Positions 1-64,000 of a stretch of 64,000 bases of DNA are shown here, piece by piece. Under the pieces are notes generated by a model. It ran no database searches. It was not told where the DNA came from and was given only the letters and a program-made list of their open reading frames with translations. The position numbers were made by a program, and so were the translations under genes. How positions within the stretch are numbered: position 1 is the first letter of the stretch; every line of letters begins with the position of its first letter. The stretch comes from a virus: the IMG/VR virus record IMGVR_UViG_3300042516_003202; one strand, written 5' to 3'.

Positions 1-1
1 C

Positions 2-775
2 ATGAGTTCCCGCACCACCACCAAAACCACCAAAAGCAGATGTTGCGGTGTTCCCTCCCGTTCCACCTGCTGCAAAAGAAAGACCTAATCCACTATAACC
101 ATATGATCCAGCTTGCCCTGCTGCAGTTCCATTTCCATATAATCCACCACCACCTCCACCCCATCCATTAGATGATCCAGTTCCACCATTTCCGTTAGAA
201 CCACCAGTTCCAGTAAAATCTGAATAACTAGAACCACCAGTTGTTCCAGATAATCCATCAGAATATGCACCATATATTGCCGAATCAAATGAAGCAAAAC
301 TATACGTTGCTCCTCCTCCACCTCCAGCAATTATAACTGGAGTGTTAAAAAATTCTGTCATAAAAGTTCCCCCACCACCGCCACCAGATCCTGTACTAAA
401 AACAACTCCTTTTTGACCAACAAGTATTTTATACAACATTCCTTTAGTTAAAGTCACTACAGACTCAATAATAATTCCTCTAGAATAATTTGCATAATAA
501 CCATCTTGACCAGCGGCACCTGCAGCACGAATTGTATAACTACCTGTTGTTGGGGCATACCAATACTGAATTCCAGAACTTACTGAAAAATAAGTTGAGT
601 ACCAAGGTTGCGAGGTATAACTTGAAACTGATGCAAATGAAGTTGGACCAAATCTTCCAGTTGCTCCTCCATTTGTGAATGTAAAGGATGTGAAAGAAAA
701 TAAATCTCCCACTTGATCCATATATGGAGAATAATATGTATTTGGACCAAGTAAAGTTTGTTGAATTGTAGTCAT
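2..775 (-). CDS. Glycine-rich putative adhesin with an ALK/LTK-type Gly-rich domain (runs off the window's left edge)
   Basis: Not in the ORF track. Read by hand from ATG at 775: MTTIQQTLLGPNTYYSPYMDQVGDLFSFTSFTFTNGGATGRFGPTSF...GIQYWYAPTTGSYTIRAAGAAG...LTKGMLYKILVGQKG...GGGGGTFM...PVIIAGGGGG...GGFGGGAG, open to position 2. Paralog of 51616..52683. Confidence 0.85.
   Translation of the reverse strand, partial: MTTIQQTLLGPNTYYSPYMDQVGDLFSFTSFTFTNGGATGRFGPTSFASVSSYTSQPWYSTYFSVSSGIQYWYAPTTGSYTIRAAGAAGQDGYYANYSRGIIIESVVTLTKGMLYKILVGQKGVVFSTGSGGGGGGTFMTEFFNTPVIIAGGGGGATYSFASFDSAIYGAYSDGLSGTTGGSSYSDFTGTGGSNGNGGTGSSNGWGGGGGGLYGNGTAAGQAGSYGYSGLGLSFAAGGTGGNTATSAFGGFGGGAGTH
560..685. repeat. 126-bp near-identical dispersed repeat, copy 1 (copy 2 at 52321..52446)
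   Basis: Alignment by eye at offset 51761 gives 124/126 identity; both mismatches are synonymous. Confidence 0.9.
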
Positions 776-779
776 AATA

Positions 780-3700
780 TCAACTTAATCCAGATCCAGA
801 TATAACAAATTCATTAGGTGTGACGACACATAGAACAGTACAAAGTCCTCTTCCTGCTAATGTTCTATTTCCAGTTGTTGCTGTTCCAGCAATATACATT
901 GTAGTTGAAGCACCTTGTGTAATTGTTTGTGCTGATGAAGAGTTATTATAAATCGTAATTGCATCTCCAGCACTGAAAACGCCAGAAGGGACAGTTACGC
1001 CACCTGTTGTGATATTAACTAAATCGCCAACATCTCCTATTGCAAGAGTGTATGAAGTTGTTTTAGCAAGATTTATTAATTTTCTAAGATTTCCTCCGGA
1101 ATCAGAAACTATAGTAGAAGTTAAGTTACCTGTTGATGGATTATAAGTTAATTTTGATGATGATACGTTTAATGTTGGTGACCCAGATGCCACCGATGAA
1201 AGCATTGGATATCTCGTTGCGTTTGTTGATGTGTCATCAGACACGCTAATAGAACCAAATGGTGCAAATATTGATGTAAATGCCCAATTATCAGTACCAT
1301 AATAATAGAAAACTTGTGCAATTCTTAAATAAACTCCATTTACAGTTTGTGCTGCTGCAGGTATAGAAGCACTGATTAATTGCCAAGTATTATAGTTTAA
1401 AGCACTAGGTGTAATAAGCTCTATTGTAGTATAAGAAGATCCATTAAGACTATATTGAAATAATAAAACATCTGATTGATAGTCTTCTGGTTGATCCCCC
1501 CAAGTTCCATTAGCAGCATTCACATAAAATTGAACTGTGCTAATACCATTTAAATATACCTTATTAAAAGTAGAGACATATCTCGTTCCATTTTGGTATT
1601 CTGAAAGATAACCATCAAAAATTGCTATCGGAGTTCCTGTGGGAACTGCAGTTGATGTTGCCATAGTTCCATAAACTGAACCAAGTGTTGCCAATCTAGT
1701 TCCATTAGAAACATCAAGATTTTCTGGTTCTCTTAAATTTAATAAAACATTATCAAGTGATCCAGTATGATTTTGATCACCTCCAACTTGACCAAATGCT
1801 GGCATCAAAGTTGTAAATGCCCAGTTATCAGTGCCGTAATAAAATGAAGTTTGGGTGATTTTTAAATAAACTCCACCAAAAGTTTTTGCCCCAGATGGAA
1901 CTCTAATAGTTCTTAACGTCCAAACATTACTACTAGCAATATCAATGGGATTTATTATGTCAATATTAGTCCAAAAAGTTCCATCAGTACTATATTGAAC
2001 AAGTAAATTATCATTTTCATAATATTCTGGTAGATCGCCCCAACCAGTTCCACCTCTATTAACGTAATAATTTAAGAAGTCTACATTTGTTAAATGAACT
2101 TTTTCTCTATTTTGAACAAATCTTGTTCCATTTAAATTTAAAGACAAATATCCATCAAAAACTACAATTGGTGTTCCGACTGGAACCGCTGAAATATTTG
2201 ATATGCCGGAATAATTTCCAACTGATGTTAATCTAGTTCCATTTCCTACCGTAAGAGTGTTTAAATTATAAAAATTAAGTAAGAATAAAGAAAGATTTCC
2301 AGAAGAAGATGATGAATCTGATTCTGGTTGACCAAATCCACCAACTAAGGTTGTAAATGCCCAGTTATCAGTGCCGTAATAAAATGAAGTTTGAACAATT
2401 CTTAAATAAACTCCAGAAAAATCTTTTACCGCATCTGGAATAGTTATAGTTCTTAAAGTCCAAACATTACTACTAGCAATATCAATTGGATTTACTGTAT
2501 CAAGAGTAACCCATCCTGTAGATGCGGTTGGGGAAGTTGGGTGATATTGAACAAGTAAATTATCATTTTCGTAATATTCTGGCAAATCTCCCCAACCAGT
2601 TCCACCTCTATTAACATAATATAAAATATAGTCTAATGTTGTTAAATAAACTTTTGTTTTGTTTGTAAGTACTCTAGTGCCATTTTGATATTCTGCAAGA
2701 TATCCATCAAATATTCCAATTAAAGTTCCAGAAGGAACTTTATTTGTTAAAGTAGACATACCTCCATAATATGCTCCCACACTACTCATTCTAACGCCGT
2801 CACCTAAATTTAATGTTAAAGTATTGGCAAAATTCATTAAAGAAACTGTAAGATTTCCTGCACTAGATGGATCATTTACATTTGTACTATCTCCAGTAGA
2901 TGCTATAAGAGAAGTTATTGCCCAATTGTCAGTGTCTTGATAGTATGAAGTCTGAGCAATTCTTAGATATACACCATTATAATATTTTGCACCATCTGGA
3001 ATTTGAACTGTCCTTAAAGTCCATACATTAACACTAGCAATATCAATAGGTCTTATAGTATCGAAAGTAACATAAGTAGATCCATCTGTACTGTATTGTA
3101 AATATAAAAAGTCACTTTGATAATTCTCGGGTTCTTCGCCACCAGCACCTTTGTTAACATAATATGATAAGTATGATATTGTAGTTAAATAAATTCTATT
3201 AAAATTAGTAATTACTCTATTTGAAGTTCCCCCAAAAAATGCAATGTTTGTAGTTCCAGGAACTTCTGTTCTAGTTGAAGTTCCCCTTGCTGAACAAGTT
3301 GTTAACTGTACACCACTTCCAATAGTAAATAAATTTGGATCTGCAAAATTCATGGCAGCAATCATAATGTTGCCATTTCCGGAAGATGTAGTCGAAGAAC
3401 CAGCAGATCCTAATTCTGGTATTACTGAAGTAAATGCCCAGTTATCAGTTTCTTGATAATAAGCTCCTTGTACAATTCTCAAATAAACTCCATTATAATA
3501 CTTAGCAGCTGCTGGAACTCTTTCTGATATTAAAGTCCAAGTATTTGCTGCAACATCATCAGGACCAACTGTTTTTATAGCAGTCCATCCACTAGTTCCA
3601 GTGTAACTATATTCAAGAATTAAATTGTCTAAATTAAATCCCTCTGGAGAATCTCCCCAACTACCAGCTTTATTGACGTAAAAATATACAAATTCTACAG

Positions 3701-5384
3701 AAGTTAAATAAACTTTAAATCTATTTTGAACAAATCTAGTTCCAGATGGTGTTGGAGCACTATTTGTTCCAAAAACTCCAATACTTGTAGTCGTGGAAGG
3801 AACTTGAGTTAATGAAGACATATTAAGAATTGAACTAGGAAATGTAAGAAAAGTTCCAGTTCCCAAAGTTAAACCATTTGGAGTTGCAAGATCTATAAGT
3901 GAATATGAAGAATTTCCTCCCCCAGTTCCAGATGCACCTTGAGTACCTTGTCCTCCTGGACCTTGAATTCCTTGTCTTCCTTGAAGACCTTGAGCTCCTT
4001 GACCACCAATTCCACCAGTAAATCCCTGAACTCCCTGGTGTCCTTGAATACCTTGTCGTCCCTGAGTTCCTTGATTTCCTTGTGTACCTACACCATCTGT
4101 TCCTTGAGAACCTTGTATTCCCTGAATACCTTGCGATCCTTGAATACCAGATCCTTGGAGACCTTGAAAACCTTGAGATCCTATAGTTCCTTGATTTCCT
4201 TGAACACCTTGATTACTTAAACCTTGAGTTCCCTGCCTTCCTTGAATTCCTTGAGAACCTTGAGAACCTTGATTACCAAGAAGACCAGATATTCCTTGCG
4301 TTCCTTGAACACCCTGAGTTGTTCCATCACGTCCCTGAAGTCCTTGAGATCCTTGTAAAGATGCACCCTGAAGTCCTTGAGATCCTTGAAAACCTATTCC
4401 CTGAGTTCCTTGAGCACCTTGATTTCCACTATATCCTTGAAGTCCTTGAGATCCTTGGAAAGATTGTCCCTGAACACCTTGGGTTCCTTGCGCTGTTCCT
4501 GCTCGACCTTGAATACCTTGAACACCTTGAATCCCTTGTCTTCCTTGAATTCCTTGAGAACCCTGAAATCCACTATAACCTTGAGTACCTTGTGCTCCTT
4601 GTGATCCAAGACCTTGAGTTCCTTGGAATCCTTGAGATCCATATTCTCCCTGAATTCCTTGAGATCCTTGGAAAGATTGTCCCTGAACACCTTGGGTTCC
4701 TTGACTGCCTTGAGTACCTTGAACTCCTTGAATACCTTGAGTTCCTTGAGTACCTTGAGTACCTTGAACACCCTGTGTTCCTTGAGTTGCTTGAACACCT
4801 TGAGTGCCTTGATTACTTAAACCTTGAACACCTTGTGTTCCTTGAAAATTACTTATTGTTCCCTGAGCACCTTGTCTACCTTGTGTTCCATGAATTCCCT
4901 GAACACCTTGAAATCCTTGAACACCCTGAGATCCTTGAATACCTTGTCTACCTTGTGTTCCTTGATTTCCTTGAACGCCTTGATTGCTTACACCTTGAAT
5001 ACCTTGGGTTCCTTGAGTTCCTTGAAAGTTACTTATTTGACCTTGAAGACCTTGCAATCCTTGCAGTCCTTGAGATCCTTGTCTTCCTTGCGAACCTTGA
5101 GTTCCCTGAAAATTACTTAAAGAACCTTGAAGACCTTGAATACCCTGAGTTAAAAGTGCCCGAGAATGAATCCAATACCTAGATCCAGTTTGAGCACCTA
5201 CTGAAATTGGTACGTAATGATCATATTCAGTTCCAGCAGGAACTGGTTTTGCGCCAATAGAAGATACTCCAACTAATGGATCTCCAAGATCTGGTTCTGC
5301 TTGTTCTAATCCAAGAAACTCATAACGATCTGAAGTAATTCCAGTTTGGTCAAACTTTTTAACTCTGCCTGAATTATATTTCAT
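780..5384 (-). CDS. Collagen-like tail fibre/virion protein (1534 aa) with five tandem jelly-roll (reelin-like) repeats and a C-terminal tip domain
   Basis: About 400 aa of G-X-Q triplets, then five repeats ending VYLRIxQxxYYxxTDNWAFTS, then a C-terminal domain (TTSYTLAIGDVG...AGDAITIYNNS...RTLAGRGLCTVL) typical of phage fibres. Confidence 0.8.
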   Translation of the reverse strand: MKYNSGRVKKFDQTGITSDRYEFLGLEQAEPDLGDPLVGVSSIGAKPVPAGTEYDHYVPISVGAQTGSRYWIHSRALLTQGIQGLQGSLSNFQGTQGSQGRQGSQGLQGLQGLQGQISNFQGTQGTQGIQGVSNQGVQGNQGTQGRQGIQGSQGVQGFQGVQGIHGTQGRQGAQGTISNFQGTQGVQGLSNQGTQGVQATQGTQGVQGTQGTQGTQGIQGVQGTQGSQGTQGVQGQSFQGSQGIQGEYGSQGFQGTQGLGSQGAQGTQGYSGFQGSQGIQGRQGIQGVQGIQGRAGTAQGTQGVQGQSFQGSQGLQGYSGNQGAQGTQGIGFQGSQGLQGASLQGSQGLQGRDGTTQGVQGTQGISGLLGNQGSQGSQGIQGRQGTQGLSNQGVQGNQGTIGSQGFQGLQGSGIQGSQGIQGIQGSQGTDGVGTQGNQGTQGRQGIQGHQGVQGFTGGIGGQGAQGLQGRQGIQGPGGQGTQGASGTGGGNSSYSLIDLATPNGLTLGTGTFLTFPSSILNMSSLTQVPSTTTSIGVFGTNSAPTPSGTRFVQNRFKVYLTSVEFVYFYVNKAGSWGDSPEGFNLDNLILEYSYTGTSGWTAIKTVGPDDVAANTWTLISERVPAAAKYYNGVYLRIVQGAYYQETDNWAFTSVIPELGSAGSSTTSSGNGNIMIAAMNFADPNLFTIGSGVQLTTCSARGTSTRTEVPGTTNIAFFGGTSNRVITNFNRIYLTTISYLSYYVNKGAGGEEPENYQSDFLYLQYSTDGSTYVTFDTIRPIDIASVNVWTLRTVQIPDGAKYYNGVYLRIAQTSYYQDTDNWAITSLIASTGDSTNVNDPSSAGNLTVSLMNFANTLTLNLGDGVRMSSVGAYYGGMSTLTNKVPSGTLIGIFDGYLAEYQNGTRVLTNKTKVYLTTLDYILYYVNRGGTGWGDLPEYYENDNLLVQYHPTSPTASTGWVTLDTVNPIDIASSNVWTLRTITIPDAVKDFSGVYLRIVQTSFYYGTDNWAFTTLVGGFGQPESDSSSSSGNLSLFLLNFYNLNTLTVGNGTRLTSVGNYSGISNISAVPVGTPIVVFDGYLSLNLNGTRFVQNREKVHLTNVDFLNYYVNRGGTGWGDLPEYYENDNLLVQYSTDGTFWTNIDIINPIDIASSNVWTLRTIRVPSGAKTFGGVYLKITQTSFYYGTDNWAFTTLMPAFGQVGGDQNHTGSLDNVLLNLREPENLDVSNGTRLATLGSVYGTMATSTAVPTGTPIAIFDGYLSEYQNGTRYVSTFNKVYLNGISTVQFYVNAANGTWGDQPEDYQSDVLLFQYSLNGSSYTTIELITPSALNYNTWQLISASIPAAAQTVNGVYLRIAQVFYYYGTDNWAFTSIFAPFGSISVSDDTSTNATRYPMLSSVASGSPTLNVSSSKLTYNPSTGNLTSTIVSDSGGNLRKLINLAKTTSYTLAIGDVGDLVNITTGGVTVPSGVFSAGDAITIYNNSSSAQTITQGASTTMYIAGTATTGNRTLAGRGLCTVLCVVTPNEFVISGSGLS
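3935..5140 (-). repeat. (G-X-Q)n collagen-like coding repeat, 9-bp period (ccttgagtt/ccttgaaca on plus strand)
   Basis: 9-nt periodicity is directly visible; translates as GTQ/GVQ/GSQ/GLQ/GIQ. Confidence 0.95.
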
Positions 5385-5392
5385 AATTTATA

Positions 5393-5752
5393 TTATTGCT
5401 TTGCAGTTTCTAAAACACTGAGAATAAGGTTTAAAACCCCATTAGTATTAGATTGAATTTTAATAACATCATTAGTTTCCAAAGCCAATCTTCCATCAGA
5501 AACTAGATTAACTGAATCATTTGGTGGTACATATACTGAATTTGCAAATATATAATCGTTTGGAGATTCACTTGTTCTTGAATGTATTGCAGTTACAGTA
5601 TAGGTGCTTTTAGCAGCACCTGATGATACATTTGCCACTTGTGATAAAATTACAATAGATGATACGCCAATGGGGCAAGTATATATTCCAACATTATTTG
5701 TTGTAATACCAACTCTAATTGTTCGGAATTTATTAAGTGCAATTGCTGCCAT
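5393..5752 (-). CDS. Small conserved cyanophage virion-associated protein (119 aa)
   Basis: Beta-rich protein following a giant fibre gene; similar size and pattern (ANV..G...VP.ND/DS...LE) to 58239..58601. Confidence 0.6.
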   Translation of the reverse strand: MAAIALNKFRTIRVGITTNNVGIYTCPIGVSSIVILSQVANVSSGAAKSTYTVTAIHSRTSESPNDYIFANSVYVPPNDSVNLVSDGRLALETNDVIKIQSNTNGVLNLILSVLETAKQ

Positions 5753-5756
5753 GTTT

Positions 5757-8700
5757 CTAACTTAATGCAATAATTAGAGGGGTTACTGTATTTAACAGAC
5801 TTTGACTGAATGATCTTCCAGTAATTGTTCCAGTTAATTGATTAATCACAACGCCATCGCCAATTTGGAAGTTTCCTGCCTGATTTGTGCTCGTATATAC
5901 AACTTGTCCACCATTACGCTTATCAACTTCATTTGCCTGAATTGTGACACCACCTAAAGCAGGTTTTGCTGTATTAATATTTGTTCCAGATCCAACCCAC
6001 TCTAATGAAATTGAAGTTGCAATTTGTAAACTCAATCTTGAGAAATAAACTGTTGTCCCAGCACCTACTGTATTATTTAGATTTTGAGTCAGAACCAATG
6101 TTGAAGTTCCATTAACTGGTAATGTTGCCGTTGTAATAGTATAATAAAGAGGATACAAAACTGCTTCTGCAGTTGCATTTACTCCAGATCCTCCAGGAAA
6201 ATCAGTAATTGTAACGCTTGGGGAATTTAAGTATTGACTTCCATTACTGATTACGTCTATTGAAGTTATAACACCATTTTCATCAACGTTGGCAGAAGCT
6301 TCTGCACGAATTCCGCTAGGACCTTCTGGGAATCCAATTGTTACGTTTGGTGGATTTGTGGGATTGTAACCATTTCCACCATTTGTAACTTTAATAGCAT
6401 TGACTTGATAGTACAATTCGCCAAAATAAATTGCCTGACCGTCATAAGGTCTTTGTGTCCCCAATCCAGAAATTGTAACAGTATCAGTTTCAATTTCTGC
6501 AGTTCCTACGGTTTCTCCAGTGTAACGATAAATTGATTTTGAAGTATAATCACCAACTCCATCGGAAACAAGACCATAATTACCAAACGAACAGTTTGAG
6601 TTTGTAATATCACACTGACCACCAGATTTTGTAAAGATTCCAATATCGTCGCAAATTGTAAAGATAGAAACCAATTGTGTATATGCACCATTTGTGATAG
6701 AAACACCAATACCATTTTGATTATATTGAGTATAAGAATCAACACTCATGGTTCCAGTTACACCAATATCTTCTTTATCACCAGGCTCTGCCGCAAATCC
6801 ATCCACTTTCATTCCGATACTATCACCAATAAAGTTAGTGCAGTTTCTTACATAAGGACCTTGAGTAATTGGACCAACTCCTTTGGAGTATGGTGGGATT
6901 ACAATTCCACCAACAACATAAGTATGACCTATTCCAGTTTTACCAACATTTACTGTAAATGTATTTCTTTCATTAGTTGTAGAAAGAACCTCAAATGCAT
7001 ATCCATTATTTCCAGATGGGAATAATGTAGTTGTAGCTGCTCCACTAGAACATGCAAATTCAAGATCCCGTAATGTTACGATATCACCAGTTCTTACTGA
7101 AATGCCAGGAGCAGTAATTGTAACAATACCAGTATTATTGTCATATTTTGCTTCAGTAACTTCTAATGAACGATTAACTACATAACCACCAGAAACATAA
7201 CTATGGGGAATAGTTGAAATTCCAGTATAAACATCAAAAGAGTCGTCTGAATTAATTTTAGTTACATAAAATTCATATCCATAATATCCAGATGGGAATA
7301 ATTGAGTTGAAACAGGTCCTCCAGAGGAGCATGAGAACTTAAGGTTTCTAACCTCAATTAAATCTCCAACCTTGACTAACAATCCTGGTGCTTTGATAGT
7401 AGTTTTTCCTGAAGTTTCTTCATAAAGAGCACTCGTAACACCGACAATAGAATCAAACCCTTTTCCTCTATTTCCTGGATATGTGGTATTAAATCCAACA
7501 TATGAGAATGCAGTTGATCCTATTCCTATAATTGAAGTAACAATTCCAACACAAACTTTCATCGCTGAAGTTACGTCAGCACATGAATTAATTACATTAT
7601 TAAATCCAGTTGCAGGATCAACTTGCATCGCAAGGTCTTTAATTTGAGTGAATTCATTCTGGAAATTGGTATATTTTTGAACTGTTCCACCAGAAACATA
7701 GGTGTGTGGAAGAACAGTTTTTCCACCAACAAACTCAAATGTATTTGGTCCAACTACCGATTTAACTGGGAAAATATAATTAAAAGTTCCATCTGGGAAA
7801 GTTGTGGTTGTATAGTTAGAAGTTAAAGTACCTCCATACATGTAACGATGATCTAATGTAGAAGTTCCTACATTTACCTTAACTTTATTTGAAACATAAA
7901 GTGCTGGGTAAGATCCTAGATTACCTGCAGATATAACTGTGGTTAGTATTGAAATTAAATTATCAATATTTGTTTTAACATCGGCGCAAGAATTTTCACT
8001 AGTATTAGATCCTGTAGCAGGATCTGCACTTATTGTTAAATCCTTAACATTTAGTTGATTTGTAATTGCTTTCTTAGCATAATCACGAACCGCATTAAAT
8101 GCAGTTACACTTTGCGTTTCTTCACCAACTAAACCATTAGAAATTGGTGCTCCATTCTTATTAAAATATGCTCTAGTTGCTTCACGAATGTGCTTATTAG
8201 TTCCATACTTAACATCCTTAACCAAAGCATCAACAATATATCCAATATCTCTACGACACTTATTTTCACCAGAAACAAATATTCCTGGATTGTTTCTAAT
8301 TGTATTAAGAGAAGTTAGTGAACCAGCAGAAACAACAGTTGTAATTAGAGAAGTTAAAGTGTCTAATGCACTTTGGACATTTGCACAAGATGATGATGAA
8401 GTATTAGATCCAGTTACAGGATCTGCAGTTAGTGTTAGATCTTTTGTGGTAAGTTGATTTGTAATTGCCTGCTTCATCAGGTTTCTTGCCTGATTAAAAG
8501 CATAAACAGATTCTGTTTCTTCACCAACTAAACCATTAGAAATTGGTGCTCCATTATTGAAATATTGTCTTACAAATGCAATAGAATAAGAATTTCCACC
8601 AGTAAATATGTCTGTAGAAACCGCATCAATAAAATATCCAAGATCTCTCTTACATTTGGTTTGCGTTCCGGAAATTCCAGGATATTGTGCAACTGTTGCC

Positions 8701-11700
8701 GACCAAGCACTGTTGACAATTTCTGTTCTGTTTTGTTGAATTAATCTGTAAGAATCTTTAAATCTTGAGAATCTTGTGGTTTGAACGTCATTTGGATAGT
8801 AGAAATCTGGATGTGAAATTGCAATTGCAGCAAGAGACTTATCAATAATTTCCGTTCTATTCTTTTGAATTAAGTTAGCAGCATCTATGTAACGGTTATC
8901 TGCAGTTGCAATTATGGTAAATTCATATCCAAGATTTCCTGATGGATAGTATGCAGTAGAAGGACCACCACCACTATCACATTCCCAAACAAGATTTTCT
9001 AACTTAATTTTTTTACCAGGTTCAATATATAAATGTGCTCCAGCAGTTGTTCCTAAACCAACCGCAGTTACTGTGGCAATACCAGTTGTACGATCATAAG
9101 ATGCTGTTGAGATACCGAAAATAGGAGTATAGAGTTTTGATACTTCTCCACCATATTGGTAAATGTGATCTAAAGTGGATTTTCCTACATTAACAACAAA
9201 TGTTTTTGTATCAAGTATATCTTGAACTGTAAATTCATATCCATAATTACCTGATGGATAAATTGCAGTTGATGGACCACCACCACTATTACATTCAAAT
9301 ACGAGATTCTGAAGTTTTACTCTATCTCCAGATGTAATTTTTAATGCTGTTGAAGTTTCTATAGTTGAAATTCCAGTTAATCTATCGTAAGAAGCAGTTA
9401 CAACACCAACAGGGAATCCAGAAGATCCTGGAGTGCATGAATAAGTTAATCCTTGAACTTTTACTGGATCTTTTGTACTTAATCCATGATTAATTGCTGT
9501 TACTGTAGTAATACCAGTATTGGCATCATAAACAGCATTCACAACTGTTGTTCCTAATCCTACTGGATATCCACCCCAAGAACAATTATTGATAACTGCT
9601 CTTGCAACATTGAATGAATAATCTAGAGTTGCTATAGTTTGCTTAACTTCTTCTGGATTTTTTAGAATTCCCGATTTTAAACTCCAATCATTATTATAAT
9701 ATGCTTTACCAGCATCAATAGATCTAGAGTTTCCACCTCTAGTAATATCATGTATAATGCACTTCCAAATATCCGATACATCATCTGCACAATCATTACT
9801 TTCTAAATTAACACCATATCTAACAGCAGGTGCATTTGATGTTGTTCCTGCACCAATCATATTAGTTACAATACCAACTAATTGTTTGATTGTTGTACCT
9901 ACACCTACACATCCACCATTTACTTGAATAACGGAAAGATCCTTAACTTGAGAAACGCTATTTCCAATACCTTGATATGATATTGGTGGTGTTGTGTTAT
10001 TAATCACATGAGTTGCAATTCCAGCAGCATAATCAAGTGCTGCGATTGTCGCTTCCGAAACACCAACACCTGTAATATGAATTAAACCACCAGAACTATT
10101 AAAATATGAATATCCAGCACCAATTGATTTACGATTACTATTTGCTTTTAAATCATAAGAAATTGCTTGCATAATACTAACAACATCTTCTTTACAATTA
10201 GTGTAACTACTAATTCCAAGAGTAAAATTATATCCAGATGGTGATGTTAAGAAACCAACTGCTTCTGCTGAAATATAATTTAAGTTCTTATCAATTAATC
10301 TTGCGGCATCTTGTTCCCTATGACTTCCAGCAAATCCACTAAATCCACTGGTTAAGAACCCAACAGACTCTTTTGCAATATATCTTAAGTTAAATCGAAT
10401 CATTCTTGCAGCATCAAAGAATCTATCAGTAGCAACACCAAGTAAGGGTTGAAGAGCAACAACAGCAGCTCCATTTTTCATTGCTGGACCAATAAAACTT
10501 GCATCTGTAATATGACATCCATTATTTACATGGAACATATCTTGATTTAAGTTTTTCGGTGTAATTACACAGTTTCTAAGTTCTGTTCCTTCAACAGAAA
10601 CCGTTTTGGCAAGAATAATCGGGTTGTCTTCAATATAAGTTCCTGGGAATACTTTAATAGTGTCTCCAAATACTGCAACAGATGCGGCCGATTTAATTGT
10701 TTTCTTTGGATAATTTTCTGCAAGGCCAGTATTATCATCATTACCGTTCATAGAAACATAAATCGTCCTTCCAACTGGTTTGTAAGATTGAATTTTAACC
10801 TTTCCTTTTCCAGGAATTTGTGATTCAAAAATGTCAATTCCAATTCCAGGAACAATTTGAGTTACAATTCCTACTAATGTTTCTCCATTACCATAATAAT
10901 TTGTAGCAGTTGCAGTTCCAACAACCGTCAAAGTATTAGTAATTGCACTTGTTCCAATACCAATACTTCCGGATGAAGGGTTGAATACTAATTTTTCAGA
11001 AGAAACAAATACTGTTGAAATGGATCCTGATTTTTCTGTTGAAAAACCTATGTAAGAAACAAAATTGTCTTCAGTATCTTTTAATTCTATAGAAACTGAA
11101 GAACCCTGAATCCCTTGCATTCCTTGAACACCTTGGGATGCTTGAACACCTTGGGTTCCTTGTGTCCCCTGAGATCCTTGAAGACCTCTAGTTCCTTGTG
11201 TTCCCTGAGTGCCTTGTGTTCCCTGGACGCCAGTTCCTTGCAATCCTTGGAATCCTTGTGTTCCTTGGATACCCTGATTACCTTGAACACCTTGAGTTCC
11301 TGTTCCCTGAAGACCCTGAAGACCTTGGAATCCTTGTGTTCCTTGAATACCCTGTTTTCCTTGAGAACCTTGAGTTCCTTGTGTTGCTTGAACACCTTGA
11401 TTACCTTGAGTTCCTTGGAAATTACTTATAGGGCCTTGAATACCCTGTCTTCCTTGAGCACCTTGAGTTCCTTGAGCACCTTGAGTTCCTTGAGTACCTT
11501 GTGTTGCTTGTGTTCCTTGTGTTGCTTGAACACCTTGAACACCTTGATCACCTTGAAGACCTTGTGTTCCTTGGAAGTTACTTATTTGCCCCTGGAGACC
11601 TTGGAGACCTTGGAGACCTTGGAATCCTTGTGTTCCTTGAGTTCCTTGAGTTCCTTGATTACCTTGAGTTCCTTGGAAATTACTTAGAGATCCTTGAAGT

Positions 11701-14700
11701 CCTTGATTACCTTGTGTTGCCTGAACACCTTGAGTTCCCTGAAGACCTTGATTACCTTGGAATCCTTGTGTTCCTTGAATACCCTGTCTTCCTTGAGAAC
11801 CTTGTGTACCTTGAGTACCTTGAGTTCCTTGAGTTCCTTGAGTACCTTGTGTGCCTTGAGTTCCTTGTGTTGCTTGAACACCTTGATTTCCTTGAGTACC
11901 TTGGAAATTACTTATAGGACCTTGAACACCTTGAATACCTTGAACACCTTGAGTACCTTGGAAATTACTTAGAGATCCTTGAAGTCCTTGATGACCCTGA
12001 TTACCTTGAGCACCTTGGACTCCCTGATTACCTTGAGTCCCTTGGAAATTACTTATAGGACCTTGAACACCTTGAGTACCCTGAACACCTTGAGTACCTT
12101 GAGTTCCTTGAACACCTTGATTACCTTGAGTCCCTTGGAAATTACTTATAGGACCTTGAACACCTTGAGTACCCTGAACACCTTGATTTCCTTGAATTCC
12201 TTGATTGCCTTGTGTTCCTTGGGTTCCTTGGAAATTACTTATTGTTCCTTGAACACCTTGATCACCCTGAACACCTTGGAAACCTTGTGATCCCTGGTGT
12301 CCAACACCTTGAACACCTTGAGATCCTTGCGTTCCTTGGAATCCTTGTGTTCCTTGAACACCTTGATTACTTAAACCCTGAACACCTTGTGTTCCTTGGG
12401 ATCCTTGGAATCCCTGTGTTCCCTGAATGCCTTGATTTCCTTGAGTTCCCTGAACACCCTGAACACCTTGATCACCTTGAAGACCTTGAACACCCTGGTT
12501 ACTTAAACCTTGGACACCTTGAGTTCCTTGAGTTCCTTGATTTCCTTGTACTCCAGTTCCCTGCAATCCCTGCAATCCTTGGAATCCTTGTGTTCCTTGA
12601 ATACCCTGTCTTCCTTGCGAACCTTGTGTACCTTGAGTTCCTTGAGTTCCTTGAGTTCCTTGTGTTCCTTGAATACCTTGTGTTCCTTGAATACCTTGAA
12701 CACCCTGATTACCAGTTCTAGAAAATGTAAAACCAATTATTTCATTATTTGTTGGTGCTAGTCCACTAACCAACTCAACTGAAACAGTAGCAAAATTAAT
12801 ACCTGAACTAACTGATAAAACTCTTAAAATTATTGTTCTTTGAACTAATGAAATAGCAGTAGAAGTTTGAAGTATGAGATACCCCTTAAAAGTATCAGAA
12901 GAATCATCCCAAGTATCGTACCAATCAGAATTGTCATTTCCAAAAATATCTTCATTATCTATCCATAAAGTGGATAATCCTTCACTTAATGGATTCGCAT
13001 TAAATCTAAATTTTCCGGTATTTAAAGTAGTTGAAGTAGGAGTGGATGTTAAAGAATCGTATTGATAAGATACTCCTCCACGACTACCAGTTAGACCTTG
13101 AATACCTTGATTACCTTGGACTCCCTGATTACCTTGGGTTCCTTGGACTCCCTGTCTACCCTGCGTTCCTTGAGTTCCTTGTGTTGCTTGAACACCTTGA
13201 TTACCTTGAGTTCCTTGGAATCCTTGTGTTCCTTGCCTACCTTGAGTACCTTGTGTTGCTTGAACACCTTGATTACCTTGAGTTCCTTGGAATCCTTGTG
13301 TTCCTTGTCTACCCTGTGCCCCTTGAGAACCTTGGAATCCCTGAGATCCTCTAACTCCTTGGAAATTACTTATAGGACCTTGAGTACCTTGGACTCCCTG
13401 ATTACCTTGTGTACCTTGAGTTCCTTGAGTACCTTGAGTTCCTTGAGTTCCTTGAGTTCCTTGAGTTCCTTGAGTTCCTTGAACACCCTGATTACCTTGA
13501 GTTCCTTGGAAATTACTTAGAGATCCCTGAAGACCTTGAAACCCTTGAGTACCTTGTCTTCCTTGAGATCCTTGTGATCCTTGTGATCCTTGTGATCCTT
13601 GAGCACCTTGATTACTTAATCCCTGAACACCTTGGGATCCTTGGGATCCTTGGGATCCTTGAGTTCCTTGGAAATTGCTTAGAGATCCCTGAAGACCTTG
13701 AGAGCCTTGAGAACCTTGAGTTCCCTGCGATCCTTGTGATCCTTGAATACCTTGTCTTCCTTGTGAACCTTGAACACCTTGATTACTTAATCCTTGAACA
13801 CCTTGAGTTCCTTGAGTTCCTTGATTACCTTGAGTTCCTTGGAAATTACTTAGAGATCCTTGAAGTCCTTGATTACCTTGTGTTGCCTGGACACCTTGGG
13901 TTCCTTGAATACCTTGCCTTCCTTGTGAACCTTGAACACCTTGATTGCCTTGAACACCTTGTCTTCCTTGTATTCCTTGAGTTCCTTGAATAGACTCTCC
14001 TTGAAGTCCTTGTGTACCTTGAAAATTACTTATTGGGCCTTGAACACCCTGCAAACCCTGAGCACCTTGAAATCCTGGTATTCCCTGAACACCCTGTCTT
14101 CCTTGGATACCTTGTCTTCCTTGAGTTCCTTGGAAATTACTTATAGGACCTTGTGTACCTTGAAAATTACTTAATGTTCCTTGAATACCTTGATTACTTA
14201 ATCCCTGAGAACCTTGAGATCCTTGAGAACCTTGATTTCCCTGCGTTCCTTGCGTTCCTTGCGTTCCTTGAAATCCTACAGTACCTTGAGCACCTTGACC
14301 AACATAAAGTCCCGATAGACCTTGATTTCCTTGAGTTCCTTGGAAATTACTTATAGATCCTTGAATGCCTTGTCTACCTTGAGTTCCTTGAGATCCTTGA
14401 GATCCTTGAGATCCTTGAAGTCCTTGAATGCCTATAGAACCTTGTGTACCCTGATTTCCTTGAATTCCTATAGATCCTTGAGTTCCTTGAAATCCAATTT
14501 GCCCCTGAAGTCCTTGATTTCCCTGAGTTCCTTGGAAATTACTTATAGGACCTTGAGTTCCTTGGAAATTACTTATTTGTCCTTGGAGACCCTGAGTTCC
14601 TTGAGTAGAACCTATATAGGGCAATCCTGCCCAAGGAGTAGTGCCATTGCCAATTTTTAATCTACTAGTATCAACTTCAAGACCAACTTCACCTTCTAAT

Positions 14701-14903
14701 AAAACTGGATTTTCGGCATTCCACTCAGATTGATTAGCATATTTTAATATAATATGCCCACCACTAAGTATACCATTTGAGATAGAAATTCCCGAACCTA
14801 CCCCACCACCACCTAATTGGCCAGTAACTATTAAATTTTCAACCTCAAGATCTGTTATATCTTCAGGTGGTCTATCTGCGTAGTAAATTTTAATTTTTGT
14901 CAT
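5757..14903 (-). CDS. Giant fibre/structural protein (3048 aa): Mtd_N-like N-terminus, two collagen-like tracts, beta-helix-like region and internal repeats
   Basis: N-terminal EWNAENPVLLEGEVGLEVDTSRLKIGNGTTPWAGLPY; G-X-Q tracts; IYVSMNGNDDNTG...KTIKSA...GDTIKVFPGTYIE, a pectin-lyase-like start; C-terminus like conserved cyanomyovirus structural proteins (EWVGSGT...YTSTNQAGNFQIGDG...TPLIIAL). Confidence 0.8.
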   Translation of the reverse strand: MTKIKIYYADRPPEDITDLEVENLIVTGQLGGGGVGSGISISNGILSGGHIILKYANQSEWNAENPVLLEGEVGLEVDTSRLKIGNGTTPWAGLPYIGSTQGTQGLQGQISNFQGTQGPISNFQGTQGNQGLQGQIGFQGTQGSIGIQGNQGTQGSIGIQGLQGSQGSQGSQGTQGRQGIQGSISNFQGTQGNQGLSGLYVGQGAQGTVGFQGTQGTQGTQGNQGSQGSQGSQGLSNQGIQGTLSNFQGTQGPISNFQGTQGRQGIQGRQGVQGIPGFQGAQGLQGVQGPISNFQGTQGLQGESIQGTQGIQGRQGVQGNQGVQGSQGRQGIQGTQGVQATQGNQGLQGSLSNFQGTQGNQGTQGTQGVQGLSNQGVQGSQGRQGIQGSQGSQGTQGSQGSQGLQGSLSNFQGTQGSQGSQGSQGVQGLSNQGAQGSQGSQGSQGSQGRQGTQGFQGLQGSLSNFQGTQGNQGVQGTQGTQGTQGTQGTQGTQGTQGTQGNQGVQGTQGPISNFQGVRGSQGFQGSQGAQGRQGTQGFQGTQGNQGVQATQGTQGRQGTQGFQGTQGNQGVQATQGTQGTQGRQGVQGTQGNQGVQGNQGIQGLTGSRGGVSYQYDSLTSTPTSTTLNTGKFRFNANPLSEGLSTLWIDNEDIFGNDNSDWYDTWDDSSDTFKGYLILQTSTAISLVQRTIILRVLSVSSGINFATVSVELVSGLAPTNNEIIGFTFSRTGNQGVQGIQGTQGIQGTQGTQGTQGTQGTQGSQGRQGIQGTQGFQGLQGLQGTGVQGNQGTQGTQGVQGLSNQGVQGLQGDQGVQGVQGTQGNQGIQGTQGFQGSQGTQGVQGLSNQGVQGTQGFQGTQGSQGVQGVGHQGSQGFQGVQGDQGVQGTISNFQGTQGTQGNQGIQGNQGVQGTQGVQGPISNFQGTQGNQGVQGTQGTQGVQGTQGVQGPISNFQGTQGNQGVQGAQGNQGHQGLQGSLSNFQGTQGVQGIQGVQGPISNFQGTQGNQGVQATQGTQGTQGTQGTQGTQGTQGTQGSQGRQGIQGTQGFQGNQGLQGTQGVQATQGNQGLQGSLSNFQGTQGNQGTQGTQGTQGFQGLQGLQGLQGQISNFQGTQGLQGDQGVQGVQATQGTQATQGTQGTQGAQGTQGAQGRQGIQGPISNFQGTQGNQGVQATQGTQGSQGKQGIQGTQGFQGLQGLQGTGTQGVQGNQGIQGTQGFQGLQGTGVQGTQGTQGTQGTRGLQGSQGTQGTQGVQASQGVQGMQGIQGSSVSIELKDTEDNFVSYIGFSTEKSGSISTVFVSSEKLVFNPSSGSIGIGTSAITNTLTVVGTATATNYYGNGETLVGIVTQIVPGIGIDIFESQIPGKGKVKIQSYKPVGRTIYVSMNGNDDNTGLAENYPKKTIKSAASVAVFGDTIKVFPGTYIEDNPIILAKTVSVEGTELRNCVITPKNLNQDMFHVNNGCHITDASFIGPAMKNGAAVVALQPLLGVATDRFFDAARMIRFNLRYIAKESVGFLTSGFSGFAGSHREQDAARLIDKNLNYISAEAVGFLTSPSGYNFTLGISSYTNCKEDVVSIMQAISYDLKANSNRKSIGAGYSYFNSSGGLIHITGVGVSEATIAALDYAAGIATHVINNTTPPISYQGIGNSVSQVKDLSVIQVNGGCVGVGTTIKQLVGIVTNMIGAGTTSNAPAVRYGVNLESNDCADDVSDIWKCIIHDITRGGNSRSIDAGKAYYNNDWSLKSGILKNPEEVKQTIATLDYSFNVARAVINNCSWGGYPVGLGTTVVNAVYDANTGITTVTAINHGLSTKDPVKVQGLTYSCTPGSSGFPVGVVTASYDRLTGISTIETSTALKITSGDRVKLQNLVFECNSGGGPSTAIYPSGNYGYEFTVQDILDTKTFVVNVGKSTLDHIYQYGGEVSKLYTPIFGISTASYDRTTGIATVTAVGLGTTAGAHLYIEPGKKIKLENLVWECDSGGGPSTAYYPSGNLGYEFTIIATADNRYIDAANLIQKNRTEIIDKSLAAIAISHPDFYYPNDVQTTRFSRFKDSYRLIQQNRTEIVNSAWSATVAQYPGISGTQTKCKRDLGYFIDAVSTDIFTGGNSYSIAFVRQYFNNGAPISNGLVGEETESVYAFNQARNLMKQAITNQLTTKDLTLTADPVTGSNTSSSSCANVQSALDTLTSLITTVVSAGSLTSLNTIRNNPGIFVSGENKCRRDIGYIVDALVKDVKYGTNKHIREATRAYFNKNGAPISNGLVGEETQSVTAFNAVRDYAKKAITNQLNVKDLTISADPATGSNTSENSCADVKTNIDNLISILTTVISAGNLGSYPALYVSNKVKVNVGTSTLDHRYMYGGTLTSNYTTTTFPDGTFNYIFPVKSVVGPNTFEFVGGKTVLPHTYVSGGTVQKYTNFQNEFTQIKDLAMQVDPATGFNNVINSCADVTSAMKVCVGIVTSIIGIGSTAFSYVGFNTTYPGNRGKGFDSIVGVTSALYEETSGKTTIKAPGLLVKVGDLIEVRNLKFSCSSGGPVSTQLFPSGYYGYEFYVTKINSDDSFDVYTGISTIPHSYVSGGYVVNRSLEVTEAKYDNNTGIVTITAPGISVRTGDIVTLRDLEFACSSGAATTTLFPSGNNGYAFEVLSTTNERNTFTVNVGKTGIGHTYVVGGIVIPPYSKGVGPITQGPYVRNCTNFIGDSIGMKVDGFAAEPGDKEDIGVTGTMSVDSYTQYNQNGIGVSITNGAYTQLVSIFTICDDIGIFTKSGGQCDITNSNCSFGNYGLVSDGVGDYTSKSIYRYTGETVGTAEIETDTVTISGLGTQRPYDGQAIYFGELYYQVNAIKVTNGGNGYNPTNPPNVTIGFPEGPSGIRAEASANVDENGVITSIDVISNGSQYLNSPSVTITDFPGGSGVNATAEAVLYPLYYTITTATLPVNGTSTLVLTQNLNNTVGAGTTVYFSRLSLQIATSISLEWVGSGTNINTAKPALGGVTIQANEVDKRNGGQVVYTSTNQAGNFQIGDGVVINQLTGTITGRSFSQSLLNTVTPLIIALS
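11100..14610 (-). repeat. (G-X-Q)n collagen-like coding repeat, two tracts separated by a globular domain at ~12720-13090
   Basis: 9-bp periodicity with recurring interruptions GPISNFQ, GSLSNFQ, GLSNQ and GVQATQ. Confidence 0.95.
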
Positions 14904-14906
14904 TTT

Positions 14907-15794
14907 TTATGACCTGTTGTCGTAGTCCCAACCAGCAATTGAATATTCCGAATTGTCACCTGGATAATCTTTAGGAGTGTTTCCTTCATATTCAACAATT
15001 AATTTTTCACCTAAACGATCAGCCCAGATTTGATAAAAACAATCTATAGATGTCCCATTTCCAGATTTAACAACTATTTGTTTACCCCATTGTATTTTTT
15101 CAACAAATAAATCTTGACTATGCCCAATTTGTGTTAAATTTACACTAATAGTTTCTAAATCAACAAGACCATCCCAATAATCTGGAAGTTCAATAATATT
15201 ACTATTTACCAATCTTCCGCGAACATAAACTGCAGATTCTGGTCCTTCTACACAAATATGTCGTAAACGATGATTAGGTTTATTTGGGTGAGGAATATCA
15301 AATCCTTTTTTGGAATTCACTACTGTTTGTAGGTTTCCTAGACCATCAACCATAACGACTCCTTTCAATCTAGTAACTGCACTATCAACAATTGTTACTG
15401 GAGAAACAATTTTATTGGCAGTTCCTGCGGTAAAAGTATTTTTACCTCCACTATTAATTGAAAGAGTTGCACCTTTAAAAGAAGTTACTGGTGAAGTGCA
15501 AAAAAATCCACTTCCTTTAATTTTACAATAACCATTAACAACTAATCCTCCAGTTTGAGTATGTAATCCTTTAAAGTTAGTAAATCCTTTACTTTCTATG
15601 GTAACAGGATTTGTTATATTAGGACCAACTGTTAATGCTGCTCCATCTATTCCAGATGCTGATCCAATGTAACATTCGTATATATTTGCTACTCCGCTTT
15701 TAAAAAAATTCGTTGGAATGTTTACGGCAGCACCGAATGTTCCACTCAAACATTCCAACATACCAAAAGCGTTACTATCTGCGTAATGTGTCAT
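14907..15794 (-). CDS. gp5-associated spike/C-terminal protein with a chaperone-like (peptidase S74-like) tail domain
   Basis: C-terminal KGFDIPHP...RLRHICVEGPE..VYVRG...IELPDYW.GLVD..TISVNLT.IG; lies in the gp5 cluster. Confidence 0.55.
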   Translation of the reverse strand: MTHYADSNAFGMLECLSGTFGAAVNIPTNFFKSGVANIYECYIGSASGIDGAALTVGPNITNPVTIESKGFTNFKGLHTQTGGLVVNGYCKIKGSGFFCTSPVTSFKGATLSINSGGKNTFTAGTANKIVSPVTIVDSAVTRLKGVVMVDGLGNLQTVVNSKKGFDIPHPNKPNHRLRHICVEGPESAVYVRGRLVNSNIIELPDYWDGLVDLETISVNLTQIGHSQDLFVEKIQWGKQIVVKSGNGTSIDCFYQIWADRLGEKLIVEYEGNTPKDYPGDNSEYSIAGWDYDNRS

Positions 15795-16390
15795 AATGGA
15801 GCTCCAGTTTTACCACAAGATTTTGTTAATCCTTCAATTAAATTTCCCCAATTTCCTGCAAGAAGATTCTTTATAGTAGATAATGCACTAACAGGACCAA
15901 AATATTTTATATCACCAGACATATTAATAAAATTTCCACTGATTACATTTACACCAGAAGTTCCGTTAATACATATTCTTGACCCAGCAAGTCTAACTTC
16001 TTCGGATGATGCAAAAATAATATGCCCGTTTGATCCTACTAAAAAATTTCCTTCACCTTTTTCACCCATAGATTCAATGTGTATATTTTTTGCTTTTAAT
16101 GATATAGTTCCTCTCTCTGCAGATATAATAATATCCCCATTCTTTGCTACAATTGATCTTGCAATTGCTTCTTTTTCATCGGGAGGTATACTGTGCCCAC
16201 TAACCTCATGATATGTTCCCTGAATATGTTCTACTTTATTTCCATTACTACCATAAACGACATGGTTATTTGCCGAAGTTATGATTGTAAGATCTCTTCC
16301 ATCATCAGTAGATTCTGGGCCAATTGGTCCAGCATGAATAAAACAATATGGATTGTTTGATATTGTAATGTCTGGTGCTCTATCTGCCAT
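15791..16390 (-). CDS. gp5 C-terminal-like beta-helix spike fragment
   Basis: Repeated short beta strands (IVAKNGDIIISAERGTISLKAKNIHIES); overlaps both neighbours in the gp5 cluster. Confidence 0.5.
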   Translation of the reverse strand: MADRAPDITISNNPYCFIHAGPIGPESTDDGRDLTIITSANNHVVYGSNGNKVEHIQGTYHEVSGHSIPPDEKEAIARSIVAKNGDIIISAERGTISLKAKNIHIESMGEKGEGNFLVGSNGHIIFASSEEVRLAGSRICINGTSGVNVISGNFINMSGDIKYFGPVSALSTIKNLLAGNWGNLIEGLTKSCGKTGAPL

Positions 16391-18939
16391 TATCTAAGTA
16401 CACAATCTATAACTTTAATTAATTTATCTGAAGTTATGGCATCAATTTGTCCTTGACCAACTAATTCATCAACTGGTGTAAATTTAAGAACAGATCTAAA
16501 TTTTGCCCCAACTCCTGTTCTACTATTTATCCTAATCACAGGAAGAACTAAAAATCCAACTCCTGGATTTACAATTTCAATTCCAACAATTTGACCTGTA
16601 GGTGTTAATTGTAAATTAAATTCTGCACCATTATTACCACCTTCTATTTCAACAGTATCATTTGGACTATAACCACTGCCAGTATTCAAAATCTTAATAT
16701 CTTTAATTTGAGATACTGTGTTTTTATATGGAATAGGTAAGTTAACTGTTGTTGAAATTGGAGGTGTAGTTCCCCCACCAGGAATACGTGTTCCGGGATC
16801 AGAAGGATCAGAAGAAGGTGTACCATTTACTGAAGTATTATATTTGCCACCATTGATAAATCCAGGTGTGTTGTTGTTAGCATTAAAATTTCCTTGACCA
16901 TTTTTAGTTACACCACCCGAAGATCCAGATCCTACTAAAGTATTGGAATTTATTAAATTATTGGGTAAAGATGTGTTTCCAGTTCCAACATTACCTATCG
17001 TTGTTCTTCCTGTACCAATCGGAGGAACAAAAAGTTGACTTGTAGATCCTATTCCAGCGATACTTGACAATGGAGGTAAAACTTCTATAGTTACACTACT
17101 AGTAACAGTATTATTTCCTATAGGTGCATTTTTATTAGTTGCAGTTAAAGTATAAGTGAAAAATGTACTAACACCGGAAAGATTTAAATTTTGAGGAACA
17201 ACTAAAGATGCAGATCCATCTTCGGGGACATTATTATATCCAACAATATTCAACCCAACTTGATTAGCATCGGTAGTTTCCCATTCAAATTTATACACCT
17301 CTCCCTGATATAATTTTGTTGGTTTGACTGTAAATTTATCAATGGAAGGTTTATTGGAATTTGTTTGAGTAGGAGAGGTTGTTGCACTATTATTTAAATC
17401 TACTATTTCAACTTCCAAGTCTTGATATATCTCTATTGGAGCAGAATTTGCAATATTTTTTGTAGCTTTAAGTGTATATTTTTTCTTAGTTTTTTTACTT
17501 CCTGCAGGAAATAAAATATTTGAAGAATTAATGGATAAATTTGCTTTAGAAGAAATTGGAAGTTTATTGTATCCAGGTTCTTTTAAAATTGTAACATAAT
17601 CGGCATTTTCAACTTCCCATGATAATGTCAATACATTGTTTATCTGAACTGGACTTGGAGATCCAGTAAAACTTTTTATAATTGGCGGTATAATACCAGA
17701 AGTTATATTATCAGTATATCCAATTCCAGGATTTATAATTATTATGTCTTTAACTTTTAAGTTTCCATTTTCATCTTCTTCCATTTCTGCATAAGCATGA
17801 GCATTTTTCCCACAATTTCCAGGATCAGCAATAGTAACAAAAGGAGTTGACTTATAACCTTTTCCATTGGATAAAAGATTTGCGCCTATAACTTGTCCTA
17901 TCTCATTAACAACTGCATTTGCAACTGCTCCAGATCCACCACCACCAAAAATGGATACTTGAGGCAAACCACACTGGAAAGTTCCGCTATAACATCCCCC
18001 AGGAGAAACATATGAACCATCAGAGGGTCCAAAGAAATCATTCATCCATCCCGTAATTGTTTTATCTACAGATCCAGATAAATCAAAGTTTGCAAAATTA
18101 TCAAATCCAGGACTTTTTAAACCGCCATCAAGAGATGCTGTAAATTCTTTTATTTCTGGACAATTTGGTCTGTCGCATAAAAATCCCTCAAATCCTAAAA
18201 TAAAATCTATAGCTTCAAAAACAGAACCTGCAACTTTAGTAATTCCACCGAGAATATCATTTATTTGAGCAAATATTGGTTCTAATGCTTTATCTAAATC
18301 ATTGGCTAATTTATTTAATAAAGCATTTAAAAAGTTTTCTGCTGCACATAAAGGAGTATTAATAACTTGCCCAACTAATGAGTATAAAAATTCGGCAACC
18401 ATTTTGGCAAGACCGGCAATAATGTCTTCAAATTTGCAAAAAATTTGATCAATAACTTCTTTTAACAAACCACTTTTAATTTGCTTCATAAGTGGTGGTA
18501 AAACAGAATTCAGTAAATCTTCTATACCTCTTCTTATTTTATTTAAAATCCATTCGCGTATTCTTTGAATAAACGTTCTTAATCCTGCAGATATTGCTGA
18601 TATAGTTTCTTTTATTTCTCCTTGTAAATTTTGAATAAAATTTAACGCTCCATTTACGTACTTATCATAATACTTTTGTACGCTTTTCAGAACAGCAAAA
18701 AACTTTTTAAGAGCTCTCCATATACCTCCCATCTTATCATCACCACAAGGATCTGCTTTTCCTATTGGAACAGCGCACATTTCCTCAAAAGTTTTTCCAG
18801 CAACAGTTCTAGCAACATAAATTCTATTATTTGCTAAAGTTTCTTGGGGTATTTTTGCACCACTACCATCTATTTTAATATCTTTCCAAGATTGACCTAA
18901 ATCATCATTACAGGCGTCAGATACATTAGTTGTTGCCAT
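16390..18939 (-). CDS. Baseplate hub gp5, central/C-terminal part (849 aa) with inserted Ig-like domains
   Basis: Cys-containing helical region (CKFEDII...TPLCAAENF...FLCD) and GGGGSGAVANAVV...GKGY.S.P motif typical of cyanophage gp5; in frame with 18946..19446. Confidence 0.7.
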   Translation of the reverse strand: MATTNVSDACNDDLGQSWKDIKIDGSGAKIPQETLANNRIYVARTVAGKTFEEMCAVPIGKADPCGDDKMGGIWRALKKFFAVLKSVQKYYDKYVNGALNFIQNLQGEIKETISAISAGLRTFIQRIREWILNKIRRGIEDLLNSVLPPLMKQIKSGLLKEVIDQIFCKFEDIIAGLAKMVAEFLYSLVGQVINTPLCAAENFLNALLNKLANDLDKALEPIFAQINDILGGITKVAGSVFEAIDFILGFEGFLCDRPNCPEIKEFTASLDGGLKSPGFDNFANFDLSGSVDKTITGWMNDFFGPSDGSYVSPGGCYSGTFQCGLPQVSIFGGGGSGAVANAVVNEIGQVIGANLLSNGKGYKSTPFVTIADPGNCGKNAHAYAEMEEDENGNLKVKDIIIINPGIGYTDNITSGIIPPIIKSFTGSPSPVQINNVLTLSWEVENADYVTILKEPGYNKLPISSKANLSINSSNILFPAGSKKTKKKYTLKATKNIANSAPIEIYQDLEVEIVDLNNSATTSPTQTNSNKPSIDKFTVKPTKLYQGEVYKFEWETTDANQVGLNIVGYNNVPEDGSASLVVPQNLNLSGVSTFFTYTLTATNKNAPIGNNTVTSSVTIEVLPPLSSIAGIGSTSQLFVPPIGTGRTTIGNVGTGNTSLPNNLINSNTLVGSGSSGGVTKNGQGNFNANNNTPGFINGGKYNTSVNGTPSSDPSDPGTRIPGGGTTPPISTTVNLPIPYKNTVSQIKDIKILNTGSGYSPNDTVEIEGGNNGAEFNLQLTPTGQIVGIEIVNPGVGFLVLPVIRINSRTGVGAKFRSVLKFTPVDELVGQGQIDAITSDKLIKVIDCVLR

Positions 18940-18945
18940 ATTTTT

Positions 18946-19446
18946 TTACTTTTCCTTTATTCCAAACTCTTTTTTTGTTGGTAATGTCGGTTTTGAGGAT
19001 GAGGATCCTTTAGATAAAACATGATAAACTTGCGGTGTTACTGTTTTGTACCAGTTCAGTGTCCTTTTAAATTCAGAGCTTTTTTTAGATTCAACTTCTT
19101 TTCCAGTTATTTCATATGAAGGATCATTTCTGCCAAGGACTCCTAAAATCATGGGTCTTTTTGGAGGGTTTTCATCATCCAAAAATATGCCAAATACCCA
19201 CTCTCCACCAGTGATTGCAACTGTTGTTTTATTTAGAGAACCGTGCGTTGATGGTCTTGCAATAATTGCCCATCTCAAATCATCATCAGCGCATAAACTT
19301 CCTTCTGCCGGATCATACCCAGTAATGCGAACTTTAACCCTATCTCCCCATCCGTTTGCATCTTCTTTATTAACAGTTTGCCCAAGTGCAACTTGTCCTA
19401 AAAACCAACGAGGAGGATTTTTTCCAAAAAAACCTGGATTAAACAT
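18946..19446 (-). CDS. Baseplate hub gp5 N-terminal OB-fold domain
   Basis: MFNPGFFG...RWFLGQV...GDRVKVRITGYDP...DDDLRWA...GEWVFGIFLD...PMILGVLG, the gp5/VgrG OB motif. Confidence 0.8.
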   Translation of the reverse strand: MFNPGFFGKNPPRWFLGQVALGQTVNKEDANGWGDRVKVRITGYDPAEGSLCADDDLRWAIIARPSTHGSLNKTTVAITGGEWVFGIFLDDENPPKRPMILGVLGRNDPSYEITGKEVESKKSSEFKRTLNWYKTVTPQVYHVLSKGSSSSKPTLPTKKEFGIKEK

Positions 19447-19498
19447 TTAATTGAATATGCCTAATTATGTCTTAATGTATATAGTTGAGGATATACAT

Positions 19499-20791
19499 TT
19501 AACCATATGTATCCTTAACTAAAGTAAGTGAAGTGTATGAATTTTTTGGATCAAAATCATGACACAAATGCATAATTAAATATTTTCCACTTTGAAAACG
19601 ATCTATTGCACCAACAGATTTATTATCAGGAGTTACTTTATTAAATTCACATTCTATAACATCTCCAGCCTGTAATTCTGCATTACAAGGTATAATCATA
19701 TTAACAACTTGTGCAGTTAATGTATTATATCTCATTCTAGATTGTGCTAAATGCAATCTAGGATCATTATTCAAATTTGTCGAGATACCAACTTCCATAT
19801 TTCCAGTATCAAATATGTAATTGTAAATTCTACTAAAAGAATCTTTGGCATCAAATTCAGAAGAATAATCTACATTTAAACCTAAAGGTACAATTCCACT
19901 ACTAGTCAATGAAAGATATATTTCTTTATACTCAAATGTAAATGGATCAAAAAATATATTTTTAGTTTTATATACTCCATTTTTCAATGCAGTTAAAAGA
20001 TTTTGATTTTTATCTATAGAGTATGAAATAATTCTAAAATCATTATCTTCATCAATACTAGATGTGGAAATTTCTTTATACACATATTTTCTAGGATATG
20101 GTTGTGCGGAAAATAAACTATCAATTGATCTAAAATTAAATCCAGTCCTAGTTTCCCAAAACAAAAATCCAGCAGAGCCTTCTACAGGAACTGCTTGGGG
20201 GCACAAAGATTTTATTAACGTAAATGGTGAAACTCCAGATCCTGGAAATGCACAAGAATTTTTTGTTTGTTCTATAGTTAATTTATTTAAAGGTATTTTT
20301 AATTCTTTTTCAAGGATTTCTTTTACGGAATTTGAAAGATTGTTATAATATTTTTTATAAACAGTTGTTGTTTCATTTGTGACAGCAAACTCTGATGTTA
20401 AAACTAACATCGTTGCATTTCTAAAACTTTCTTGTTTTCCTGCAGGTGGTGCAGCAATTATTGATAATGGATAAGATTTAAAATTTAATTCCCCAAGTTT
20501 TGGTTTTATTATAAACTCAAATTTTTCTTTGCCACTTGAAGTTATTGGTAAAGAATTTACAAGAGTTCCTCTTCTTTCTGTAGGATCAATTGCTTTGTCC
20601 GATTTTACAGAGTAACCCAAATCCGTGTATACTACATTAGCACTAATAAACGGAGATAATATACTTTCATAATAAGAAAACTTAACAACATCTAGTTTAC
20701 TATCAGGATTTATAAAATCTACTCTAGTTCCCTCTCGTTGAACAACTAAATGTTGATAATTTGATGGACCTCTTGCTATATTTTTTACCAT
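19499..20791 (-). CDS. Putative baseplate hub protein (gp27-like)
   Basis: FSYYESILSP...FLFWETRTGFNFRSIDSL...LQAGDVIECEF...SGKYLIMHLCH.F; sits directly upstream of gp5. Confidence 0.65.
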   Translation of the reverse strand: MVKNIARGPSNYQHLVVQREGTRVDFINPDSKLDVVKFSYYESILSPFISANVVYTDLGYSVKSDKAIDPTERRGTLVNSLPITSSGKEKFEFIIKPKLGELNFKSYPLSIIAAPPAGKQESFRNATMLVLTSEFAVTNETTTVYKKYYNNLSNSVKEILEKELKIPLNKLTIEQTKNSCAFPGSGVSPFTLIKSLCPQAVPVEGSAGFLFWETRTGFNFRSIDSLFSAQPYPRKYVYKEISTSSIDEDNDFRIISYSIDKNQNLLTALKNGVYKTKNIFFDPFTFEYKEIYLSLTSSGIVPLGLNVDYSSEFDAKDSFSRIYNYIFDTGNMEVGISTNLNNDPRLHLAQSRMRYNTLTAQVVNMIIPCNAELQAGDVIECEFNKVTPDNKSVGAIDRFQSGKYLIMHLCHDFDPKNSYTSLTLVKDTYG

Positions 20792-20792
20792 A

Positions 20793-23243
20793 TTAACTCT
20801 CTAATATGTCTAGTGCTTGTGAAAGAAGTTTATTTGATCTAGGGGTAGACGAAGAAGTATTAGATCCTTGTTTGACTGCATAAGCAACAACTTCAGTATT
20901 ATTAACAATGTATGGTTGTATACTGTTTATGTATACCACATCACGAGATTTGGAAGATTTTATTGAAGCAACATCAAAATTTTTAGCGGTTGTAGGAAAA
21001 AACGCTTGTGGTTGTGGTTTTATTTGTTGCTGAATTTGCATCAATTCAAGAGATTTATTATAGTCATCTATTAACCATTTGTTTTTCGCGTCAATTTTAA
21101 TAATATCAGGAACTAATCCAGCATTTGTTTTCTTTACAAAAACAATTCCCATTCCAGGAAGATCTTGAACCATATACCTATTTCCATCTCTAGCAGCAAA
21201 TTCAAAACCACCTTTAGGTACAGATCCTATTATAGGTTTTGATGTTTTATTGTCAATTTTATTGGATGTAGATACTTGAGTTTTTTGTACTTGATTTTTT
21301 CTGAGATCAAATACTGAATTCACATATCTAGCAGGATTGACATAAGCACCATTTACTATTCGTTCTAAATGTAAATGTGTATTATCATAATTTCCAGATC
21401 CTACAGTATTGGGAGGCCAATATTTAACTTTTGCAATAACTTGTCCTTGGTTAATATAACTTCCTTTTCTTAATCCAGGAGCAACAATAACATGTCCGTA
21501 TACTACTTTTGTTTTATCTGCATGTTGAACATAAATTGCATCACCCCAATCACCAAATTTTGGTTCTATATGAACGATTGTTCCAGATTCAAATGCAGTA
21601 ACTGGTGAATTTGCATCAACACCAATATCAATTCCCCTGTGATTTGGTCTATCAGTTGTTCTAAACCCACTAGTGAATTGTGGATTTCCTTGAGGAAGAA
21701 CATATTTAAAAGATCCTGAAGTTGGTTTTACATCCAAAGATTTATATTTTTTAAGAGCAGATTGATATCTTTTTAAAAATCCTCTAGTGTGAACATTTTC
21801 TTGAGATCCTCCAGGAAGAGATGGCCACTGCCCAGTTAATCCTTGGGCAACTATCATTGGATCTTTTTGTAAATCTTTCACTATCCCATTTTGTCCTTTA
21901 CCATAAGCAGCAACCGCTAATTTCCAAGCAGCTATATCTTGATTTTCTGGCGTAAATGCTTTTGCTGGTTTATACCGATCCCAAGTAGTAGATAGAAATT
22001 GATATCTACCAGCAGCATCACTTGTTCTTCCATCAGGAGTTGGTTCTGAAATTCTAGGGTGGTCTTTATATCCATTACTAAAAGTTTTACTTGGATACCG
22101 AGAATTGTACCCAGGAGCTTCAGCACCAGCAATAGCATCTAAAAGTGCTTTACCTTCTGGTGGGATATCAGCAGCAGATCCAGTAAATTGACCACCAAAT
22201 CCTTCTGGACCATCCCCTCCTCCTCCACCTCCTCCACCACCTTCTTCATCTTTTACTTTAGTTTTTAAAATTTTAAGTTCGTTAAACTTTTTTAAAACCT
22301 CTTTAAATTTATTATTATTTTCATCACTCAATTTTGTATTTTCTTCTTCTACTAAAGTATTCTTTCTAAAAAACTCAAAATAATTTACTGCTTGATTTGC
22401 TTTTTTGCCTTTTGCACTTCCTCCAGGTTTAGCAAATGGTGTTGTAGTTTTAGTTGCAGATGGTTGAGTAGCAGTTCCTGCTGCAGTTTTTCTTGCTTGA
22501 GAAACTGTTCCACCCTTAGCAAAACCGTAAGGATTTTGTGAAGAAGGAGATGCAGTTGTAGGTAAAGTAAAAGGTGCTAACGGAGTTGAAGTTGGTGGAG
22601 GGGATTGTTGTGTTGCAGATGGAGACTGTGATGGAGATGTAGGTGGAATTGGTCCAGAACTTTGTGGCCTTGGTGGATTAAAAAATGACTTCCAAGATTT
22701 TGATAAGGATTCAATTCCATATTCTACACCATCATACAAACGTCCTAATTTATCAATTTCCGTTGATATGTTTTTTCTAGCAGATTTAATGACATCATAA
22801 GTACCACCAGCAAGTTTTGGAAAATTTTGAATTGCCCAAATAATAGCATTTAATCCTTTACCAATGATATCAATAGTAAATTTAATAGTATTTAAAATCC
22901 ATGGATTATTTCCAAAGAATTTTTTTAACTTAGAAATAATTATTGGAAGATTATTAACCAATAAACCTAAAAATATTGTACCCAAAAAATCCATAATTTT
23001 GTCAAAAATACTTTTTGGTCCAGATAATATCGCAGAAGATACTTTTTTTAGGGGAGATGTAATTTTAGATTTGGCAGATTCTATGGACGTTTCTTTCTTT
23101 GATAAAAAAGATCTTTTTTCTTCTTGAGAATCAAATCTTTCTTTATCTAAACGTATTTTTTTTATTTTCTTATTATAAGAAAATAAAGAACTTTTTATTT
23201 TTGTAACAGTTAGTTTTAATTTTTTAGATTGAGTGTTAATCAT
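20793..23243 (-). CDS. Tail-associated tape-measure-like protein with lambda-type lysozyme and M23 peptidase domains
   Basis: ALLDAIAGAE...SDAAGRYQFLSTTW...FTPENQD (lambda R-like muramidase); HRGIDIG...YGHV...QGQVI...HLHLE (M23 HxxxD and HxH motifs). Confidence 0.8.
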   Translation of the reverse strand: MINTQSKKLKLTVTKIKSSLFSYNKKIKKIRLDKERFDSQEEKRSFLSKKETSIESAKSKITSPLKKVSSAILSGPKSIFDKIMDFLGTIFLGLLVNNLPIIISKLKKFFGNNPWILNTIKFTIDIIGKGLNAIIWAIQNFPKLAGGTYDVIKSARKNISTEIDKLGRLYDGVEYGIESLSKSWKSFFNPPRPQSSGPIPPTSPSQSPSATQQSPPPTSTPLAPFTLPTTASPSSQNPYGFAKGGTVSQARKTAAGTATQPSATKTTTPFAKPGGSAKGKKANQAVNYFEFFRKNTLVEEENTKLSDENNNKFKEVLKKFNELKILKTKVKDEEGGGGGGGGGDGPEGFGGQFTGSAADIPPEGKALLDAIAGAEAPGYNSRYPSKTFSNGYKDHPRISEPTPDGRTSDAAGRYQFLSTTWDRYKPAKAFTPENQDIAAWKLAVAAYGKGQNGIVKDLQKDPMIVAQGLTGQWPSLPGGSQENVHTRGFLKRYQSALKKYKSLDVKPTSGSFKYVLPQGNPQFTSGFRTTDRPNHRGIDIGVDANSPVTAFESGTIVHIEPKFGDWGDAIYVQHADKTKVVYGHVIVAPGLRKGSYINQGQVIAKVKYWPPNTVGSGNYDNTHLHLERIVNGAYVNPARYVNSVFDLRKNQVQKTQVSTSNKIDNKTSKPIIGSVPKGGFEFAARDGNRYMVQDLPGMGIVFVKKTNAGLVPDIIKIDAKNKWLIDDYNKSLELMQIQQQIKPQPQAFFPTTAKNFDVASIKSSKSRDVVYINSIQPYIVNNTEVVAYAVKQGSNTSSSTPRSNKLLSQALDILES

Positions 23244-25600
23244 CCTACAATACCTAAAGCAATTGCAGTTCTAGAAATATCATCAGAAAATGCAGGATTT
23301 ACCGATGATACTGATGGAAGAGGAGTTGGATTTCCTTGAGGACCAGGAAGTGATTTGGTTTTAGGTTGGTTATTGATCACTTGTGCCGGTAAAGGCATAT
23401 TAATAAAAGTTGTTTTTGGTGAAGCAGTTCCCAAATCTAAATTTGCGATATTCCATTTTTTAGTATTTTGTATAACTTGAGATAATGTATTATTAATTTT
23501 GGTTGAAGAAGACTCTCCCATACCAAATGTTTCTCTAGTTGGACGTAAGTATTCCTCTTGTGTGACTGGACGTCCAAACCCTTCATATTTTTCTTTTACT
23601 CTATTAACTTCTTCTATCGGTCTACCAACAGACCAATTTTTAGTCATTGTGGGACTAGGTTCTGGTGCGGATGACGCTACTGTTGGTGTTGGTGTTGGTG
23701 TTATAGATGATGCTGGTGCTGCTGGCGCTGGAGATGCCGCTGGTGCTGGAGATGCCGCTGGTGCTGGAGATGCCGCTGGTGCTGCTGCCGCTGGCGATGG
23801 CGATGCTGCTGGCGAAGAATGTGTAGAAGATTTTGGAATTTCAACACTTGATGAAGGACCACTAGAACTAGAACTTGGTGCAGTTTTTAAATATTTTAAT
23901 TTTAAACGTCTTGCTTCTTCTTTTAAAGATTTATCATATTCATCAAGTATTTTTCCTTGTTCTAAAATATTTTCAGCATCTAGAGTATTGTTATTTTCTT
24001 GCCTTTTTATAGCCTCAACAAATGCTTGCCACATTTTCGCACCATTATTATTAACATCTTTCAATAAAGGTCTCCAACGTGTTGCTTCACTTGCACGAAT
24101 AACTTCTTCATTTTCATCTAATCTAATTTGTTGTCCACCTCTAGTCATTGCAGGAACCATATCAGTTCCAGGTCGGTCGCCTTTACCTACAGTTCCTCCT
24201 AAAGAGAATCCAGAAGATTTCTCTATAGAACATGCCGTACATTTTTTCTTAGGTGGTTCTTTGATTGTTCCACCTTCTGCTTTTGTTGTAGCAGCACCAA
24301 GACCAATACCAAAAGATCCAGCACTACCAATCCCAAGTAAAGGAGCAAGTACTGATAATGCTGGTGCTGTCGCTGGAGTTGCAGCACCTCCAGTAGCGCC
24401 AGTTGCAACTACCAATCCAAGTGCAGCCAAACCAGCAGCTAGACTAACCCATCCAGCAGCTTGTTGTTTTGGAGTTAAATTGAGTGGATTTAAAGGATTT
24501 TTTTGAGTTGGTAGATTGCCAACAGGAGGTCTAGTAGGAGCACCAGGAGTAACTGGCGGAACACCAGGAATACCAATCGGAGGTAAAACAGTTCCTCCAG
24601 CAATACCTTTAATTGTGTTATAAATTCTAGGTTGAGAAGATAAGAAACCAGCAAAAGAAGTTACAACTGCAGGATTTCCAAAACAATTTAAAAATTGATT
24701 ACAAATATTTCCTGGTCCTCCACCAGGTCCACCCCCAGGAGGTTTATTTTTTCTAAAAAGATCTATTAACTTCTTAAGAGATCTTGCTGCACCTACTACC
24801 TTAAGTATAACACCAAGAAGTTTAGCAGTTCCTAAAATAATTAATATTTCTTTCCAGTGATCTGCTAAGAAGTGGAAAAACTTCTTTAACTTTTCTCTAT
24901 TTTCAGGTTTAGATAACCATATAAATGCATTATTAAGTATTAATCCAGTTAATATAATTTTAAAAAATTCAATTATTTTTTGAAAAATACTTTTAATTGG
25001 AGAAGTAACTTTATCAAAAGTTTTAGTAATTCCTTCACCTAATTTACCAGCACCTTCAAGAAATTTTTCTTTTCCTTCTGCTCTTGATCTGGATAATCTT
25101 TTTTTACGTTTTTCTAATTCTTTTTTTCTTTCATCAAGTCTAGAATTATAATCTAGTGCTAATTGCTTCTGTATTTCTAAAAGTATTTTATTAGTTTCAA
25201 ATAAAGACTTATCTAATTCACTTTCACCTTTACCTAGATTTTCAGAGTCTTTACCACGAGGTAATAATCGTATAAACTTTTGTTGTATGCCTTCTTTAAA
25301 AACCTTTACAAAGTTTTCTTTTACAATTCTAATAATATTATTTTTTACTTCTGTCCTAATTAACTTCTCAATAACAGTTTCTTTTATGTTATTGAAAATC
25401 TCACTTCTTTCTGAAAATAAAGAAGTTAAAAATTCAGGTTTTGGTAAGTTAAGAACTGGTTTAATAAAACTGAAAGAAGTTTTTTTCAGTTCTATTTGAG
25501 GTCTAATCGCACTAGAAAAAACAGAAGACTTGATGTTTCTTCTGTTTATTTTTATTTTTTTGGGTATAGATGGTGCGCTATAACTTTGATTAATTTCCAC
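23240..25600 (-). CDS. Tape-measure-like/gp29-like tail protein
   Basis: Long helical charged protein with a hydrophobic segment and an Ala/Pro linker, downstream of gp26-gp51. Start moved to GTG at 25600, overlapping the gp51 stop. Confidence 0.55.
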   Translation of the reverse strand: MEINQSYSAPSIPKKIKINRRNIKSSVFSSAIRPQIELKKTSFSFIKPVLNLPKPEFLTSLFSERSEIFNNIKETVIEKLIRTEVKNNIIRIVKENFVKVFKEGIQQKFIRLLPRGKDSENLGKGESELDKSLFETNKILLEIQKQLALDYNSRLDERKKELEKRKKRLSRSRAEGKEKFLEGAGKLGEGITKTFDKVTSPIKSIFQKIIEFFKIILTGLILNNAFIWLSKPENREKLKKFFHFLADHWKEILIILGTAKLLGVILKVVGAARSLKKLIDLFRKNKPPGGGPGGGPGNICNQFLNCFGNPAVVTSFAGFLSSQPRIYNTIKGIAGGTVLPPIGIPGVPPVTPGAPTRPPVGNLPTQKNPLNPLNLTPKQQAAGWVSLAAGLAALGLVVATGATGGAATPATAPALSVLAPLLGIGSAGSFGIGLGAATTKAEGGTIKEPPKKKCTACSIEKSSGFSLGGTVGKGDRPGTDMVPAMTRGGQQIRLDENEEVIRASEATRWRPLLKDVNNNGAKMWQAFVEAIKRQENNNTLDAENILEQGKILDEYDKSLKEEARRLKLKYLKTAPSSSSSGPSSSVEIPKSSTHSSPAASPSPAAAAPAASPAPAASPAPAASPAPAAPASSITPTPTPTVASSAPEPSPTMTKNWSVGRPIEEVNRVKEKYEGFGRPVTQEEYLRPTRETFGMGESSSTKINNTLSQVIQNTKKWNIANLDLGTASPKTTFINMPLPAQVINNQPKTKSLPGPQGNPTPLPSVSSVNPAFSDDISRTAIALGIVG
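23711..23815. repeat. 18-bp tandem repeat (gctggtgctggagatgcc) encoding PAASPA
   Basis: Three full copies plus partial copies are visible. Confidence 0.9.
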
Positions 25601-25766
25601 TTTGCTGCTTTGCGTTTTCTTCTTCAATATACTGTTGAAGTAGTGTCACATATATGTCCCTTTCCCAAGGTTGCATATTTTCAATATCCCATAATGAATA
25701 TTTATGATGCTGCATCAAAGCAAAATTTACTTTAAAATATGACTCAAGATTTGTATGAGCCATCAT
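25590..25766 (-). CDS. gp51: Baseplate hub assembly catalyst gp51
   Basis: Not in the ORF track: MMAHTNLESYFKVNFALMQHHKYSLWDIENMQPWERDIYVTLLQQYIEEENAKQQSGN; overlaps the gp26 stop. Confidence 0.9.
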   Translation of the reverse strand: MMAHTNLESYFKVNFALMQHHKYSLWDIENMQPWERDIYVTLLQQYIEEENAKQQSGN

Positions 25767-26488
25767 CAAGTGAAAAAACTTGCTAATCCCTCCAAAACAA
25801 TTTCATTCTTAACACCAGTTTTTGGATTCTTGACCACGACAGTGTGAGAAAGTTTTGGCATTGTTGTAAAGAATTTCTCAATTTCTTTAAACTGCTTAGT
25901 ATTCATTTGCTCAACAAATTCTTTAAGTTCTTCTTTTGAACAATCTGAAGCAGACCAACATTCTTCATTATTGTATACCATATCCACACAAGAAATAATC
26001 ATAGAAAGAGATTTGTCAACATCAGTTTCATCTTCATTAAACTCAAAATTATTTTCTACAAATTGATCTAGAGATGGATATTTCATTTTCATAGATAAAT
26101 TGTCATCAAGTTTAACAATATTTGTGTGCTCAGGATCTCTTTGTACTTTAATTAAATCAATATCAATAGATTCGTTAACTTGAGTTACACCATCATCTGG
26201 GCATGTTATCGTTACATCTACTGCTTCACCAATAGATTTTGCTCTAACATTTAAGAAAATATACTCAATATCAAAGGTTGAAAGATTTGATATTTTAATT
26301 CCTTTAGTTTGAATACATTCTTCTAAAATTTGAACAATGGCATTAGAAATCTGTTTCATGTCCTCAGATTCCAATGCCATTATAAGAATTTTCTCTTCTC
26401 TAACTAAAAATGGACGATATTTAATTTTTTTTCCTGTAGATGGTATTTCCAAATCATAAGTTGGAACAGAAATCTTTGGTAAAGGCAT
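25766..26488 (-). CDS. gp26: Baseplate hub subunit gp26
   Basis: MPLPKISVPTYDLEIPSTGKKIKYRPFLVREEKIL...IFLNVRAKSIGE...LEGLASFF. Confidence 0.92.
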   Translation of the reverse strand: MPLPKISVPTYDLEIPSTGKKIKYRPFLVREEKILIMALESEDMKQISNAIVQILEECIQTKGIKISNLSTFDIEYIFLNVRAKSIGEAVDVTITCPDDGVTQVNESIDIDLIKVQRDPEHTNIVKLDDNLSMKMKYPSLDQFVENNFEFNEDETDVDKSLSMIISCVDMVYNNEECWSASDCSKEELKEFVEQMNTKQFKEIEKFFTTMPKLSHTVVVKNPKTGVKNEIVLEGLASFFT

Positions 26489-26514
26489 AATTTTTTAAAA
26501 AATTCAGTTGTGAT

Positions 26515-26522
26515 TATTTATT
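26515..26522 (-). promoter_or_regulatory. T4-type late promoter (AATAAATA)
   Basis: Matches NATAAATA about 27 nt upstream of the gp26 ATG; gp33 is encoded in the window. Confidence 0.6.
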
Positions 26523-27366
26523 AGTTGGGGGCACCGAATTTTTGTTTGGGTGCATAATCTCTATTATAGGTTGCAGAATCAACTGTAATTTGTGTATATT
26601 TTCCACCTATAATAAGATCTAAAGTATAAGTTCCATCAGAATTTGCATAAACTCCTTGAACAGTTTGTCCAACAGCTCTTTCCCTTCTCATAATATATCT
26701 GTCATAATTCATAGTAACTGTAACTTTCATTAAATCACCTTCTCCATAAGAAACTGGAATTGATGCCATAGATTTTGGGAAGGCATTAATAAGTTGATAT
26801 GAAATATTTGCGGCTCCTGCAGACATCCAATTTTTTTCAAATTTTTTAATAAAAACTCCAGAATTTTTATAATAATCTGGATAATTAAATCTCCTGTAAT
26901 AATTTCCAGACTGAATTATATTTTCATCATCTAATGGCAATTCACTACCTCCAGAGATGTAATCCATCCAGGCCTCGAAAAAACCTAGAACTTTATATTC
27001 TCTATCAATATAAAATGTAAAATCAACATCAGTATTAATTCTGGTATGTGCAAATTCTTGGCTTACTCCTATAAAATTATCTTTAACTTCTGAAGTTGCA
27101 TATGTAGATGCTGGCAAAGACGCTTCAGAGCATAATAATCCCAACTCATTCTGAAAATCATTACTAAATCCAACTAAACCATACTTTTCATATCCGTATT
27201 TTGATATGTGATCCAAAAACGGAGATGTAAAATTTTTACCTGTATTATCACTTACCGTTCCCCAGCCAGGGGTTATAAACACTTGATATAAATTTGTTCT
27301 TGCCAAGTTTAAAAAACTTGGCAAAGTATTCATATGAACTTGACCAATATCTGGTACTTGTGCCAT
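26521..27366 (-). CDS. Tail tube initiator gp54-like (gp19 fold)
   Basis: LARTNLYQV...LLCSEASLP...FTFY.D....FFEAWMDYI...LINAFPKS...VSY...KVTVTMNYDRY. Confidence 0.75.
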   Translation of the reverse strand: MAQVPDIGQVHMNTLPSFLNLARTNLYQVFITPGWGTVSDNTGKNFTSPFLDHISKYGYEKYGLVGFSNDFQNELGLLCSEASLPASTYATSEVKDNFIGVSQEFAHTRINTDVDFTFYIDREYKVLGFFEAWMDYISGGSELPLDDENIIQSGNYYRRFNYPDYYKNSGVFIKKFEKNWMSAGAANISYQLINAFPKSMASIPVSYGEGDLMKVTVTMNYDRYIMRRERAVGQTVQGVYANSDGTYTLDLIIGGKYTQITVDSATYNRDYAPKQKFGAPN

Positions 27367-27407
27367 TTCTAAATATTTACAGCAATTCTATGTTATGAAA
27401 TATTTAG

Positions 27408-27842
27408 ATGTCATATAAAGGAAAATATAAACCATCATATCCACAAAAATACAAAGGAGATCCTACAAACATTATATACCGATCTCTTTGGGAAAGAAAG
27501 TTTATGGTCTATTGTGATAATAACAATAGAATTTTAGAATGGGGTTCTGAAGAAATTGCATTACCTTATCGGTCTCCTGTAGATAATAGAATTCATAGAT
27601 ATTTTCCAGATTTTTATATTAAGGTAAAAGAATCAAACGGAGAAATTAAAAAGTATCTAATTGAAATCAAACCACTAAAACAACTATCACCTCCACAAAA
27701 ACCAAAACGTCAAACCAAGCAATATCTTTATGAAGCATACGAGTATGCAAAAAATCAAGCAAAATGGAAAGCTGCCAGAGAGTTTTGCGAAGATCGTCAG
27801 TGGCAGTTTAAAGTTATTACCGAAAAGGAATTAGATATCTAA
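27408..27842 (+). CDS. gp4: Head completion nuclease gp4
   Basis: MSYKGKYKP..P.KYKGDP.NIIYRSLWE...HRYFPDF...LIEIKP...NQAKW. Confidence 0.92.
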   Translation: MSYKGKYKPSYPQKYKGDPTNIIYRSLWERKFMVYCDNNNRILEWGSEEIALPYRSPVDNRIHRYFPDFYIKVKESNGEIKKYLIEIKPLKQLSPPQKPKRQTKQYLYEAYEYAKNQAKWKAAREFCEDRQWQFKVITEKELDI

Positions 27843-27843
27843 A

Positions 27844-28248
27844 ATGCCAAGAAAATCTATAAAGCAAAGGAAAAAAACAAATACAGATACTGATGATAAA
27901 GTTAATCGTCTTCGTGACATAACTAATAATTTAATTGGAACCGAAGATCCAGATGATTTGATGCTGGAAATTATAACTGCACTAACAGAAAGTGAAAAAG
28001 TTCCAAAAACTGGAAAATATTATGTTTTTGTATACAATCCAAAAACACCAAACATTCAATATGACCAAAATCCTTTAGTGGCAGTTACTGATGTTTTTCC
28101 TTGGGGATTTAGAGGGATCAATTTTCACTGGGGAGAAGTTAGACAGTATACCTGGGATGAAATTCCTGGTGGAATTTATGAAGTGTATCCATCAGAACTA
28201 AAAGATTTACAAACCATTCCATTTGGAAAATTTCGTCTAAATAATTAG
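27844..28248 (+). CDS. DNA end protector gp2-like
   Basis: GKYYVFVYNPKT...YDQNPLV...GFRGINFHW; adjacent to gp4. Confidence 0.6.
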   Translation: MPRKSIKQRKKTNTDTDDKVNRLRDITNNLIGTEDPDDLMLEIITALTESEKVPKTGKYYVFVYNPKTPNIQYDQNPLVAVTDVFPWGFRGINFHWGEVRQYTWDEIPGGIYEVYPSELKDLQTIPFGKFRLNN

Positions 28249-28257
28249 AAAACGATA

Positions 28258-29181
28258 ATGGCAGAAGTTTTACGTTACCCATACGAAGCCATAACAAAAT
28301 CTACAGATTATCTTCAGATAACTATAAAAAATTACGAAGCGGGAGATATGCTGACCACACCATCAGCAGTGCCAACTAATGCTGCTGATGTGAGCACTAC
28401 ATCTTCGGCAAATTTATACAAACAAACTTTAGTAAATGATGGGGGAATAATTTTACTTCCCATGCCGTCAAATATTCAAGATAGTAATTCTGTATCATAT
28501 GAAGAGGGTAGTTTAGATGCTTTTAGTGCCATTGGAGTAGAAAGTGCCCAAAAGATGATGATGCAGGATTTTAGTAAACCGGGAGGAGTTGCTAAAGTAT
28601 TAGGAAATATTGCGGATACAAGCGTAGATGCAATAAAAAATTTACAAGATGCTGGAATCAAAGAAATAATGCTCAAAGCGTTAGCATCACAAGCAGTTTC
28701 TGTTTTTGGTGGAAATGTCACAGTAAATCAAATATTAGCACGTTCTGAAGGTAAAAGTTTAAACCCAAATATGGAACTCCTTTTTAATGGAGTTACTTTA
28801 AGAAGCTTTAGATTTTCTTTTAAAATGACTCCGAGAAATCAGAACGAATCAACACAAGTTAAAAAAATTATTCGTTCATTTAAAAGAAACATGGCCCCAA
28901 AAAGTGATGGCGCATTTCTTATAGCACCTCACGTATTTCAATTAGAATATAGGAGAGGTGGCGGATCTCATCCTTTTTTACATAGATTCAAACCATGTGC
29001 ATTATCCGATATGTCAGTAAACTATACTGGAGATAATGTTTATGCAGTTTATAGTGATAGTACTCCAGTTTCTATAATTATGGATTTAACATTCAAAGAA
29101 CTTGTTCCAGTATATGAAGAAGACTACAATGTAGAACAAGGCGGTCAAATTTTAGAAACAGATGGATCAGTAGGTTACTAA
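28258..29181 (+). CDS. gp48: Baseplate tail tube cap gp48
   Basis: ILLPMPSNIQD.NSV.Y...LNPNMELLFNGVTLRSFRFSFKMTPRN...KPCALSDMSVNY...MDLTFKEL. Confidence 0.88.
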   Translation: MAEVLRYPYEAITKSTDYLQITIKNYEAGDMLTTPSAVPTNAADVSTTSSANLYKQTLVNDGGIILLPMPSNIQDSNSVSYEEGSLDAFSAIGVESAQKMMMQDFSKPGGVAKVLGNIADTSVDAIKNLQDAGIKEIMLKALASQAVSVFGGNVTVNQILARSEGKSLNPNMELLFNGVTLRSFRFSFKMTPRNQNESTQVKKIIRSFKRNMAPKSDGAFLIAPHVFQLEYRRGGGSHPFLHRFKPCALSDMSVNYTGDNVYAVYSDSTPVSIIMDLTFKELVPVYEEDYNVEQGGQILETDGSVGY

Positions 29182-29182
29182 A

Positions 29183-29884
29183 ATGGGTTATTTCAGAGAA
29201 CTTCCAAACTTAAAATATATTTCTCCTCTTCCAGATAGAGGTTCTTCTTTAGATTATGTCGAAGCCAAAAATCTTTTCAAAAGAATTAGAGTAAGGCAAG
29301 ATTTTGAAAGCGTATTTACTGCATTTAACAAATATACCATACAAGAAAATATTCGTCCAGATCAAGTTGCTCAAGAACTTTATGGTTCTCCAGAATTAGA
29401 TTGGGTTGTATTAATATCTGCAGGAATAGTTAATGTAAGAGATCAATGGCCTTTATCAAATAAAGATCTTGTAAATTACGTGGAAAGACTTTATGGAACG
29501 GAAATAGACTCGCCAAGATATTATGTAACTAAAGAAGTAAAAGATTCTAAAGGAAGAATAATTATTCCAGAAGGAAAAATAGTAGAAAAAAATTATAAAC
29601 TACCTAAACCAACTACAGATAATCAACCATTACAGTCTTATGTAAGATATTATGACAGCCAAAGTCAAACATATGTAACCGTATTTAATATAACAAAACC
29701 AGTTACAAATTATGAATATGAAATTGAAAAAAATGATGCTAAAAGACAAATTTATGTTCTTAAAAGAGGATATCTCCAAGAATTCCTAAACGATACTAGA
29801 ACGATTATGAAATATAAAAAATCTTCACAATACGTCAATGATTACTTGATACAAGGGGAAAACTTAAGAATTACCTCTCCATAA
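29183..29884 (+). CDS. gp53: Baseplate wedge subunit gp53
   Basis: MGYFRELPN...RPDQVAQELYGSPELDWVVL...DQWP...NYEYE...N..KR.I.VLK. Confidence 0.9.
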   Translation: MGYFRELPNLKYISPLPDRGSSLDYVEAKNLFKRIRVRQDFESVFTAFNKYTIQENIRPDQVAQELYGSPELDWVVLISAGIVNVRDQWPLSNKDLVNYVERLYGTEIDSPRYYVTKEVKDSKGRIIIPEGKIVEKNYKLPKPTTDNQPLQSYVRYYDSQSQTYVTVFNITKPVTNYEYEIEKNDAKRQIYVLKRGYLQEFLNDTRTIMKYKKSSQYVNDYLIQGENLRITSP

Positions 29885-29911
29885 AAAAAGGGAAGGTTTA
29901 AAACCTTCCCC
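29883..29911 (-). terminator. Rho-independent terminator for gp32, at the convergence with gp53
   Basis: Minus strand GGGAAGG-TTTTAAA-CCTTCCC followed by T7. Confidence 0.85.
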
Positions 29912-29920
29912 AGATGCTAA

Positions 29921-30847
29921 TCAGTCTTCTGCCAAACGAGCAAAGTAAGAAAGAGCATCGTCATCATCATCTTCCACAGGTGCCACAGCACGGCGGGTAG
30001 GTTGAAGATTGTTCAGTTCAGAACGAAGATCGTCATCAAGTTCTTTTGTAGAACCACGCGAGTTGTCTTCTTCATCAAACTCTTCAGGATCTTGATAACG
30101 AGGAGTGCCTTTAGTTCCGATAACGTAGTCAAGGCGCTTTTTCAGATCATCATAAGATTTGAATTGATCTGCTGCAACAAGTTCTGCAAGAGAATATTGC
30201 TTTTTCCAGATTCCTTCCAGAGCATCATCATCGTCCAGTAGAGGAGAAGGGTTGGCAAACTCGCTAGAGTCATAGTTACGATAACCAGCAACGTTCTTTG
30301 CCTTCAGTTTAAAGTTTGCACCCTGCCAGAAGTCAAACGGATCAATTGCTTCCTCATCTTCAAATTCGGGTTGCATCGCTTCGGTAAGTTTGTCGAAGAT
30401 TTTCTTACCGTATTTGAAGAGGAAAACTTTACCTTCGTTTTCGGGATTTGCAGGATCCTTCACCACGTAAATGTTGCTGATGTAAGTCAGTTTACGCTTC
30501 TGCTTACGGGCGAGTTCTTTGCCAGCATCAGTACCGTTGTTCCAAAGAGTGGAATTGAGTTCGGATACAGGATCTTTTTGTCCCAGAGTGGTGAGAGAGT
30601 TTTCGATATACCAACCACCAGGACCTTGGAATGCGTGACTGTAGAGTTTCACAAACGGAAGGTCTTCGCCGTTGGGGGCAGGAAGGAAACGGATTACGGC
30701 ATAACCGTTGCCGCTTTTGTCTACATCCAGTTTCCAGACGCGGTCATCACTAGAACCGCTACTAGTATTCATTTTTTCAACTTCTTTGACCAGTTTGGCG
30801 GTCAGAGAACCAAGTTTAGATTGCTTTTTAAGATCAGCAAAAGACAT
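29921..30847 (-). CDS. gp32: Single-stranded DNA-binding protein gp32
   Basis: MSFADLKKQS...GNGYAVIRFLP...HAFQGPGGWYIENSLTTL...NEGKVFLFKYGKKIFDK...RNYDSSEF; acidic tail DDALSYFARLAED. Confidence 0.97.
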   Translation of the reverse strand: MSFADLKKQSKLGSLTAKLVKEVEKMNTSSGSSDDRVWKLDVDKSGNGYAVIRFLPAPNGEDLPFVKLYSHAFQGPGGWYIENSLTTLGQKDPVSELNSTLWNNGTDAGKELARKQKRKLTYISNIYVVKDPANPENEGKVFLFKYGKKIFDKLTEAMQPEFEDEEAIDPFDFWQGANFKLKAKNVAGYRNYDSSEFANPSPLLDDDDALEGIWKKQYSLAELVAADQFKSYDDLKKRLDYVIGTKGTPRYQDPEEFDEEDNSRGSTKELDDDLRSELNNLQPTRRAVAPVEDDDDDALSYFARLAED

Positions 30848-30890
30848 TAGGATTACCTCGGATAGTTTGGATTTGGAGGATTACTTGGAT

Positions 30891-30919
30891 AGTATAGCAA
30901 GGAAGAGCAGGGAAGTCAA
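30891..30919 (-). promoter_or_regulatory. Sigma70-type promoter for gp32
   Basis: TTGACT-N17-TATACT, followed by an unstructured AATCC-repeat leader and GAGG Shine-Dalgarno. Confidence 0.8.
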
Positions 30920-31254
30920 GGGGTAGGATTGATAAACTTTTTAAGAGACTCAATCGTTTTTGTCATACTAGTAAATAACACCTGCATATCTGTGTCTGGT
31001 GGGAATCCCATCAAAGACACAGATTTGCGCAAATTCTCTTTCATTTCAACTGCCGCTGGATCATCAGACAGAGATAAACGTGTATACATGATACGTTGTT
31101 TATCTAATAAGTTGCTCAACTTTTCAATATGTTCCAACTTATCTTCATTTGACATCATACCGAAAGTAAGAATACTTCCGTAAATGTCTTCTTGTAGTTT
31201 ATTAATTTCTCTCAATTCTTCCTGAATAATTTCAGAATCAAAAAAGTCACTCAT
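30916..31254 (-). CDS. DUF1825 family protein (cyanobacteria/cyanophage)
   Basis: MSDFFDSEIIQEEL...LLDKQRIMYTRLSLSDDPAA; conserved position between gp59 and gp32. Confidence 0.8.
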   Translation of the reverse strand: MSDFFDSEIIQEELREINKLQEDIYGSILTFGMMSNEDKLEHIEKLSNLLDKQRIMYTRLSLSDDPAAVEMKENLRKSVSLMGFPPDTDMQVLFTSMTKTIESLKKFINPTP

Positions 31255-31843
31255 TTAAGATTTCCCTTAATTTCTTTTTATATTGGAACACATCAATATT
31301 TAGGAATGGACTATACTTTTTAAGTTTTAAACTTACGGTTTCCCACACTGGATCGAGCAATTTCTTATCAAAATCGGTTGAGAAACGGAATATTTTGTCG
31401 TAAATTACGAATGTTTCTAGCGATAATTTCCCGCTTAAGAACCTTTTGAGGACTGGTGGATGCCCCTTGGAACAATTCAGCGCATCGTCTAATTTTATCT
31501 CCGAGAACAATTCCTCCGATTGTTCTTTGAACAAGTAAGTTAAACTCTGTTGTCTCCGCATCCAATCTGCGTAGGTCCTTTCTCCAGAATTGATAATTTC
31601 TCCAATCCATAAGTTTTGTGGGTTGTCTGCGGATACAAAGTTTGATACAAGAAAATCTACGACTTCTTTATCAGAATACTTACGTGAGGTTTTTTCAAAC
31701 CAGTACTTATCTTTTCGTTTATTAAAAGAAGTTACACTGGCACGTGATTTACCACCATATCTAAAGAAGTCGTATTTTGGATTTGTGAAATGATTTTTAA
31801 GTGACAAATAATGTTGATAAGTTTCAAAGGGGGTCACGATCAT
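31247..31843 (-). CDS. gp59: Helicase loader gp59
   Basis: YLSLKNHFT..KYDFFRYGGK..AS..SF.KRKDKYWF. Confidence 0.92.
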   Translation of the reverse strand: MIVTPFETYQHYLSLKNHFTNPKYDFFRYGGKSRASVTSFNKRKDKYWFEKTSRKYSDKEVVDFLVSNFVSADNPQNLWIGEIINSGERTYADWMRRQQSLTYLFKEQSEELFSEIKLDDALNCSKGHPPVLKRFLSGKLSLETFVIYDKIFRFSTDFDKKLLDPVWETVSLKLKKYSPFLNIDVFQYKKKLREILNE

Positions 31844-32100
31844 AGGGGCAGTTTTGCTCTAGAAGTTTTTTTCATAAAATTGAGACGAGTTGCGTCCCAT
31901 TTTAATCTTTCTTTTAACGGTTTTGAAACCAGTTTTGATACAGATTCTACATCAATACTATTAACTTCACAATAATGACAAATAGCATCAATGTAGTTCA
32001 TATTTTCAGATACCACTATCTTTTCGATTTCTAATGAAAATTTAGATGGAGTTAAAAATTTATTTTCTATAGCTTGTTCTAATTCTTTATTGTGTTCCAT
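31840..32100 (-). CDS. gp33: Late transcription co-activator gp33
   Basis: KFSLEIEKIV...NYIDAICHYCE...ESVSKLVSKPLKERL..DA..LNF; start moved to ATG at 32100. Confidence 0.9.
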   Translation of the reverse strand: MEHNKELEQAIENKFLTPSKFSLEIEKIVVSENMNYIDAICHYCEVNSIDVESVSKLVSKPLKERLKWDATRLNFMKKTSRAKLPL

Positions 32101-32767
32101 ACAATTCCAGTTTATCTCTAACAAACTCTCTAATGTATTCGGTGAGTAGTTTGATGTACTTTGATTTGTCTCTTTCTTCATAAACGATACATTCTCCATT
32201 TTCGCAAGCCATGATAATTACAAGTTTTTTGACGGGAATACCAGTCAGTTCATAGAACATACAGGCATAAGCAGCACACTGAACAAAATAATGCTCAATC
32301 CACTCCCGTGGTTTTGGTTTTTTAGATGTTTTAAAGTCGATTATTGCTAATTCGCCATCAAACTCTGCAATACAATCTACTGTTCCCGCTACTCCAAGAA
32401 CTTTGCTGTACAGGGAACCTTCAAGAGTATAAATGTTATTTATACGATTTAAATCTGGTTTAGCAATTTTAAATAAAAATTGCGACAAAGGTTGAACTTC
32501 TGGAAGTTCTTCATTTTTAAGGTGATGTTCAGTAAGAGTGTGCATATCAGTTCCACGACTTGTTGATTGTCGTGTAATTCTATCTGCTTCTTCATCACCT
32601 ACTTTTTTACGCCATTTAACAAATACTTGGCGATTTTTATGACTAGTTACTGAAGTGATTGAAAATAGTTTAATAAGATCTTCACCATCAGGAACCTTAT
32701 AGTACCTAACTCCATCTATGGTCTCCCTTTCAAGTTTAGGGAGTTCAATATCAACATGTTTAAACAT
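32087..32767 (-). CDS. PD-(D/E)XK exonuclease (RecB-like)
   Basis: RGT.MH...E..L....VAGTVDCIAEFDG.LAIIDFKTS...YFVQ..AY. Confidence 0.88.
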   Translation of the reverse strand: MFKHVDIELPKLERETIDGVRYYKVPDGEDLIKLFSITSVTSHKNRQVFVKWRKKVGDEEADRITRQSTSRGTDMHTLTEHHLKNEELPEVQPLSQFLFKIAKPDLNRINNIYTLEGSLYSKVLGVAGTVDCIAEFDGELAIIDFKTSKKPKPREWIEHYFVQCAAYACMFYELTGIPVKKLVIIMACENGECIVYEERDKSKYIKLLTEYIREFVRDKLELYGTQ

Positions 32768-33525
32768 TAAAATCCTGATTCAATTTTTGCAACAATGTAT
32801 TCTTTAACAAGACCAGAGCGAACAATATCATTTACCCCAAACTCAATTAAATCAATTGATGGCATGGATCTTAAGATTTTTATGAAATCAATAATTCCAT
32901 TACGATCATTTGTTTTTTGAAGATCAGACTGAGTCGCGTCTCCACAGAACATAATCTTAGAATTTTCACCTATGCGTGTAATTATACTGTCCAATTCATG
33001 GAAAGTTAAATTCTGAAACTCATCAACAATCACAATTGCATTATCTAATGTTGTTCCCCGAAGGAATGATGTACTCCAAAACTTAATAGTTTCTTGCCCC
33101 TTTAGATTACCATAAAGCATTTCAAAATCAGCATCTGTAGGCATCTGGAACATATATTTCACCATATTCTTATAAGGAATTTGGTAAATATCCGCCTTGT
33201 CATCATGTGTTCCTGGAAGGAATCCAATTTCACGTGTCGCAACAAGAGAGCGAACTAGATAGATTCTTTCATAAGGACTATTTTCATCTAAAACATCACA
33301 TAAAGCATTGTAGAGAGTAATAAAAGTTTTACCAGTTCCAGCACATCCATAAGCAACTAAATGTTTCCCTTCAGCATAGGCATCAAAAAACTTTTTCTGA
33401 TTATCTGTAACTGGTTCAATATCTAAAAGATATTCAGAACTTAAGGGTTTTCTACGCTTCATCTGCTTTGCTGTGAGTCCAACCCCAATAGGTTGCTCTG
33501 CAGATCCTCTCTTTCTTCTTGCCAT
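32767..33525 (-). CDS. phoH: PhoH-like ATPase
   Basis: GCAGTGKT Walker A; REIGFLPG; STSFLRGTT; VDEFQN; RIGENSK...GD..QSDL; DIVRS. Confidence 0.95.
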   Translation of the reverse strand: MARRKRGSAEQPIGVGLTAKQMKRRKPLSSEYLLDIEPVTDNQKKFFDAYAEGKHLVAYGCAGTGKTFITLYNALCDVLDENSPYERIYLVRSLVATREIGFLPGTHDDKADIYQIPYKNMVKYMFQMPTDADFEMLYGNLKGQETIKFWSTSFLRGTTLDNAIVIVDEFQNLTFHELDSIITRIGENSKIMFCGDATQSDLQKTNDRNGIIDFIKILRSMPSIDLIEFGVNDIVRSGLVKEYIVAKIESGF

Positions 33526-33526
33526 A

Positions 33527-33769
33527 CTAGATTTTCTTTACGTTAGATCCAGGCATTTTCGCAGCACGTCCTAGAACGTCGTTCCACCCTGGGTTTTTAC
33601 TAATCAATTTGTTCTGCCAATCTCCAACTTCTCCTGGAGTTGCGCATCCTTCAGACCAATCCCGTTTCCATTCAGGATTGTCTTTATACCATTGCATAAT
33701 GTCGTTGACACTCATTTCAACAACTTTTTTTTCACCTGTTTCTACGTGAATAACTGGATAAATTGCCAT
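33527..33769 (-). CDS. Conserved cyanophage hypothetical protein upstream of phoH
   Basis: MAIYPV...WYKDNPEWKRDWSEG...GWNDVL; CTAAATA late-promoter-like motif at 33793-33799. Confidence 0.7.
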   Translation of the reverse strand: MAIYPVIHVETGEKKVVEMSVNDIMQWYKDNPEWKRDWSEGCATPGEVGDWQNKLISKNPGWNDVLGRAAKMPGSNVKKI

Positions 33770-33795
33770 AAAGTTACGAAATCAAGATAATTTAT

Positions 33796-34431
33796 TTAGA
33801 CCCATTCAAGTGCTTCTGATACTGATGGGAACTGCTCTTTGAAAATTTCCTTACATGCAAGTGCAATATCCATATGCTCTTTTTGAGTGCCATTTGCAGA
33901 GCGAAGATTGATATAATGAATCCACGACCTGCATGAGCCAGACATATAAATTTTTGTCGGTGTTGCCAAAGGAAGCACGAACCTTGCACATTCCTTTGCA
34001 ATTCCCTCATCCAGCATTGTTTGATACAGTGCCATAGCATCTCTAAAATGCTCACGAATCAAATATTCATATTTTTCAACTACAGAAGGATCAACATCAT
34101 CAATAGAGTTTTGGCGATTCTTTGTGTCTTGGCGGCGAAGTTCTGGAACAGGAATTGTTTCGCCTAGCAGAGAAGAATCTGCATAACGTTGTGAAAATTC
34201 TTGATATGTAAACGAACGGTGACGCAAAATCTGAGCTGCGATACCACGATTCGTTTCAATCTCAAGAGTCATAAAAGACTGTTCAAAAACAGACCAATGA
34301 TTATGCTTAATGCAATAAGCAAGCAACTTGGCATAGTTTTCGTTGTCTTGATTCGCAGGATTGCTAACTCGTGCAACATACGCCATTGTTTTTTCTGCAT
34401 CGGGCGTTACTGAAATAAGTTTTACCGTCAT
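33796..34431 (-). CDS. thyX: FAD-dependent thymidylate synthase ThyX
   Basis: HWSVFEQ; QILRHRSFTYQEFSQRY (RHRx7SxR motif); ECARFVLP; RSWIHYINLR. Confidence 0.97.
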   Translation of the reverse strand: MTVKLISVTPDAEKTMAYVARVSNPANQDNENYAKLLAYCIKHNHWSVFEQSFMTLEIETNRGIAAQILRHRSFTYQEFSQRYADSSLLGETIPVPELRRQDTKNRQNSIDDVDPSVVEKYEYLIREHFRDAMALYQTMLDEGIAKECARFVLPLATPTKIYMSGSCRSWIHYINLRSANGTQKEHMDIALACKEIFKEQFPSVSEALEWV

Positions 34432-34595
34432 TTTTTTCCAAATCCTTTTGATGTTTGTGCTTCAATATCTGCAAGTTCTTGTTTTATTACTCGCAATTGT
34501 GATTTCATTTCTTTTAGTTGCTCATCGGAATAGAGATGATCTTGTTTGACCAACCTTTCCAACAACTTTACTAATTCTCTTGCTCTACTACTCAT
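34428..34595 (-). CDS. Small hypothetical protein (55 aa)
   Basis: Read by hand: MSSRARELVKLLERLVKQDHLYSDEQLKEMKSQLRVIKQELADIEAQTSKGFGKK; 4-bp overlaps with both neighbours. Confidence 0.75.
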   Translation of the reverse strand: MSSRARELVKLLERLVKQDHLYSDEQLKEMKSQLRVIKQELADIEAQTSKGFGKK

Positions 34596-34753
34596 TCAGA
34601 ATCCTCAAAAATTTCGTCGTAATCTAAAATTGGTCTTTTTCCCATCGGTTCTTTAGGTTTATAAGCAGAAACATCAGAATAGATTTCTGCTTTCAAGGAA
34701 TCAACCAACAATTCCAGATTGCGAACAATTAATTTTAGTTTTTCTTTGTCCAT
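34592..34753 (-). CDS. Small conserved cyanophage protein (53 aa)
   Basis: MDKEKLKLIVRNLELLVDSLKAEIYSDV...DYDEIFEDSE. Confidence 0.7.
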   Translation of the reverse strand: MDKEKLKLIVRNLELLVDSLKAEIYSDVSAYKPKEPMGKRPILDYDEIFEDSE

Positions 34754-34785
34754 TAAAATATTGTTCTCTCGCACCATCATACCAT

Positions 34786-34815
34786 AAAAAAAGGAGGGAA
34801 TCAATCCCTCCTTAA
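34786..34815 (-). terminator. Rho-independent terminator closing the micro-ORF operon
   Basis: AAGGAGGGA-TTGAT-TCCCTCCTT followed by a T-run. Confidence 0.85.
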
Positions 34816-34825
34816 CGTATTTCGT

Positions 34826-34909
34826 TTACCTATAAATCAACTGAATGAACAAAGATAATAGAGTGATAAACGTAACAGATGCAACAGTAATTTGTGCAAT
34901 AACCATCAT
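34826..34909 (-). CDS. 27-aa hydrophobic micropeptide (single TM helix)
   Basis: MMVIAQITVASVTFITLLSLFIQLIYR; TAATG overlap with the upstream ORF. Confidence 0.55.
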   Translation of the reverse strand: MMVIAQITVASVTFITLLSLFIQLIYR

Positions 34910-35007
34910 TACCTTGCTCCCGCATTTATAAGAAGTGCTTGATAACGTCTATCTTGTTTTTGCTTTTGTTCTTTAATAAGTTGAAGAAAATTGAGTTTTT
35001 TCATCAT
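34909..35007 (-). CDS. 32-aa basic micropeptide
   Basis: MMKKLNFLQLIKEQKQKQDRRYQALLINAGAR; ATGA overlap with the DUF4278 ORF; GGAGG Shine-Dalgarno upstream. Confidence 0.6.
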   Translation of the reverse strand: MMKKLNFLQLIKEQKQKQDRRYQALLINAGAR

Positions 35008-35141
35008 TTATGTCCCTCCTTTACAAACTTAACGCCACGATAAGTTTCGTTATATTGTTGAGGTTGTTGCATCATTTGTTGTTGATACTCAAGACGTTTT
35101 TGGGTATCATATTCGACACCACGATATACTACTTTTGACAT
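35004..35141 (-). CDS. DUF4278 (YRG-motif) small protein, 45 aa
   Basis: MSKVVYRGVEYD...TYRGVKF has two YRG motifs; GGAGG Shine-Dalgarno at 35150-35154. The 99-aa track ORF extends into the RNA leader. Confidence 0.8.
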   Translation of the reverse strand: MSKVVYRGVEYDTQKRLEYQQQMMQQPQQYNETYRGVKFVKEGHK

Positions 35142-35171
35142 TAGGATTTCCTCCAGAATGAGATTTTTAGG

Positions 35172-35268
35172 CCCCGTTCCTTCGGGCGGTTTGCGTTCGC
35201 TATTTGCGAATAGCGAATGAACGTCCCGTTCCGCCGTCCTACTTGCGTCTGGTTTCCCAGATGAACGT
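35172..35268 (-). ncRNA. Glutamine riboswitch-like RNA (glnA / Downstream-peptide family), apparently tandem or nested
   Basis: CGUUCA-UCUGG(GAAA)CCAGA-CGCAAGUAGGACGGC-GGAACGGG-A-CGUUCA-UUCGCUAUU(CGCA)AAUAGCGAA-CGCAA-ACCGCCCGAA-GGAACGGG; P1 CGUUC/GAACG and AGUA/GAA E-loop-like motifs; lies directly upstream of a DUF4278 gene. Confidence 0.75.
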
Positions 35269-35274
35269 AAGGTC

Positions 35275-35303
35275 ATTATAGACCCATTGCATTTATATAG
35301 CAA
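35275..35303 (-). promoter_or_regulatory. Sigma70-type promoter driving the riboswitch/DUF4278 unit
   Basis: TTGCTA-N17-TATAAT; predicted start site about 35268, at the first riboswitch nucleotide. Confidence 0.75.
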
Positions 35304-35311
35304 GTTTAAAC

Positions 35312-35327
35312 TGTAACATCTGTTACA
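35312..35327. promoter_or_regulatory. NtcA binding site
   Basis: TGTA-ACATCTGT-TACA is an exact GTA-N8-TAC, inside the longer palindrome AAACTGTAACA-TC-TGTTACAGTTT. Confidence 0.75.
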
Positions 35328-35348
35328 GTTTTATAAAATCTTAAGGGC

Positions 35349-35377
35349 AAAAAAATACCCCAAAATTTTTTCGGGGT
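35349..35377 (-). terminator. Rho-independent terminator insulating the NtcA/riboswitch unit from upstream genes
   Basis: ACCCC-N11-GGGGT-A followed by T7. Confidence 0.7.
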
Positions 35378-35387
35378 TCCAGGGAAA

Positions 35388-35747
35388 TTACTTTCGCTTT
35401 TTCTTTTCGGGTGCTTTGTATCCCCAGAGTTTTGGACTCATTCTTCCATATCCAAAATCAATTTTTTGAATTGCTCCAGGACCAAATTTATCATAGTAAA
35501 GATCAAAGATTCTAACTCTGGTTCCTCTACAAAGATCCATATGAACTTCTTCACCAATTTTATACCAAATTAAATATGCATCATTAGGCCAAGATGAATC
35601 TTTTACTTGATCAAGAGTTCCATTTTCAACTAAAATTTGGCATCCATACTTAGGAGGAAGATTTTCTTTCTCTTCTTTTGTCCATTCAATCATTTCTTCC
35701 TCCTTACTATGGGACATTTGAACAACATCACGAAGTTTACTACTCAT
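35388..35747 (-). CDS. Conserved cyanophage hypothetical protein
   Basis: YGCQIL.ENGT...PNDAY...DLCRG.RVRIFD.YYDKFG...IDFGYG...PKLWG; start moved to the ATGA overlap. Confidence 0.7.
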   Translation of the reverse strand: MSSKLRDVVQMSHSKEEEMIEWTKEEKENLPPKYGCQILVENGTLDQVKDSSWPNDAYLIWYKIGEEVHMDLCRGTRVRIFDLYYDKFGPGAIQKIDFGYGRMSPKLWGYKAPEKKKRK

Positions 35748-36352
35748 ACACGATTTCCCCATTTAATATCTGGATATGCTTCTGCAACAATTTCTTTACT
35801 AACTTTATATTTTGTTTCTAATTTTTTATCTTTAACAAGAATTAAAATTTCTGCCTCAAGTGGATGAAGACCTTGAAGGATATTAATGAACATAGTTTCT
35901 CTACGAAGAGAGCTCAACCCATCATTACCACCACGGATAAAATTATAGAAACGAGTATACTCTTTACGTATTGTAATTTGTCCTTGATCATTCATTCCTA
36001 ATGAGTTAGATCCCATCTCATTCATTTTATCCACTGCGTCCCGCACCTTATCGCTCACAGTGCCACTGAATGAATTTTGCTCCCCAGTATTAGCATAAGG
36101 AACATCGCCTTCTGGAAGGGCAGATACAAGGCTCTCATCAAAGTTCCAAATAAAGATTGCTTTCAGAGAAGGATCTCCATATCTTTGGAGAAGTTCAACT
36201 TTTTTAGCATTAGTTCTTTGACTGGAAACTAATTCTAAAACTTCAAAAGCAAAAGGATTTACAGGAAGATCCTCTGATATTTTTTTAGTCGGAGTAGATG
36301 TTGTTTTCGGTTTAGAAGTTCTACTCGTCTTCTTCTGTGTCGTCGTTGTCAT
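35744..36352 (-). CDS. Conserved T4-like phage hypothetical protein
   Basis: KKVELLQRY...IWNFDES..S.LPEG.VPY...RRETMFINILQGLHPLEAEIL..VKDK.L...YK; start moved to MTTTTQKK. Confidence 0.75.
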   Translation of the reverse strand: MTTTTQKKTSRTSKPKTTSTPTKKISEDLPVNPFAFEVLELVSSQRTNAKKVELLQRYGDPSLKAIFIWNFDESLVSALPEGDVPYANTGEQNSFSGTVSDKVRDAVDKMNEMGSNSLGMNDQGQITIRKEYTRFYNFIRGGNDGLSSLRRETMFINILQGLHPLEAEILILVKDKKLETKYKVSKEIVAEAYPDIKWGNRV

Positions 36353-36545
36353 AATAGTTCTCAAAATTAAATGCAATTACCTCATCGGGTATAAGATTAC
36401 CCTGCGAATCAAACATTTCAGGGTGAGGTCTTGGAATTTCCCTGTAATTCATCATGTATTCCCTAGCGACCCATCCAGATAGCAGTCCAACAATAAAAAA
36501 CAAAATGGTCATGAATGAACCAAATACTAAACTTGTTGCTAACAT
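36321..36545 (-). CDS. Small membrane protein, conserved in cyanophages
   Basis: N-terminal TM helix, then HPEMFD..GN.IPDEVIA..FEN. Confidence 0.7.
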   Translation of the reverse strand: MLATSLVFGSFMTILFFIVGLLSGWVAREYMMNYREIPRPHPEMFDSQGNLIPDEVIAFNFENYYDNDDTEEDE

Positions 36546-36748
36546 TTTTTTCTTCCTCGGGAACTACTGGATTTCTTTATATCTAAAGAAAATTCAAAAT
36601 AGATGGTCACTTCCCGCTTAAGAAAGCAGACCAACTTTTCAAAAATAATGTGAAAATACTTGGGCTGCTTTCTCTTACCTCCACTTAAGATAAGTTCTAG
36701 TCCACGATTAACGCGAATCTTGGAATTATTTATGTTCGTATCAGACAA
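36539..36748 (-). CDS. Hypothetical protein (69 aa)
   Basis: ORF overlaps both neighbours; INRG.ELIL.GG...KREVTIYFEFSLDI pattern. Confidence 0.55.
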   Translation of the reverse strand: MSDTNINNSKIRVNRGLELILSGGKRKQPKYFHIIFEKLVCFLKREVTIYFEFSLDIKKSSSSRGRKKC

Positions 36749-36977
36749 TTTGTCTCTCTTTTAAAAATTTAACAGTATCAGTACACCCACCCAATTTCTT
36801 ATCATTACAAAGAACTTGTGGAAAGGTAGAACCATCACCAAATTCAGCATAAAACTGGTCTTTGGTAAAGTGTTCACCTAGAGTATACTCTACAAACTTA
36901 TTCCCTGTCAACTCCAAAACCTGCTTAACCTTGTAACAGTAAGGACAATCTTGTTTAGTGTAAATTGTAAAATTCAT
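36741..36977 (-). CDS. nrdC: Glutaredoxin
   Basis: CPYC active site; TFPQV; GGCTD. Confidence 0.9.
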   Translation of the reverse strand: MNFTIYTKQDCPYCYKVKQVLELTGNKFVEYTLGEHFTKDQFYAEFGDGSTFPQVLCNDKKLGGCTDTVKFLKERQIV

Positions 36978-37002
36978 AATTAGTTAATAGTTTTTTGTTT
37001 AA

Positions 37003-37010
37003 TATTTATT
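37003..37010 (-). promoter_or_regulatory. T4-type late promoter (AATAAATA)
   Basis: Matches NATAAATA about 26 nt upstream of glutaredoxin. Confidence 0.55.
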
Positions 37011-37812
37011 AATACCCATCTTCATGCCAACATTCATTGTATCCATTTTTTTGATCTTCATATGGATAAAAATTTAATTGTTTTTTGGGCCACATTAAAT
37101 CAATATCAGTTTTTGGAAATGATTTAAATATTTTTTTATTCAAATTTTGACTAATTTCATAAACTTCTTGCCATTTAGGAGCATAATCATAAAGATATTC
37201 GTTAGGATAAAGTAAAAACAGTTTAATCCTATCATCATAATTAGAACAATAATGTGCTCCAATATAAGTTTCAGTTCTTATAAAGTGTCCATAATATTTC
37301 CATAGATCATACTTACTTATTCTCACTTTGTCAACAAGTCCATTTATTTCAAGGGGAATATCAAACATTTTAATTAAGTGTTCGGTTTTACCCCAAAAAA
37401 CATGATCTCTTGGGTGGAATAAAAGGTGTGGATACATTCCAGGAACAAAAATTCGGTCTTCATTCCTGTGCTCTATAAAGAACTGATACATGTTCATCAT
37501 ACTTTGATGAGTGTATTTTTGATCAGTTCTCATTTTAATTGCGTATTCAGTTGTAACTTTTTGCAAACCAGCAAAAGAAGTCACAATTTGCAGATTTCTA
37601 TTATCTGTTCCTGGTGTAATCGGAAACTTATTTGAAATAACAAAGAATCTTGAATTCGGAATGTAGGTAACAACATCATCCTCCCAACAAGAAAGAATAA
37701 TGTTGTTTACGAATGGCAATTCAAAATAAGAATCTATGACTTCATTAGTAAATTCATCGTATCGCCCTTGCAGAACAATATCAATTTTTTCAAAGTTATT
37801 ATTCTGCATCAA
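37009..37812 (-). CDS. WavE-like lipopolysaccharide synthesis protein
   Basis: DIVLQG...IILSCWE...DNRNLQIVTSFAGL.KV.TEYAIKMRTDQ...FHPRDHVFWG. Confidence 0.75.
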   Translation of the reverse strand: MMQNNNFEKIDIVLQGRYDEFTNEVIDSYFELPFVNNIILSCWEDDVVTYIPNSRFFVISNKFPITPGTDNRNLQIVTSFAGLQKVTTEYAIKMRTDQKYTHQSMMNMYQFFIEHRNEDRIFVPGMYPHLLFHPRDHVFWGKTEHLIKMFDIPLEINGLVDKVRISKYDLWKYYGHFIRTETYIGAHYCSNYDDRIKLFLLYPNEYLYDYAPKWQEVYEISQNLNKKIFKSFPKTDIDLMWPKKQLNFYPYEDQKNGYNECWHEDGY

Positions 37813-39194
37813 TTCTTTTTTTCTACGATTTCAAGATTAAAACTTGCAATATTCTCCTTAGATCTTTCTAGATAATAATCATTCATTTCATAATTTGTCA
37901 TAAGATCTTGGAATAATTCTTTACATTCTTCAGACTTACCCCACCACCATCCAGAAAGTGCTTTTTGATAAATTAGACCGTATTTACCAGGATACTCAAC
38001 ATCAGTAATAAGATCTGGGTGATCAAATGTTGAATATTCTAAACCTTGACAAGCAAAAGTATATGCTTCCATCCACTGACTTCTTCTTTCAGCAAATCTA
38101 CTCAAAAGGAAATATGCCTCTGGTCTAGATGGTACAGAACAAAGTGCTTGTGTTAAAAGGGACTTAGAACTATTGTCTCTAGTTCCCTGTTTATCATAAC
38201 AATAAGATCCTCTAATAAGTGCCTCATAGGTAAGATTATCATCTTCAGATCTTTCTGCTGCTCTTAAGTAATAAGAAAGAGCTGGTGCAGTATGCCCACC
38301 GTTTTCGTACCAAACGCCAAGATTAAAATTATGAATTGCATTTTCAGTATCAAGAGAAAACTTAGTCAAAAGATCCTCTAATTCAGTTTTTTCTCTTTTT
38401 GGTTTTGGTTGTTCAGTTCCCACAAGTTCCTCAATCGTAATATTTTGTCCGTTCTTTTCCCACCAAGAAGAAACAAATTCCTGACTCTCTGCATGATGGT
38501 CTTTAGTACCACCTTCAATATTTGCAGTTTCAGTAAAAGTTGATTGGAACTTTACCTCTTCGACAAATAAATCTACAGCGTAAACTTTTCCAATATCATA
38601 AAAAAGAACAGTTTCCGGCATAGGATAAAAATCTGTTCCGTAAATTTCAAGATTAAACTTATCACCAAAACAGTAACGATCTATAATTTTTTTAGCATAA
38701 TTGCGCTTCATAATGTATGCGGTCACCGACCAATCATACATGGATCGTTCTTTAAGAACAATAGAATCGTGCGATGGTTTAATGCAACATAATTGTACAC
38801 AATCCCAATCTTCGGGAAGATTATTTACAAAATCATTCCAAGTAAAATTCCAATTAGAAACAGTTTCTAGACTAAGATCATCCTCACAAAAGAATGCATA
38901 TTCGTCATCAGTTTCCTCATACCATTTTTTAATCATTTTAATATGAGAAACTACACATCCAATAGTTCCCCCATCAAGAATATGCAATTGTGGTCCAGAA
39001 ACTTGATCGGATGATTCTGAATATCTTTTAGAAATTACTCCTTGTAAATCATAAACTCCATATTTTAAAAAACTTTTTCTCAGGTTTTCCCTCCTATCTT
39101 CACTTTCTTCCAAACTAATATAATAAACTTTTGGAAAATTATTCAATTTTTGTTTTTGGTCGGGATAACTTGCCATCATTAACGAACTATTCAT
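37809..39194 (-). CDS. GT25-family glycosyltransferase fused to a TPR-like helical domain
   Basis: VYYISL...DRR...IGC..SH..........FCEDD; C-terminal helical repeats (ALSYYLRAAE, PSRPEAYFLLSR). Confidence 0.75.
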   Translation of the reverse strand: MNSSLMMASYPDQKQKLNNFPKVYYISLEESEDRRENLRKSFLKYGVYDLQGVISKRYSESSDQVSGPQLHILDGGTIGCVVSHIKMIKKWYEETDDEYAFFCEDDLSLETVSNWNFTWNDFVNNLPEDWDCVQLCCIKPSHDSIVLKERSMYDWSVTAYIMKRNYAKKIIDRYCFGDKFNLEIYGTDFYPMPETVLFYDIGKVYAVDLFVEEVKFQSTFTETANIEGGTKDHHAESQEFVSSWWEKNGQNITIEELVGTEQPKPKREKTELEDLLTKFSLDTENAIHNFNLGVWYENGGHTAPALSYYLRAAERSEDDNLTYEALIRGSYCYDKQGTRDNSSKSLLTQALCSVPSRPEAYFLLSRFAERRSQWMEAYTFACQGLEYSTFDHPDLITDVEYPGKYGLIYQKALSGWWWGKSEECKELFQDLMTNYEMNDYYLERSKENIASFNLEIVEKKN

Positions 39195-39670
39195 TGATTA
39201 CCTCCATTAATTTTATCTCTATAAAAAATTGGTTTGTCTGTGCATATACCAAAACTATTTTTTATGTATTCTGGATGTTGAGAATACAATTTAACATTCT
39301 CTGGTAATACAATTACTGAATTTGAATATGGAATTTGTCCTACAAGAACCCACCCAATTCCACTACTTGTTAGCGTATAACTATCGTTTTGATGCCAGAA
39401 GTAGTTAAATTTTACCACAGAACTTGACATTTTTTCAAGTGCTTCACGATTTTTGCAATGAATCCAAAGAACATCCTTATATTTTCTTAACCACTCCATA
39501 GTTACAAAATATTGAGGATTATCGTGACCAAGATAGCATTGATTATCTTCCACTCTTAAATCAACTTCAACATCAAATCCCTCTAGAATTGCATTCTCAA
39601 TATATTCTGGTTTATTTTCTTCTACTGGATTTATAGAATTCAAATTACCACGATGAGATATAATTTTCAT
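39191..39670 (-). CDS. Short GDPD/PI-PLC-like phosphodiesterase-fold protein
   Basis: IISHRGN...EN.PEYI..AI..GFDVEVD...YLGHD...WIHCKN...GICTD. Confidence 0.7.
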   Translation of the reverse strand: MKIISHRGNLNSINPVEENKPEYIENAILEGFDVEVDLRVEDNQCYLGHDNPQYFVTMEWLRKYKDVLWIHCKNREALEKMSSSVVKFNYFWHQNDSYTLTSSGIGWVLVGQIPYSNSVIVLPENVKLYSQHPEYIKNSFGICTDKPIFYRDKINGGNQ

Positions 39671-39671
39671 A

Positions 39672-40478
39672 TTAGTTATAAAATTGATTTAAAACTACAA
39701 TTTCACTGTTTATCATATCATCTATAGTTTCATATTCATTTCTTCTGTATCCAAGTGAATCTGCAGTCGTCCAAATCTGATTCCAATGATTTGCACGTAT
39801 AACAAATGGTTCCATATATTTGTCTGGTAAAAAATCAATATACTTTCTCATAAGCATGTCATGATTTTCACTTGTAGGATCTTCTCCAGATATTCTAATA
39901 AAATTTTTAGTGTACATTATTTCTGGCCCACTATCTAATATACCAGAATTTATCATTTCTAGAGTTTTTTCAAATGTCTTTATCATTTTATTAGTTTTAG
40001 ACACCATTAAATGATCTGCCGCACAATATTCAAAATAAACTTTTTGTCCAAAAAACGTTCCACCAGTTACCAGTTTTTCGGTATCCAATAAAAACTTATC
40101 TAGAATCAAGTGTAAATTCGAATATCTTTCATCCACTCTATGTTTTAAAACATAAGGAGTAGAAACATTGTTCAACCCATTTAACGTACTGACAGTTTGA
40201 AATTTGATTCCACAGTCATTATCTATTTCATGATTCTCATCAAAATCTTTGAATGATAAATTGTTTATTCCATTAGTTACACTTTGAGTAACTATTTGAA
40301 TACTTTTTTCTTCGCATATTTTTAAAAGTTTTTGATTTGTGCAAATATGCTCGTCGTAAGTTGATAGTACTATTTTAGAGAATAAAGATTGATAGTAATC
40401 AATAGAATCCAAAAAATCTATTTTAGTAAGATCATTAGTTGGACCTTGAACAACTAATGTAAAATCAGAATAGTTCAT
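39672..40478 (-). CDS. Second WavE-like protein
   Basis: TLVVQGP...IVLSTY...FQ..STLNGL..V.T.YVLK.RVDE...ADHL. Confidence 0.65.
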   Translation of the reverse strand: MNYSDFTLVVQGPTNDLTKIDFLDSIDYYQSLFSKIVLSTYDEHICTNQKLLKICEEKSIQIVTQSVTNGINNLSFKDFDENHEIDNDCGIKFQTVSTLNGLNNVSTPYVLKHRVDERYSNLHLILDKFLLDTEKLVTGGTFFGQKVYFEYCAADHLMVSKTNKMIKTFEKTLEMINSGILDSGPEIMYTKNFIRISGEDPTSENHDMLMRKYIDFLPDKYMEPFVIRANHWNQIWTTADSLGYRRNEYETIDDMINSEIVVLNQFYN

Positions 40479-42040
40479 GAATTATTCAATGCTAAAACTT
40501 CTATAGCGTTGTAGACATTTTTACACATTTCATAAACTCTCCACTTAGATTTTGGTTCAACATAATACTCAGTAATTTCACCGACCATTTCTTTATTTTG
40601 ATCAATATGTTTCTGTGCCAAAGCATATTCAACTTGCCATTGAACTTCTTGTTCAGTATGTCCTTGATTTCTCATATTTTCTTGAACCATTTTTATAAAA
40701 TCAGATTCCCAAGAAAATCCTTCAAAATGTTCTGTTCTTTTTTTATCAGGATGTGGAAGATGAATAGTGTGATAATCGTGTCTCAATCTAGTCTCTTTAA
40801 GACCCATCAATTTTAACCTTTCATAGAACTCTTCATCTTCAAATGCATAACACTTAGATAAATTTTCATTATACCCACCACATTTGAAAAAGTTTTCTTT
40901 ACTGATTAATAAAAGACCTATTAAGAATTTAAAATATGGACTATAGGAAACAGTGTAATCAACAATTTCTTCTGGTTTCATTTGGTGCATATCAATTACA
41001 TATCCACCGTAAGATTCGGAATAATATTCTGGAGCTTGATAATTGCTTTTTCCAGAAACAAAACTTTGATTATCAACTGGATAAGCATCAAAGAAATTAT
41101 AATATGGATTGATAATGTAATCACAATCTACTTTTAAAATATAATTTCCAGTGGCAATACTTGCAGCAAGATTTAAAGGTTGTGGTTGATTAAAGTATTG
41201 CTTATTTTTTACTTCAATAATTTTAATTCTATCGTCCAATTTAGAAAGATGAGAAATAGATTTATCAGAATCCCAATCAACAATTATAATTTCATGTATT
41301 TGATCAAATGCCAACCAAGAATTTAATGCAATTCTAAGAGCATTATATCTATTTTTACATGCACAAATTAAAGATATTCTTTGAGTTTCTTTAGTTCTAA
41401 CACAAATCCAATCACCTTCTTCATATGGGTGATTGGGAGCAGGTATAAACTGATCCAATCTAAAATTATTTCCGATTAAATAATTTTCCAAATCACTTTT
41501 CACTGCTTGTCCTTTATAGTATGGTTTTGGACATGCTTCAGTATGAATAACTTTAACAGAATCCAAATAAGTTCCCATACCTTTAAGAACTTTTAATTCT
41601 GCCCCTTGAGTATCCATCCAGATACAATCAACCTTTTCAACACCAATTGATTTCAAAAAACTATCTAATCTTTTTGATTGAACTTTTATCTTATTCCAGG
41701 TTCCAGAACTATAAGGAACATCAATAGGTTCAAACATTGAAGAACCACCGACATTTCCATCAACAACCCAAAAATCAACCTCACCTTCCTCGTCGGACAA
41801 TGCGAAATTATAAACTTCTATATTTTCATAGTGTTTAGATTTTTCAAAACACATATTATATTGTTCTGGGGTCGGTTCAAAAGCAATTATTCTTGAATTT
41901 GGAAAATGACTTAAAATTTCTATACTAGAATTTAAATCACGAGATCCTATCTCTAAGATAATTTCTGGATCTGTATTTCCATAAACCTCACGAATTTTAT
42001 TCGCAAATAAATCTAAAGTGTTAACACAAAAATCATACAT
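40475..42040 (-). CDS. FkbM-family methyltransferase fused to a GT2/GT7-like glycosyltransferase
   Basis: ILEIGS...AFEP...FALSD...SKRLD...DCIWMDTQGAELKVLKG; then ISLICACKNR...IIIVDW.S...LKVDCD...GGYNE...FEDEEF..RL. Confidence 0.8.
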   Translation of the reverse strand: MYDFCVNTLDLFANKIREVYGNTDPEIILEIGSRDLNSSIEILSHFPNSRIIAFEPTPEQYNMCFEKSKHYENIEVYNFALSDEEGEVDFWVVDGNVGGSSMFEPIDVPYSSGTWNKIKVQSKRLDSFLKSIGVEKVDCIWMDTQGAELKVLKGMGTYLDSVKVIHTEACPKPYYKGQAVKSDLENYLIGNNFRLDQFIPAPNHPYEEGDWICVRTKETQRISLICACKNRYNALRIALNSWLAFDQIHEIIIVDWDSDKSISHLSKLDDRIKIIEVKNKQYFNQPQPLNLAASIATGNYILKVDCDYIINPYYNFFDAYPVDNQSFVSGKSNYQAPEYYSESYGGYVIDMHQMKPEEIVDYTVSYSPYFKFLIGLLLISKENFFKCGGYNENLSKCYAFEDEEFYERLKLMGLKETRLRHDYHTIHLPHPDKKRTEHFEGFSWESDFIKMVQENMRNQGHTEQEVQWQVEYALAQKHIDQNKEMVGEITEYYVEPKSKWRVYEMCKNVYNAIEVLALNNS

Positions 42041-42055
42041 TTTTAAATATCTCCA

Positions 42056-43294
42056 TCAAAAATCTAAAACCCACTCGGGTAAAGAACCTCCACCAGTTTC
42101 ATAACCCCACTTATCAATAGCAACACGAAACTCTGGTCCAGGATTCTTATCAATTGCTTGGCGCATTGCCAAAGCACCCGCCAGAGTGCCGCCTGGATGC
42201 CCGTGTACGGCACCTCCGCAGTTAGCAAGGAAGTCCGTACCAAACTTCTCTGCCGTAGTGTTTACGATGCCAGGATGCATACCACAGCTCAATGCAGGAA
42301 GAACATTACGCCTGTGAAGAGTTTCCATAGTTTGGCGAAGTTCATTCTCATCATCACTCAAGTATCCACCCCACATTCCAGCATGAATTGTATCCACACC
42401 ACAAAGACCTGCAAGATCGCAGAGAACATCCCAATCAATACCAAATGCATGTCTCTTATCAGTCAGAATCTTATCACCACTCTTTTGATAGTGAATAAAC
42501 AAAGGTAAATCCATTTTTCTAACAGAGTTATAAACTCCAAGACCAGACCAGAAGTTAATATGAATCCCATTGCCCCCATTGTCTGCAACAAATTTAGCAC
42601 GATCAAGAATAGTATGGTGATCACCATTAATGCAGAAGGCATAAATCACATTCCTTCCACAATTATTAACAATATTAGAAATCAGTTCTACACGATCTTC
42701 AAGACGGCAGAATGAAGGGTTAGAAAGAATCTCATCTTCTTTGATAAAGTCTACACCACCATCAAGAAGTTCTTTCACCATTTCGGAAAGAGTTTGTGGA
42801 GAAATTCCAGTCTTCGGTTTTACAATCGCACCAGAAAGTGGTTTATCATAACGATTGACAAACTTACGAATACCGTCAATACCATTCTTTGGTCCAAGAA
42901 AAGATGCTTCAACATCTGCAGGAAACTCTAACTTCTGAAGTCTACATGCTTTAAAAACATCAATATCCAATTGTCCTCCCATAAGTTGACAAAGAAGATG
43001 TGAAATTCCATCACCTTCCCAATCAGTGTTTACTTTCGGAAAACCAATTTTAACTTTCCCAGAATAGACACCCGTAAGATTTTCTTCGGTATCGTAAATT
43101 ACACATGAAGAAAGCTCAAAAAGTTCATCGCTTTCCCAACGATTACGAACCTTTGGATTGCCTACACTCTGCCCAATCGCAAGGTTCCAGGCAGCATCTC
43201 TCAAATCTCCAACTTGTTGATGTGCTTCAATATAATACGTTGCAATCACACAACGATTTTTTTCTTGTTCGGTTAATTCTCTAAAAAACTTCAT
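42056..43294 (-). CDS. RuBisCO-like protein (form IV RLP), 412 aa
   Basis: AIGQSVG; FLGPKNGIDGIR; PLSGAIVKPKTG; GGVDFIKEDE; DTIHAG; ALSCGMHPG; GGAVHGHPGG..AGA.AMRQA. Start set at ATG 43294 (GAGG Shine-Dalgarno, 1 nt after the cupin stop). Confidence 0.92.
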   Translation of the reverse strand: MKFFRELTEQEKNRCVIATYYIEAHQQVGDLRDAAWNLAIGQSVGNPKVRNRWESDELFELSSCVIYDTEENLTGVYSGKVKIGFPKVNTDWEGDGISHLLCQLMGGQLDIDVFKACRLQKLEFPADVEASFLGPKNGIDGIRKFVNRYDKPLSGAIVKPKTGISPQTLSEMVKELLDGGVDFIKEDEILSNPSFCRLEDRVELISNIVNNCGRNVIYAFCINGDHHTILDRAKFVADNGGNGIHINFWSGLGVYNSVRKMDLPLFIHYQKSGDKILTDKRHAFGIDWDVLCDLAGLCGVDTIHAGMWGGYLSDDENELRQTMETLHRRNVLPALSCGMHPGIVNTTAEKFGTDFLANCGGAVHGHPGGTLAGALAMRQAIDKNPGPEFRVAIDKWGYETGGGSLPEWVLDF

Positions 43295-43295
43295 T

Positions 43296-43616
43296 TTAAA
43301 CCTCAAATTTATCTGATGGAATGGAGGGAACTTTTACACATACTACTGTACAGTCTTCAAGAAAGATAGGATCTGCAACTTCTCCCTTATCAAATACAAA
43401 TACATCTCCACTATTTAACTCCTTTTCTTGAATCATCATTTTTCCAGAAAGAAGAACATTATATTCTACACTATCTTTATGATAATGTGCTGCCCACACT
43501 TCACCCTTAGGATGAAACAAAACACCAACTTCAAAATCTTTCGTTCTTAAGATAGATGGATCAAAATCACCAATAATCCACCCTCTATGATAGTCCTTTA
43601 AATTACTTAAATTCAT
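43296..43616 (-). CDS. Cupin-fold protein (RmlC-like)
   Basis: GWIIGDF.P......EVG...H.KGE.W..HYHK...EYN..LSG.M......GDVF; HxH...E metal motif. Confidence 0.8.
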   Translation of the reverse strand: MNLSNLKDYHRGWIIGDFDPSILRTKDFEVGVLFHPKGEVWAAHYHKDSVEYNVLLSGKMMIQEKELNSGDVFVFDKGEVADPIFLEDCTVVCVKVPSIPSDKFEV

Positions 43617-44326
43617 AATTTTGAAATAAAAGTTTCTAAATCTTCTGGAACGCCAACTGGATTATGTTGCCAATTCGGAATATGATGAATGCCAACTTTG
43701 AGACCTTGTTTAATCATATGATTATAAGTTGGACCAACATAAAATTCTCCATTAGGAGCCCTATCATTGCATTTTATCATATTTTCTGCACTTTGTACAA
43801 AATACTTTCCCTTTCTCCAATAATGAATTCCATTTAAAGAAATATCACTTATAACTTCTTTTTCTTTTATTTCCTGAACAAAACCTTTTTTATCAATTCT
43901 AGCATAACTGTTTTTTGGAGTATTAGTACTATACGTTACAACTAAACCATCATACTTATAGTATCTTGCAGAAGTGAGAAATAAATTAGAATCCCACCAC
44001 ATAATTTGATCACAATTTGCAACAACCAATTCATCTTCATTATTAATATAATCACGAAACAGTAAACAACTCGATGCAGGTCCTTCCGTTGTTTCCTCTA
44101 CACTAATAATCTTAGACGTTGGAAAAATAGAATGAAGCAGTGTACATACCTGATCATAATAACTATCCTTTCTTATCACAAAGTGATAAGTTCCATTCAA
44201 TCCCAAAGATTCTGTTGCCATTTTAATCATTGGAACCCCATTAATTTCAATTAATGGTTTTGGAATTTTATAAGTGTCTCTGGGAAATCTAGTTCCTTCC
44301 CCAGCCATTGGAATTACAATGTTCAT
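43613..44326 (-). CDS. Sugar-phosphate nucleotidyltransferase
   Basis: IVIPMAGEGTRF...PKPLIEING.PMI...T.GPA...VANCDQ...EIKEK.VIS...GI.YW...EFYV.P.YN. Confidence 0.85.
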   Translation of the reverse strand: MNIVIPMAGEGTRFPRDTYKIPKPLIEINGVPMIKMATESLGLNGTYHFVIRKDSYYDQVCTLLHSIFPTSKIISVEETTEGPASSCLLFRDYINNEDELVVANCDQIMWWDSNLFLTSARYYKYDGLVVTYSTNTPKNSYARIDKKGFVQEIKEKEVISDISLNGIHYWRKGKYFVQSAENMIKCNDRAPNGEFYVGPTYNHMIKQGLKVGIHHIPNWQHNPVGVPEDLETFISKL

Positions 44327-44329
44327 GAA

Positions 44330-45229
44330 TTAGAGAAACAATTGAGCCAATTTTTTTGTAGTTAAATTCTTTTTAGAAAAGTCAAAAAGATATTCACAAA
44401 TTTGATCATATTGAGGGTGTATCTTACCTTTCATCGCATATTTATTTGTCTCTAAGATGAGAGATTTTGGTAAAGAAGTCATAATATACGGAGGACAATC
44501 TTTCAAATCAGTAAAATATGGAATACTTCTATTCGCAAGAATTTCATAATGCCTCAAACAATCCCATCCCATTTTTTTACAGGTTCTGCCATAATAAGAT
44601 TTAGCATAATCTTCATAATATGATTTTTCATCTTCAAAAATGTATGTATCAGCATATCCAGGAACAACATGCCCAAATATTTTTTCTTTTGTTGGAATAT
44701 GATCTATAAATTGACTCTCCGGTATTGCAAAGGAAATTGGATTTGCAATGCTAATATCATACAATTCCCTTTTCCATACTATCCCATACTCATGTAAACC
44801 AGATTGTCCAGCAAAATCATCAGGTTCATCTGCACCATCAATGAAATGAACTTTATTTTTTGGATAATGTTCTTTTACATGCTCTAAGTAGTCTAAGCAT
44901 TGTCTCTGAGGAAACCAAGGATGTGTATATACGCATCCATAAATTACCATATCATAAAATTTTGATTTTATCTTATCAATAATCACTTCTGGAGATTCAA
45001 CATTTGGTTGATGATCTAATTTACAATATACAGTAAATCCTTTAGTGTTATTTCCATCAAATTTTCTAACAAAATCAGAACTAGTAGACTGTTCAGAATC
45101 AAGGTAATATTTCATCATGTAATGTGGGGGATACGTTTCATAAACGTCAACGCCATTGTCAATTAATCCATGATAAACCATATCCTTCATATAATCTTGA
45201 ATATGATTCGTTACAAACAATACTTTCAT
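44330..45229 (-). CDS. Putative GT-B glycosyltransferase (CgeB-like)
   Basis: FIDGADE...KRE.....PISFAIP...KSYYG.T.KK.GWDCLRHYEILAN..IPYF. Confidence 0.6.
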   Translation of the reverse strand: MKVLFVTNHIQDYMKDMVYHGLIDNGVDVYETYPPHYMMKYYLDSEQSTSSDFVRKFDGNNTKGFTVYCKLDHQPNVESPEVIIDKIKSKFYDMVIYGCVYTHPWFPQRQCLDYLEHVKEHYPKNKVHFIDGADEPDDFAGQSGLHEYGIVWKRELYDISIANPISFAIPESQFIDHIPTKEKIFGHVVPGYADTYIFEDEKSYYEDYAKSYYGRTCKKMGWDCLRHYEILANRSIPYFTDLKDCPPYIMTSLPKSLILETNKYAMKGKIHPQYDQICEYLFDFSKKNLTTKKLAQLFL

Positions 45230-46050
45230 AATTTTTTAAATGAATTAGAGATAAACAAATTTTTTATAGATTCTTCATATTCAGTATCATATTTAATAAA
45301 AATATCATTATTATATGGAACATTTTTTTCAGATTTACATAACCACCGTGTAGTATCATCTTTTGATTTAACCACAAATTGAACTCTAGGAAATTTTTTT
45401 ACTTTATTAAAATATCCTATTCTATTAAAATAGTAAACATAAGATCTTTCTATATTTAAATAAAACGGATCGTCTCTCATTTCCCAAAAATCTTGTATTA
45501 AATATTCAGTGTTGACATAATTATCAATTATACCAAGAACAATATCAATATCGGAAGATGGAAATATATGATGCCTATCACTTATTCCACCATATTCTTC
45601 ACCATAAGGAACCCAAAAAAAATCATTTGGTAATATTGGATGTTCTTGGACATAAAAATGATCACTTCTTGTAAGAATTATTCTGTCATAATTTAATAGT
45701 ACTTCCTTTTTATTCTTTAGCAAATAATGCCTAAGTGCTAAGGTTATTGCACTGGATCCTATAGTTCCATAAAGACCAGAAAAACCAGTTTTAGATCCTA
45801 ATTCAAAAGATTGTTTCCAACTTCCTTCACCAAAATTTTCTACGTAATAATCAGCCCATTCTTCATATTCTGGAACTTCCCAAATATATTTCGCCTTTGA
45901 ATACAATGAATGGGATTTATTTTCATTAAAACCAAAACATAATGCAAGATCGGACTGATATGGTTCTAACAAATTTCTATACATGCTATTCCATGCTTTT
46001 TCACCACCCCTAGGATTTCCAATTACTACAGTAAGTGTTTTTTCCATCAA
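45226..46050 (-). CDS. Putative glycosyltransferase-like protein of unknown family
   Basis: YDRIILTRSDH...EEYGGISDRH; operon context. Confidence 0.45.
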   Translation of the reverse strand: MMEKTLTVVIGNPRGGEKAWNSMYRNLLEPYQSDLALCFGFNENKSHSLYSKAKYIWEVPEYEEWADYYVENFGEGSWKQSFELGSKTGFSGLYGTIGSSAITLALRHYLLKNKKEVLLNYDRIILTRSDHFYVQEHPILPNDFFWVPYGEEYGGISDRHHIFPSSDIDIVLGIIDNYVNTEYLIQDFWEMRDDPFYLNIERSYVYYFNRIGYFNKVKKFPRVQFVVKSKDDTTRWLCKSEKNVPYNNDIFIKYDTEYEESIKNLFISNSFKKL

Positions 46051-46781
46051 GTATTACCAAATACAACTCTTTTCCAATCTATACCATTATTAATTTGAAC
46101 TTGAAAATCAAACCTTTGTGGAATTATTCCATAAAAATCTAAATGATTTTTCAATATAGACTCTGGATGATATTTGCTATCTCCAATTTTTTGCAAGTTA
46201 TGATAATTCCAAAAAACATTAGAATACAAGTCCATTCCGTGTGATGTTCCAACTGCAAATTGATCATTGATTCCATTGCACCAATCATCACCAACAGGAA
46301 CACAAACATCAGAATTTAAATCTTCAAGATTTAAATTTTTACTTTTAAAATTACTATCAAACCTCATCCTAACAACACGATCAAAAGTCATTCTATGAAG
46401 TTCTTCATATTTTCTTTTAAGATCATTAGACCTATAAATTGAATAATGCATACTTATAGGTCCCACATCAGTTCTTAAATATTCAGAAAACTCTAATGAT
46501 GAAAAAATATCGTGAAAATAATTCTGTTTTGAATCATAATCTTCTACTAAAAGACTTTCATATGTATAATTTTGCTCAACAAAACTTACGTCAGTATCTA
46601 CAGTTTTATCCTCTTCTTTATTTTTAACATCATAAATTGTTTTTACAAACTCTTCTCTGTCATTTATTTTCCAAGTATGAATAAAAACTTTAATGTCTTC
46701 ATTAGGAATAATATTTTTTAAACTTTCCAATCCAATATGTGGATATCTGATTCCTCCAGAAATACAAACCGCTACTTTCAT
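46047..46781 (-). CDS. Putative glycosyltransferase-like protein
   Basis: MKVAVCISG..R...KVFIHTW...SMHYSI...FDRVVRMRFD...NDQFA.G...HPESIL; operon context. Confidence 0.5.
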   Translation of the reverse strand: MKVAVCISGGIRYPHIGLESLKNIIPNEDIKVFIHTWKINDREEFVKTIYDVKNKEEDKTVDTDVSFVEQNYTYESLLVEDYDSKQNYFHDIFSSLEFSEYLRTDVGPISMHYSIYRSNDLKRKYEELHRMTFDRVVRMRFDSNFKSKNLNLEDLNSDVCVPVGDDWCNGINDQFAVGTSHGMDLYSNVFWNYHNLQKIGDSKYHPESILKNHLDFYGIIPQRFDFQVQINNGIDWKRVVFGNT

Positions 46782-47758
46782 TCAAAAATATACTCCTTAA
46801 CAAATTTTTGAGGAACTTTAAGTAAGTAAGCTGCATTATCCTGAAAACCAAAAGTAATCAAATAGTCATCTCCAAATTCACACATTCCAACAGCAAACTC
46901 AACATTTGCTTCTAAGAAAGAAAATCTCTTAGATACAGTTACAATTTCCCAATTTTTGTCCCAAACAATGAAACGATGCCTGTAATGCCCATCTTTTCTT
47001 CCAGCAGGACTTTGATATAAGAAAGTTTCATGATTTAGAGACATTCTGCATTCGCCAAATGGTAATACTTGAGAACCACCACGAAGATCTACACATCCTA
47101 AATCTTTCCAAGAAGTTTGACAAACAGTTTCTGTTTTACCAGTATTAATATCATACTTAACAATTTCTGTGCCATTTGTCCATTTTACAAAATGGTATGG
47201 CATATCAAGAATTGGCATCCAGTTTTTATTACAATATTCATCATCATTTCCCGGAGCAGGAATTCTATAACGATTTATTTCACGAACTCCATCTTCATAA
47301 ACAATTACTTCTGATAGTTCCATTCTACCAGTTCCAATTGTGTCAAGATCTCTTCTTACACCACAAATATAAAGCTTTCCATCCCATCTAACAATTCTTG
47401 CATCTTCAAGACCAACAAATTCCCACTGTGGTTGATATGTATCAAACGCAGCAGTATCTACTCTATGATACCACTTTAAGTTCATAGTTTCATCCATCTC
47501 ACCCATTACATTATTTGTTCTTAGGTGAAGATCATTTTCAGGATGAATATAAACAAGAGGTCCCCATTGATGTTCAAATTTTTTCTTTTCTGAATGATAA
47601 AGAGTGTAGTTTATATTTCTAAGATTGACTAAAATTTTACCATTATCATTATAAATTGAAGGATTCGTAATTGCAGGTCCTTGCAAATATGAAGAAGGAA
47701 AAATCAAAGGGTGAATGCTTCCACCATTTTCCAAAGCAAGTTTTACAAAATTACTCAT
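46778..47758 (-). CDS. Five-bladed beta-propeller glycosidase/phosphorylase-like protein (GH130/GH43 clan-like)
   Basis: TNPSI...GLEDARIV.W.GKLY...KNWMP...LRGGSQ...Y.HRF....VEFAVG. Confidence 0.7.
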   Translation of the reverse strand: MSNFVKLALENGGSIHPLIFPSSYLQGPAITNPSIYNDNGKILVNLRNINYTLYHSEKKKFEHQWGPLVYIHPENDLHLRTNNVMGEMDETMNLKWYHRVDTAAFDTYQPQWEFVGLEDARIVRWDGKLYICGVRRDLDTIGTGRMELSEVIVYEDGVREINRYRIPAPGNDDEYCNKNWMPILDMPYHFVKWTNGTEIVKYDINTGKTETVCQTSWKDLGCVDLRGGSQVLPFGECRMSLNHETFLYQSPAGRKDGHYRHRFIVWDKNWEIVTVSKRFSFLEANVEFAVGMCEFGDDYLITFGFQDNAAYLLKVPQKFVKEYIFE

Positions 47759-47779
47759 GATTATAATTTATTTTAATTA

Positions 47780-47808
47780 ATTATACTATACTATCTATTA
47801 TAGTTCAA
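47780..47808 (-). promoter_or_regulatory. Sigma70-type promoter for the glycan/RLP operon
   Basis: TTGAAC-N17-TATAAT, about 22 nt upstream of the ATG at 47758. Confidence 0.7.
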
Positions 47809-48032
47809 ACGGGATAGATTTGTTCGATCAAAATCCAATTTAAATTTAAAATATTGACATAATCGACGAGTTCTTGCCCACTCAACTTGTCAATTTCAAC
47901 ACAGTTTTCTAGATGAAAATTAGATCCGCAAATATAACGATAAATTTGCCCATCAGAAGATTGTTTTTCAAACAACACTTTGATATTTCCAATTCCATCT
48001 GTGATATTAATTTCTTTAATTTCCTTTACCAT
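47805..48032 (-). CDS. Hypothetical protein (75 aa)
   Basis: ORF follows 48034..48573 with a 1-nt gap. Confidence 0.5.
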   Translation of the reverse strand: MVKEIKEINITDGIGNIKVLFEKQSSDGQIYRYICGSNFHLENCVEIDKLSGQELVDYVNILNLNWILIEQIYPV

Positions 48033-48033
48033 T

Positions 48034-48573
48034 TTATGACAATGTAATTGTAGCAGATCTTACAACTCCGTCAGAACCTCTTCCTCTTATAGTTAATGTT
48101 GTATTACTTGTAAATTCAAATACAAGATCCCCATTTTTACTTGGAGTTACTGAAGTTCCGGGAGTTATTTGAATAGCACCAGTAACATCTAATTTTTTAG
48201 CAGGTATTGATGATCCAATGCCAACATTAAACGTTGAATTATCAAAATTAAAAAATTGAGCACCAGTTTGAATTCCACCATTATTATACTGCACCTGTCC
48301 AGTAATTCCAAACGCAGGAACATTAGACATCTGGGAACAATCACCATAATATGTTGTGGCAGTAATTGTTTGTGTCACATTTACACTACCAACAACAGAA
48401 AGTTTTGACTGTGGATTTGTGCTTCCTATACCAACATTTCCAGAAACATAAGCGCCTCCAGAAACTTGAAGTCCTTGAGATGCAGTTCCAGTAGAAACTG
48501 CAGTTCCAACTAATGATTGATTATCTACGATTAAAGAACCATATACTCTAGTTCCGTCTCTTAATTTTGCCAT
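48034..48573 (-). CDS. Short tail-fibre-like protein
   Basis: MAKLRDGTRVYG...NVGIGSTNPQSKL.V...GQVQYN.GG...NVGIGSSIP.KKLDV, typical fibre repeats; TAATG overlap with the upstream gene. Confidence 0.65.
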   Translation of the reverse strand: MAKLRDGTRVYGSLIVDNQSLVGTAVSTGTASQGLQVSGGAYVSGNVGIGSTNPQSKLSVVGSVNVTQTITATTYYGDCSQMSNVPAFGITGQVQYNNGGIQTGAQFFNFDNSTFNVGIGSSIPAKKLDVTGAIQITPGTSVTPSKNGDLVFEFTSNTTLTIRGRGSDGVVRSATITLS

Positions 48574-51500
48574 TATGCTTGAGCCTCCGTCCAAGAAAGT
48601 CTTCCAAACACAGCAACCTGTGTTCCAGTCAAGTTTGTAACAACAATCGTAACAGTGTCTGGTCCATCTGGATAAATTTCAGTATTAGAGTTTGTACCGC
48701 CACCACCAAGAATACTATTTCCCAAATCACGAAGTTGTGAAAAATCAACACTTTGAGCGCCAGCACCTACGAAGAATCCACCTACAACTTCACCACCAGA
48801 AACTGTAGTTCCACCGCCAGTACTATAGTCGGCAATTTGTGCTAAACTTGAATTAGAAATTGATGTTACATTTCCAACAGCATTAGTCCAAGGAGTTGAC
48901 GTTGAAGGTAAAGCATTCAAATATACTCTCACCAAAAGTGACGAATTTCCAAATGCCTGAGAAGAAATATCAAGTTGTCGAAGAACCAACTGCATTCGGT
49001 TGATAAGTTCTCTAGCACCAAAATTACCTCCAATACTATTATCAACGGATGGAGCAACTCTAATTGAAAATAGTGCCCTAGTTCCGTTAGAAGGAATTGT
49101 AACACCAGCGACTTGACCATAAGTAAAGACTAAAGATTTATCATCATCAAATCTACCATCCATAATCACACTTGTTCCCCAGTGTGATATTGTTGGAGCA
49201 AATGATGGATAAGCAAGTTCAACAGCAACTGGATCAGTATCAGAATATGTAAAAGTTTGTCCAGATGAAGCACCCATGGGGGCAAAAACAGCAGAAACCG
49301 ATCCACTGGACGATGCCGCTTGACTTAATCTGACATTACCAGATCCAATACTTGTCACAAAAGATCCATCCGGAATAGCAGTTGAAACAACCCTTTGCCC
49401 GACTTGAATAGCAGTTGTTACTGCCGTAGCAACATTTGATCCTTGATTAACAGTAACATTGATTGATGATCCAGCTTGTGCTCTTGTCAACCCAGTAAAA
49501 CTAGTTGTACCAATTCCACTATAATTAACATATTCATAAACATTAGCATTCCGTATACATAAAGTTCCAGTGCTTGGAAATCCAGATGTGCTTTGAACAA
49601 ATAATGTAGATCCACCAGAAGCAAGAGTTTGAGTAAGAATACTTTTTGGTGGTTCTATAATACTTTCATATCTGGCAGGTAAATTACCAGATCTCATATA
49701 AGCTTCAGTATTAACATTGTTGTTTGCTAGTTTGTGGCAATAGAATACGTTTCCGTCAGCACCACGAAATCCCCATCTAACAAAACCAGCACCATACCAA
49801 GAATAATCAATATAAAACATCTGCATCCTTGCAAGATCAATAGTAAATCCAGAAGGTCCAGTTCCATCACATTTATCAATATTCCATTCTGATTGTGGAA
49901 TTTTTAAATCTTCAGTTAAAGAAACAATGGCATAACTAGCAGTTGCTCCACGATATGATGGAGATATTGTTAAAGAAGTGTCGCTTGCTATATCATAAAC
50001 TCTATATGATTGTCCTCTTATAACAATAAAATCTCCGGGTCTTAATTGTTTTGTAAAAAATGTTGGAAAAGAACTGTTTGTTTGAGTAATTGTATTTGAT
50101 CCATTCGTAACAGTTACTTTACCAGATAGTTGGAAAGTTGATTTACGTCTACAAGCATATAATTGCTGCCCATCATATTCAAAGTAAACACCATTTTGAG
50201 AATCAAATAATCCAAGGCGATTTGAAGCACCATACCATCCAGTAACACTTACATAATATAATCCACCTGCCGGGGAAGAAGTTGGAGATGAAAGTGCGGT
50301 ATATTCAAATGTATTGTTTCCAGTAATGCTAGTAACTACAAAAGTTCCATTATATGCATCTGGTGTTGCTCCACTTACAACAATTGTAGTTCCTGGAAGA
50401 ATATTATGCTTTTCTTTTGTTTGAACCGTAACTGTACTTCCACTGGCAGTCATATTATCAACTTGTAAGTTTGGTTTGATTATGGTTCCAGAACTAACCA
50501 TAATACCCTTACCAGATTGATATCTAAAATATCTTCTAGTTTGTCTTAATGCCGATTCATAATTAGCATTACCATTACTTGTAAAAATAACTCCACCATC
50601 AAAAGGACGATGTAAAAATTGTGCTTGGGGTCTTACATAAATTCTTGCGGAACCAAATGATAGACCAGAGGGAGTTGCATTAGCATAATAAACAAATTGA
50701 GTTGCGCTTAATATCGTAACAACAACAAAAGATCCATTAGGAGGATTTGTTCCTGTGATTCCAGTAACAGCAATTTCATTACCAATTGCTAATCCATGAG
50801 GAACACTTGTCGTAACAGTTACAGCATTTCCACTTGTTGTAATTGAAGTTGGTGCGGTTCCTATTGATGCAGATGTATATAAATCTCCAGCATAAATTAA
50901 AGTTTTATTTGTATCAAAAATACTCGTAATTGCTGTGGTATTAACTGCACTTGCACTATAAGTAAATGTGTTAGTTCCGCCACCACCTTCAATTAAAAAG
51001 TTTCCGTTTGCAATTGTAAGAAAAGTATCTAATACATTAATTGGAGTTCCATTTGCTGGTGCAGTTCCACTAGATAATACTACAGTAACAGTTCTGGAAG
51101 AAGTGTTTAAAGTAATAGAACTTACGACAAGTGGATTTGGTCTTTGATATGCAAAAGGACGATTATTAATCAATCCAAGATTTTCCCATTTTGTAGTTTG
51201 AGTTCCATATTCAAAGTCAGTATCAATAAGAGCCTGTGGTTGAGAAACTCTTAATTTATTAACTGGATCGGTATATGTTTCTGCTGGTGTAAACTTTTCA
51301 TCATACTCATCAATTACAATTTGTATTTTGTCAGAACTGCCCATTCCAGCAGTATTATACTCAAAATAAATTGTAGTTGTTGTGTTTGTTCCAGATGTTG
51401 TAATACTGTAAGAAGCTGCTTTTAAATTTGGATCTGAAAAATTATAAATTACAGTATTTCTAGTTACGTTTGTAATTAAAATTAAATTTTCTCTTTTAAT

Positions 51501-51584
51501 TGCCTTTGGTATGACAAGATAACCAGCTCCAGGTGCTCCTGGAGTAAAAGTATAAGCGGTTTCTAATATAACCTTTCTCGCCAT
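48573..51584 (-). CDS. Large virion structural protein (1003 aa)
   Basis: LILITNVTRN..IYNF.DP...KLRVSQPQALIDTDFEYGTQ.TKWE...RQTRRYFRYQSGKG...IDYSWYGAG.VRWG, a conserved cyanophage structural pattern; late promoter upstream. Confidence 0.7.
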   Translation of the reverse strand: MARKVILETAYTFTPGAPGAGYLVIPKAIKRENLILITNVTRNTVIYNFSDPNLKAASYSITTSGTNTTTTIYFEYNTAGMGSSDKIQIVIDEYDEKFTPAETYTDPVNKLRVSQPQALIDTDFEYGTQTTKWENLGLINNRPFAYQRPNPLVVSSITLNTSSRTVTVVLSSGTAPANGTPINVLDTFLTIANGNFLIEGGGGTNTFTYSASAVNTTAITSIFDTNKTLIYAGDLYTSASIGTAPTSITTSGNAVTVTTSVPHGLAIGNEIAVTGITGTNPPNGSFVVVTILSATQFVYYANATPSGLSFGSARIYVRPQAQFLHRPFDGGVIFTSNGNANYESALRQTRRYFRYQSGKGIMVSSGTIIKPNLQVDNMTASGSTVTVQTKEKHNILPGTTIVVSGATPDAYNGTFVVTSITGNNTFEYTALSSPTSSPAGGLYYVSVTGWYGASNRLGLFDSQNGVYFEYDGQQLYACRRKSTFQLSGKVTVTNGSNTITQTNSSFPTFFTKQLRPGDFIVIRGQSYRVYDIASDTSLTISPSYRGATASYAIVSLTEDLKIPQSEWNIDKCDGTGPSGFTIDLARMQMFYIDYSWYGAGFVRWGFRGADGNVFYCHKLANNNVNTEAYMRSGNLPARYESIIEPPKSILTQTLASGGSTLFVQSTSGFPSTGTLCIRNANVYEYVNYSGIGTTSFTGLTRAQAGSSINVTVNQGSNVATAVTTAIQVGQRVVSTAIPDGSFVTSIGSGNVRLSQAASSSGSVSAVFAPMGASSGQTFTYSDTDPVAVELAYPSFAPTISHWGTSVIMDGRFDDDKSLVFTYGQVAGVTIPSNGTRALFSIRVAPSVDNSIGGNFGARELINRMQLVLRQLDISSQAFGNSSLLVRVYLNALPSTSTPWTNAVGNVTSISNSSLAQIADYSTGGGTTVSGGEVVGGFFVGAGAQSVDFSQLRDLGNSILGGGGTNSNTEIYPDGPDTVTIVVTNLTGTQVAVFGRLSWTEAQA

Positions 51585-51605
51585 GATTAATAATAGACTT
51601 TAGAT

Positions 51606-51613
51606 TATTTATA
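51606..51613 (-). promoter_or_regulatory. T4 late promoter, exact TATAAATA
   Basis: Plus-strand tatttata, 22 nt upstream of the ATG at 51584. Confidence 0.8.
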
Positions 51614-51615
51614 GT

Positions 51616-52683
51616 TTAGATTTTAGTTATAGTTAAATATCCATGTCCAGAGTTATAAGCAATTATGGAGATTGATGCCTGAGAGTAACTTCCACCACCT
51701 CCACCATTTTTGATGCTTGGTAGATAAGAACCACCACCTCCACCACTATATCCTCCTCCTCCACCACCACCATATCCATTAGGTCCCCAACATCCTCCTC
51801 CACCACCGAACCCACCATAAGCTCCTGGAGAACTGTCACCACCAGCGCCACCATTAACAAATGACGCTCCTCCACCACCATAAGCACCACCATTAGAAGA
51901 ATCATTTCCATTACCATTAAATCCACCACCACCAGCACTGTAAAAAGAACCTCCACCACCAGACCCATTACTACCACCAAATCCACCTTGATCACCAGAT
52001 ACTCCACTAGTACCAGATTGACCTAAAGATCCAGAAGCATAAGAAGAATTTCCACTGTCTGCACCACCAGCACCACCAGCAACAATAATTGGCGTGTTAG
52101 TTGCAGTAGTCATAAAAGTTCCTCCTCCACCACCACTAGCATAAAGAAAGTAACTAGCATAAACGGTTCCCATCTGCCCAACTAATATCTTATATTGCTG
52201 CCCTTTAGTCAATGCTATTGTGGATTCAATTATTATACCTCGGTATGATCCTGAAGAATTACTATTATGACTAGCAGCACCAGCAGCACGAATAACATAA
52301 TTTCCAGTAGAAGGTGCTGTCCAATACTGAATTCCAGAACTTACTGAAAAATAAGTCGAGTACCAAGGTTGCGAGGTATAACTTGAAACTGATGCAAATG
52401 AAGTTGGACCAAATCTCCCAGTTGCTCCTCCATTTGTGAATGTAAAAGACGTAAATGGATATAAATCCCCTTGAATTTCTTGCTGAGAAGTATCGTTTAC
52501 GGTTATAAGTCTTGAAGTTGCAACAATAGGTCCATTAGAACTTCCTGTTCTCAAATTTACATAGAACGTTTCTCTTCCTTCTCTAAATCCATCCAAAGAT
52601 AAAGTTTTTATAAAAGATCCTGTTCCTCCAGAAACAGAGACAGTTCCAGTTAGAGATTGATCTGTAAAATCAGTTGCAAACAT
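51616..52683 (-). CDS. Glycine-rich putative adhesin: partial Calx-beta-like domain plus ALK/LTK-type Gly-rich domain
   Basis: GIQYWTAPSTGNYVIRAAGAA...LTKGQQYKILVGQMG...GGGGGTFM...PIIVAGGAGG...GGFGGGGGC...GGGGGGYSGG...GHGYLTITK. Confidence 0.8.
   Translation of the reverse strand: MFATDFTDQSLTGTVSVSGGTGSFIKTLSLDGFREGRETFYVNLRTGSSNGPIVATSRLITVNDTSQQEIQGDLYPFTSFTFTNGGATGRFGPTSFASVSSYTSQPWYSTYFSVSSGIQYWTAPSTGNYVIRAAGAASHNSNSSGSYRGIIIESTIALTKGQQYKILVGQMGTVYASYFLYASGGGGGTFMTTATNTPIIVAGGAGGADSGNSSYASGSLGQSGTSGVSGDQGGFGGSNGSGGGGSFYSAGGGGFNGNGNDSSNGGAYGGGGASFVNGGAGGDSSPGAYGGFGGGGGCWGPNGYGGGGGGGYSGGGGGSYLPSIKNGGGGGSYSQASISIIAYNSGHGYLTITKI
52321..52446. repeat. 126-bp near-identical dispersed repeat, copy 2 (copy 1 at 560..685)
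   Basis: 124/126 identity by eye. Confidence 0.9.
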
Positions 52684-52691
52684 AATAGTTT

Positions 52692-54251
52692 CTAAGAAAG
52701 ATAAAAGAACCCAGATGCACCAGTAAGTCCATTACCATTATTAACACTAATATCAGTTGTATAATTTACATTTCCACTATTACTACTTATATTTCCACCA
52801 AAAGATACTTTAAAATATGCATTATTATAAAATCCTCTTATATTAAAAAGACTTATTCCACTAAAACTCATAGAATATGGATCACAACAATTTTCAGAAT
52901 TTCCAGAAATTGGATGGACACCAAAAAATCCACCGTTAAATATATAATCCACATCAGATAAAACAGTAAAATTTTCTGCCAACATCGTAAAAGAATAGTT
53001 TATATTTTGATTATTAAAACTAAAAAATGAAGAAGGCCATGTCACAGGAAAACGAATTGATTTATTTCCATCTGGGGCAGCAACAACAGAAAGAGTTCTA
53101 GTTGTACCAGACTGCCCTAAAAGAGTTATCGAACTTCCTATAACAGCATTAGCAGTAAATTGAGCATAGGTAGAAAATGCTGCCGGATCAGTTACAGATA
53201 TTGGTGGACTTGTTCCGATAACGGTTCCATTAATACCTCCACTCCTAACTTTCAAAACAAAAGATTCAGTTCCTTCAGAAGATCCATCAGATACCACAGT
53301 TTTTGTAATTTGAGCAGTTCCATTATTATAAGAAAAAGATCCAGATAAAAGACCATCACTAAAATCTGCAGAAGTTATAGTTCCAGTTATACCCTCTATA
53401 GTATAGTAAAGAGTTCCACTATTACTATTAACACTAATAGTAAAAGTTACCAAATTACCCTCAGTTAAAGATTCTGGAGATGCAGTAACAGTTGCAGTTA
53501 ATGAAGTATTCAAAATTTTTATTCTTGGACTCGTTGCTAAAATTGACCCATATGGTGTTCCGCTAGAATTTGCATATCTGACACTCAAATCAAAAAATTC
53601 TTCAGTTTCTATAACAGGACTATTATAATCCTCAGCAACAGTTTTTGATATAAAAGTTGATCCAAAACTTACAGTTGCAATTCCAGTCAAACTATTGTCT
53701 GTAAAATCAGAACTACTAATTCCAATCCCAGAAATACTATAATGTATTGTTGTTCCTGTTGAAATATTAGTTGCATCAATATTAAAAATTACAGTATTAC
53801 CTTCATTTACAGATTCACTATTTGGCGTAATAGTAATCACTTCGGGAGATACTATTTCATAATAAAGAGTAGTATTTGGATCATTAGATGTAAAAACATC
53901 AAATGCAATTGATTCACCCTCATTAACTGTAGATTTTAATGGTATGATTGCATATATTGGTAAAAAAGAAATCTCATCTATTTCATTATAAAGATCAACT
54001 TCTCCAGAATTATTTCGACGCATAAATGTCCCATTTCCTGGATTATTTGTCACATCACAAAAATTTAAATCACGCTGATTGAAAGGTTTAAACACATTTG
54101 CATGTAAAGTAGTTCCAATTCCAACATTCTCATTAAATGAGTTTGAATAGTATGTACCAAACCCAGTTATTTTAACACCAGAATTAGAGACCTCATCAAA
54201 TTCAGATGCTATAATTGTTCCGTATTGTGTCAATCTTGCTACTGTATTCAT
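52692..54251 (-). CDS. Virion protein with Calx-beta/Ig-like repeats (519 aa)
   Basis: Repeats of SVNEG..V.F.I......GT.YY.I.G...S.DF.D..L.G...KTV..D...E..E.F. Confidence 0.65.
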   Translation of the reverse strand: MNTVARLTQYGTIIASEFDEVSNSGVKITGFGTYYSNSFNENVGIGTTLHANVFKPFNQRDLNFCDVTNNPGNGTFMRRNNSGEVDLYNEIDEISFLPIYAIIPLKSTVNEGESIAFDVFTSNDPNTTLYYEIVSPEVITITPNSESVNEGNTVIFNIDATNISTGTTIHYSISGIGISSSDFTDNSLTGIATVSFGSTFISKTVAEDYNSPVIETEEFFDLSVRYANSSGTPYGSILATSPRIKILNTSLTATVTASPESLTEGNLVTFTISVNSNSGTLYYTIEGITGTITSADFSDGLLSGSFSYNNGTAQITKTVVSDGSSEGTESFVLKVRSGGINGTVIGTSPPISVTDPAAFSTYAQFTANAVIGSSITLLGQSGTTRTLSVVAAPDGNKSIRFPVTWPSSFFSFNNQNINYSFTMLAENFTVLSDVDYIFNGGFFGVHPISGNSENCCDPYSMSFSGISLFNIRGFYNNAYFKVSFGGNISSNSGNVNYTTDISVNNGNGLTGASGFFYLS

Positions 54252-54254
54252 ACT

Positions 54255-54977
54255 TTATCCAGATATAAAATCTAAACTATCAGTTGAAGAATTATATTGA
54301 ATGTAATAATTTGTAGTTCCAGAAGTTCCACCAAATCTTACTTTGTTTGCAGATTTAACTCTTACATCCCCCTCAACATCAACAGTAAAAGATGGTAAAG
54401 TTGTTGTTCCTATTCCAATTCTACTTGTTGATGCATCAAAAGTTAAATTTGGATTAGTTCTTAAAGTTGCAATTCCTGGACTTGTAGGATCTGCAACAAA
54501 TAATATATTAGTAGTAGAATCTGAAATATCACTCTGCACTTCAATTACTGTACCACCACCTCCACCAGCACCAGCAATACCTTGTGTTCCTTGACCAGCA
54601 TAAAGACCAGTTAATCCTTGAAGACCTTGTAATCCTTGAATGCCAGTAGGTCCTTCAGTTCCTTGAAATCCTCTAGAACCTTGAACACCTTGATTACTTA
54701 AACCCTGAACACCTTGATAACCAACGTCGCCCTGTAGTCCTTGAAGTCCCTGAGTACCTTGTGTTGCCTGAACACCTTGAACTCCCTGAACACCTTGAAC
54801 TCCCTGAACACCTTGAACTCCCTGAACACCTTGTATACCAATAACACCTTGAAGTCCTTGGATTCCAGCAATAACATTTGGAATTAATTTCCAGGCAGAT
54901 CCAGTCCACTCCCAAGTTTTATTTCCTATGGAAGTTGTTATACCAATTGTTGGAGATGATGGAAAATCTAATGCCAT
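54255..54977 (-). CDS. Short collagen-like fibre protein (240 aa)
   Basis: MALDFPSSP...[10 protein letters not shown], then a G-X-Q tract, then [14 protein letters not shown]. Confidence 0.75.
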
Positions 54978-54993
54978 TTTTATTTAATCCTAA

Positions 54994-57900
54994 TTAGAAA
55001 TTAAAATCATACTGATAAACTATATCGTTATTAGTACCAACGACATACAACCTATCAAGATTTTGAGAGAAAGTTAATCCTTCTCCTGTTATTTCATTAG
55101 AAACGATTGATATATTTTTATTTGCAGATGTTCCTGTTGATATGTCAAATGGTGTTGATAAATTAAATTGATATACTCTATCATTTGTTTGATCTATAGT
55201 ATACATTTTTGTTCCGGTTTTATTAATGAATAAATCTCTAGCGTCTGGAGAAGTTGCATTAATATTTAAAGATTTAGATTCATAAGAAAAAGACCCTAAA
55301 TTAAATGGAGTTGATAAACTATATTGATATATCGTATCATTAGCACCAATAATATAAACCTTAGATCCATCATATGACATAGTATGACCATATGAAGTTG
55401 CTTCTTGACTTATAGATCTATAACCAACATTCATCGTATCAAGAATCCATGGTGTTGTCATATCCATTTGATAAATTGTATCATTTCCAGCCCCGATAAC
55501 ATATATTTTAGTTCCATCTGCACTAATTAACAAAGATCTAGGACTTGTTTCGATATGTGTAATACTACCATTATGATTATGAGATTGTTGGGTTAGAGTT
55601 CCACTTCCTAAATCCCAAGGAACAGATAAAGTATATTCATAAATTCTATCGCCACTATCTCCAATTATATACATCCTGGTTCCATCAGGTTTAAATGCAA
55701 TTCCTTCCGGTATAGCATCAGGAGAGGTAATACTTGCGGATGTTGAGGATAAAGCACATATATTCCAAGCATTTGCAGTCAAAGTAAACTGTGCTATGTA
55801 ATCGGTAAGAGAAATGGCATAAAGAGGGCAAAAGAATCGAGTCCCATCAGTTTTAAATGTAATATCACGAAAAGTCCAAGAAGTACCCCAAATATTTGAT
55901 ATTTGAAAATATCCCATGTTCATACTGTTCATATTCCAAGCATCTTCAATTTCATATTGATATATTCTGTCATTACCATCACCAATAACATACACACGAG
56001 TACCGTTATCATTAAAATGCATCCCAGTTGGAGATACCTCCTGTATTCCAATATAAGTGGCATTTTGCAATGTATCTTGAGTAGCAGTTGAAAGACTCCA
56101 TGGAGTACTTAATGTATATTGATAAATTTTATCATTCGTAGATCCCAAAACATATAATTTAGTTCCATCAGGTTTAAATGATATTGAATGAGGCTCAGTA
56201 TCAGGAGAAGTAAGCACAGTTTGATAAACTGCGGTAGAAATATTCCAAGCAACGCCTAAATTATACTGCTCAATATAATCTGTTGAACCTGAATTATATT
56301 GGACAGTATACATTTTAGTCCCATCAGTACTAAAAGCAACATCTCTAGGTTCCCAACTAGAACTAAGTCCCAAATTCACAGGAACATAACCGACGTTCAT
56401 TGTACTAGTCGTATATGCAGTGCTTACAGTATATTGATATATTCTATCAGTACTATCCCCCAAAAGAAAAATTTTAGTCCCATCAGAATTAAAACTTATT
56501 GCTACAAAATTTCCATCCTGCAAAATAGTTGGTCTAACAGTTTGAGCCACTAGTGTTGCACTACTAACTAACCAAGCAGTAGACATACTATATTGATAAA
56601 CAACATCATTTGTTGTTCCGATTATATAAAAAGATGTTCCATCAGCATTAAATGTTAATCCTGTTAAAGTTTCCGTTTGCACTGATATATTGGTTGAACT
56701 AGTTGCAGTGCTTACATCCCATGCAGTACTCAAAGTATATTCGTACACTCTATTGTTCGTATCACCAAGAATGTACATTTTAGTTCCATTAGTTCTAAAA
56801 TATAAATCATTAGGTGCAGTATCTTGACCACTTACAAGAAAACTTTTATTTTCGTAAGATGCAGTGCTAATATCCCATGCGGTACTTAAACTGTATTGAT
56901 ATACTCTATCATTCGTATCACCTATCATGTAAACTTTTGTTCCGTCATCCTTAAATGCAATACCTCTAGGATTAGTATCTTGTGTGGTGACAGAAAAACT
57001 CTTAGATGCATAAGATGCTGTAGATACATCCCAAGCAGTACTTAAAGTATATTGATAAATTGTATCATTGTTTACACCAATGATATAAACTGCTGTCCCA
57101 TCAGATTTAAACGCCATTCCAGTTGGAATTGATTCTTGTGACGATAAAGATATAGATGTGGGAAGTATATTTCTAGCAGTGCTAATATCCCAAGCAGTTG
57201 TTAATTCATATTCAAAGACTCTATCGCTTAATCCATCACATATATACACTTCAGTTCCATCAGGTTTAAAAGTAATTCCTGTAGGATATGAAGTTTGACT
57301 AGTAAGTAAAAAAGATTTACTAGCATAAGTTGCAGTAGAAACATCATATGGAGTAGACAAGGTATATTGATATATTGTATCGTTCCAGTTCCCTACAATA
57401 TACAACTTGGTTCCGGAATCTCCTATGTACATTCCAGTCGGTTGCTGTTCTCCAACTGCTCCAGCACCAGAGAAAACAGGAGATGGAGTTAATAAGTATC
57501 TAGCAGTGCTAATATCCCAAGGCGTAGTGCAAGTAAACTGATACATTCTATTATTAATTCCACCACACAGATAAAATCTAGTTCCATCTGGTTTAAACTC
57601 CATTCCCAGGGGAAAAGAGTCTATTGAACCAACATAATAAGATTTACTAGCATAAGATGCAGTAGAAATATCATATGCTGTAGTTAAAGTATATTGATAT
57701 ATCGTATCATTAGTATTTCCAATTACATAAAGTTTCGTCCCCGAATCCCCAAAGCACATTCCGTTAGGATCATTTTCTTGAGTAGCAACTAAAAAAGTTT
57801 TTACCAAAGGAGGAATTTTAGCAGTTGCAAGATCCCAAGGCGTAGTCATAACATATTGAAGGATCCTATCATTTGTATTTCCAGTAATATAAAGATTTAC

Positions 57901-58239
57901 ACCATCATTACTGATTGATAAACCTTGCCCATTTCCCTCTAGTGAACTAAAGCTAATTGATTTGGATGCATAAGAAGCAGTATTAACTTCAAATGGTGTT
58001 GTTAATGTATATTGAAAAACTTGTTGATTTGAAATAACATACATTTTAGTTCCATCAGTACTTATAGCAACTGAATATGGAACACTATTTTGAGTGCTGA
58101 CAGAATAAGATTTATTAGTATAACCATAACGAACAATATCACCAAGTATTACTTCATTACGAACATTATCATCTGGAAAGAAAATACCTTTTAATAATCC
58201 TTGGGGTGTAGTTGGTAAACTTCCACTGATTACTTTCAT
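54994..58239 (-). CDS. Beta-propeller repeat protein (1081 aa, 20 repeats of about 50 aa)
   Basis: Counted 20 copies of PxGxxFxxDGTKxYVxGxxNDxIYQYTLSTxWDxSTA. Confidence 0.8.
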   Translation of the reverse strand: MKVISGSLPTTPQGLLKGIFFPDDNVRNEVILGDIVRYGYTNKSYSVSTQNSVPYSVAISTDGTKMYVISNQQVFQYTLTTPFEVNTASYASKSISFSSLEGNGQGLSISNDGVNLYITGNTNDRILQYVMTTPWDLATAKIPPLVKTFLVATQENDPNGMCFGDSGTKLYVIGNTNDTIYQYTLTTAYDISTASYASKSYYVGSIDSFPLGMEFKPDGTRFYLCGGINNRMYQFTCTTPWDISTARYLLTPSPVFSGAGAVGEQQPTGMYIGDSGTKLYIVGNWNDTIYQYTLSTPYDVSTATYASKSFLLTSQTSYPTGITFKPDGTEVYICDGLSDRVFEYELTTAWDISTARNILPTSISLSSQESIPTGMAFKSDGTAVYIIGVNNDTIYQYTLSTAWDVSTASYASKSFSVTTQDTNPRGIAFKDDGTKVYMIGDTNDRVYQYSLSTAWDISTASYENKSFLVSGQDTAPNDLYFRTNGTKMYILGDTNNRVYEYTLSTAWDVSTATSSTNISVQTETLTGLTFNADGTSFYIIGTTNDVVYQYSMSTAWLVSSATLVAQTVRPTILQDGNFVAISFNSDGTKIFLLGDSTDRIYQYTVSTAYTTSTMNVGYVPVNLGLSSSWEPRDVAFSTDGTKMYTVQYNSGSTDYIEQYNLGVAWNISTAVYQTVLTSPDTEPHSISFKPDGTKLYVLGSTNDKIYQYTLSTPWSLSTATQDTLQNATYIGIQEVSPTGMHFNDNGTRVYVIGDGNDRIYQYEIEDAWNMNSMNMGYFQISNIWGTSWTFRDITFKTDGTRFFCPLYAISLTDYIAQFTLTANAWNICALSSTSASITSPDAIPEGIAFKPDGTRMYIIGDSGDRIYEYTLSVPWDLGSGTLTQQSHNHNGSITHIETSPRSLLISADGTKIYVIGAGNDTIYQMDMTTPWILDTMNVGYRSISQEATSYGHTMSYDGSKVYIIGANDTIYQYSLSTPFNLGSFSYESKSLNINATSPDARDLFINKTGTKMYTIDQTNDRVYQFNLSTPFDISTGTSANKNISIVSNEITGEGLTFSQNLDRLYVVGTNNDIVYQYDFNF

Positions 58240-58601
58240 TATGAAATCTCCTCATATGATATTACAATATCAATATCATTTGCCACACTTGCCTGAGCAC
58301 GAATTCCTACATTTTCTTCCACATAAAAATAACTTTCTTTAGTTGAAATTATCTGTGTAGAATCTGCTGGTACAGTTATTGTTCTTGCAATAAAAAAATC
58401 TACCGCATCCCTTAATATAGAAACGCTTATATCAGCATTATTTGCACCATCAACATTTGCTGCAAAAATACTATTAATCTTTAAAACTTTATTACTTCCA
58501 GATAAGTTTGTTAAAATACCAGTATTGTTATTGGTTGTAAGTTTTACCGATGTTGTAACTCCAACAATAGTAGTAGGATTTTTTAGATTTGGTGCTGCCA
58601 T
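58239..58601 (-). CDS. Small conserved virion-associated protein (120 aa)
   Basis: MAAPNL...VLKINSIFAANVDG..NADISV...TITVPADST...SYEEIS; similar to 5393..5752. Confidence 0.65.
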   Translation of the reverse strand: MAAPNLKNPTTIVGVTTSVKLTTNNNTGILTNLSGSNKVLKINSIFAANVDGANNADISVSILRDAVDFFIARTITVPADSTQIISTKESYFYVEENVGIRAQASVANDIDIVISYEEIS

Positions 58602-58602
58602 T

Positions 58603-61600
58603 TTAGAAAATCATCCCCATCATTACTGGACTTATATCGGGAGTTCCCGCTCCTCCGCCTGTTATATTTATTGTTGCAATTCCTGAAGAAACTGTTACTG
58701 TAGAAACACCAGGACCTTCAAAACTCAAATAAGTAGTAAATCCAACAAATCCACCACTTGTTGAAATTCCAAAACCACTTACTCCAATATTAACTTGTTG
58801 TGGTGTTGGACCAAACTCAACCCACTGCTGCGAATCACCATCATCAAACCAAGTATATGTAATTCCATCATCTTCATCAATCCAATAATCACCAGAAACT
58901 GTAGAAATATTAGGTGGAGATGATGATCGGAAAACTCTAAATCCTCCACCAAGTCCCTGAGTTCCTTGTCCAGCATAAAGACCATCAATACCTTGCGTTC
59001 CTTGAGTTCCATTTATACCAATAGAACCTGCAAGTCCTTGCAATCCTTGTGTTCCTTGTCCAGCATAAAGACCATCAATACCTTGCGTTCCTTGAGAACC
59101 TTGAGATCCTGGAATTCCTAATCCCTGAGTTCCTTGAAGTCCTTGTGCATCAAATGCACCTCTAAGTCCTTGAGAACCTTGAGATCCATCCAATCCAACA
59201 CCTTGAAGACCTTGAGTTCCTTGTCCAGCATAAAGACCATCAATACCTTGCGTTCCCTGAGAACCTTGAATACCTATTGGTCCTATAATTCCCTGATTAC
59301 CTTGAATCCCTTGATTACCTAAAGATCCCTGAACACCTTGAATACCTTGAGATCCTTGAACGGATAAACCTTGTAAACCTTGAACAGATAAACCCTGAGA
59401 ACCTTGAGAACCAATACCTTTATCACCTTGAAGACCTTGAGCACCTTGTGTTCCAGTTCCCCCACTAAATCCTTGAAGTCCTTGAATTCCTTGTTGCCCC
59501 AAATCATTAACTGAAATAGTTCCAGCCATAGAAGAATGATATTGGCAATTATAATATAAAGTGTTTGGAGCATCAAAAGGAACTACAAATGTTATTGTCC
59601 CATTATCAATTCCATTATTCGTAACTCCAGTATTATAAGCATCTCCAGTTCCAGTGGTTTGTGAAGTTTTAATCCAGAAAGGATGCCCAGACGCACTGAC
59701 AACAAATTGATAAGTAAATCCTCTTGCTAAAATCAAAGTTGGATTATTTTGAGAATTTATAGTGTAAGAAGATGCTCCAGAATTATAAACATTATAAGAA
59801 ATATTACCAACTACTCCCTGTGATCCAAGTTCACCTTGAAGACCTTGAGAACCTTGAGATCCAATTATACCTTGTGTTCCTTGAGATCCTTGAGCACCAA
59901 TAGTTCCTTGAGTTCCTTGAGCACCAATAGTTCCTTGAGTTCCTTGAGTTCCTTGAGATCCTTGAGAACCGATAGTTCCTTGCAAACCTTGAGAACCTTG
60001 TGAACCAATTATACCCTGTGTTCCTTGCAAACCTTGAGATCCAAGTTCACCTTGAAGACCTTGAGAACCTTGAGATCCAATTATACCTTGTGTTCCTTGA
60101 GATCCTTGAGAACCAATGATTCCCTGAGTTCCTTGCGAACCTTGAGATCCAATAGTTCCTTGAGTTCCTTGAGTTCCTTGAGATCCAAGTTCACCTTGAA
60201 GACCTTGAGAACCTTGAGATCCAATTATACCTTGTGTTCCTTGAGTTCCTTGAGATCCAAGTTCACCTTGAAGACCTTGAGATCCTTGAGAACCAATGAT
60301 TCCCTGAGTTCCTTGCGAACCTTGAGATCCAATAGTTCCTTGAGTTCCTTGAGTTCCTTGAGATCCAAGTTCACCTTGAAGACCTTGAGATCCTTGAGAA
60401 CCAATGATTCCCTGAATTCCCTGTGAACCTTGTGATCCAATAATACCTTGAGTTCCTTGAGTTCCCTGAGCACCAGTTGGTCCAGTTGCTCCCCCAGCTC
60501 CACCAGATAGAAGATTAGTTGTTACACCGATACCTAATGCAGTTACGTCCCAATATCCACCTCTATTAGTTCCACCAGTTTCAAAAATTCTAACTTTATT
60601 TTCGTAAATATCAATTGTAATGCCAGTATCAATTGATGTACTTGATGCTGGTTTATTGAGTTTTATTTCACCACCTTCACTACCAGAAGATTGTGTTGAT
60701 TCTAGAATTGGAGATTTTAATGTTGTACCATCAAAAGTAAGATTTGATTCGCCATTAAATGGTGTATTAGAATCTCCAGTAGCAGTAACTACGTAATTAT
60801 TTGTATTATTTGTAATTGCAGTTGCTGCAGAGGATCCTTGAGTTCCCTGCGAACCTTGTGATCCAGTTAGTCCTTGAGTTCCTTGAGAACCTTGGGAACC
60901 GATAAGACCTTGAGTTCCCTGAGCACCTTGAGAACCAATAACACCTTGAGTTCCCTGCGAACCTTGTGATCCAGTTAGTCCTTGAGTTCCTTGGGAACCT
61001 TGGGAACCGATAAGACCTTGAGTTCCCTGTAAACCTTGCGTTCCTATTGTTCCTTGAGTTCCCTGAGCACCTTGAGAACCGATAAGACCTTGAGTTCCTT
61101 GTGAACCTTGCGAACCGATAACACCTTGTGTTCCCTGAGCACCTTGAGAACCTTGCGTTCCTATTGTTCCTTGAGTTCCCTGAGCACCTTGAGAACCGAT
61201 AAAACCTTGAGTTCCCTGAGTTCCTTGAAGTCCCTGCAAACCAGCAGCATAAGGGGTTGTCCAAGAAACTCCTCCGCCAGTAGAAGTTAAAATAGATCCA
61301 GCAGCACCAACACTATTAGATCTATCTTTAAGACCACCATCTAATTCTATTGTACCACTAAAAGTAGAAACACCAGAAACATTTAATTGTCCCAATGTTC
61401 CAACAGAAGTCAATGATGAATTAACGACTCCAGTACCAAGAGTATTTTTATCTTCAAAAACATTAGATCCGTTAATTTTGTAAGTTTTTGTATTATCAAG
61501 ATTAAAGTTTTCACTTGATTTTAATGAACTATTAACATTATCCCAAGTTAAAGTTTTTCTTATATTAGTAGATCCAATACCAATACCAGCACCATCAAGA

Positions 61601-63999
61601 AGTGCATTGGTTCCTATTGTTGTTGCTATACCAACATTAAAATCTGCAAGTTCAATTATAGTTGAATTAATGTAAGTCTGAGTTCCATCAACATATAAAT
61701 CACCCTTAATTCTTACAGATCCAGTATTATCACCAACTGCTGATGGATCAATTGTAATTTCTGAAGGACCGATAATAGTATTTGTATTAATACCAATTCC
61801 GGAAGCACCACCAATCTGAACTGTTGACGTTGCCTTATCAAAGGTAAAGTTAGAAGATGCTCCAGCAGTATTATTATCATTAAATATAATTTCAGTATTT
61901 GATCCTGCTATTGGACCAATAATACCTTGAGTTCCTTGAGAACCAATAACACCTTGAGTTCCCTGTGAACCTTGGGAACCGATAAGACCTTGAGTTCCCT
62001 GTGAACCTTGGGAACCGACAAGACCTTGAGTTCCCTGTAAACCTTGCGTTCCTATTGTGCCTTGAGTTCCCTGTAAACCTTGCGTTCCTATTGTGCCTTG
62101 AGTTCCCTGAGCACCTTGTGATCCAGTTAGTCCTTGAGTTCCTTGGGAACCTTGTGATCCAGTTAGTCCTTGAGTTCCTTGGGAACCTTGTGATCCAGTT
62201 ACTCCTTGGGTTCCCTGAGCACCTTGAGAACCGATAAGACCTTGAGTTCCTTGCGAACCTTGCGATCCAATTACTCCTTGGGTTCCCTGAGCACCTTGAG
62301 AACCGATAAGACCTTGAGTTCCTTGCGAACCTTGCGATCCTATTGTTCCTATTGTGCCTTGAGTTCCTTGCGATCCTTGCGATCCTATTGTTCCTATTGT
62401 GCCTTGAGTTCCTTGTGAACCTTGCGAACCGATAAGACCTTGAGTTCCTTGCGATCCTTGCGATCCTATTGTTCCTGTTGTGCCTTGAGTTCCCTGAGCA
62501 CCTTGAGATCCATTAATTCCTTGTAATCCCTGCGAACCTTGAGAACCGATAACTCCCTGAAGACCTTGAAAACCTTGGGAACCAATAATACCTTGAATTC
62601 CTTGCGATCCCTGAACACCTTGAGAACCTGTAGATCCTACACCTACAATAGTTGAAAATGTTATTGTTTTAGGATCTGTCGCTTTAGTTGTTATTGCAAT
62701 TCCAGGTCCAGCAATAAACTCTACAGTATCTTCGGCAACTGCAACTAAAGAATCTTGTCCAGCAACATTCCAAGTTTTAAAACTACTTCCAAGTTGGACA
62801 AAAACTTCACCGCTACCCAAATCGGTAACTGCAAATCCAGTATTCCTATCAAATCTAATAGCACTTACATTTGTTACAGCATCAGTACTATTAATTCCAG
62901 AATACCCAGATCTAGTACTTACAGTTAAAGAAGGTGCAGCAGATCCTTGAATGCCTTGAATTCCTTGTAAACCAATAACTCCCTGAGTTCCTTGAGAACC
63001 TTGTGATCCTGTTGTTCCTTGAGTTCCTTGAGTTCCCTGCAAACCTTGAGAACCAATTATACCTTGTGTTCCCTGAACACCTTGAGAACCAATTATGCCT
63101 TGTGTTCCCTGAACACCTTGAGAACCAATTATGCCTTGTGTTCCCTGAACACCTTGAGAACCAATAGTTCCTTGAGTTCCTTGTGAACCTTGAGAACCAA
63201 TAGTTCCTTGAGTTCCCTGAGCACCTTGAGAACCTTGGAATCCTTGAGATCCAATCGTACCTTGCGTTCCTTGGTCTCCTTTGGATCCCTGAAGTCCTTG
63301 AGGTCCTCTTACAGTTCCCACATTGTTCCATATTACACCATCATAAACCCAAAGATTTCCAGTATTGCTATCAATTACACCATCACCAGGAGAAGGAGGA
63401 TACCAAGAATTTCCAGAAGCATTAAGTTGAGTTTGCTCATTTCCTACAGTTAATCCTAACGATCCAACAATAGATACAGAAGTTCCATCATTACCACGTT
63501 GCCCAACTAATCCCTGAAAACCTTGAGATCCTATTACTCCCTGAAGACCTTGAGAACCTTGAGAACCAATAGTTCCTTGAGTTCCCTGAGCACCTTGAGA
63601 ACCTTGAAAACCTTGCGATCCAATCGTTCCCTGAGTTCCTTGGATTCCCTGAGAACCAACAGTTCCTTGCGAACCTTGAGAACCTTGAGATCCAATTTGC
63701 CCCTGAAGACCTTGAGAACCTTGGGAACCAATAGTTCCCTGTAGACCTTGAGAACCTTGATTACCTATTTGCCCTTGAAGACCTTGAGATCCCTGAGAAC
63801 CAACAGTTCCTTGAGTTCCTTGGAATCCCTGAGAACCGATAACACCTTGAGTTCCTTGAGATCCCTGAGAACCAACAGTTCCTTGAGTTCCTTGAGTTCC
63901 TTGAGAACCTTGATTACCTATTTGCCCTTGAAGACCTTGAGATCCCTGAGAACCAACAGTTCCTTGAGTTCCTTGGAATCCCTGAGAACCGATAACACC
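58603..63999 (-). CDS. Giant collagen-like fibre protein (at least 1798 aa; 5' end beyond the window) with globular inserts including a cupredoxin-like domain
   Basis: The frame stays open upstream of the track's GTG at 63321 (...GSQGFQGLVGQRGNDGTSVSIVGSL...GNLWVYDGVIWNNVGTVRGPQG) to the window end; six G-X-Q tracts separated by globular domains. Confidence 0.85.
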   Translation of the reverse strand, partial: GVIGSQGFQGTQGTVGSQGSQGLQGQIGNQGSQGTQGTQGTVGSQGSQGTQGVIGSQGFQGTQGTVGSQGSQGLQGQIGNQGSQGLQGTIGSQGSQGLQGQIGSQGSQGSQGTVGSQGIQGTQGTIGSQGFQGSQGAQGTQGTIGSQGSQGLQGVIGSQGFQGLVGQRGNDGTSVSIVGSLGLTVGNEQTQLNASGNSWYPPSPGDGVIDSNTGNLWVYDGVIWNNVGTVRGPQGLQGSKGDQGTQGTIGSQGFQGSQGAQGTQGTIGSQGSQGTQGTIGSQGVQGTQGIIGSQGVQGTQGIIGSQGVQGTQGIIGSQGLQGTQGTQGTTGSQGSQGTQGVIGLQGIQGIQGSAAPSLTVSTRSGYSGINSTDAVTNVSAIRFDRNTGFAVTDLGSGEVFVQLGSSFKTWNVAGQDSLVAVAEDTVEFIAGPGIAITTKATDPKTITFSTIVGVGSTGSQGVQGSQGIQGIIGSQGFQGLQGVIGSQGSQGLQGINGSQGAQGTQGTTGTIGSQGSQGTQGLIGSQGSQGTQGTIGTIGSQGSQGTQGTIGTIGSQGSQGTQGLIGSQGAQGTQGVIGSQGSQGTQGLIGSQGAQGTQGVTGSQGSQGTQGLTGSQGSQGTQGLTGSQGAQGTQGTIGTQGLQGTQGTIGTQGLQGTQGLVGSQGSQGTQGLIGSQGSQGTQGVIGSQGTQGIIGPIAGSNTEIIFNDNNTAGASSNFTFDKATSTVQIGGASGIGINTNTIIGPSEITIDPSAVGDNTGSVRIKGDLYVDGTQTYINSTIIELADFNVGIATTIGTNALLDGAGIGIGSTNIRKTLTWDNVNSSLKSSENFNLDNTKTYKINGSNVFEDKNTLGTGVVNSSLTSVGTLGQLNVSGVSTFSGTIELDGGLKDRSNSVGAAGSILTSTGGGVSWTTPYAAGLQGLQGTQGTQGFIGSQGAQGTQGTIGTQGSQGAQGTQGVIGSQGSQGTQGLIGSQGAQGTQGTIGTQGLQGTQGLIGSQGSQGTQGLTGSQGSQGTQGVIGSQGAQGTQGLIGSQGSQGTQGLTGSQGSQGTQGSSAATAITNNTNNYVVTATGDSNTPFNGESNLTFDGTTLKSPILESTQSSGSEGGEIKLNKPASSTSIDTGITIDIYENKVRIFETGGTNRGGYWDVTALGIGVTTNLLSGGAGGATGPTGAQGTQGTQGIIGSQGSQGIQGIIGSQGSQGLQGELGSQGTQGTQGTIGSQGSQGTQGIIGSQGSQGLQGELGSQGTQGTQGIIGSQGSQGLQGELGSQGTQGTQGTIGSQGSQGTQGIIGSQGSQGTQGIIGSQGSQGLQGELGSQGLQGTQGIIGSQGSQGLQGTIGSQGSQGTQGTQGTIGAQGTQGTIGAQGSQGTQGIIGSQGSQGLQGELGSQGVVGNISYNVYNSGASSYTINSQNNPTLILARGFTYQFVVSASGHPFWIKTSQTTGTGDAYNTGVTNNGIDNGTITFVVPFDAPNTLYYNCQYHSSMAGTISVNDLGQQGIQGLQGFSGGTGTQGAQGLQGDKGIGSQGSQGLSVQGLQGLSVQGSQGIQGVQGSLGNQGIQGNQGIIGPIGIQGSQGTQGIDGLYAGQGTQGLQGVGLDGSQGSQGLRGAFDAQGLQGTQGLGIPGSQGSQGTQGIDGLYAGQGTQGLQGLAGSIGINGTQGTQGIDGLYAGQGTQGLGGGFRVFRSSSPPNISTVSGDYWIDEDDGITYTWFDDGDSQQWVEFGPTPQQVNIGVSGFGISTSGGFVGFTTYLSFEGPGVSTVTVSSGIATINITGGGAGTPDISPVMMGMIF

Positions 64000-64000
64000 T

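Follow-up and report, generated by a model that had tools for sequence, protein, structure and literature searches.

A predicted pair of nested glutamine aptamers and a conserved NtcA-type box ahead of a small-peptide operon in T4-like cyanophages

The locus and its small genes

The window analyzed here (the whole stretch of 64,000 nucleotides from IMG/VR virus record IMGVR_UViG_3300042516_003202) is part of a T4-like cyanophage with 35% G+C. Its genes include those for ThyX, PhoH, gp32, an exonuclease, the baseplate hub, and tail proteins. All of its best matches at the nucleotide level are cyanophages or marine viruses, and the closest, the freshwater phage S-SRM01, has an identical gene order. 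Upstream of the locus, positions 37009-47758 hold a cluster of genes resembling glycosyltransferases, methyltransferases, and probably nucleotidyltransferases; a 412-aa ORF at 42056-43294 has no PHROG match.

A first-pass annotation had read a compact operon on the minus strand, consisting of terminators, an NtcA box, a promoter, an RNA, a Shine-Dalgarno sequence, and three coupled ORFs, and each of these parts was found in place (Table 1). The predicted transcription start, A35268, lies one base ahead of the aptamer, and each downstream ORF (ORF2, ORF3) overlaps the stop of the preceding one. The next promoter (34804-34776) has its -35 element in the loop of the operon terminator and its -10 element just past the U-run, an overlap that recurs in many relatives.

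Table 1. Features of the locus, listed in the direction of transcription
Feature	Position	Strand	Remarks
Intrinsic terminator of the upstream gene (phrog_485), insulating the operon	35349..35377	-	9-pair stem 35377-35357 plus U-run
NtcA-type palindrome	35308..35331		perfect 11-bp arms; core 35327-35312; centre about -51.5
Sigma70-type (early) promoter	35275..35303	-	-35 at 35303-35298, 17-nt spacer, -10 at 35280-35275
T4-late-promoter-like motif	35290..35299	-	7/8 to TATAAATA; overlaps the end of the -35 hexamer; putative function
Outer glutamine-I aptamer	35174..35267	-	Rfam and comparative folding
Inner glutamine aptamer, circularly permuted, lying within outer P3	35192..35232	-	comparative folding
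ORF1 Shine-Dalgarno sequence	35150..35154	-	leader conserved
ORF1, 45 aa, two YRG motifs, 8 Gln, phrog_5049	35004..35141	-	DUF4278-related, homologue of the IF17 N-terminal repeat
ORF2, 31-32 aa basic peptide, probably helical	34909..35007 (start 35007/35004)	-	coupled to ORF1
ORF3, 27 aa hydrophobic peptide	34826..34909	-	one predicted membrane span; optional operon member
Operon-closing intrinsic terminator	34786..34813	-	loop and tail carry the -35 and -10 of the next promoter

ORF1 behaves as a real gene, with 537 synonymous versus 168 non-synonymous codon differences across 42 loci. It has 272 database relatives, and both YRG motifs are invariant. It had earlier been labeled DUF4278. As a family call this falls short, since the peptide scores 19.1 bits against PF14105 (cut-off 25.3; E 0.0017), but homology to the YRG repeats of DUF4278 and IF17 is well founded: all 32 of the 32 homologues searched match PF14105 at E values up to 0.1 (best 1.7e-7), the ORF1 profile aligns with the N-terminus of host IF17 at a probability of 96% (E 2e-9), and its Atlas neighbours are DUF4278 proteins. 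The basic inhibitory helix of IF7 and IF17 is absent from ORF1. The structural model is weak (pLDDT 69), placing a helix between two beta-hairpins, and gave no fold match; a PDB sequence search with ORF1 and ORF2 and a search of NCBIfam likewise returned no match. An N-terminally extended ORF1 of 90-99 aa and similar database calls of 62-79 aa are probably mis-calls, because only 15 of 50 relatives have an uninterrupted frame across the aptamer.

ORF2 is conserved with third-position bias and constitutes its own family of small proteins. Its matches in the Atlas all lie below 0.8. In seven loci it is fused behind a YRG motif, which is the domain order of IF17; a reverse fusion of 54-55 aa, an ORF2-like helix followed by two YRG motifs, is found in loci of the L131, L012, and L152 types. 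ORF3, present in 21 of 44 related loci, reaches a hydropathy of 2.2 over 19 residues and is probably a single-span membrane peptide. Five host-genome loci (L383, L384, L385, L388, L389) have glutamine-I riboswitches before hydrophobic membrane peptides of about 70-75 aa, with no DUF4278, and these may be relevant to ORF3. Some phage loci (L019, L049, L054, L114, L122) carry a further optional ORF of about 50 aa after ORF2 or ORF3; it begins with an acidic stretch rich in His, contains one YRG motif and cysteines, and does not occur in the window.

Predicted architecture and distribution of the leader RNA

The structured RNA had been annotated as a glutamine riboswitch, and its glutamine-I identity is confirmed: RF01739 matches 35269-35171 with 39.9 bits (gathering threshold 35; E 3.5e-5), which puts the outer unit above threshold. 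What had been missed is that the RNA is a double aptamer with a second, nested pocket, which the Rfam alignment treats as a 52-nt unaligned insert in P3. The glutamine-II model (RF01704) at its gathering threshold gave no match in the window, and the leader forms three-way junctions instead of a pseudoknot. Single-sequence folding was uninformative (z -1.4).

The outer unit is a P1/P2/P3 three-way junction with loop E. P1 pairs 35267-35263 with 35179-35175, P2 spans 35261-35248, the loop-E strands are 35243-35240 and 35183-35181, P3 pairs 35239-35234 with 35189-35184, and the long-range linchpin is C35245-G35174. The P2 and P3 pairs covary and the loop-E strands are conserved. P3 forms a helix containing a single mismatch, A-C or C-A; a kink-turn at this place was considered and rejected. 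The inner unit has a permuted strand order, in which the P1 3' strand (35231-35227) and a short linker precede the P1 5' strand (35223-35219), P2 (9 bp, 35217-35196), and a junction strand, and its linchpin is C35193-G35226. It thus departs from the standard order and has a short junction in place of loop E.

Each P1 strand is present twice, and the leader could be read instead as an ordinary tandem pair of glutamine aptamers. That arrangement is known and common among glutamine riboswitches (157 doublets; PMC9481103), and true tandems exist among the loci that we fetched. The two readings can be told apart by the long-range 23-60 ‘linchpin’ pair, described by Ren et al. (cited in PMC6212724). 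The outer linchpin is Watson-Crick in 114 of 114 distinct loci (94 C-G, the window included, and 20 G-C), and its swap spans ten P3 subtypes. The inner linchpin is Watson-Crick in 113 of the 114, with L001 as the one broken exception, and is swapped on both sides in L085 and L096; because these covarying loci are related, the inner swap is probably one event. Both linchpins fit the nested fold in 113 loci versus 92 for the tandem fold. Twenty-two loci discriminate, and 21 of them fit the nested fold at both pairs, whereas the tandem linchpins fail in all 22.

The alignment points the same way. Over 47 sequences, the nested structure is 96% paired with 12 double-changed pairs, above all shuffled and slid controls, whereas the tandem pairing is 77% paired and has no covariation. 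RNAalifold, unaided, places both P1 stems in nested order, and folding energies favour the nested over the tandem structure by 7 kcal/mol. In a tandem, the first unit would be without a loop-E 3' strand and without a P3 hairpin, and its P3 strand in fact forms no hairpin alone. The tandem reading, which we regard as exceedingly unlikely, is therefore rejected on covariation. Taken together, the comparative data show two predicted glutamine pockets, head-to-head, joined through one shared P3 helix.

In an alternative that we think rather unlikely, only the outer pocket binds glutamine, and the inner unit is a scaffold or the remnant of a gene-carrying form after gene loss. Loop E is absent from the inner unit, the inner linchpin is broken in L001, and single-aptamer versions drive the same peptides in L006, L019, and L040, all of which would suit a scaffold. 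However, glutamine-II binds without loop E, the inner linchpin swap in L085 and L096 involves both partners, and all ligand-contact positions listed for glutamine-I and glutamine-II (PMC6698751) are kept in both cores, although the invariance of P1 and of the inner G is partly fixed by our search patterns.

Cultured carriers of the nested RNA include S-PM2, S-CREM1, S-SRM01, DSL-LC02, and P-SSM2. A search of about 770 different cyanobacterial genomes gave two with the nested junction, each time among T4-like phage genes with 34-37% G+C. As both matches sit in phage context, the nested form was not found on host chromosomes proper, and all its finds were in phage contexts. Three nested-aptamer loci are in genomes filed as bacteria (L358, G001:C36; L359, G755:C1; and L303), and L358 and L359, surrounded by T4-like cyanophage genes of low G+C, are probably infecting or mis-binned phage DNA. 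The pattern scan of genome contigs mostly returned chance hits: two of its 120 loci had a complete nested head, and a third, L275, is a longer variant.

The inner P2, a plain hairpin in the window, houses a gene of 49-69 codons, mostly phrog_504, in its loop in 53 of the 114 loci. This gene starts in or adjoining the P2 5' strand and usually stops in the outer loop-E strand. It thus traverses the inner aptamer, so that a translating ribosome would unfold both pockets. The product contains two cysteines, for example at L001:1456-1623, L003:1019-1171, and L398:712-861 (unannotated in P-SSM2), with about 50 more such loci, and in many gene-in-loop loci the inner linker reads as a Shine-Dalgarno sequence.

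Other departures from the window's form were seen. Five viral glutamine-I loci before multi-YRG peptides (L007, L027, L028, L104, L121) have another large structured insert in P3. In L088 an open frame breaks up the inner aptamer and, to judge from its sequence, resembles the start of a homing-endonuclease-type gene. The nested leader of L010 is partly deleted, with the inner P1 3' strand gone, and lies directly before an ORF2-type gene without ORF1.

The NtcA-type box and its promoter

Within the window alone, promoter-like sites are at chance level (9 versus 8.9 in shuffles). GTA-N8-TAC occurs 18 times versus 9.8 expected, and just two of these sites lie outside long ORFs, the other being at 60779-60792. 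This single-window evidence is weak, and we take the box and promoter as real because they are conserved. About 230 viral loci were fetched with RNA-only patterns, the box being part of no search pattern. The upstream 100 nt contain an exact GTA-N8-TAC in 53 of 58 loci of the window's type (1.7 in shuffles) and in 31 of 49 loci of the gene-in-loop type (1.5 in shuffles), leaving 18 of these 49 without it; in P-SSM2 the box is degenerate.

The position of the box is conserved as well. In the window it ends 9 nt upstream of the -35 element, and in 61 of 72 loci the distance is 8 nt; 47 boxes end 42-47 nt ahead of the aptamer. In a set of 68 loci, no bases but GTA and TAC are invariant, the flanks are rich in A/T, and the centre varies, a pattern that matches NtcA sites. 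These comparisons show an NtcA-type site at a fixed spacing from the predicted early promoter. Dual sensing by an NtcA box and a glutamine riboswitch before conserved small ORFs is well supported by conservation over more than 100 cyanophage loci.

The earlier placement of the box centre at about -51, away from class II spacing, is confirmed at -51.5, and most boxes of the related loci likewise have their centre near -51; overlooked was the overlapping late-promoter-like motif, which follows the -35 element in the window and in its relatives. Class II activator spacing (about -41.5, with the box replacing the -35 element) occurs in no phage locus, and the window has a separate -35. Relative to the sigma70 promoter, the window's box does not overlap the core and in this departs from a classic gif-type repressor site; relative to the late-like promoter it would lie at about -35, and in variant loci the core itself is overlapped. 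One recurrent position is 24-26 nt before the aptamer, in the -35 region, in loci that mostly have no recognizable -35 and keep the A/T-rich late-type motif. Another is 5-6 nt before the aptamer, over the -10 element, and 11 loci have a box over the -10. In host gifB homologues the box lies 10-20 nt before a single aptamer in 13 of 24 loci. At the NtcA-repressed pirA promoter, a site at -48.5 has been proposed to block alpha-CTD (PMC8092223).

Since variant boxes overlap the -35 region or the -10 and none has class II spacing, we think that NtcA probably acts as a repressor at the phage box. Activation from -51 in a class I-like manner, with transcription rising under nitrogen shortage while translation depends on glutamine, would turn the operon into a detector of the band-pass or recovery type. 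In favour of this, the box is placed ahead of the -35 without overlap, its tightly held spacing suggests contact with polymerase, NtcA activating from sites upstream of -41.5 has been described (PMC6316151), and Sullivan et al. assumed that phage NtcA boxes are activating (PMC3037559). Activation is nonetheless unlikely in our judgment, for the promoter owns a good -35, variant loci move the box over core elements, and host DUF4278 genes are NtcA-repressed (PMC6212724). It is also conceivable, though very unlikely, that the palindrome serves a regulator other than NtcA, encoded by the phage or by the host. Its 11-bp arms exceed what NtcA needs; however, the conservation profile is NtcA-like and the same box lies ahead of host gifB riboswitches. 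Repression by NtcA is the reading carried forward below.

Proposed circuit, peptide target, and relation to known systems

Both described classes of glutamine riboswitch are ON switches (PMC6212724, PMC6698751), and we infer the same direction for the riboswitch in the window. In phage loci with a G-C linchpin, position 60 is modeled as opening a helix that pairs with the Shine-Dalgarno sequence, as proposed for gifB, and access to the ribosome-binding site is predicted to rise on binding in 8 of 9 nested and 21 of 32 single loci. The window belongs to the C-G subtype, for which predicted access is unchanged (0.41 versus 0.39), with 13 loci going up and 12 down. Because folding predicts no change for this subtype, the ON direction is borrowed from homologues and from glutamine-II, an ON switch whose long-range pair is likewise C-G. 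The opposite possibility, an inverted (OFF) platform in C-G loci, was considered, and folding favours neither direction.

We hypothesize that the operon is a nitrogen-sufficiency ON gate that copies the host gifB circuit, a proposal on which we judge the chances evenly balanced. Under nitrogen shortage, host NtcA loaded with 2-oxoglutarate would bind the box, obstruct the alpha-CTD/UP region together with the overlapping late promoter, and so dampen transcription. When 2-oxoglutarate is low, NtcA would be released, and at high glutamine both coupled pockets would fold and the peptides would be made. Both pockets would bind glutamine, with mutual stabilization sharpening the response. By analogy with homologues, glutamine binding would switch on translation of ORF1, and ORF2 and ORF3 would follow through translational coupling. 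ORF1 and ORF2 could then act as a split IF17-like pair, one supplying the YRG repeats and the other the basic helix, and tune either host glutamine synthetase or a nearby nitrogen regulator once the host's mRNA is degraded.

The ORF1 orthologue S-PM2d190, which has the same box and nested RNA upstream, yields transcripts in infected cells. Their level at 3 h is 1.8-fold higher when the host is P-starved (log2 fold change 0.87, FDR 0.01), and the gene has no Pho box (PMC10976474). This indirect evidence fits a relative nitrogen excess, the condition varied being phosphate, not nitrogen.

The target is the least secure part of this proposal, and glutamine synthetase or a neighbouring nitrogen regulator as the target of ORF1 and ORF2 is a tentative and somewhat doubtful assignment. 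Its attraction is that YRG repeats followed by a basic helix is the order of IF17, seen here in split and fused forms. In addition, the ORF2 consensus is in register with the core of the IF7 helix (column-shuffle p 0.001, a significance inflated by helical periodicity). Profile searches with ORF2 found relatives of 29-75 aa only and no IF7, and hhalign against the IF7 helix gave a probability of 2% (E 0.023). Of the three arginines essential in IF7 and IF17, ORF2 keeps the middle one and has no counterpart of the other two. Its resemblance to the inhibitory helix is thus weak, a lead and not a membership.

These arginines also speak for the rival view, to which we give slightly less than an even chance, that the peptides are not glutamine synthetase inhibitors. 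They would instead protect the enzyme as decoys for host inactivating factors, or bind another target such as PII, a protease, or a phage protein. Of IF17, ORF1 contains only the portion that inhibition can do without and that promotes stability (PMC6316151), the DUF4278 proteins of three picocyanobacterial genomes are YRG-only, and unrelated small ORFs lie behind the same riboswitches. Moreover, the phage needs glutamine for nucleotides and protein, and inhibiting the enzyme looks costly. The domain order and the helix register noted above argue against this view. The full model, in which the nested permuted aptamer binds two glutamines cooperatively and, with NtcA, gates a split IF17-like pair controlling the feedback of host glutamine synthetase, seems to us improbable as a whole.

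That phages exploit PhoBR, the phosphate regulator of the host, is established; for NtcA, the case has so far been built on counts of motifs. An NtcA site that keeps its position, together with cultured carriers (S-PM2, S-CREM1, S-SRM01), makes the latter directly testable. If the architecture is as predicted, a circularly permuted natural aptamer lodged within another would represent a new design for a two-ligand switch. At just 94 nt, the leader makes ITC, probing, and crystallography straightforward, and the Rfam model currently hides the inner aptamer as an insert. The peptides also offer a handle on the role of YRG-only DUF4278 proteins in picocyanobacteria.

Several elements of the locus are already known singly: the logic of the gifB circuit, glutamine riboswitches in phages (PMC9964418, PMC9004378), phage NtcA boxes (PMC3037559), and tandem aptamers (PMC9481103). 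In the literature that could be searched, we found no description of the nested permuted architecture, the positional conservation of the box, ORF2, or ORF3. Glutamine-I RNA (the glnA RNA motif, RF01739) is recorded for cyanophage S-CREM1 and others (PMC9964418) and for methylophage Melnitz (PMC9004378); the passages searched in these two papers do not mention nesting or permutation. The S-CREM1 match is the same nested RNA as that of the window.

The closest known system is gifB (IF17) of Synechocystis sp. PCC 6803, which combines an NtcA-repressed promoter with a glutamine-I riboswitch (PMC6212724). The phage operon shares with it the NtcA box, a glutamine-I aptamer at the 5' end of the transcript, and a DUF4278/YRG-type product. 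Unlike gifB, it is phage-borne, has its box near -51 and not over the core promoter, and has two nested pockets in place of one, with a C-G and not a G-C linchpin. Its 45-aa product is without the inhibitory C-terminal part, and two extra coupled ORFs follow.

Tandem, pseudo-cooperative glutamine riboswitches (PMC9481103, PMC2864571) likewise place two pockets before one gene, whereas the phage pockets are nested and share a helix, and the inner one is circularly permuted. Glutamine-II (Downstream-peptide, RF01704) resembles the phage RNA in its ligand-contact core, in its C-G long-range pair, and, for the inner unit, in the absence of loop E (PMC6698751), although the phage RNA has no P2 pseudoknot. 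The glutamine-II loci of marine picocyanobacteria also have short, YRG-only DUF4278 products (PMC6698751, PMC6316151). Finally, Sullivan et al. (2010; PMC3037559) suggested that GTA-N8-TAC sites in T4-like cyanophages link phage genes to the nitrogen state of the host. Those sites are motif predictions, whereas the site in the window is positionally conserved and tied to a riboswitch.

Follow-up and report, generated by a model that had tools for sequence, protein, structure and literature searches.

A glutamine riboswitch doublet in a T4-like cyanophage that probably folds as a nested pair of cores upstream of a DUF4278 gene

Results

Identification of a glutamine riboswitch doublet

The 64,000-nucleotide stretch of viral DNA analysed here (the window) carries on its minus strand, from 35269 to 35171 (5' to 3'), a 99-nt RNA that is, by covariance-model assignment, a glutamine riboswitch. 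We consider it probable that this RNA is a glutamine-I (glnA-type) doublet whose stable fold is nested rather than serial and which leads the transcript of a DUF4278 (IF17-like) gene. The best DNA matches and the thyX-like and phoH-like neighbour genes assign the window to a T4-like cyanomyovirus (family Kyanoviridae) that is not identical to any deposited phage. A pattern search of the window (P1 5' strand, 10-30 nt, core pentamer, 10 nt, and P1 3' strand followed by GG) gave two matches, exact copies of the motif at 35267-35225 and 35223-35173 on the minus strand, compared with none in 100 dinucleotide-preserving shuffles. Both CGUUCA-hairpin-CGCAA-N10 copies described in a first-pass annotation of this DNA were thus recovered exactly, and every other piece that it had named is present as well (hairpins at 35261-35248 and 35217-35196, AGUA at 35243-35240 and GAA at 35183-35181). 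The parts of the element, in 5' to 3' order, are:

35267-35263, minus strand: a1, outer P1 5' strand CGUUC, placed by the RF01739 alignment and invariant in 44 of 44 aligned relatives
35261-35248, minus strand: hp1, hairpin of the outer aptamer, 5 bp with a GAAA loop, from covariation
35247-35240, minus strand: core1, conserved ligand-site strand plus AGUA (35243-35240, 5' half of the E-loop), placed by the RF01739 alignment
35239-35234, minus strand: S5', 5' strand of the shared long-range helix (P3 of the outer aptamer), covarying with 35184-35189
35231-35227, minus strand: b1, inner GAACG strand, whose partner is a2 in a nested fold and a1 in a tandem fold
between b1 and a2: linker of 3 nt (3-6 nt in the 110 relatives)
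35223-35219, minus strand: a2, inner CGUUC strand, with a b1:a2 hairpin predicted by RNAalifold
35217-35196, minus strand: hp2, hairpin of the inner core, 9 bp with a 4-nt loop, from covariation
35195-35191, minus strand: core2, second copy of the ligand-site strand, lacking the GUA of the E-loop
35189-35184, minus strand: S3', 3' strand of the shared long-range helix, from covariation
35183-35175, minus strand: GAA (35183-35181, 3' half of the E-loop), then G, then b2 (35179-35175, outer P1 3' strand), placed by the RF01739 alignment

The only Rfam family to reach its gathering score in the 64-kb window was the glutamine-I family, RF01739 (39.9 bits against 35; E = 3.5e-5 for the window), which matched 35269-35171 over model positions 1-53 in full and so upholds the earlier identification of a glutamine riboswitch. 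This match arises only when the element is read as nested, since the alignment pairs a1 with b2 and treats 52 nt, from just past the start of S5' to S3', as an insertion in P3. P1, formed by CGUUC (35267-35263) and GAACG (35179-35175), is supported by the model and by RNAalifold rather than by covariation. The hairpin of variable sequence corresponds to hp1, in which four of four counted pairs have changed on both sides and 99% of cells are paired. The E-loop and P3 are present, but only across both copies, and P3 covaries. The genomic context is the 5' leader of a DUF4278/IF17-type gene with a promoter-like site at 35303-35275. Glutamine-II (RF01704) scored 22 bits against a cut-off of 33, on copy 2 only and with its defining 3' hairpin mostly deleted in the alignment; a pseudoknot with such a hairpin is absent. 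The element therefore does not belong to that family as the Downstream-peptide-like tandem that had been proposed.

To place the element among its relatives, 110 distinct doublets were collected from two scans of viral (cyanophage) contigs, the second of which used the outer motifs alone and, because most of its matches were due to chance, was filtered by the core prefix. From these, 44 compact doublets were aligned with MAFFT. The same doublet occurs in Synechococcus phages S-PM2, S-CREM1, S-CAM7, S-H34, S-B68 and MA10. When bacterial genomes were scanned for the b1-a2 junction, the matches were random, with no riboswitch among the 120 matches listed.

A split E-loop and a covarying helix join the two copies

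In all 110 doublets the E-loop is divided, copy 1 carrying GUA without GAA and copy 2 GAA without GUA, indicating that only the nested fold can produce the canonical junction. Conservation of core1 extends to all 110 doublets, with C or G as its third base, and that of core2 likewise, as CGCAA in 96 and as close variants in 14. The helix connecting the copies (35239-35234 with 35189-35184) starts directly at the E-loop and has one A.C mismatch in the window, where GG-A-CGG lies opposite CCG-C-CC. Anchored at the E-loop in this way, S5' and S3' are complementary over 5 to 8 pairs in 29 distinct strand combinations across the 110 doublets. In the 44-sequence alignment the first pair of the helix is AU in 29 sequences, GC in 12 and GU in 2, and the last is GC in 13, UA in 9 and AU in 6, with no unpaired cell; at two internal positions a C.A or A.C mismatch is conserved, giving way to a Watson-Crick pair in a minority of the sequences. 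Over the whole structure, 94.3% of cells are paired in the 44 relatives compared with 83.6% in column shuffles, a level reached by none of 500 shuffles, and pairing falls to 31-56% when the partners are slid by one to three columns. For hp2, four of five counted pairs have changed on both sides, with 99.5% of cells paired.

Because its base pairs covary, we conclude that the helix joining the copies is real, and the nested glnA-like three-way junction with an E-loop and a long-range P3, suggested at first pass, is now backed by both the covariance model and covariation. Relatives do not conserve the register proposed then for P3, a 5-bp helix that used the first two G of the inner P1 3' strand. 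That register fits the window and is impossible in most of the other sequences, for which reason the E-loop-anchored register was adopted in its place.

The inner core is a circular permutation of the outer core

Traced along the nested fold, the chain passes from core1 into the shared helix at the outer junction, where the outgoing strand continues to b2; at the far end of the helix it passes in from core2, and the outgoing strand there continues to b1. The order a2-hp2-core2-shared helix-b1 therefore has the same connectivity as a1-hp1-core1-shared helix-b2, which makes the inner core a circular permutation of the outer one. The first-pass annotation had P3 enclosing a second hairpin; that hairpin is present, but the enclosed part amounts to a full second core in permuted form, which was overlooked. 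Two differences set the inner core apart: a 3-nt loop closes its P1 (b1:a2), and one-base linkers take the place of the E-loop. Since it is without an E-loop and the terminal pair on its ligand side is closed by only 3 nt, the inner core may bind no glutamine.

A scan that fixed only the outer motifs showed b1 to be kept in 39 of 40 genuine elements, and a2 and a consensus-type core2 in all 40. These three strands are near-invariant, while the hairpins and the shared helix vary freely. Retention of both cores matters because the ligand sits in the P1 (pseudoknot) helix beside the core strand (PMC6698751). S-PM2-type relatives use one and the same quasi-palindromic octamer for the two helix strands, an identity compatible with an inferred origin of the doublet by tandem duplication and subsequent strand exchange. 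A natural variant without b1 was also seen, in locus L146 (minus strand, about position 8265 of the reversed locus), where a2, hp2, core2 and the outer parts are kept.

Folding energies favour nested over tandem pairings

The P1 strands never vary, a1 being invariant wherever it was correctly parsed, so covariation cannot tell which a strand pairs with which b strand; a search of the relatives for P1 covariation separating a1:b2 from a1:b1 found none. RNAalifold, supplied with no structure, predicted a1:b2, hp1, b1:a2 and hp2. In a nearest-neighbour energy model that omits ligand, tertiary contacts and pseudoknots, the nested fold has an energy of -28.7 kcal/mol compared with -21.3 for the tandem fold. 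Mean helix probabilities in the 44 relatives under this model were 0.59 for a1:b2 and 0.64 for b1:a2, compared with 0.05 for a1:b1 and 0.04 for a2:b2; the corresponding values in the window were 0.33, 0.59, 0.06 and 0.00. The modelled energies thus favour the nested pairings, and the tandem fold would be a transient state at most. These improbable tandem helices, together with the subthreshold RF01704 score and the fact that no copy holds both halves of the E-loop, tell against the Downstream-peptide-like tandem of the first-pass annotation.

The transcription unit and its candidate expression platform

The features surrounding the aptamer are:

35377-35357: terminator-like site ending the upstream gene
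35303-35275, minus strand: candidate sigma-70-like promoter (-35 hexamer, 17-nt spacer, -10 hexamer), from a consensus scan with 10 of 12 matches
35174-35142, minus strand: candidate expression platform read from the sequence, consisting of a G-run, an A-rich stretch, a pyrimidine tract and the Shine-Dalgarno sequence GGAGG (35154-35150)
35141-35004, minus strand: controlled gene, 45 residues with two YRG motifs, DUF4278/IF17-like
34813-34791: terminator-like site ending the riboswitch unit

Transcription from the promoter-like site is predicted, from the pattern match, to start at about 35268, the first base of the aptamer, and promoter-like hexamers lie at an equal distance in related phage loci. 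A short palindrome (35271-35284, minus strand) flanks the -10 hexamer; its arms vary in related loci with complementarity kept, and it would suit an RNA hairpin if the true start lies upstream of the predicted one. Further upstream, a GTA-N8-TAC box of the NtcA type (35313-35326, minus strand) is centred about 51.5 nt before the predicted start, and similar boxes occur at the same place in many related loci. The canonical spacing at NtcA-activated promoters is -41.5, from which this box departs. Between the DUF4278 gene and the terminator-like site that follows it are two overlapping micro-ORFs of 32 and 27 codons (34826-35007, minus strand), neither of which has a Pfam or PHROG match.

The downstream protein scored 19.1 bits with Pfam DUF4278, under the cut-off of 25.3, and matched phrog_5049 with an E value of 1e-10, and 23 of 27 homologues encoded behind the same RNA matched DUF4278 (best E = 1.2e-7). 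DUF4278 is a domain of IF17, a glutamine synthetase inactivating factor, and both classes of glutamine riboswitch usually have DUF4278 genes as their targets, the two examples that have been tested being ON switches (PMC6212724). Given these targets and this mode of switching, control by the element is most likely translational and ON with glutamine, on the model of the gifB leader of the hosts and the Prochlorococcus leaders.

RNAalifold predicted no consensus pair in 50 tails extending from the 3' strand of the E-loop to the AUG. Locking the aptamer in the model changed mean accessibility of the Shine-Dalgarno sequence from 0.46 to 0.50 and that of the AUG from 0.47 to 0.55; 14 sequences opened and 7 closed, and the window was unchanged, with modelled Shine-Dalgarno accessibilities of 0.60 and 0.61 in the two aptamer states. 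The energy of a duplex between the b2 region and the tract preceding the Shine-Dalgarno sequence beats 90% of shuffles in only 38% of sequences, the window not among them. A small hairpin just 3' of b2 seemed, on inspection by eye, to covary.

Genes within the hairpins of related elements

The window holds the compact form of the doublet, with no gene within either hairpin. In 62 of 67 relatives that initially resembled single aptamers, hp2 is enlarged to enclose a complete gene of 50-65 codons (for example L004:1565-1795, L009:1266-1480 and L007:1532-1780). The AUG of this gene falls 2-5 nt past a2, on the 5' side of the closing stem; core2 and S3' encode its final codons, and its stop codon shares bases with the E-loop strand GAA. 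The copy in S-SSM4 is an annotated CDS with a full-length match to phrog_504 (E = 3e-25). Similarly, hp1 encloses a gene of 60-70 codons in about 25 loci (including L010, L013, L023, L046 and L077, about 200 nt upstream of core1), which has a hydrophobic N-terminus, starts in the stem just past a1 and stops in or adjoining core1. Some related loci have genes inside both hairpins. The compact hp2 of the window (35196-35217, minus strand) is near-identical in many otherwise diverged relatives and serves as hp1 in others; such conservation is unusual for a plain hairpin, and hp2 together with core2 creates a third GAACG.

Discussion

A nested doublet and its rivals

We propose that the outer aptamer would comprise a1:b2, hp1, core1, an E-loop assembled from the AGUA of copy 1 and the GAA of copy 2, and P3 (35239-35234/35189-35184), the far end of which would bear the permuted second core (b1:a2 with its 3-nt loop, hp2 and core2). 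Both cores are presumed to bind glutamine, and binding would stabilise closure of a1:b2, which in turn may alter access to the ribosome-binding site about 25 nt downstream and, as in the gifB and Prochlorococcus leaders, would switch translation on. The serial a1:b1 helix would occur only as a transient co-transcriptional state. A more elaborate version, to which we give rather less than even credence, is a domain-swapped, pseudo-symmetric pair of glutamine-binding aptamers sharing one helix, the outer one being pre-organised when the inner core is occupied. If so, the element would be a cooperative nitrogen sensor unlike any described riboswitch class, and in most relatives the scaffold would close a hairpin around a small gene, such that sensing and translation compete.

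The transient a1:b1 helix could have a larger part than the nested doublet assigns to it if the RNA toggled between two functional folds, a1:b1 sensing glutamine during transcription and a2, when no ligand is bound, capturing b1 to give the nested fold, with the route taken setting the output. Two competing folds of this kind, possibly acting as a cooperative or switch-like glutamine sensor, were suggested in the first-pass annotation. Such toggling is unlikely, though a1 and b1 are transcribed ahead of a2, the a1:b1-only and b1:a2 states differ by only about 1.3 kcal/mol, and in 62 of 67 relatives the start codon of the gene inside hp2 follows a2 by 2-5 nt, where pairing of a2 should matter. 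The equilibrium probability of a1:b1 is about 0.05, and because hp2 holds no gene in the window, an early decision would have no obvious output there. Somewhat less likely again is a lone glutamine-I aptamer whose P3 contains a large insertion, with the inner motifs a non-binding relic of tandem duplication that acts as a structural cap. Treatment of the inner part as an insertion by Rfam, the variable length of P3 across the family, the octamer shared by both helix strands in S-PM2-type relatives and the missing E-loop of the inner core all suit such a relic, but a relic should decay, and b1, a2 and core2 are near-invariant in 110 elements in which hairpins and helix vary.

A 'pseudo-cooperative' tandem, in which the copies would act independently as serial riboswitches, is very improbable. 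P1 strands, a hairpin and a core are present in each copy, and surveys count 157 glutamine doublets classed in this way (PMC9481103), but two complete riboswitches with platforms of their own are not what the element contains: the 3-nt gap between b1 and a2 is too short for an expression platform, each copy lacks both a complete E-loop and a P3 partner of its own, the helix between the copies covaries, the tandem helices are improbable and RF01704 stays under threshold. A single expression platform, as in a cooperative dual-aptamer riboswitch of the glycine type, is consistent with the sequence.

Comparison with known riboswitches

Glutamine-I riboswitches (RF01739) such as the Synechocystis gifB (IF17) leader (PMC6212724) have the same P1 strands, hairpin, core, AGUA/GAA E-loop and P3 and likewise lead DUF4278 genes, but here P3 is long-range and closed by a permuted second core of about 50 nt instead of a loop, and the halves of the E-loop come from different repeat copies. 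Glutamine-II (RF01704; PMC6698751) shares the ligand-site nucleotides and the DUF4278 targets and, like the inner core, is without an E-loop, but is defined by a pseudoknot with a 3' hairpin that is absent here. In tandem glutamine riboswitches (PMC2864571, PMC9481103), two glutamine-type cores also precede one gene; these are described as complete, independent and serial, whereas the cores here lie 3 nt apart and share one helix and one platform. The tandem glycine riboswitch likewise has two homologous amino-acid aptamers before one platform, which makes cooperativity conceivable, but its aptamers are serial and docked by tertiary contacts, whereas here one core sits inside a helix of the other. 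The closest counterpart is the S-CREM1 glnA riboswitch (OP535465, 164232-164330; PMC9964418), a homologous 99-nt doublet with the same order of parts and a homologous small gene downstream, but with a different sequence in the helix strands and platform; it was published as an Rfam hit only, its architecture unanalysed.

Tandem glnA RNAs have been noted since discovery of the motif (PMC2864571), and one survey lists 157 doublets and 4 triplets of glutamine riboswitches, classed as independent and 'pseudo-cooperative' (PMC9481103). The remark in the first-pass annotation that riboswitches are rarely reported in phages is fair in that phage riboswitches have been called rare, in a paper that lists two cyanophage glutamine aptamers (PMC5473149), but glutamine riboswitches of cyanophages, including that of S-CREM1, are already in print, later phage papers having added them as Rfam hits only (PMC9964418, PMC9004378). 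In the literature covered, which excludes Ames and Breaker 2011 and Ren et al. 2015, we found no account of helix sharing between copies, of a divided E-loop or of an inner core in permuted form. So far as that coverage goes, cyanophage glutamine riboswitches and tandem copies are known and the nested shared-helix layout would be new; published descriptions appear to misfile the nested arrangement as simple tandem, and standard family scans would under-annotate such elements.

Implications

Glutamine riboswitches are the RNA arm of cyanobacterial nitrogen control. If these doublets are each one interlocked two-core device, they would provide a natural case of aptamer circular permutation combined with helix sharing and could explain how a sharp response is obtained from a sensor of millimolar affinity. 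Marine cyanophages would then read the nitrogen status of their hosts with a sensor of their own, differently built, and would use it to time the expression of a putative glutamine-synthetase-inhibitor-like peptide.

What the first reader, a model, noticed from the sequence alone, without database searches (positions are those of the whole stretch)
42056..43294. Phage-encoded RuBisCO-like protein (form IV) with a non-carboxylase active site
Seen (spinach RbcL numbering, aligned by eye): K175/K177 (KPKTG), K201-x-D203-E204 (KEDE), H327, S379 and G403/G404 are retained. E60 appears replaced (AIGQS), H294/R295 become Q/K (HYQKS), and loop-6 K334 becomes Y (GMWGGYL). Known: characterised RLPs enolise or rearrange phosphorylated sugar-like substrates (MtnW enolase, MTRu-1P isomerase, apionate-pathway transcarboxylase/hydrolase) and do not fix CO2. 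An intact RLP embedded in a cyanophage operon is unusual. Inference: a new RLP reaction in biosynthesis rather than methionine salvage or catabolism.
Basis: partly seen in the sequence, partly recalled or inferred. Interest (0 to 1): 0.92.

Follow-up and report, generated by a model that had tools for sequence, protein, structure and literature searches.

The report
Phage RuBisCO relative replacing a phosphomutase
A cyanobacterial virus carries a RuBisCO relative that lacks the residues for fixing CO2 and sits in a sugar-activation gene cassette exactly where other phages put a phosphomannomutase, so it probably supplies the sugar-1-phosphate for an unusual surface-sugar donor, a biosynthetic job not yet shown for this enzyme family.

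Summary
Confirmed: an intact 412-aa RuBisCO-like gene (minus strand; dN/dS about 0.05-0.07) in a T4-like cyanomyophage. It is not a chimera: 228 IMG/VR stretches encode relatives, many with the same flanks. It keeps K175/K177/K201/D203/E204/H327/S379/G403/G404 and lacks E60, N123, H294 and K334. It forms its own clade, apart from MtnW, OiaX and the MTRu-1P isomerase. Phage RLPs are published (Jaffe 2019, 'IV-like', function unclear), and this scan found the cassette before on other DNA. New here is a gene-slot swap. The usual order is nucleotidyltransferase-cupin-RLP-phosphodiesterase (103 loci). In 15 loci a phosphomannomutase fills the RLP slot. Another lineage has a PfkB kinase plus phosphatase (often RpiB) instead. 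None of these co-occurs with the RLP. A tree that keeps RLP-type cassettes together is rejected (AU p=0.009), implying at least two swaps. The RLP is also found fused to the nucleotidyltransferase and to the phosphodiesterase. Best reading: it supplies the sugar-1-phosphate (about 0.65), most likely by moving the carbonyl of a ketose 5-phosphate (1,3-isomerisation, as the R. rubrum RLP does; about 0.45). The nucleotidyltransferase is of the kind linked to ketofuranose decoration of glycans. Substrate and product are untested.

The parts
42056..43294 (-). RuBisCO-like protein, 412 aa, phage 'IV-like' type; carbamate/Mg core kept, carboxylation residues lost
43296..43616 (-). Small metal-binding cupin (106 aa, H44 and E51 invariant), candidate sugar-phosphate isomerase or epimerase
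   Evidence: Cupin_2 E 1e-4, phrog_24762; in 70/92 RLP loci
43613..44326 (-). Sugar-phosphate nucleotidyltransferase, 237 aa, BcbE/BcbG-like family
   Evidence: PF00483 E 2.9e-9; profile hits PDB 4EVW at E 1.9e-35; in 87/92 RLP loci; fused to the RLP in P0123
39191..39670 (-). Minimal GDPD/PLC-like phosphodiesterase, 159 aa (H6, R7, E35, D37, H49 invariant)
   Evidence: in 74/92 RLP loci; fused to the RLP N-terminus in P0169
46047..46781 (-). DUF7796-like protein, candidate glycosyltransferase for the donor
   Evidence: PF25072 E 9e-6, below cut-off; family in 49/92 loci; role inferred
37009..37812 (-). WavE-family LPS synthesis protein
   Evidence: PF07507 E 1.6e-12
39672..40478 (-). Second, weaker WavE-like protein
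   Evidence: PF07507 E 0.001, below cut-off
40475..42040 (-). FkbM methyltransferase + GT2/GT7 fusion (variable island gene inserted between RLP and phosphodiesterase)
37809..39194 (-). GT25 glycosyltransferase with TPR tail
44330..47758 (-). Upstream island genes (299, 274, 244 and 326 aa; the 244-aa gene is the DUF7796-like one listed above), co-oriented and overlapping
   Evidence: mostly no family hit
47780..47808 (-). Sigma70-like site (10/12) directly upstream of the island
   Evidence: such sites occur at chance frequency in this region (59 vs 62.6), so only the position is suggestive

Best explanation
The RLP is a Mg2+/carbamate-dependent ketose-phosphate isomerase that supplies the 1-phosphate substrate of the neighbouring nucleotidyltransferase, doing the job of a phosphomutase. 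Shown: the enolisation core (K175, K177, K201, D203, E204) and P1 phosphate glycines are kept, the carboxylation residues are lost, and the gene is interchangeable with a phosphomannomutase or with a kinase plus phosphatase. Inferred: it takes an abundant pentulose 5-phosphate (xylulose-5-P or ribulose-5-P), keeps the phosphate in the P1 site and moves the carbonyl along the chain by two 1,2-proton transfers. On renumbering, the product is a pentulose 1-phosphate; this is the reverse of the R. rubrum MTRu-1P to MTXu-5P reaction with OH in place of SMe. The polar distal site (Q294, K295, H327, S379) suits a hydroxylated end; Y334, C380 and H245 are candidate proton shuttles. More speculative: the cupin sets stereochemistry or the aldose/ketose state, the nucleotidyltransferase makes an NDP-sugar, the phosphodiesterase may convert an NDP-1-ketose into a C2-activated 1,2-cyclic phosphate, and the DUF7796/WavE proteins transfer the sugar onto a surface glycan (host envelope or virion). 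The role as 1-phosphate supplier is about 0.65 likely; this specific chemistry about 0.45.
For: Order NTase-cupin-RLP-PDE in 103 loci and NTase-cupin-PMM-PDE in 15. The replacement is a eukaryote-type phosphomannomutase by sequence (PF03332 E 1e-19; PMM structures E 7e-32). Bellamy-type phages use HAD phosphatase + PfkB kinase + NTase(-RpiB) + cupin. Co-occurrence with RLP: PMM 0/19, PfkB 0/101, KdsC-like HAD 0/98, RpiB 0/92; 84/91 RLP loci and the window have none of the mutase, kinase or phosphatase markers. In an NTase+cupin+PDE tree the PMM clade (SH-aLRT 99) nests among RLP-type cassettes, and RLP-type monophyly is rejected (AU p=0.009). RLP-NTase and PDE-RLP fusions exist. The deepest clade member lies beside a GPI-type cupin, transketolase and FGGY kinase in a sugar-use operon. 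Precedent for a 1-P to 5-P isomerisation by an RLP: PMC4958253. NTase homologues occur in BcbEFG-like clusters; BcbE and BcbG are needed for fructose side chains (PMC13552107).
Against: No activity has been measured. The swaps are only two or three independent events, the counts are redundant, and the tree was a fast search without a firm root. A swapped gene need not give the same product: PMMs normally act on aldohexose phosphates, so PMM-type cassettes may make another sugar. A beta-PGM-like HAD-NTase fusion co-occurs with the RLP in 12/19 loci, so exclusion is not universal for HAD enzymes. The active site differs from the R. rubrum-type isomerase at most positions and the two do not group. 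K/R295 with H327 could equally bind a second phosphate. Homology to BcbG itself was shown only through BcbEFG-like E. coli clusters, not the Pasteurella proteins.
Confidence: 0.45

Rival explanations
1. The RLP acts on a ketose bisphosphate (RuBP or FBP), enolises it and reprotonates it as a C3 epimerase or 2-to-3 ketose isomerase (e.g. RuBP to XuBP); the product is activated by the NTase and a host phosphatase removes the spare phosphate.
For: Both anion sites stay polar (K/R295, H327, S379); closest folds are form III carboxylases; misprotonation to XuBP is a known RuBisCO side reaction (own knowledge); kinase-type cassettes also pass through a bisphosphate.
Against: H298 is usually D and K334 is Y, which weakens bisphosphate binding; the cassette occurs in Pelagibacter, Patescibacteria and Woesearchaeota contigs, where RuBP supply is doubtful; it does not explain replacement by a mutase.
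Confidence: 0.2
2. The RLP performs a Mg-dependent alpha-ketol carbon shift that turns a ketose phosphate into a branched-chain sugar phosphate (hamamelose or apiose type), whose hydroxymethyl phosphate is then nucleotidylated.
For: Characterised RLPs handle branched sugars (apionate, hamamelose; PMC10176493); the deepest member P0137 sits with FGGY kinase, split transketolase and GH127, genes recalling apiose catabolism (recall, untested).
Against: A phosphomannomutase or kinase/phosphatase cannot replace a carbon-skeleton rearrangement; the clade is separate from OiaX and DUF1537-linked RLPs.
Confidence: 0.12
3. The RLP eliminates phosphate or water from the enediolate of RuBP/Ru5P to give a 1-deoxy-2,3-diulose 5-phosphate, as E60 and K334 mutants of RuBisCO and RibB do, and this is activated by the NTase.
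For: E60 and K334 are both lost; RuBisCO mutants at these sites beta-eliminate phosphate (own knowledge); an NTase-RibB fusion exists in phage S-SKS1.
Against: RibB co-occurs with the RLP in 3 of 4 loci and belongs to a separate module, so it is not a slot swap; no reductase is conserved to process the dicarbonyl.
Confidence: 0.08
4. It is an auxiliary carbon-metabolism gene that binds or diverts RuBP to shift host flux from the Calvin cycle to nucleotide synthesis.
For: Cyanophage host; cyanophages redirect this flux by other genes (own knowledge).
Against: Tied to the NTase in 87/92 loci and fused to it; present in non-phototrophs inside glycan clusters.
Confidence: 0.05
5. It is a known RLP (MtnW, OiaX, MTRu-1P isomerase), a carboxylase, or a bacterial gene in a chimeric contig.
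For: General similarity to all these models.
Against: All scores far below curated cut-offs (best 205 vs 497 bits); separate clade, support 0.999; same flanks in independent viral assemblies; GC3 0.27 lies within the range of phage genes.
Confidence: 0.03

Closest known systems
'Form IV-like' RuBisCO-related proteins of phages and Beckwithbacteria (Jaffe et al. 2019, PMC6389311)
   Same: Divergent RLP clade in IMG/VR myoviruses and a few CPR bacteria; key residues diverged; function unclear.
   Different: In the passages read, the paper gives no gene neighbourhood or reaction.
Rhodospirillum rubrum RLP Rru_A1998, MTRu-1P to MTXu-5P isomerase (IV-DeepYkr; PMC4958253)
   Same: Works-like model: converts a ketose 1-phosphate into a ketose 5-phosphate; also encoded near a cupin.
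   Different: Different clade; a homologue next to mtnA has E60, N123, H204, P295, I327, R334 against G, G, E, K, H, Y here; it serves methionine salvage, not glycan synthesis.
MtnW DK-MTP-1P enolase (TIGR03332)
   Same: G at position 60; K175, K201, D203, E204.
   Different: MtnW has K123, P295, L327; score 126 vs cut-off 514; no methionine-salvage gene family recurs among the neighbours.
OiaX and DUF1537-kinase-linked RLPs (apionate and acid-sugar catabolism)
   Same: Q61; G123 in OiaX; sugar-phosphate substrates.
   Different: They keep H294, R295, K334 and lose K177; score 155 vs 700; separate clade.
BcbEFG / KfoE fructosylation modules and ManA-ManB-ManC-type NDP-sugar pathways
   Same: Related nucleotidyltransferase; same logic of isomerase + 1-phosphate supplier + NTase.
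   Different: No RLP or phosphodiesterase in BcbEFG-like clusters; the donor chemistry is undefined there too.

Membership tests
RuBisCO superfamily | N-terminal domain plus TIM barrel fold | tested here: met
   PF00016 above cut-off; TM 0.85 to form III
RuBisCO superfamily | K201-x-D203-E204 carbamate/Mg motif | tested here: met
   K185-E-D187-E188
Bona fide carboxylases (forms I-III) | E60, T65, N123, H294, R295, H298, K334 present | tested here: not met
   G, N, G, Q, K, D, Y; TIGR03326 205 vs 497 bits
Bona fide carboxylases (forms I-III) | RuBP-dependent CO2 fixation | not testable with these tools
   needs an assay
MtnW enolase | K123 base, hydrophobic distal site (P295, L327), TIGR03332 cut-off | tested here: not met
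OiaX / DUF1537-linked RLP | H294/R295/K334 kept, model cut-off, kinase or dehydrogenase neighbours | tested here: not met
   OiaT itself was not available as a reference
MTRu-1P isomerase (IV-DeepYkr) | Same clade, KDDH motif, mtnA neighbour | tested here: not met
   this lowers 'is a', not 'works like'
Phage form IV-like clade (Jaffe 2019) | Divergent RLP in myovirus contigs and CPR bacteria | tested here: met
Phage form IV-like clade (Jaffe 2019) | Groups with the published sequences | not testable with these tools
   no supplement held

The most novel reading that the evidence does not exclude
This is the first biosynthetic RuBisCO-like enzyme: a 'mutase by carbonyl migration' that converts a central pentulose 5-phosphate into a pentulose 1-phosphate. 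With a nucleotidyltransferase and a cyclising phosphodiesterase it would define the so far unidentified route to activated ketofuranose donors for surface glycans, spread by phages among cyanophages, SAR11, CPR bacteria and DPANN archaea.
Probability: 0.3. Interest if true: 0.85.

Novelty: new variant of a known kind. Interest (0 to 1): 0.66.

Why it matters
The characterised RLPs found in the papers read work in salvage or catabolism. An anabolic RLP that can be exchanged for a phosphomannomutase would widen the chemistry of the RuBisCO fold and give a function to a widespread phage clade that has been an open question since 2019. It also corrects a likely misannotation: JGI names these proteins 'ribulose-bisphosphate carboxylase large chain', which invites claims of phage carbon fixation. 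The four-gene cassette is small and soluble, so it is directly testable. It may bear on how ketofuranose donors are made, which is unresolved for xylulose in E. coli O95/O97 (PMC7685785).

Tried and rejected
No whole genome is held for the window. RibB as a slot replacement: considered after S-SKS1, rejected because RibB co-occurs with the RLP. RpiB as the replacement: weakened, since PfkB+HAD cassettes also occur without RpiB. Complex prediction of RLP with cupin was unreachable four times; no verdict. No RLP in cultured phages, PHROGs or BFVD structures. Plasmid hits were other RLP classes. Linking the cassette to a glycan of known structure failed: no RLP-bearing organism with a solved polysaccharide was found, and the E. 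coli O95/O97 clusters could not be retrieved. Promoter scan is at chance level. Four RLP papers (Tabita 2007, Imker 2008, Erb 2018, Carter 2018) were not held. Literature searches found no description of the neighbourhood.

Full report
Observation. The ORF at 42056-43294 lies on the minus strand and encodes 412 residues. It matches PF00016 at E 2.6e-43 but stays far below the cut-off of every NCBIfam RuBisCO or RLP model. The AlphaFold model is confident (pLDDT 91.9) and matches form III RuBisCO best (TM 0.85). The gene is under strong purifying selection (dN about 0.05, dS about 0.9 against close phage relatives). From established RuBisCO mechanism, this site can be carbamylated, bind Mg and enolise a ketose phosphate, but lacks the residues needed for carboxylation.

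Setting. The flanks are T4-like (ssDNA-binding protein, helicase loader, PhoH, thymidylate synthase), and the best cultured match of gp32 is Synechococcus phage S-SRM01 at 79%. The RLP sits in a co-oriented, overlapping 12-gene island of glycosyltransferase-like, WavE and methyltransferase genes. 228 IMG/VR stretches encode relatives, and independent assemblies such as L005, L009, L011, L018 and L023 share both the upstream island genes and the downstream core genes. A chimera is therefore excluded in practice, although read coverage could not be checked. Relatives also occur in the complete Pelagibacter Uisw_094 chromosome (67%) and in contigs assigned to Pelagibacteraceae, Patescibacteria, Planctomycetales and Woesearchaeota; some of those small contigs may be misbinned phage. 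No GenBank phage record carries the gene.

Family. In a tree of 150 RuBisCO-superfamily proteins the query falls in a clade of 48 with support 0.999, apart from MtnW, OiaX, DUF1537-linked RLPs and an mtnA-linked isomerase homologue. Jaffe et al. 2019 reported about 80 phage 'IV-like' sequences with unclear function (PMC6389311). Earlier notes of this scan describe the same cassette on other genomes; I re-derived it here.

Conserved partners. Over 92 loci (redundant), a nucleotidyltransferase is present in 87, a small GDPD-like phosphodiesterase in 74, a cupin in 70 and a DUF7796-like protein in 49. Deep clade members keep the RLP-cupin-NTase trio. P0123 fuses RLP and NTase; P0169 fuses the phosphodiesterase to the RLP N-terminus. 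The NTase profile matches PDB 4EVW far better than RmlA or GlmU and matches the BcbG-position gene of BcbEFG-like E. coli clusters. [quoted passage not shown]

The slot swap. Searching by the cupin instead of the RLP showed what stands in when the RLP is absent. Of 105 dereplicated cupin loci, 71 have the RLP, 7 a phosphomannomutase, 24 a PfkB kinase (with a KdsC-like phosphatase in 23 and RpiB fused to the NTase in 20), and 3 none of these. The order NTase-cupin-RLP-PDE occurs in 103 loci and NTase-cupin-PMM-PDE in 15. The PMM assignment is strong by sequence (PF03332 E 1e-19; solved PMMs E 7e-32). PMM, PfkB, the KdsC-like HAD and RpiB never share a locus with the RLP (0/19, 0/101, 0/98, 0/92), and the window has none of them. 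In a concatenated NTase+cupin+PDE tree the PMM clade nests among RLP-type cassettes, the kinase clade lies elsewhere, and forcing RLP-type cassettes together is rejected (AU p=0.009). That means at least two independent swaps; the direction depends on the root, and the search was a fast one. Limits: a beta-PGM-like HAD-NTase fusion does co-occur with the RLP (12/19), and RibB is a separate module (3/4 co-occur). A word search of the scan's notes found no mention of this swap.

Mechanism. A mutase and a kinase-phosphatase pair have one thing in common: they put a phosphate on C1 for a nucleotidyltransferase. An RLP can reach the same result without moving phosphorus, because shifting the carbonyl of a pentulose from one end to the other renumbers a 5-phosphate as a 1-phosphate. 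The R. rubrum RLP does this between MTRu-1P and MTXu-5P (PMC4958253). I therefore infer a ketose-phosphate 1,3-isomerase running from xylulose- or ribulose-5-phosphate to the 1-phosphate, with the polar distal site holding a hydroxyl end. The deepest clade member, beside a GPI-type cupin, transketolase and FGGY kinase in a sugar-use operon, fits an isomerase of sugar phosphates. The later steps are more speculative: NDP-sugar formation, possible cyclisation by the phosphodiesterase to a C2-activated ketose, and transfer by DUF7796/WavE proteins to a surface glycan. Whether the target is the host envelope, the virion or DNA is not resolved. Rivals are a bisphosphate epimerase (0.2), a branched-sugar rearrangement (0.12), phosphate elimination (0.08) and a Calvin-cycle diversion role (0.05).

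Verdict. The gene is real, intact and selected. Its clade and phage occurrence are already published, so it is a new variant of a known kind. The gene-slot evidence turns 'function unclear' into a specific, cheaply testable reaction that would be the first biosynthetic role for an RLP. Interest 0.66; nothing biochemical has been shown.

Noticed in passing
L178 5593-9287 (GCA_023488455.1): Deepest member of the clade (P0137) sits in a bacterial sugar-use operon with FGGY kinase, split transketolase, GPI-type cupin, aldolase, ABC transporter and GH127: a catabolic relative that may reveal the substrate.
   Followed up: partly
L233 3307-5474 and L238, L240, L247, L252, L255, L259, L262, L268, L270: A phage lineage with a eukaryote-type phosphomannomutase in an NTase-cupin-PMM-PDE cassette, often next to a 430-500 aa gene that by eye resembles TROVE/Ro60 (not tested).
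   Followed up: partly
L187 6001-7428 (Synechococcus phage S-SKS1): Nucleotidyltransferase fused to DHBP synthase (RibB), followed by a 320-aa gene, a small HAD and a transaldolase; the same module occurs in L076, L257 and L446. Possibly a separate pathway to an activated C4 unit.
   Followed up: partly
L163 5838-6995 (phage Bellamy gp206): Annotated 'phosphatase' but is a nucleotidyltransferase-RpiB fusion (PF02502 E 3.9e-32).
   Followed up: yes
L191 3559-5717 (Ralstonia phage RSL1): The same NTase family lies among genes annotated as HMC glucosyltransferases and a thymidylate synthase homologue, so it may also feed DNA hypermodification.
   Followed up: no
P0191, P0190: Other RLP fusions: a TIR domain fused to an RLP (583 aa), and an RLP with an unassigned 160-aa C-terminal extension.
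   Followed up: no
L170 3598-7171: Fusion of ribose-1,5-bisphosphate isomerase (IF-2B family) and a form III-like RuBisCO next to an AMP-phosphorylase-like gene.
   Followed up: no
L082 758-10322 (Pelagibacter Uisw_094): RLP cassette plus a second HAD-NTase fusion in a glycan island that appears to abut the rRNA operon.
   Followed up: partly
window 5757-14903 and 54994-58239: Very long minus-strand ORFs (3048 aa; 1081 aa with repeated propeller-like units), probably tail or receptor-binding proteins; TATAAATA late-promoter motifs at 32437 and 51606.
   Followed up: no
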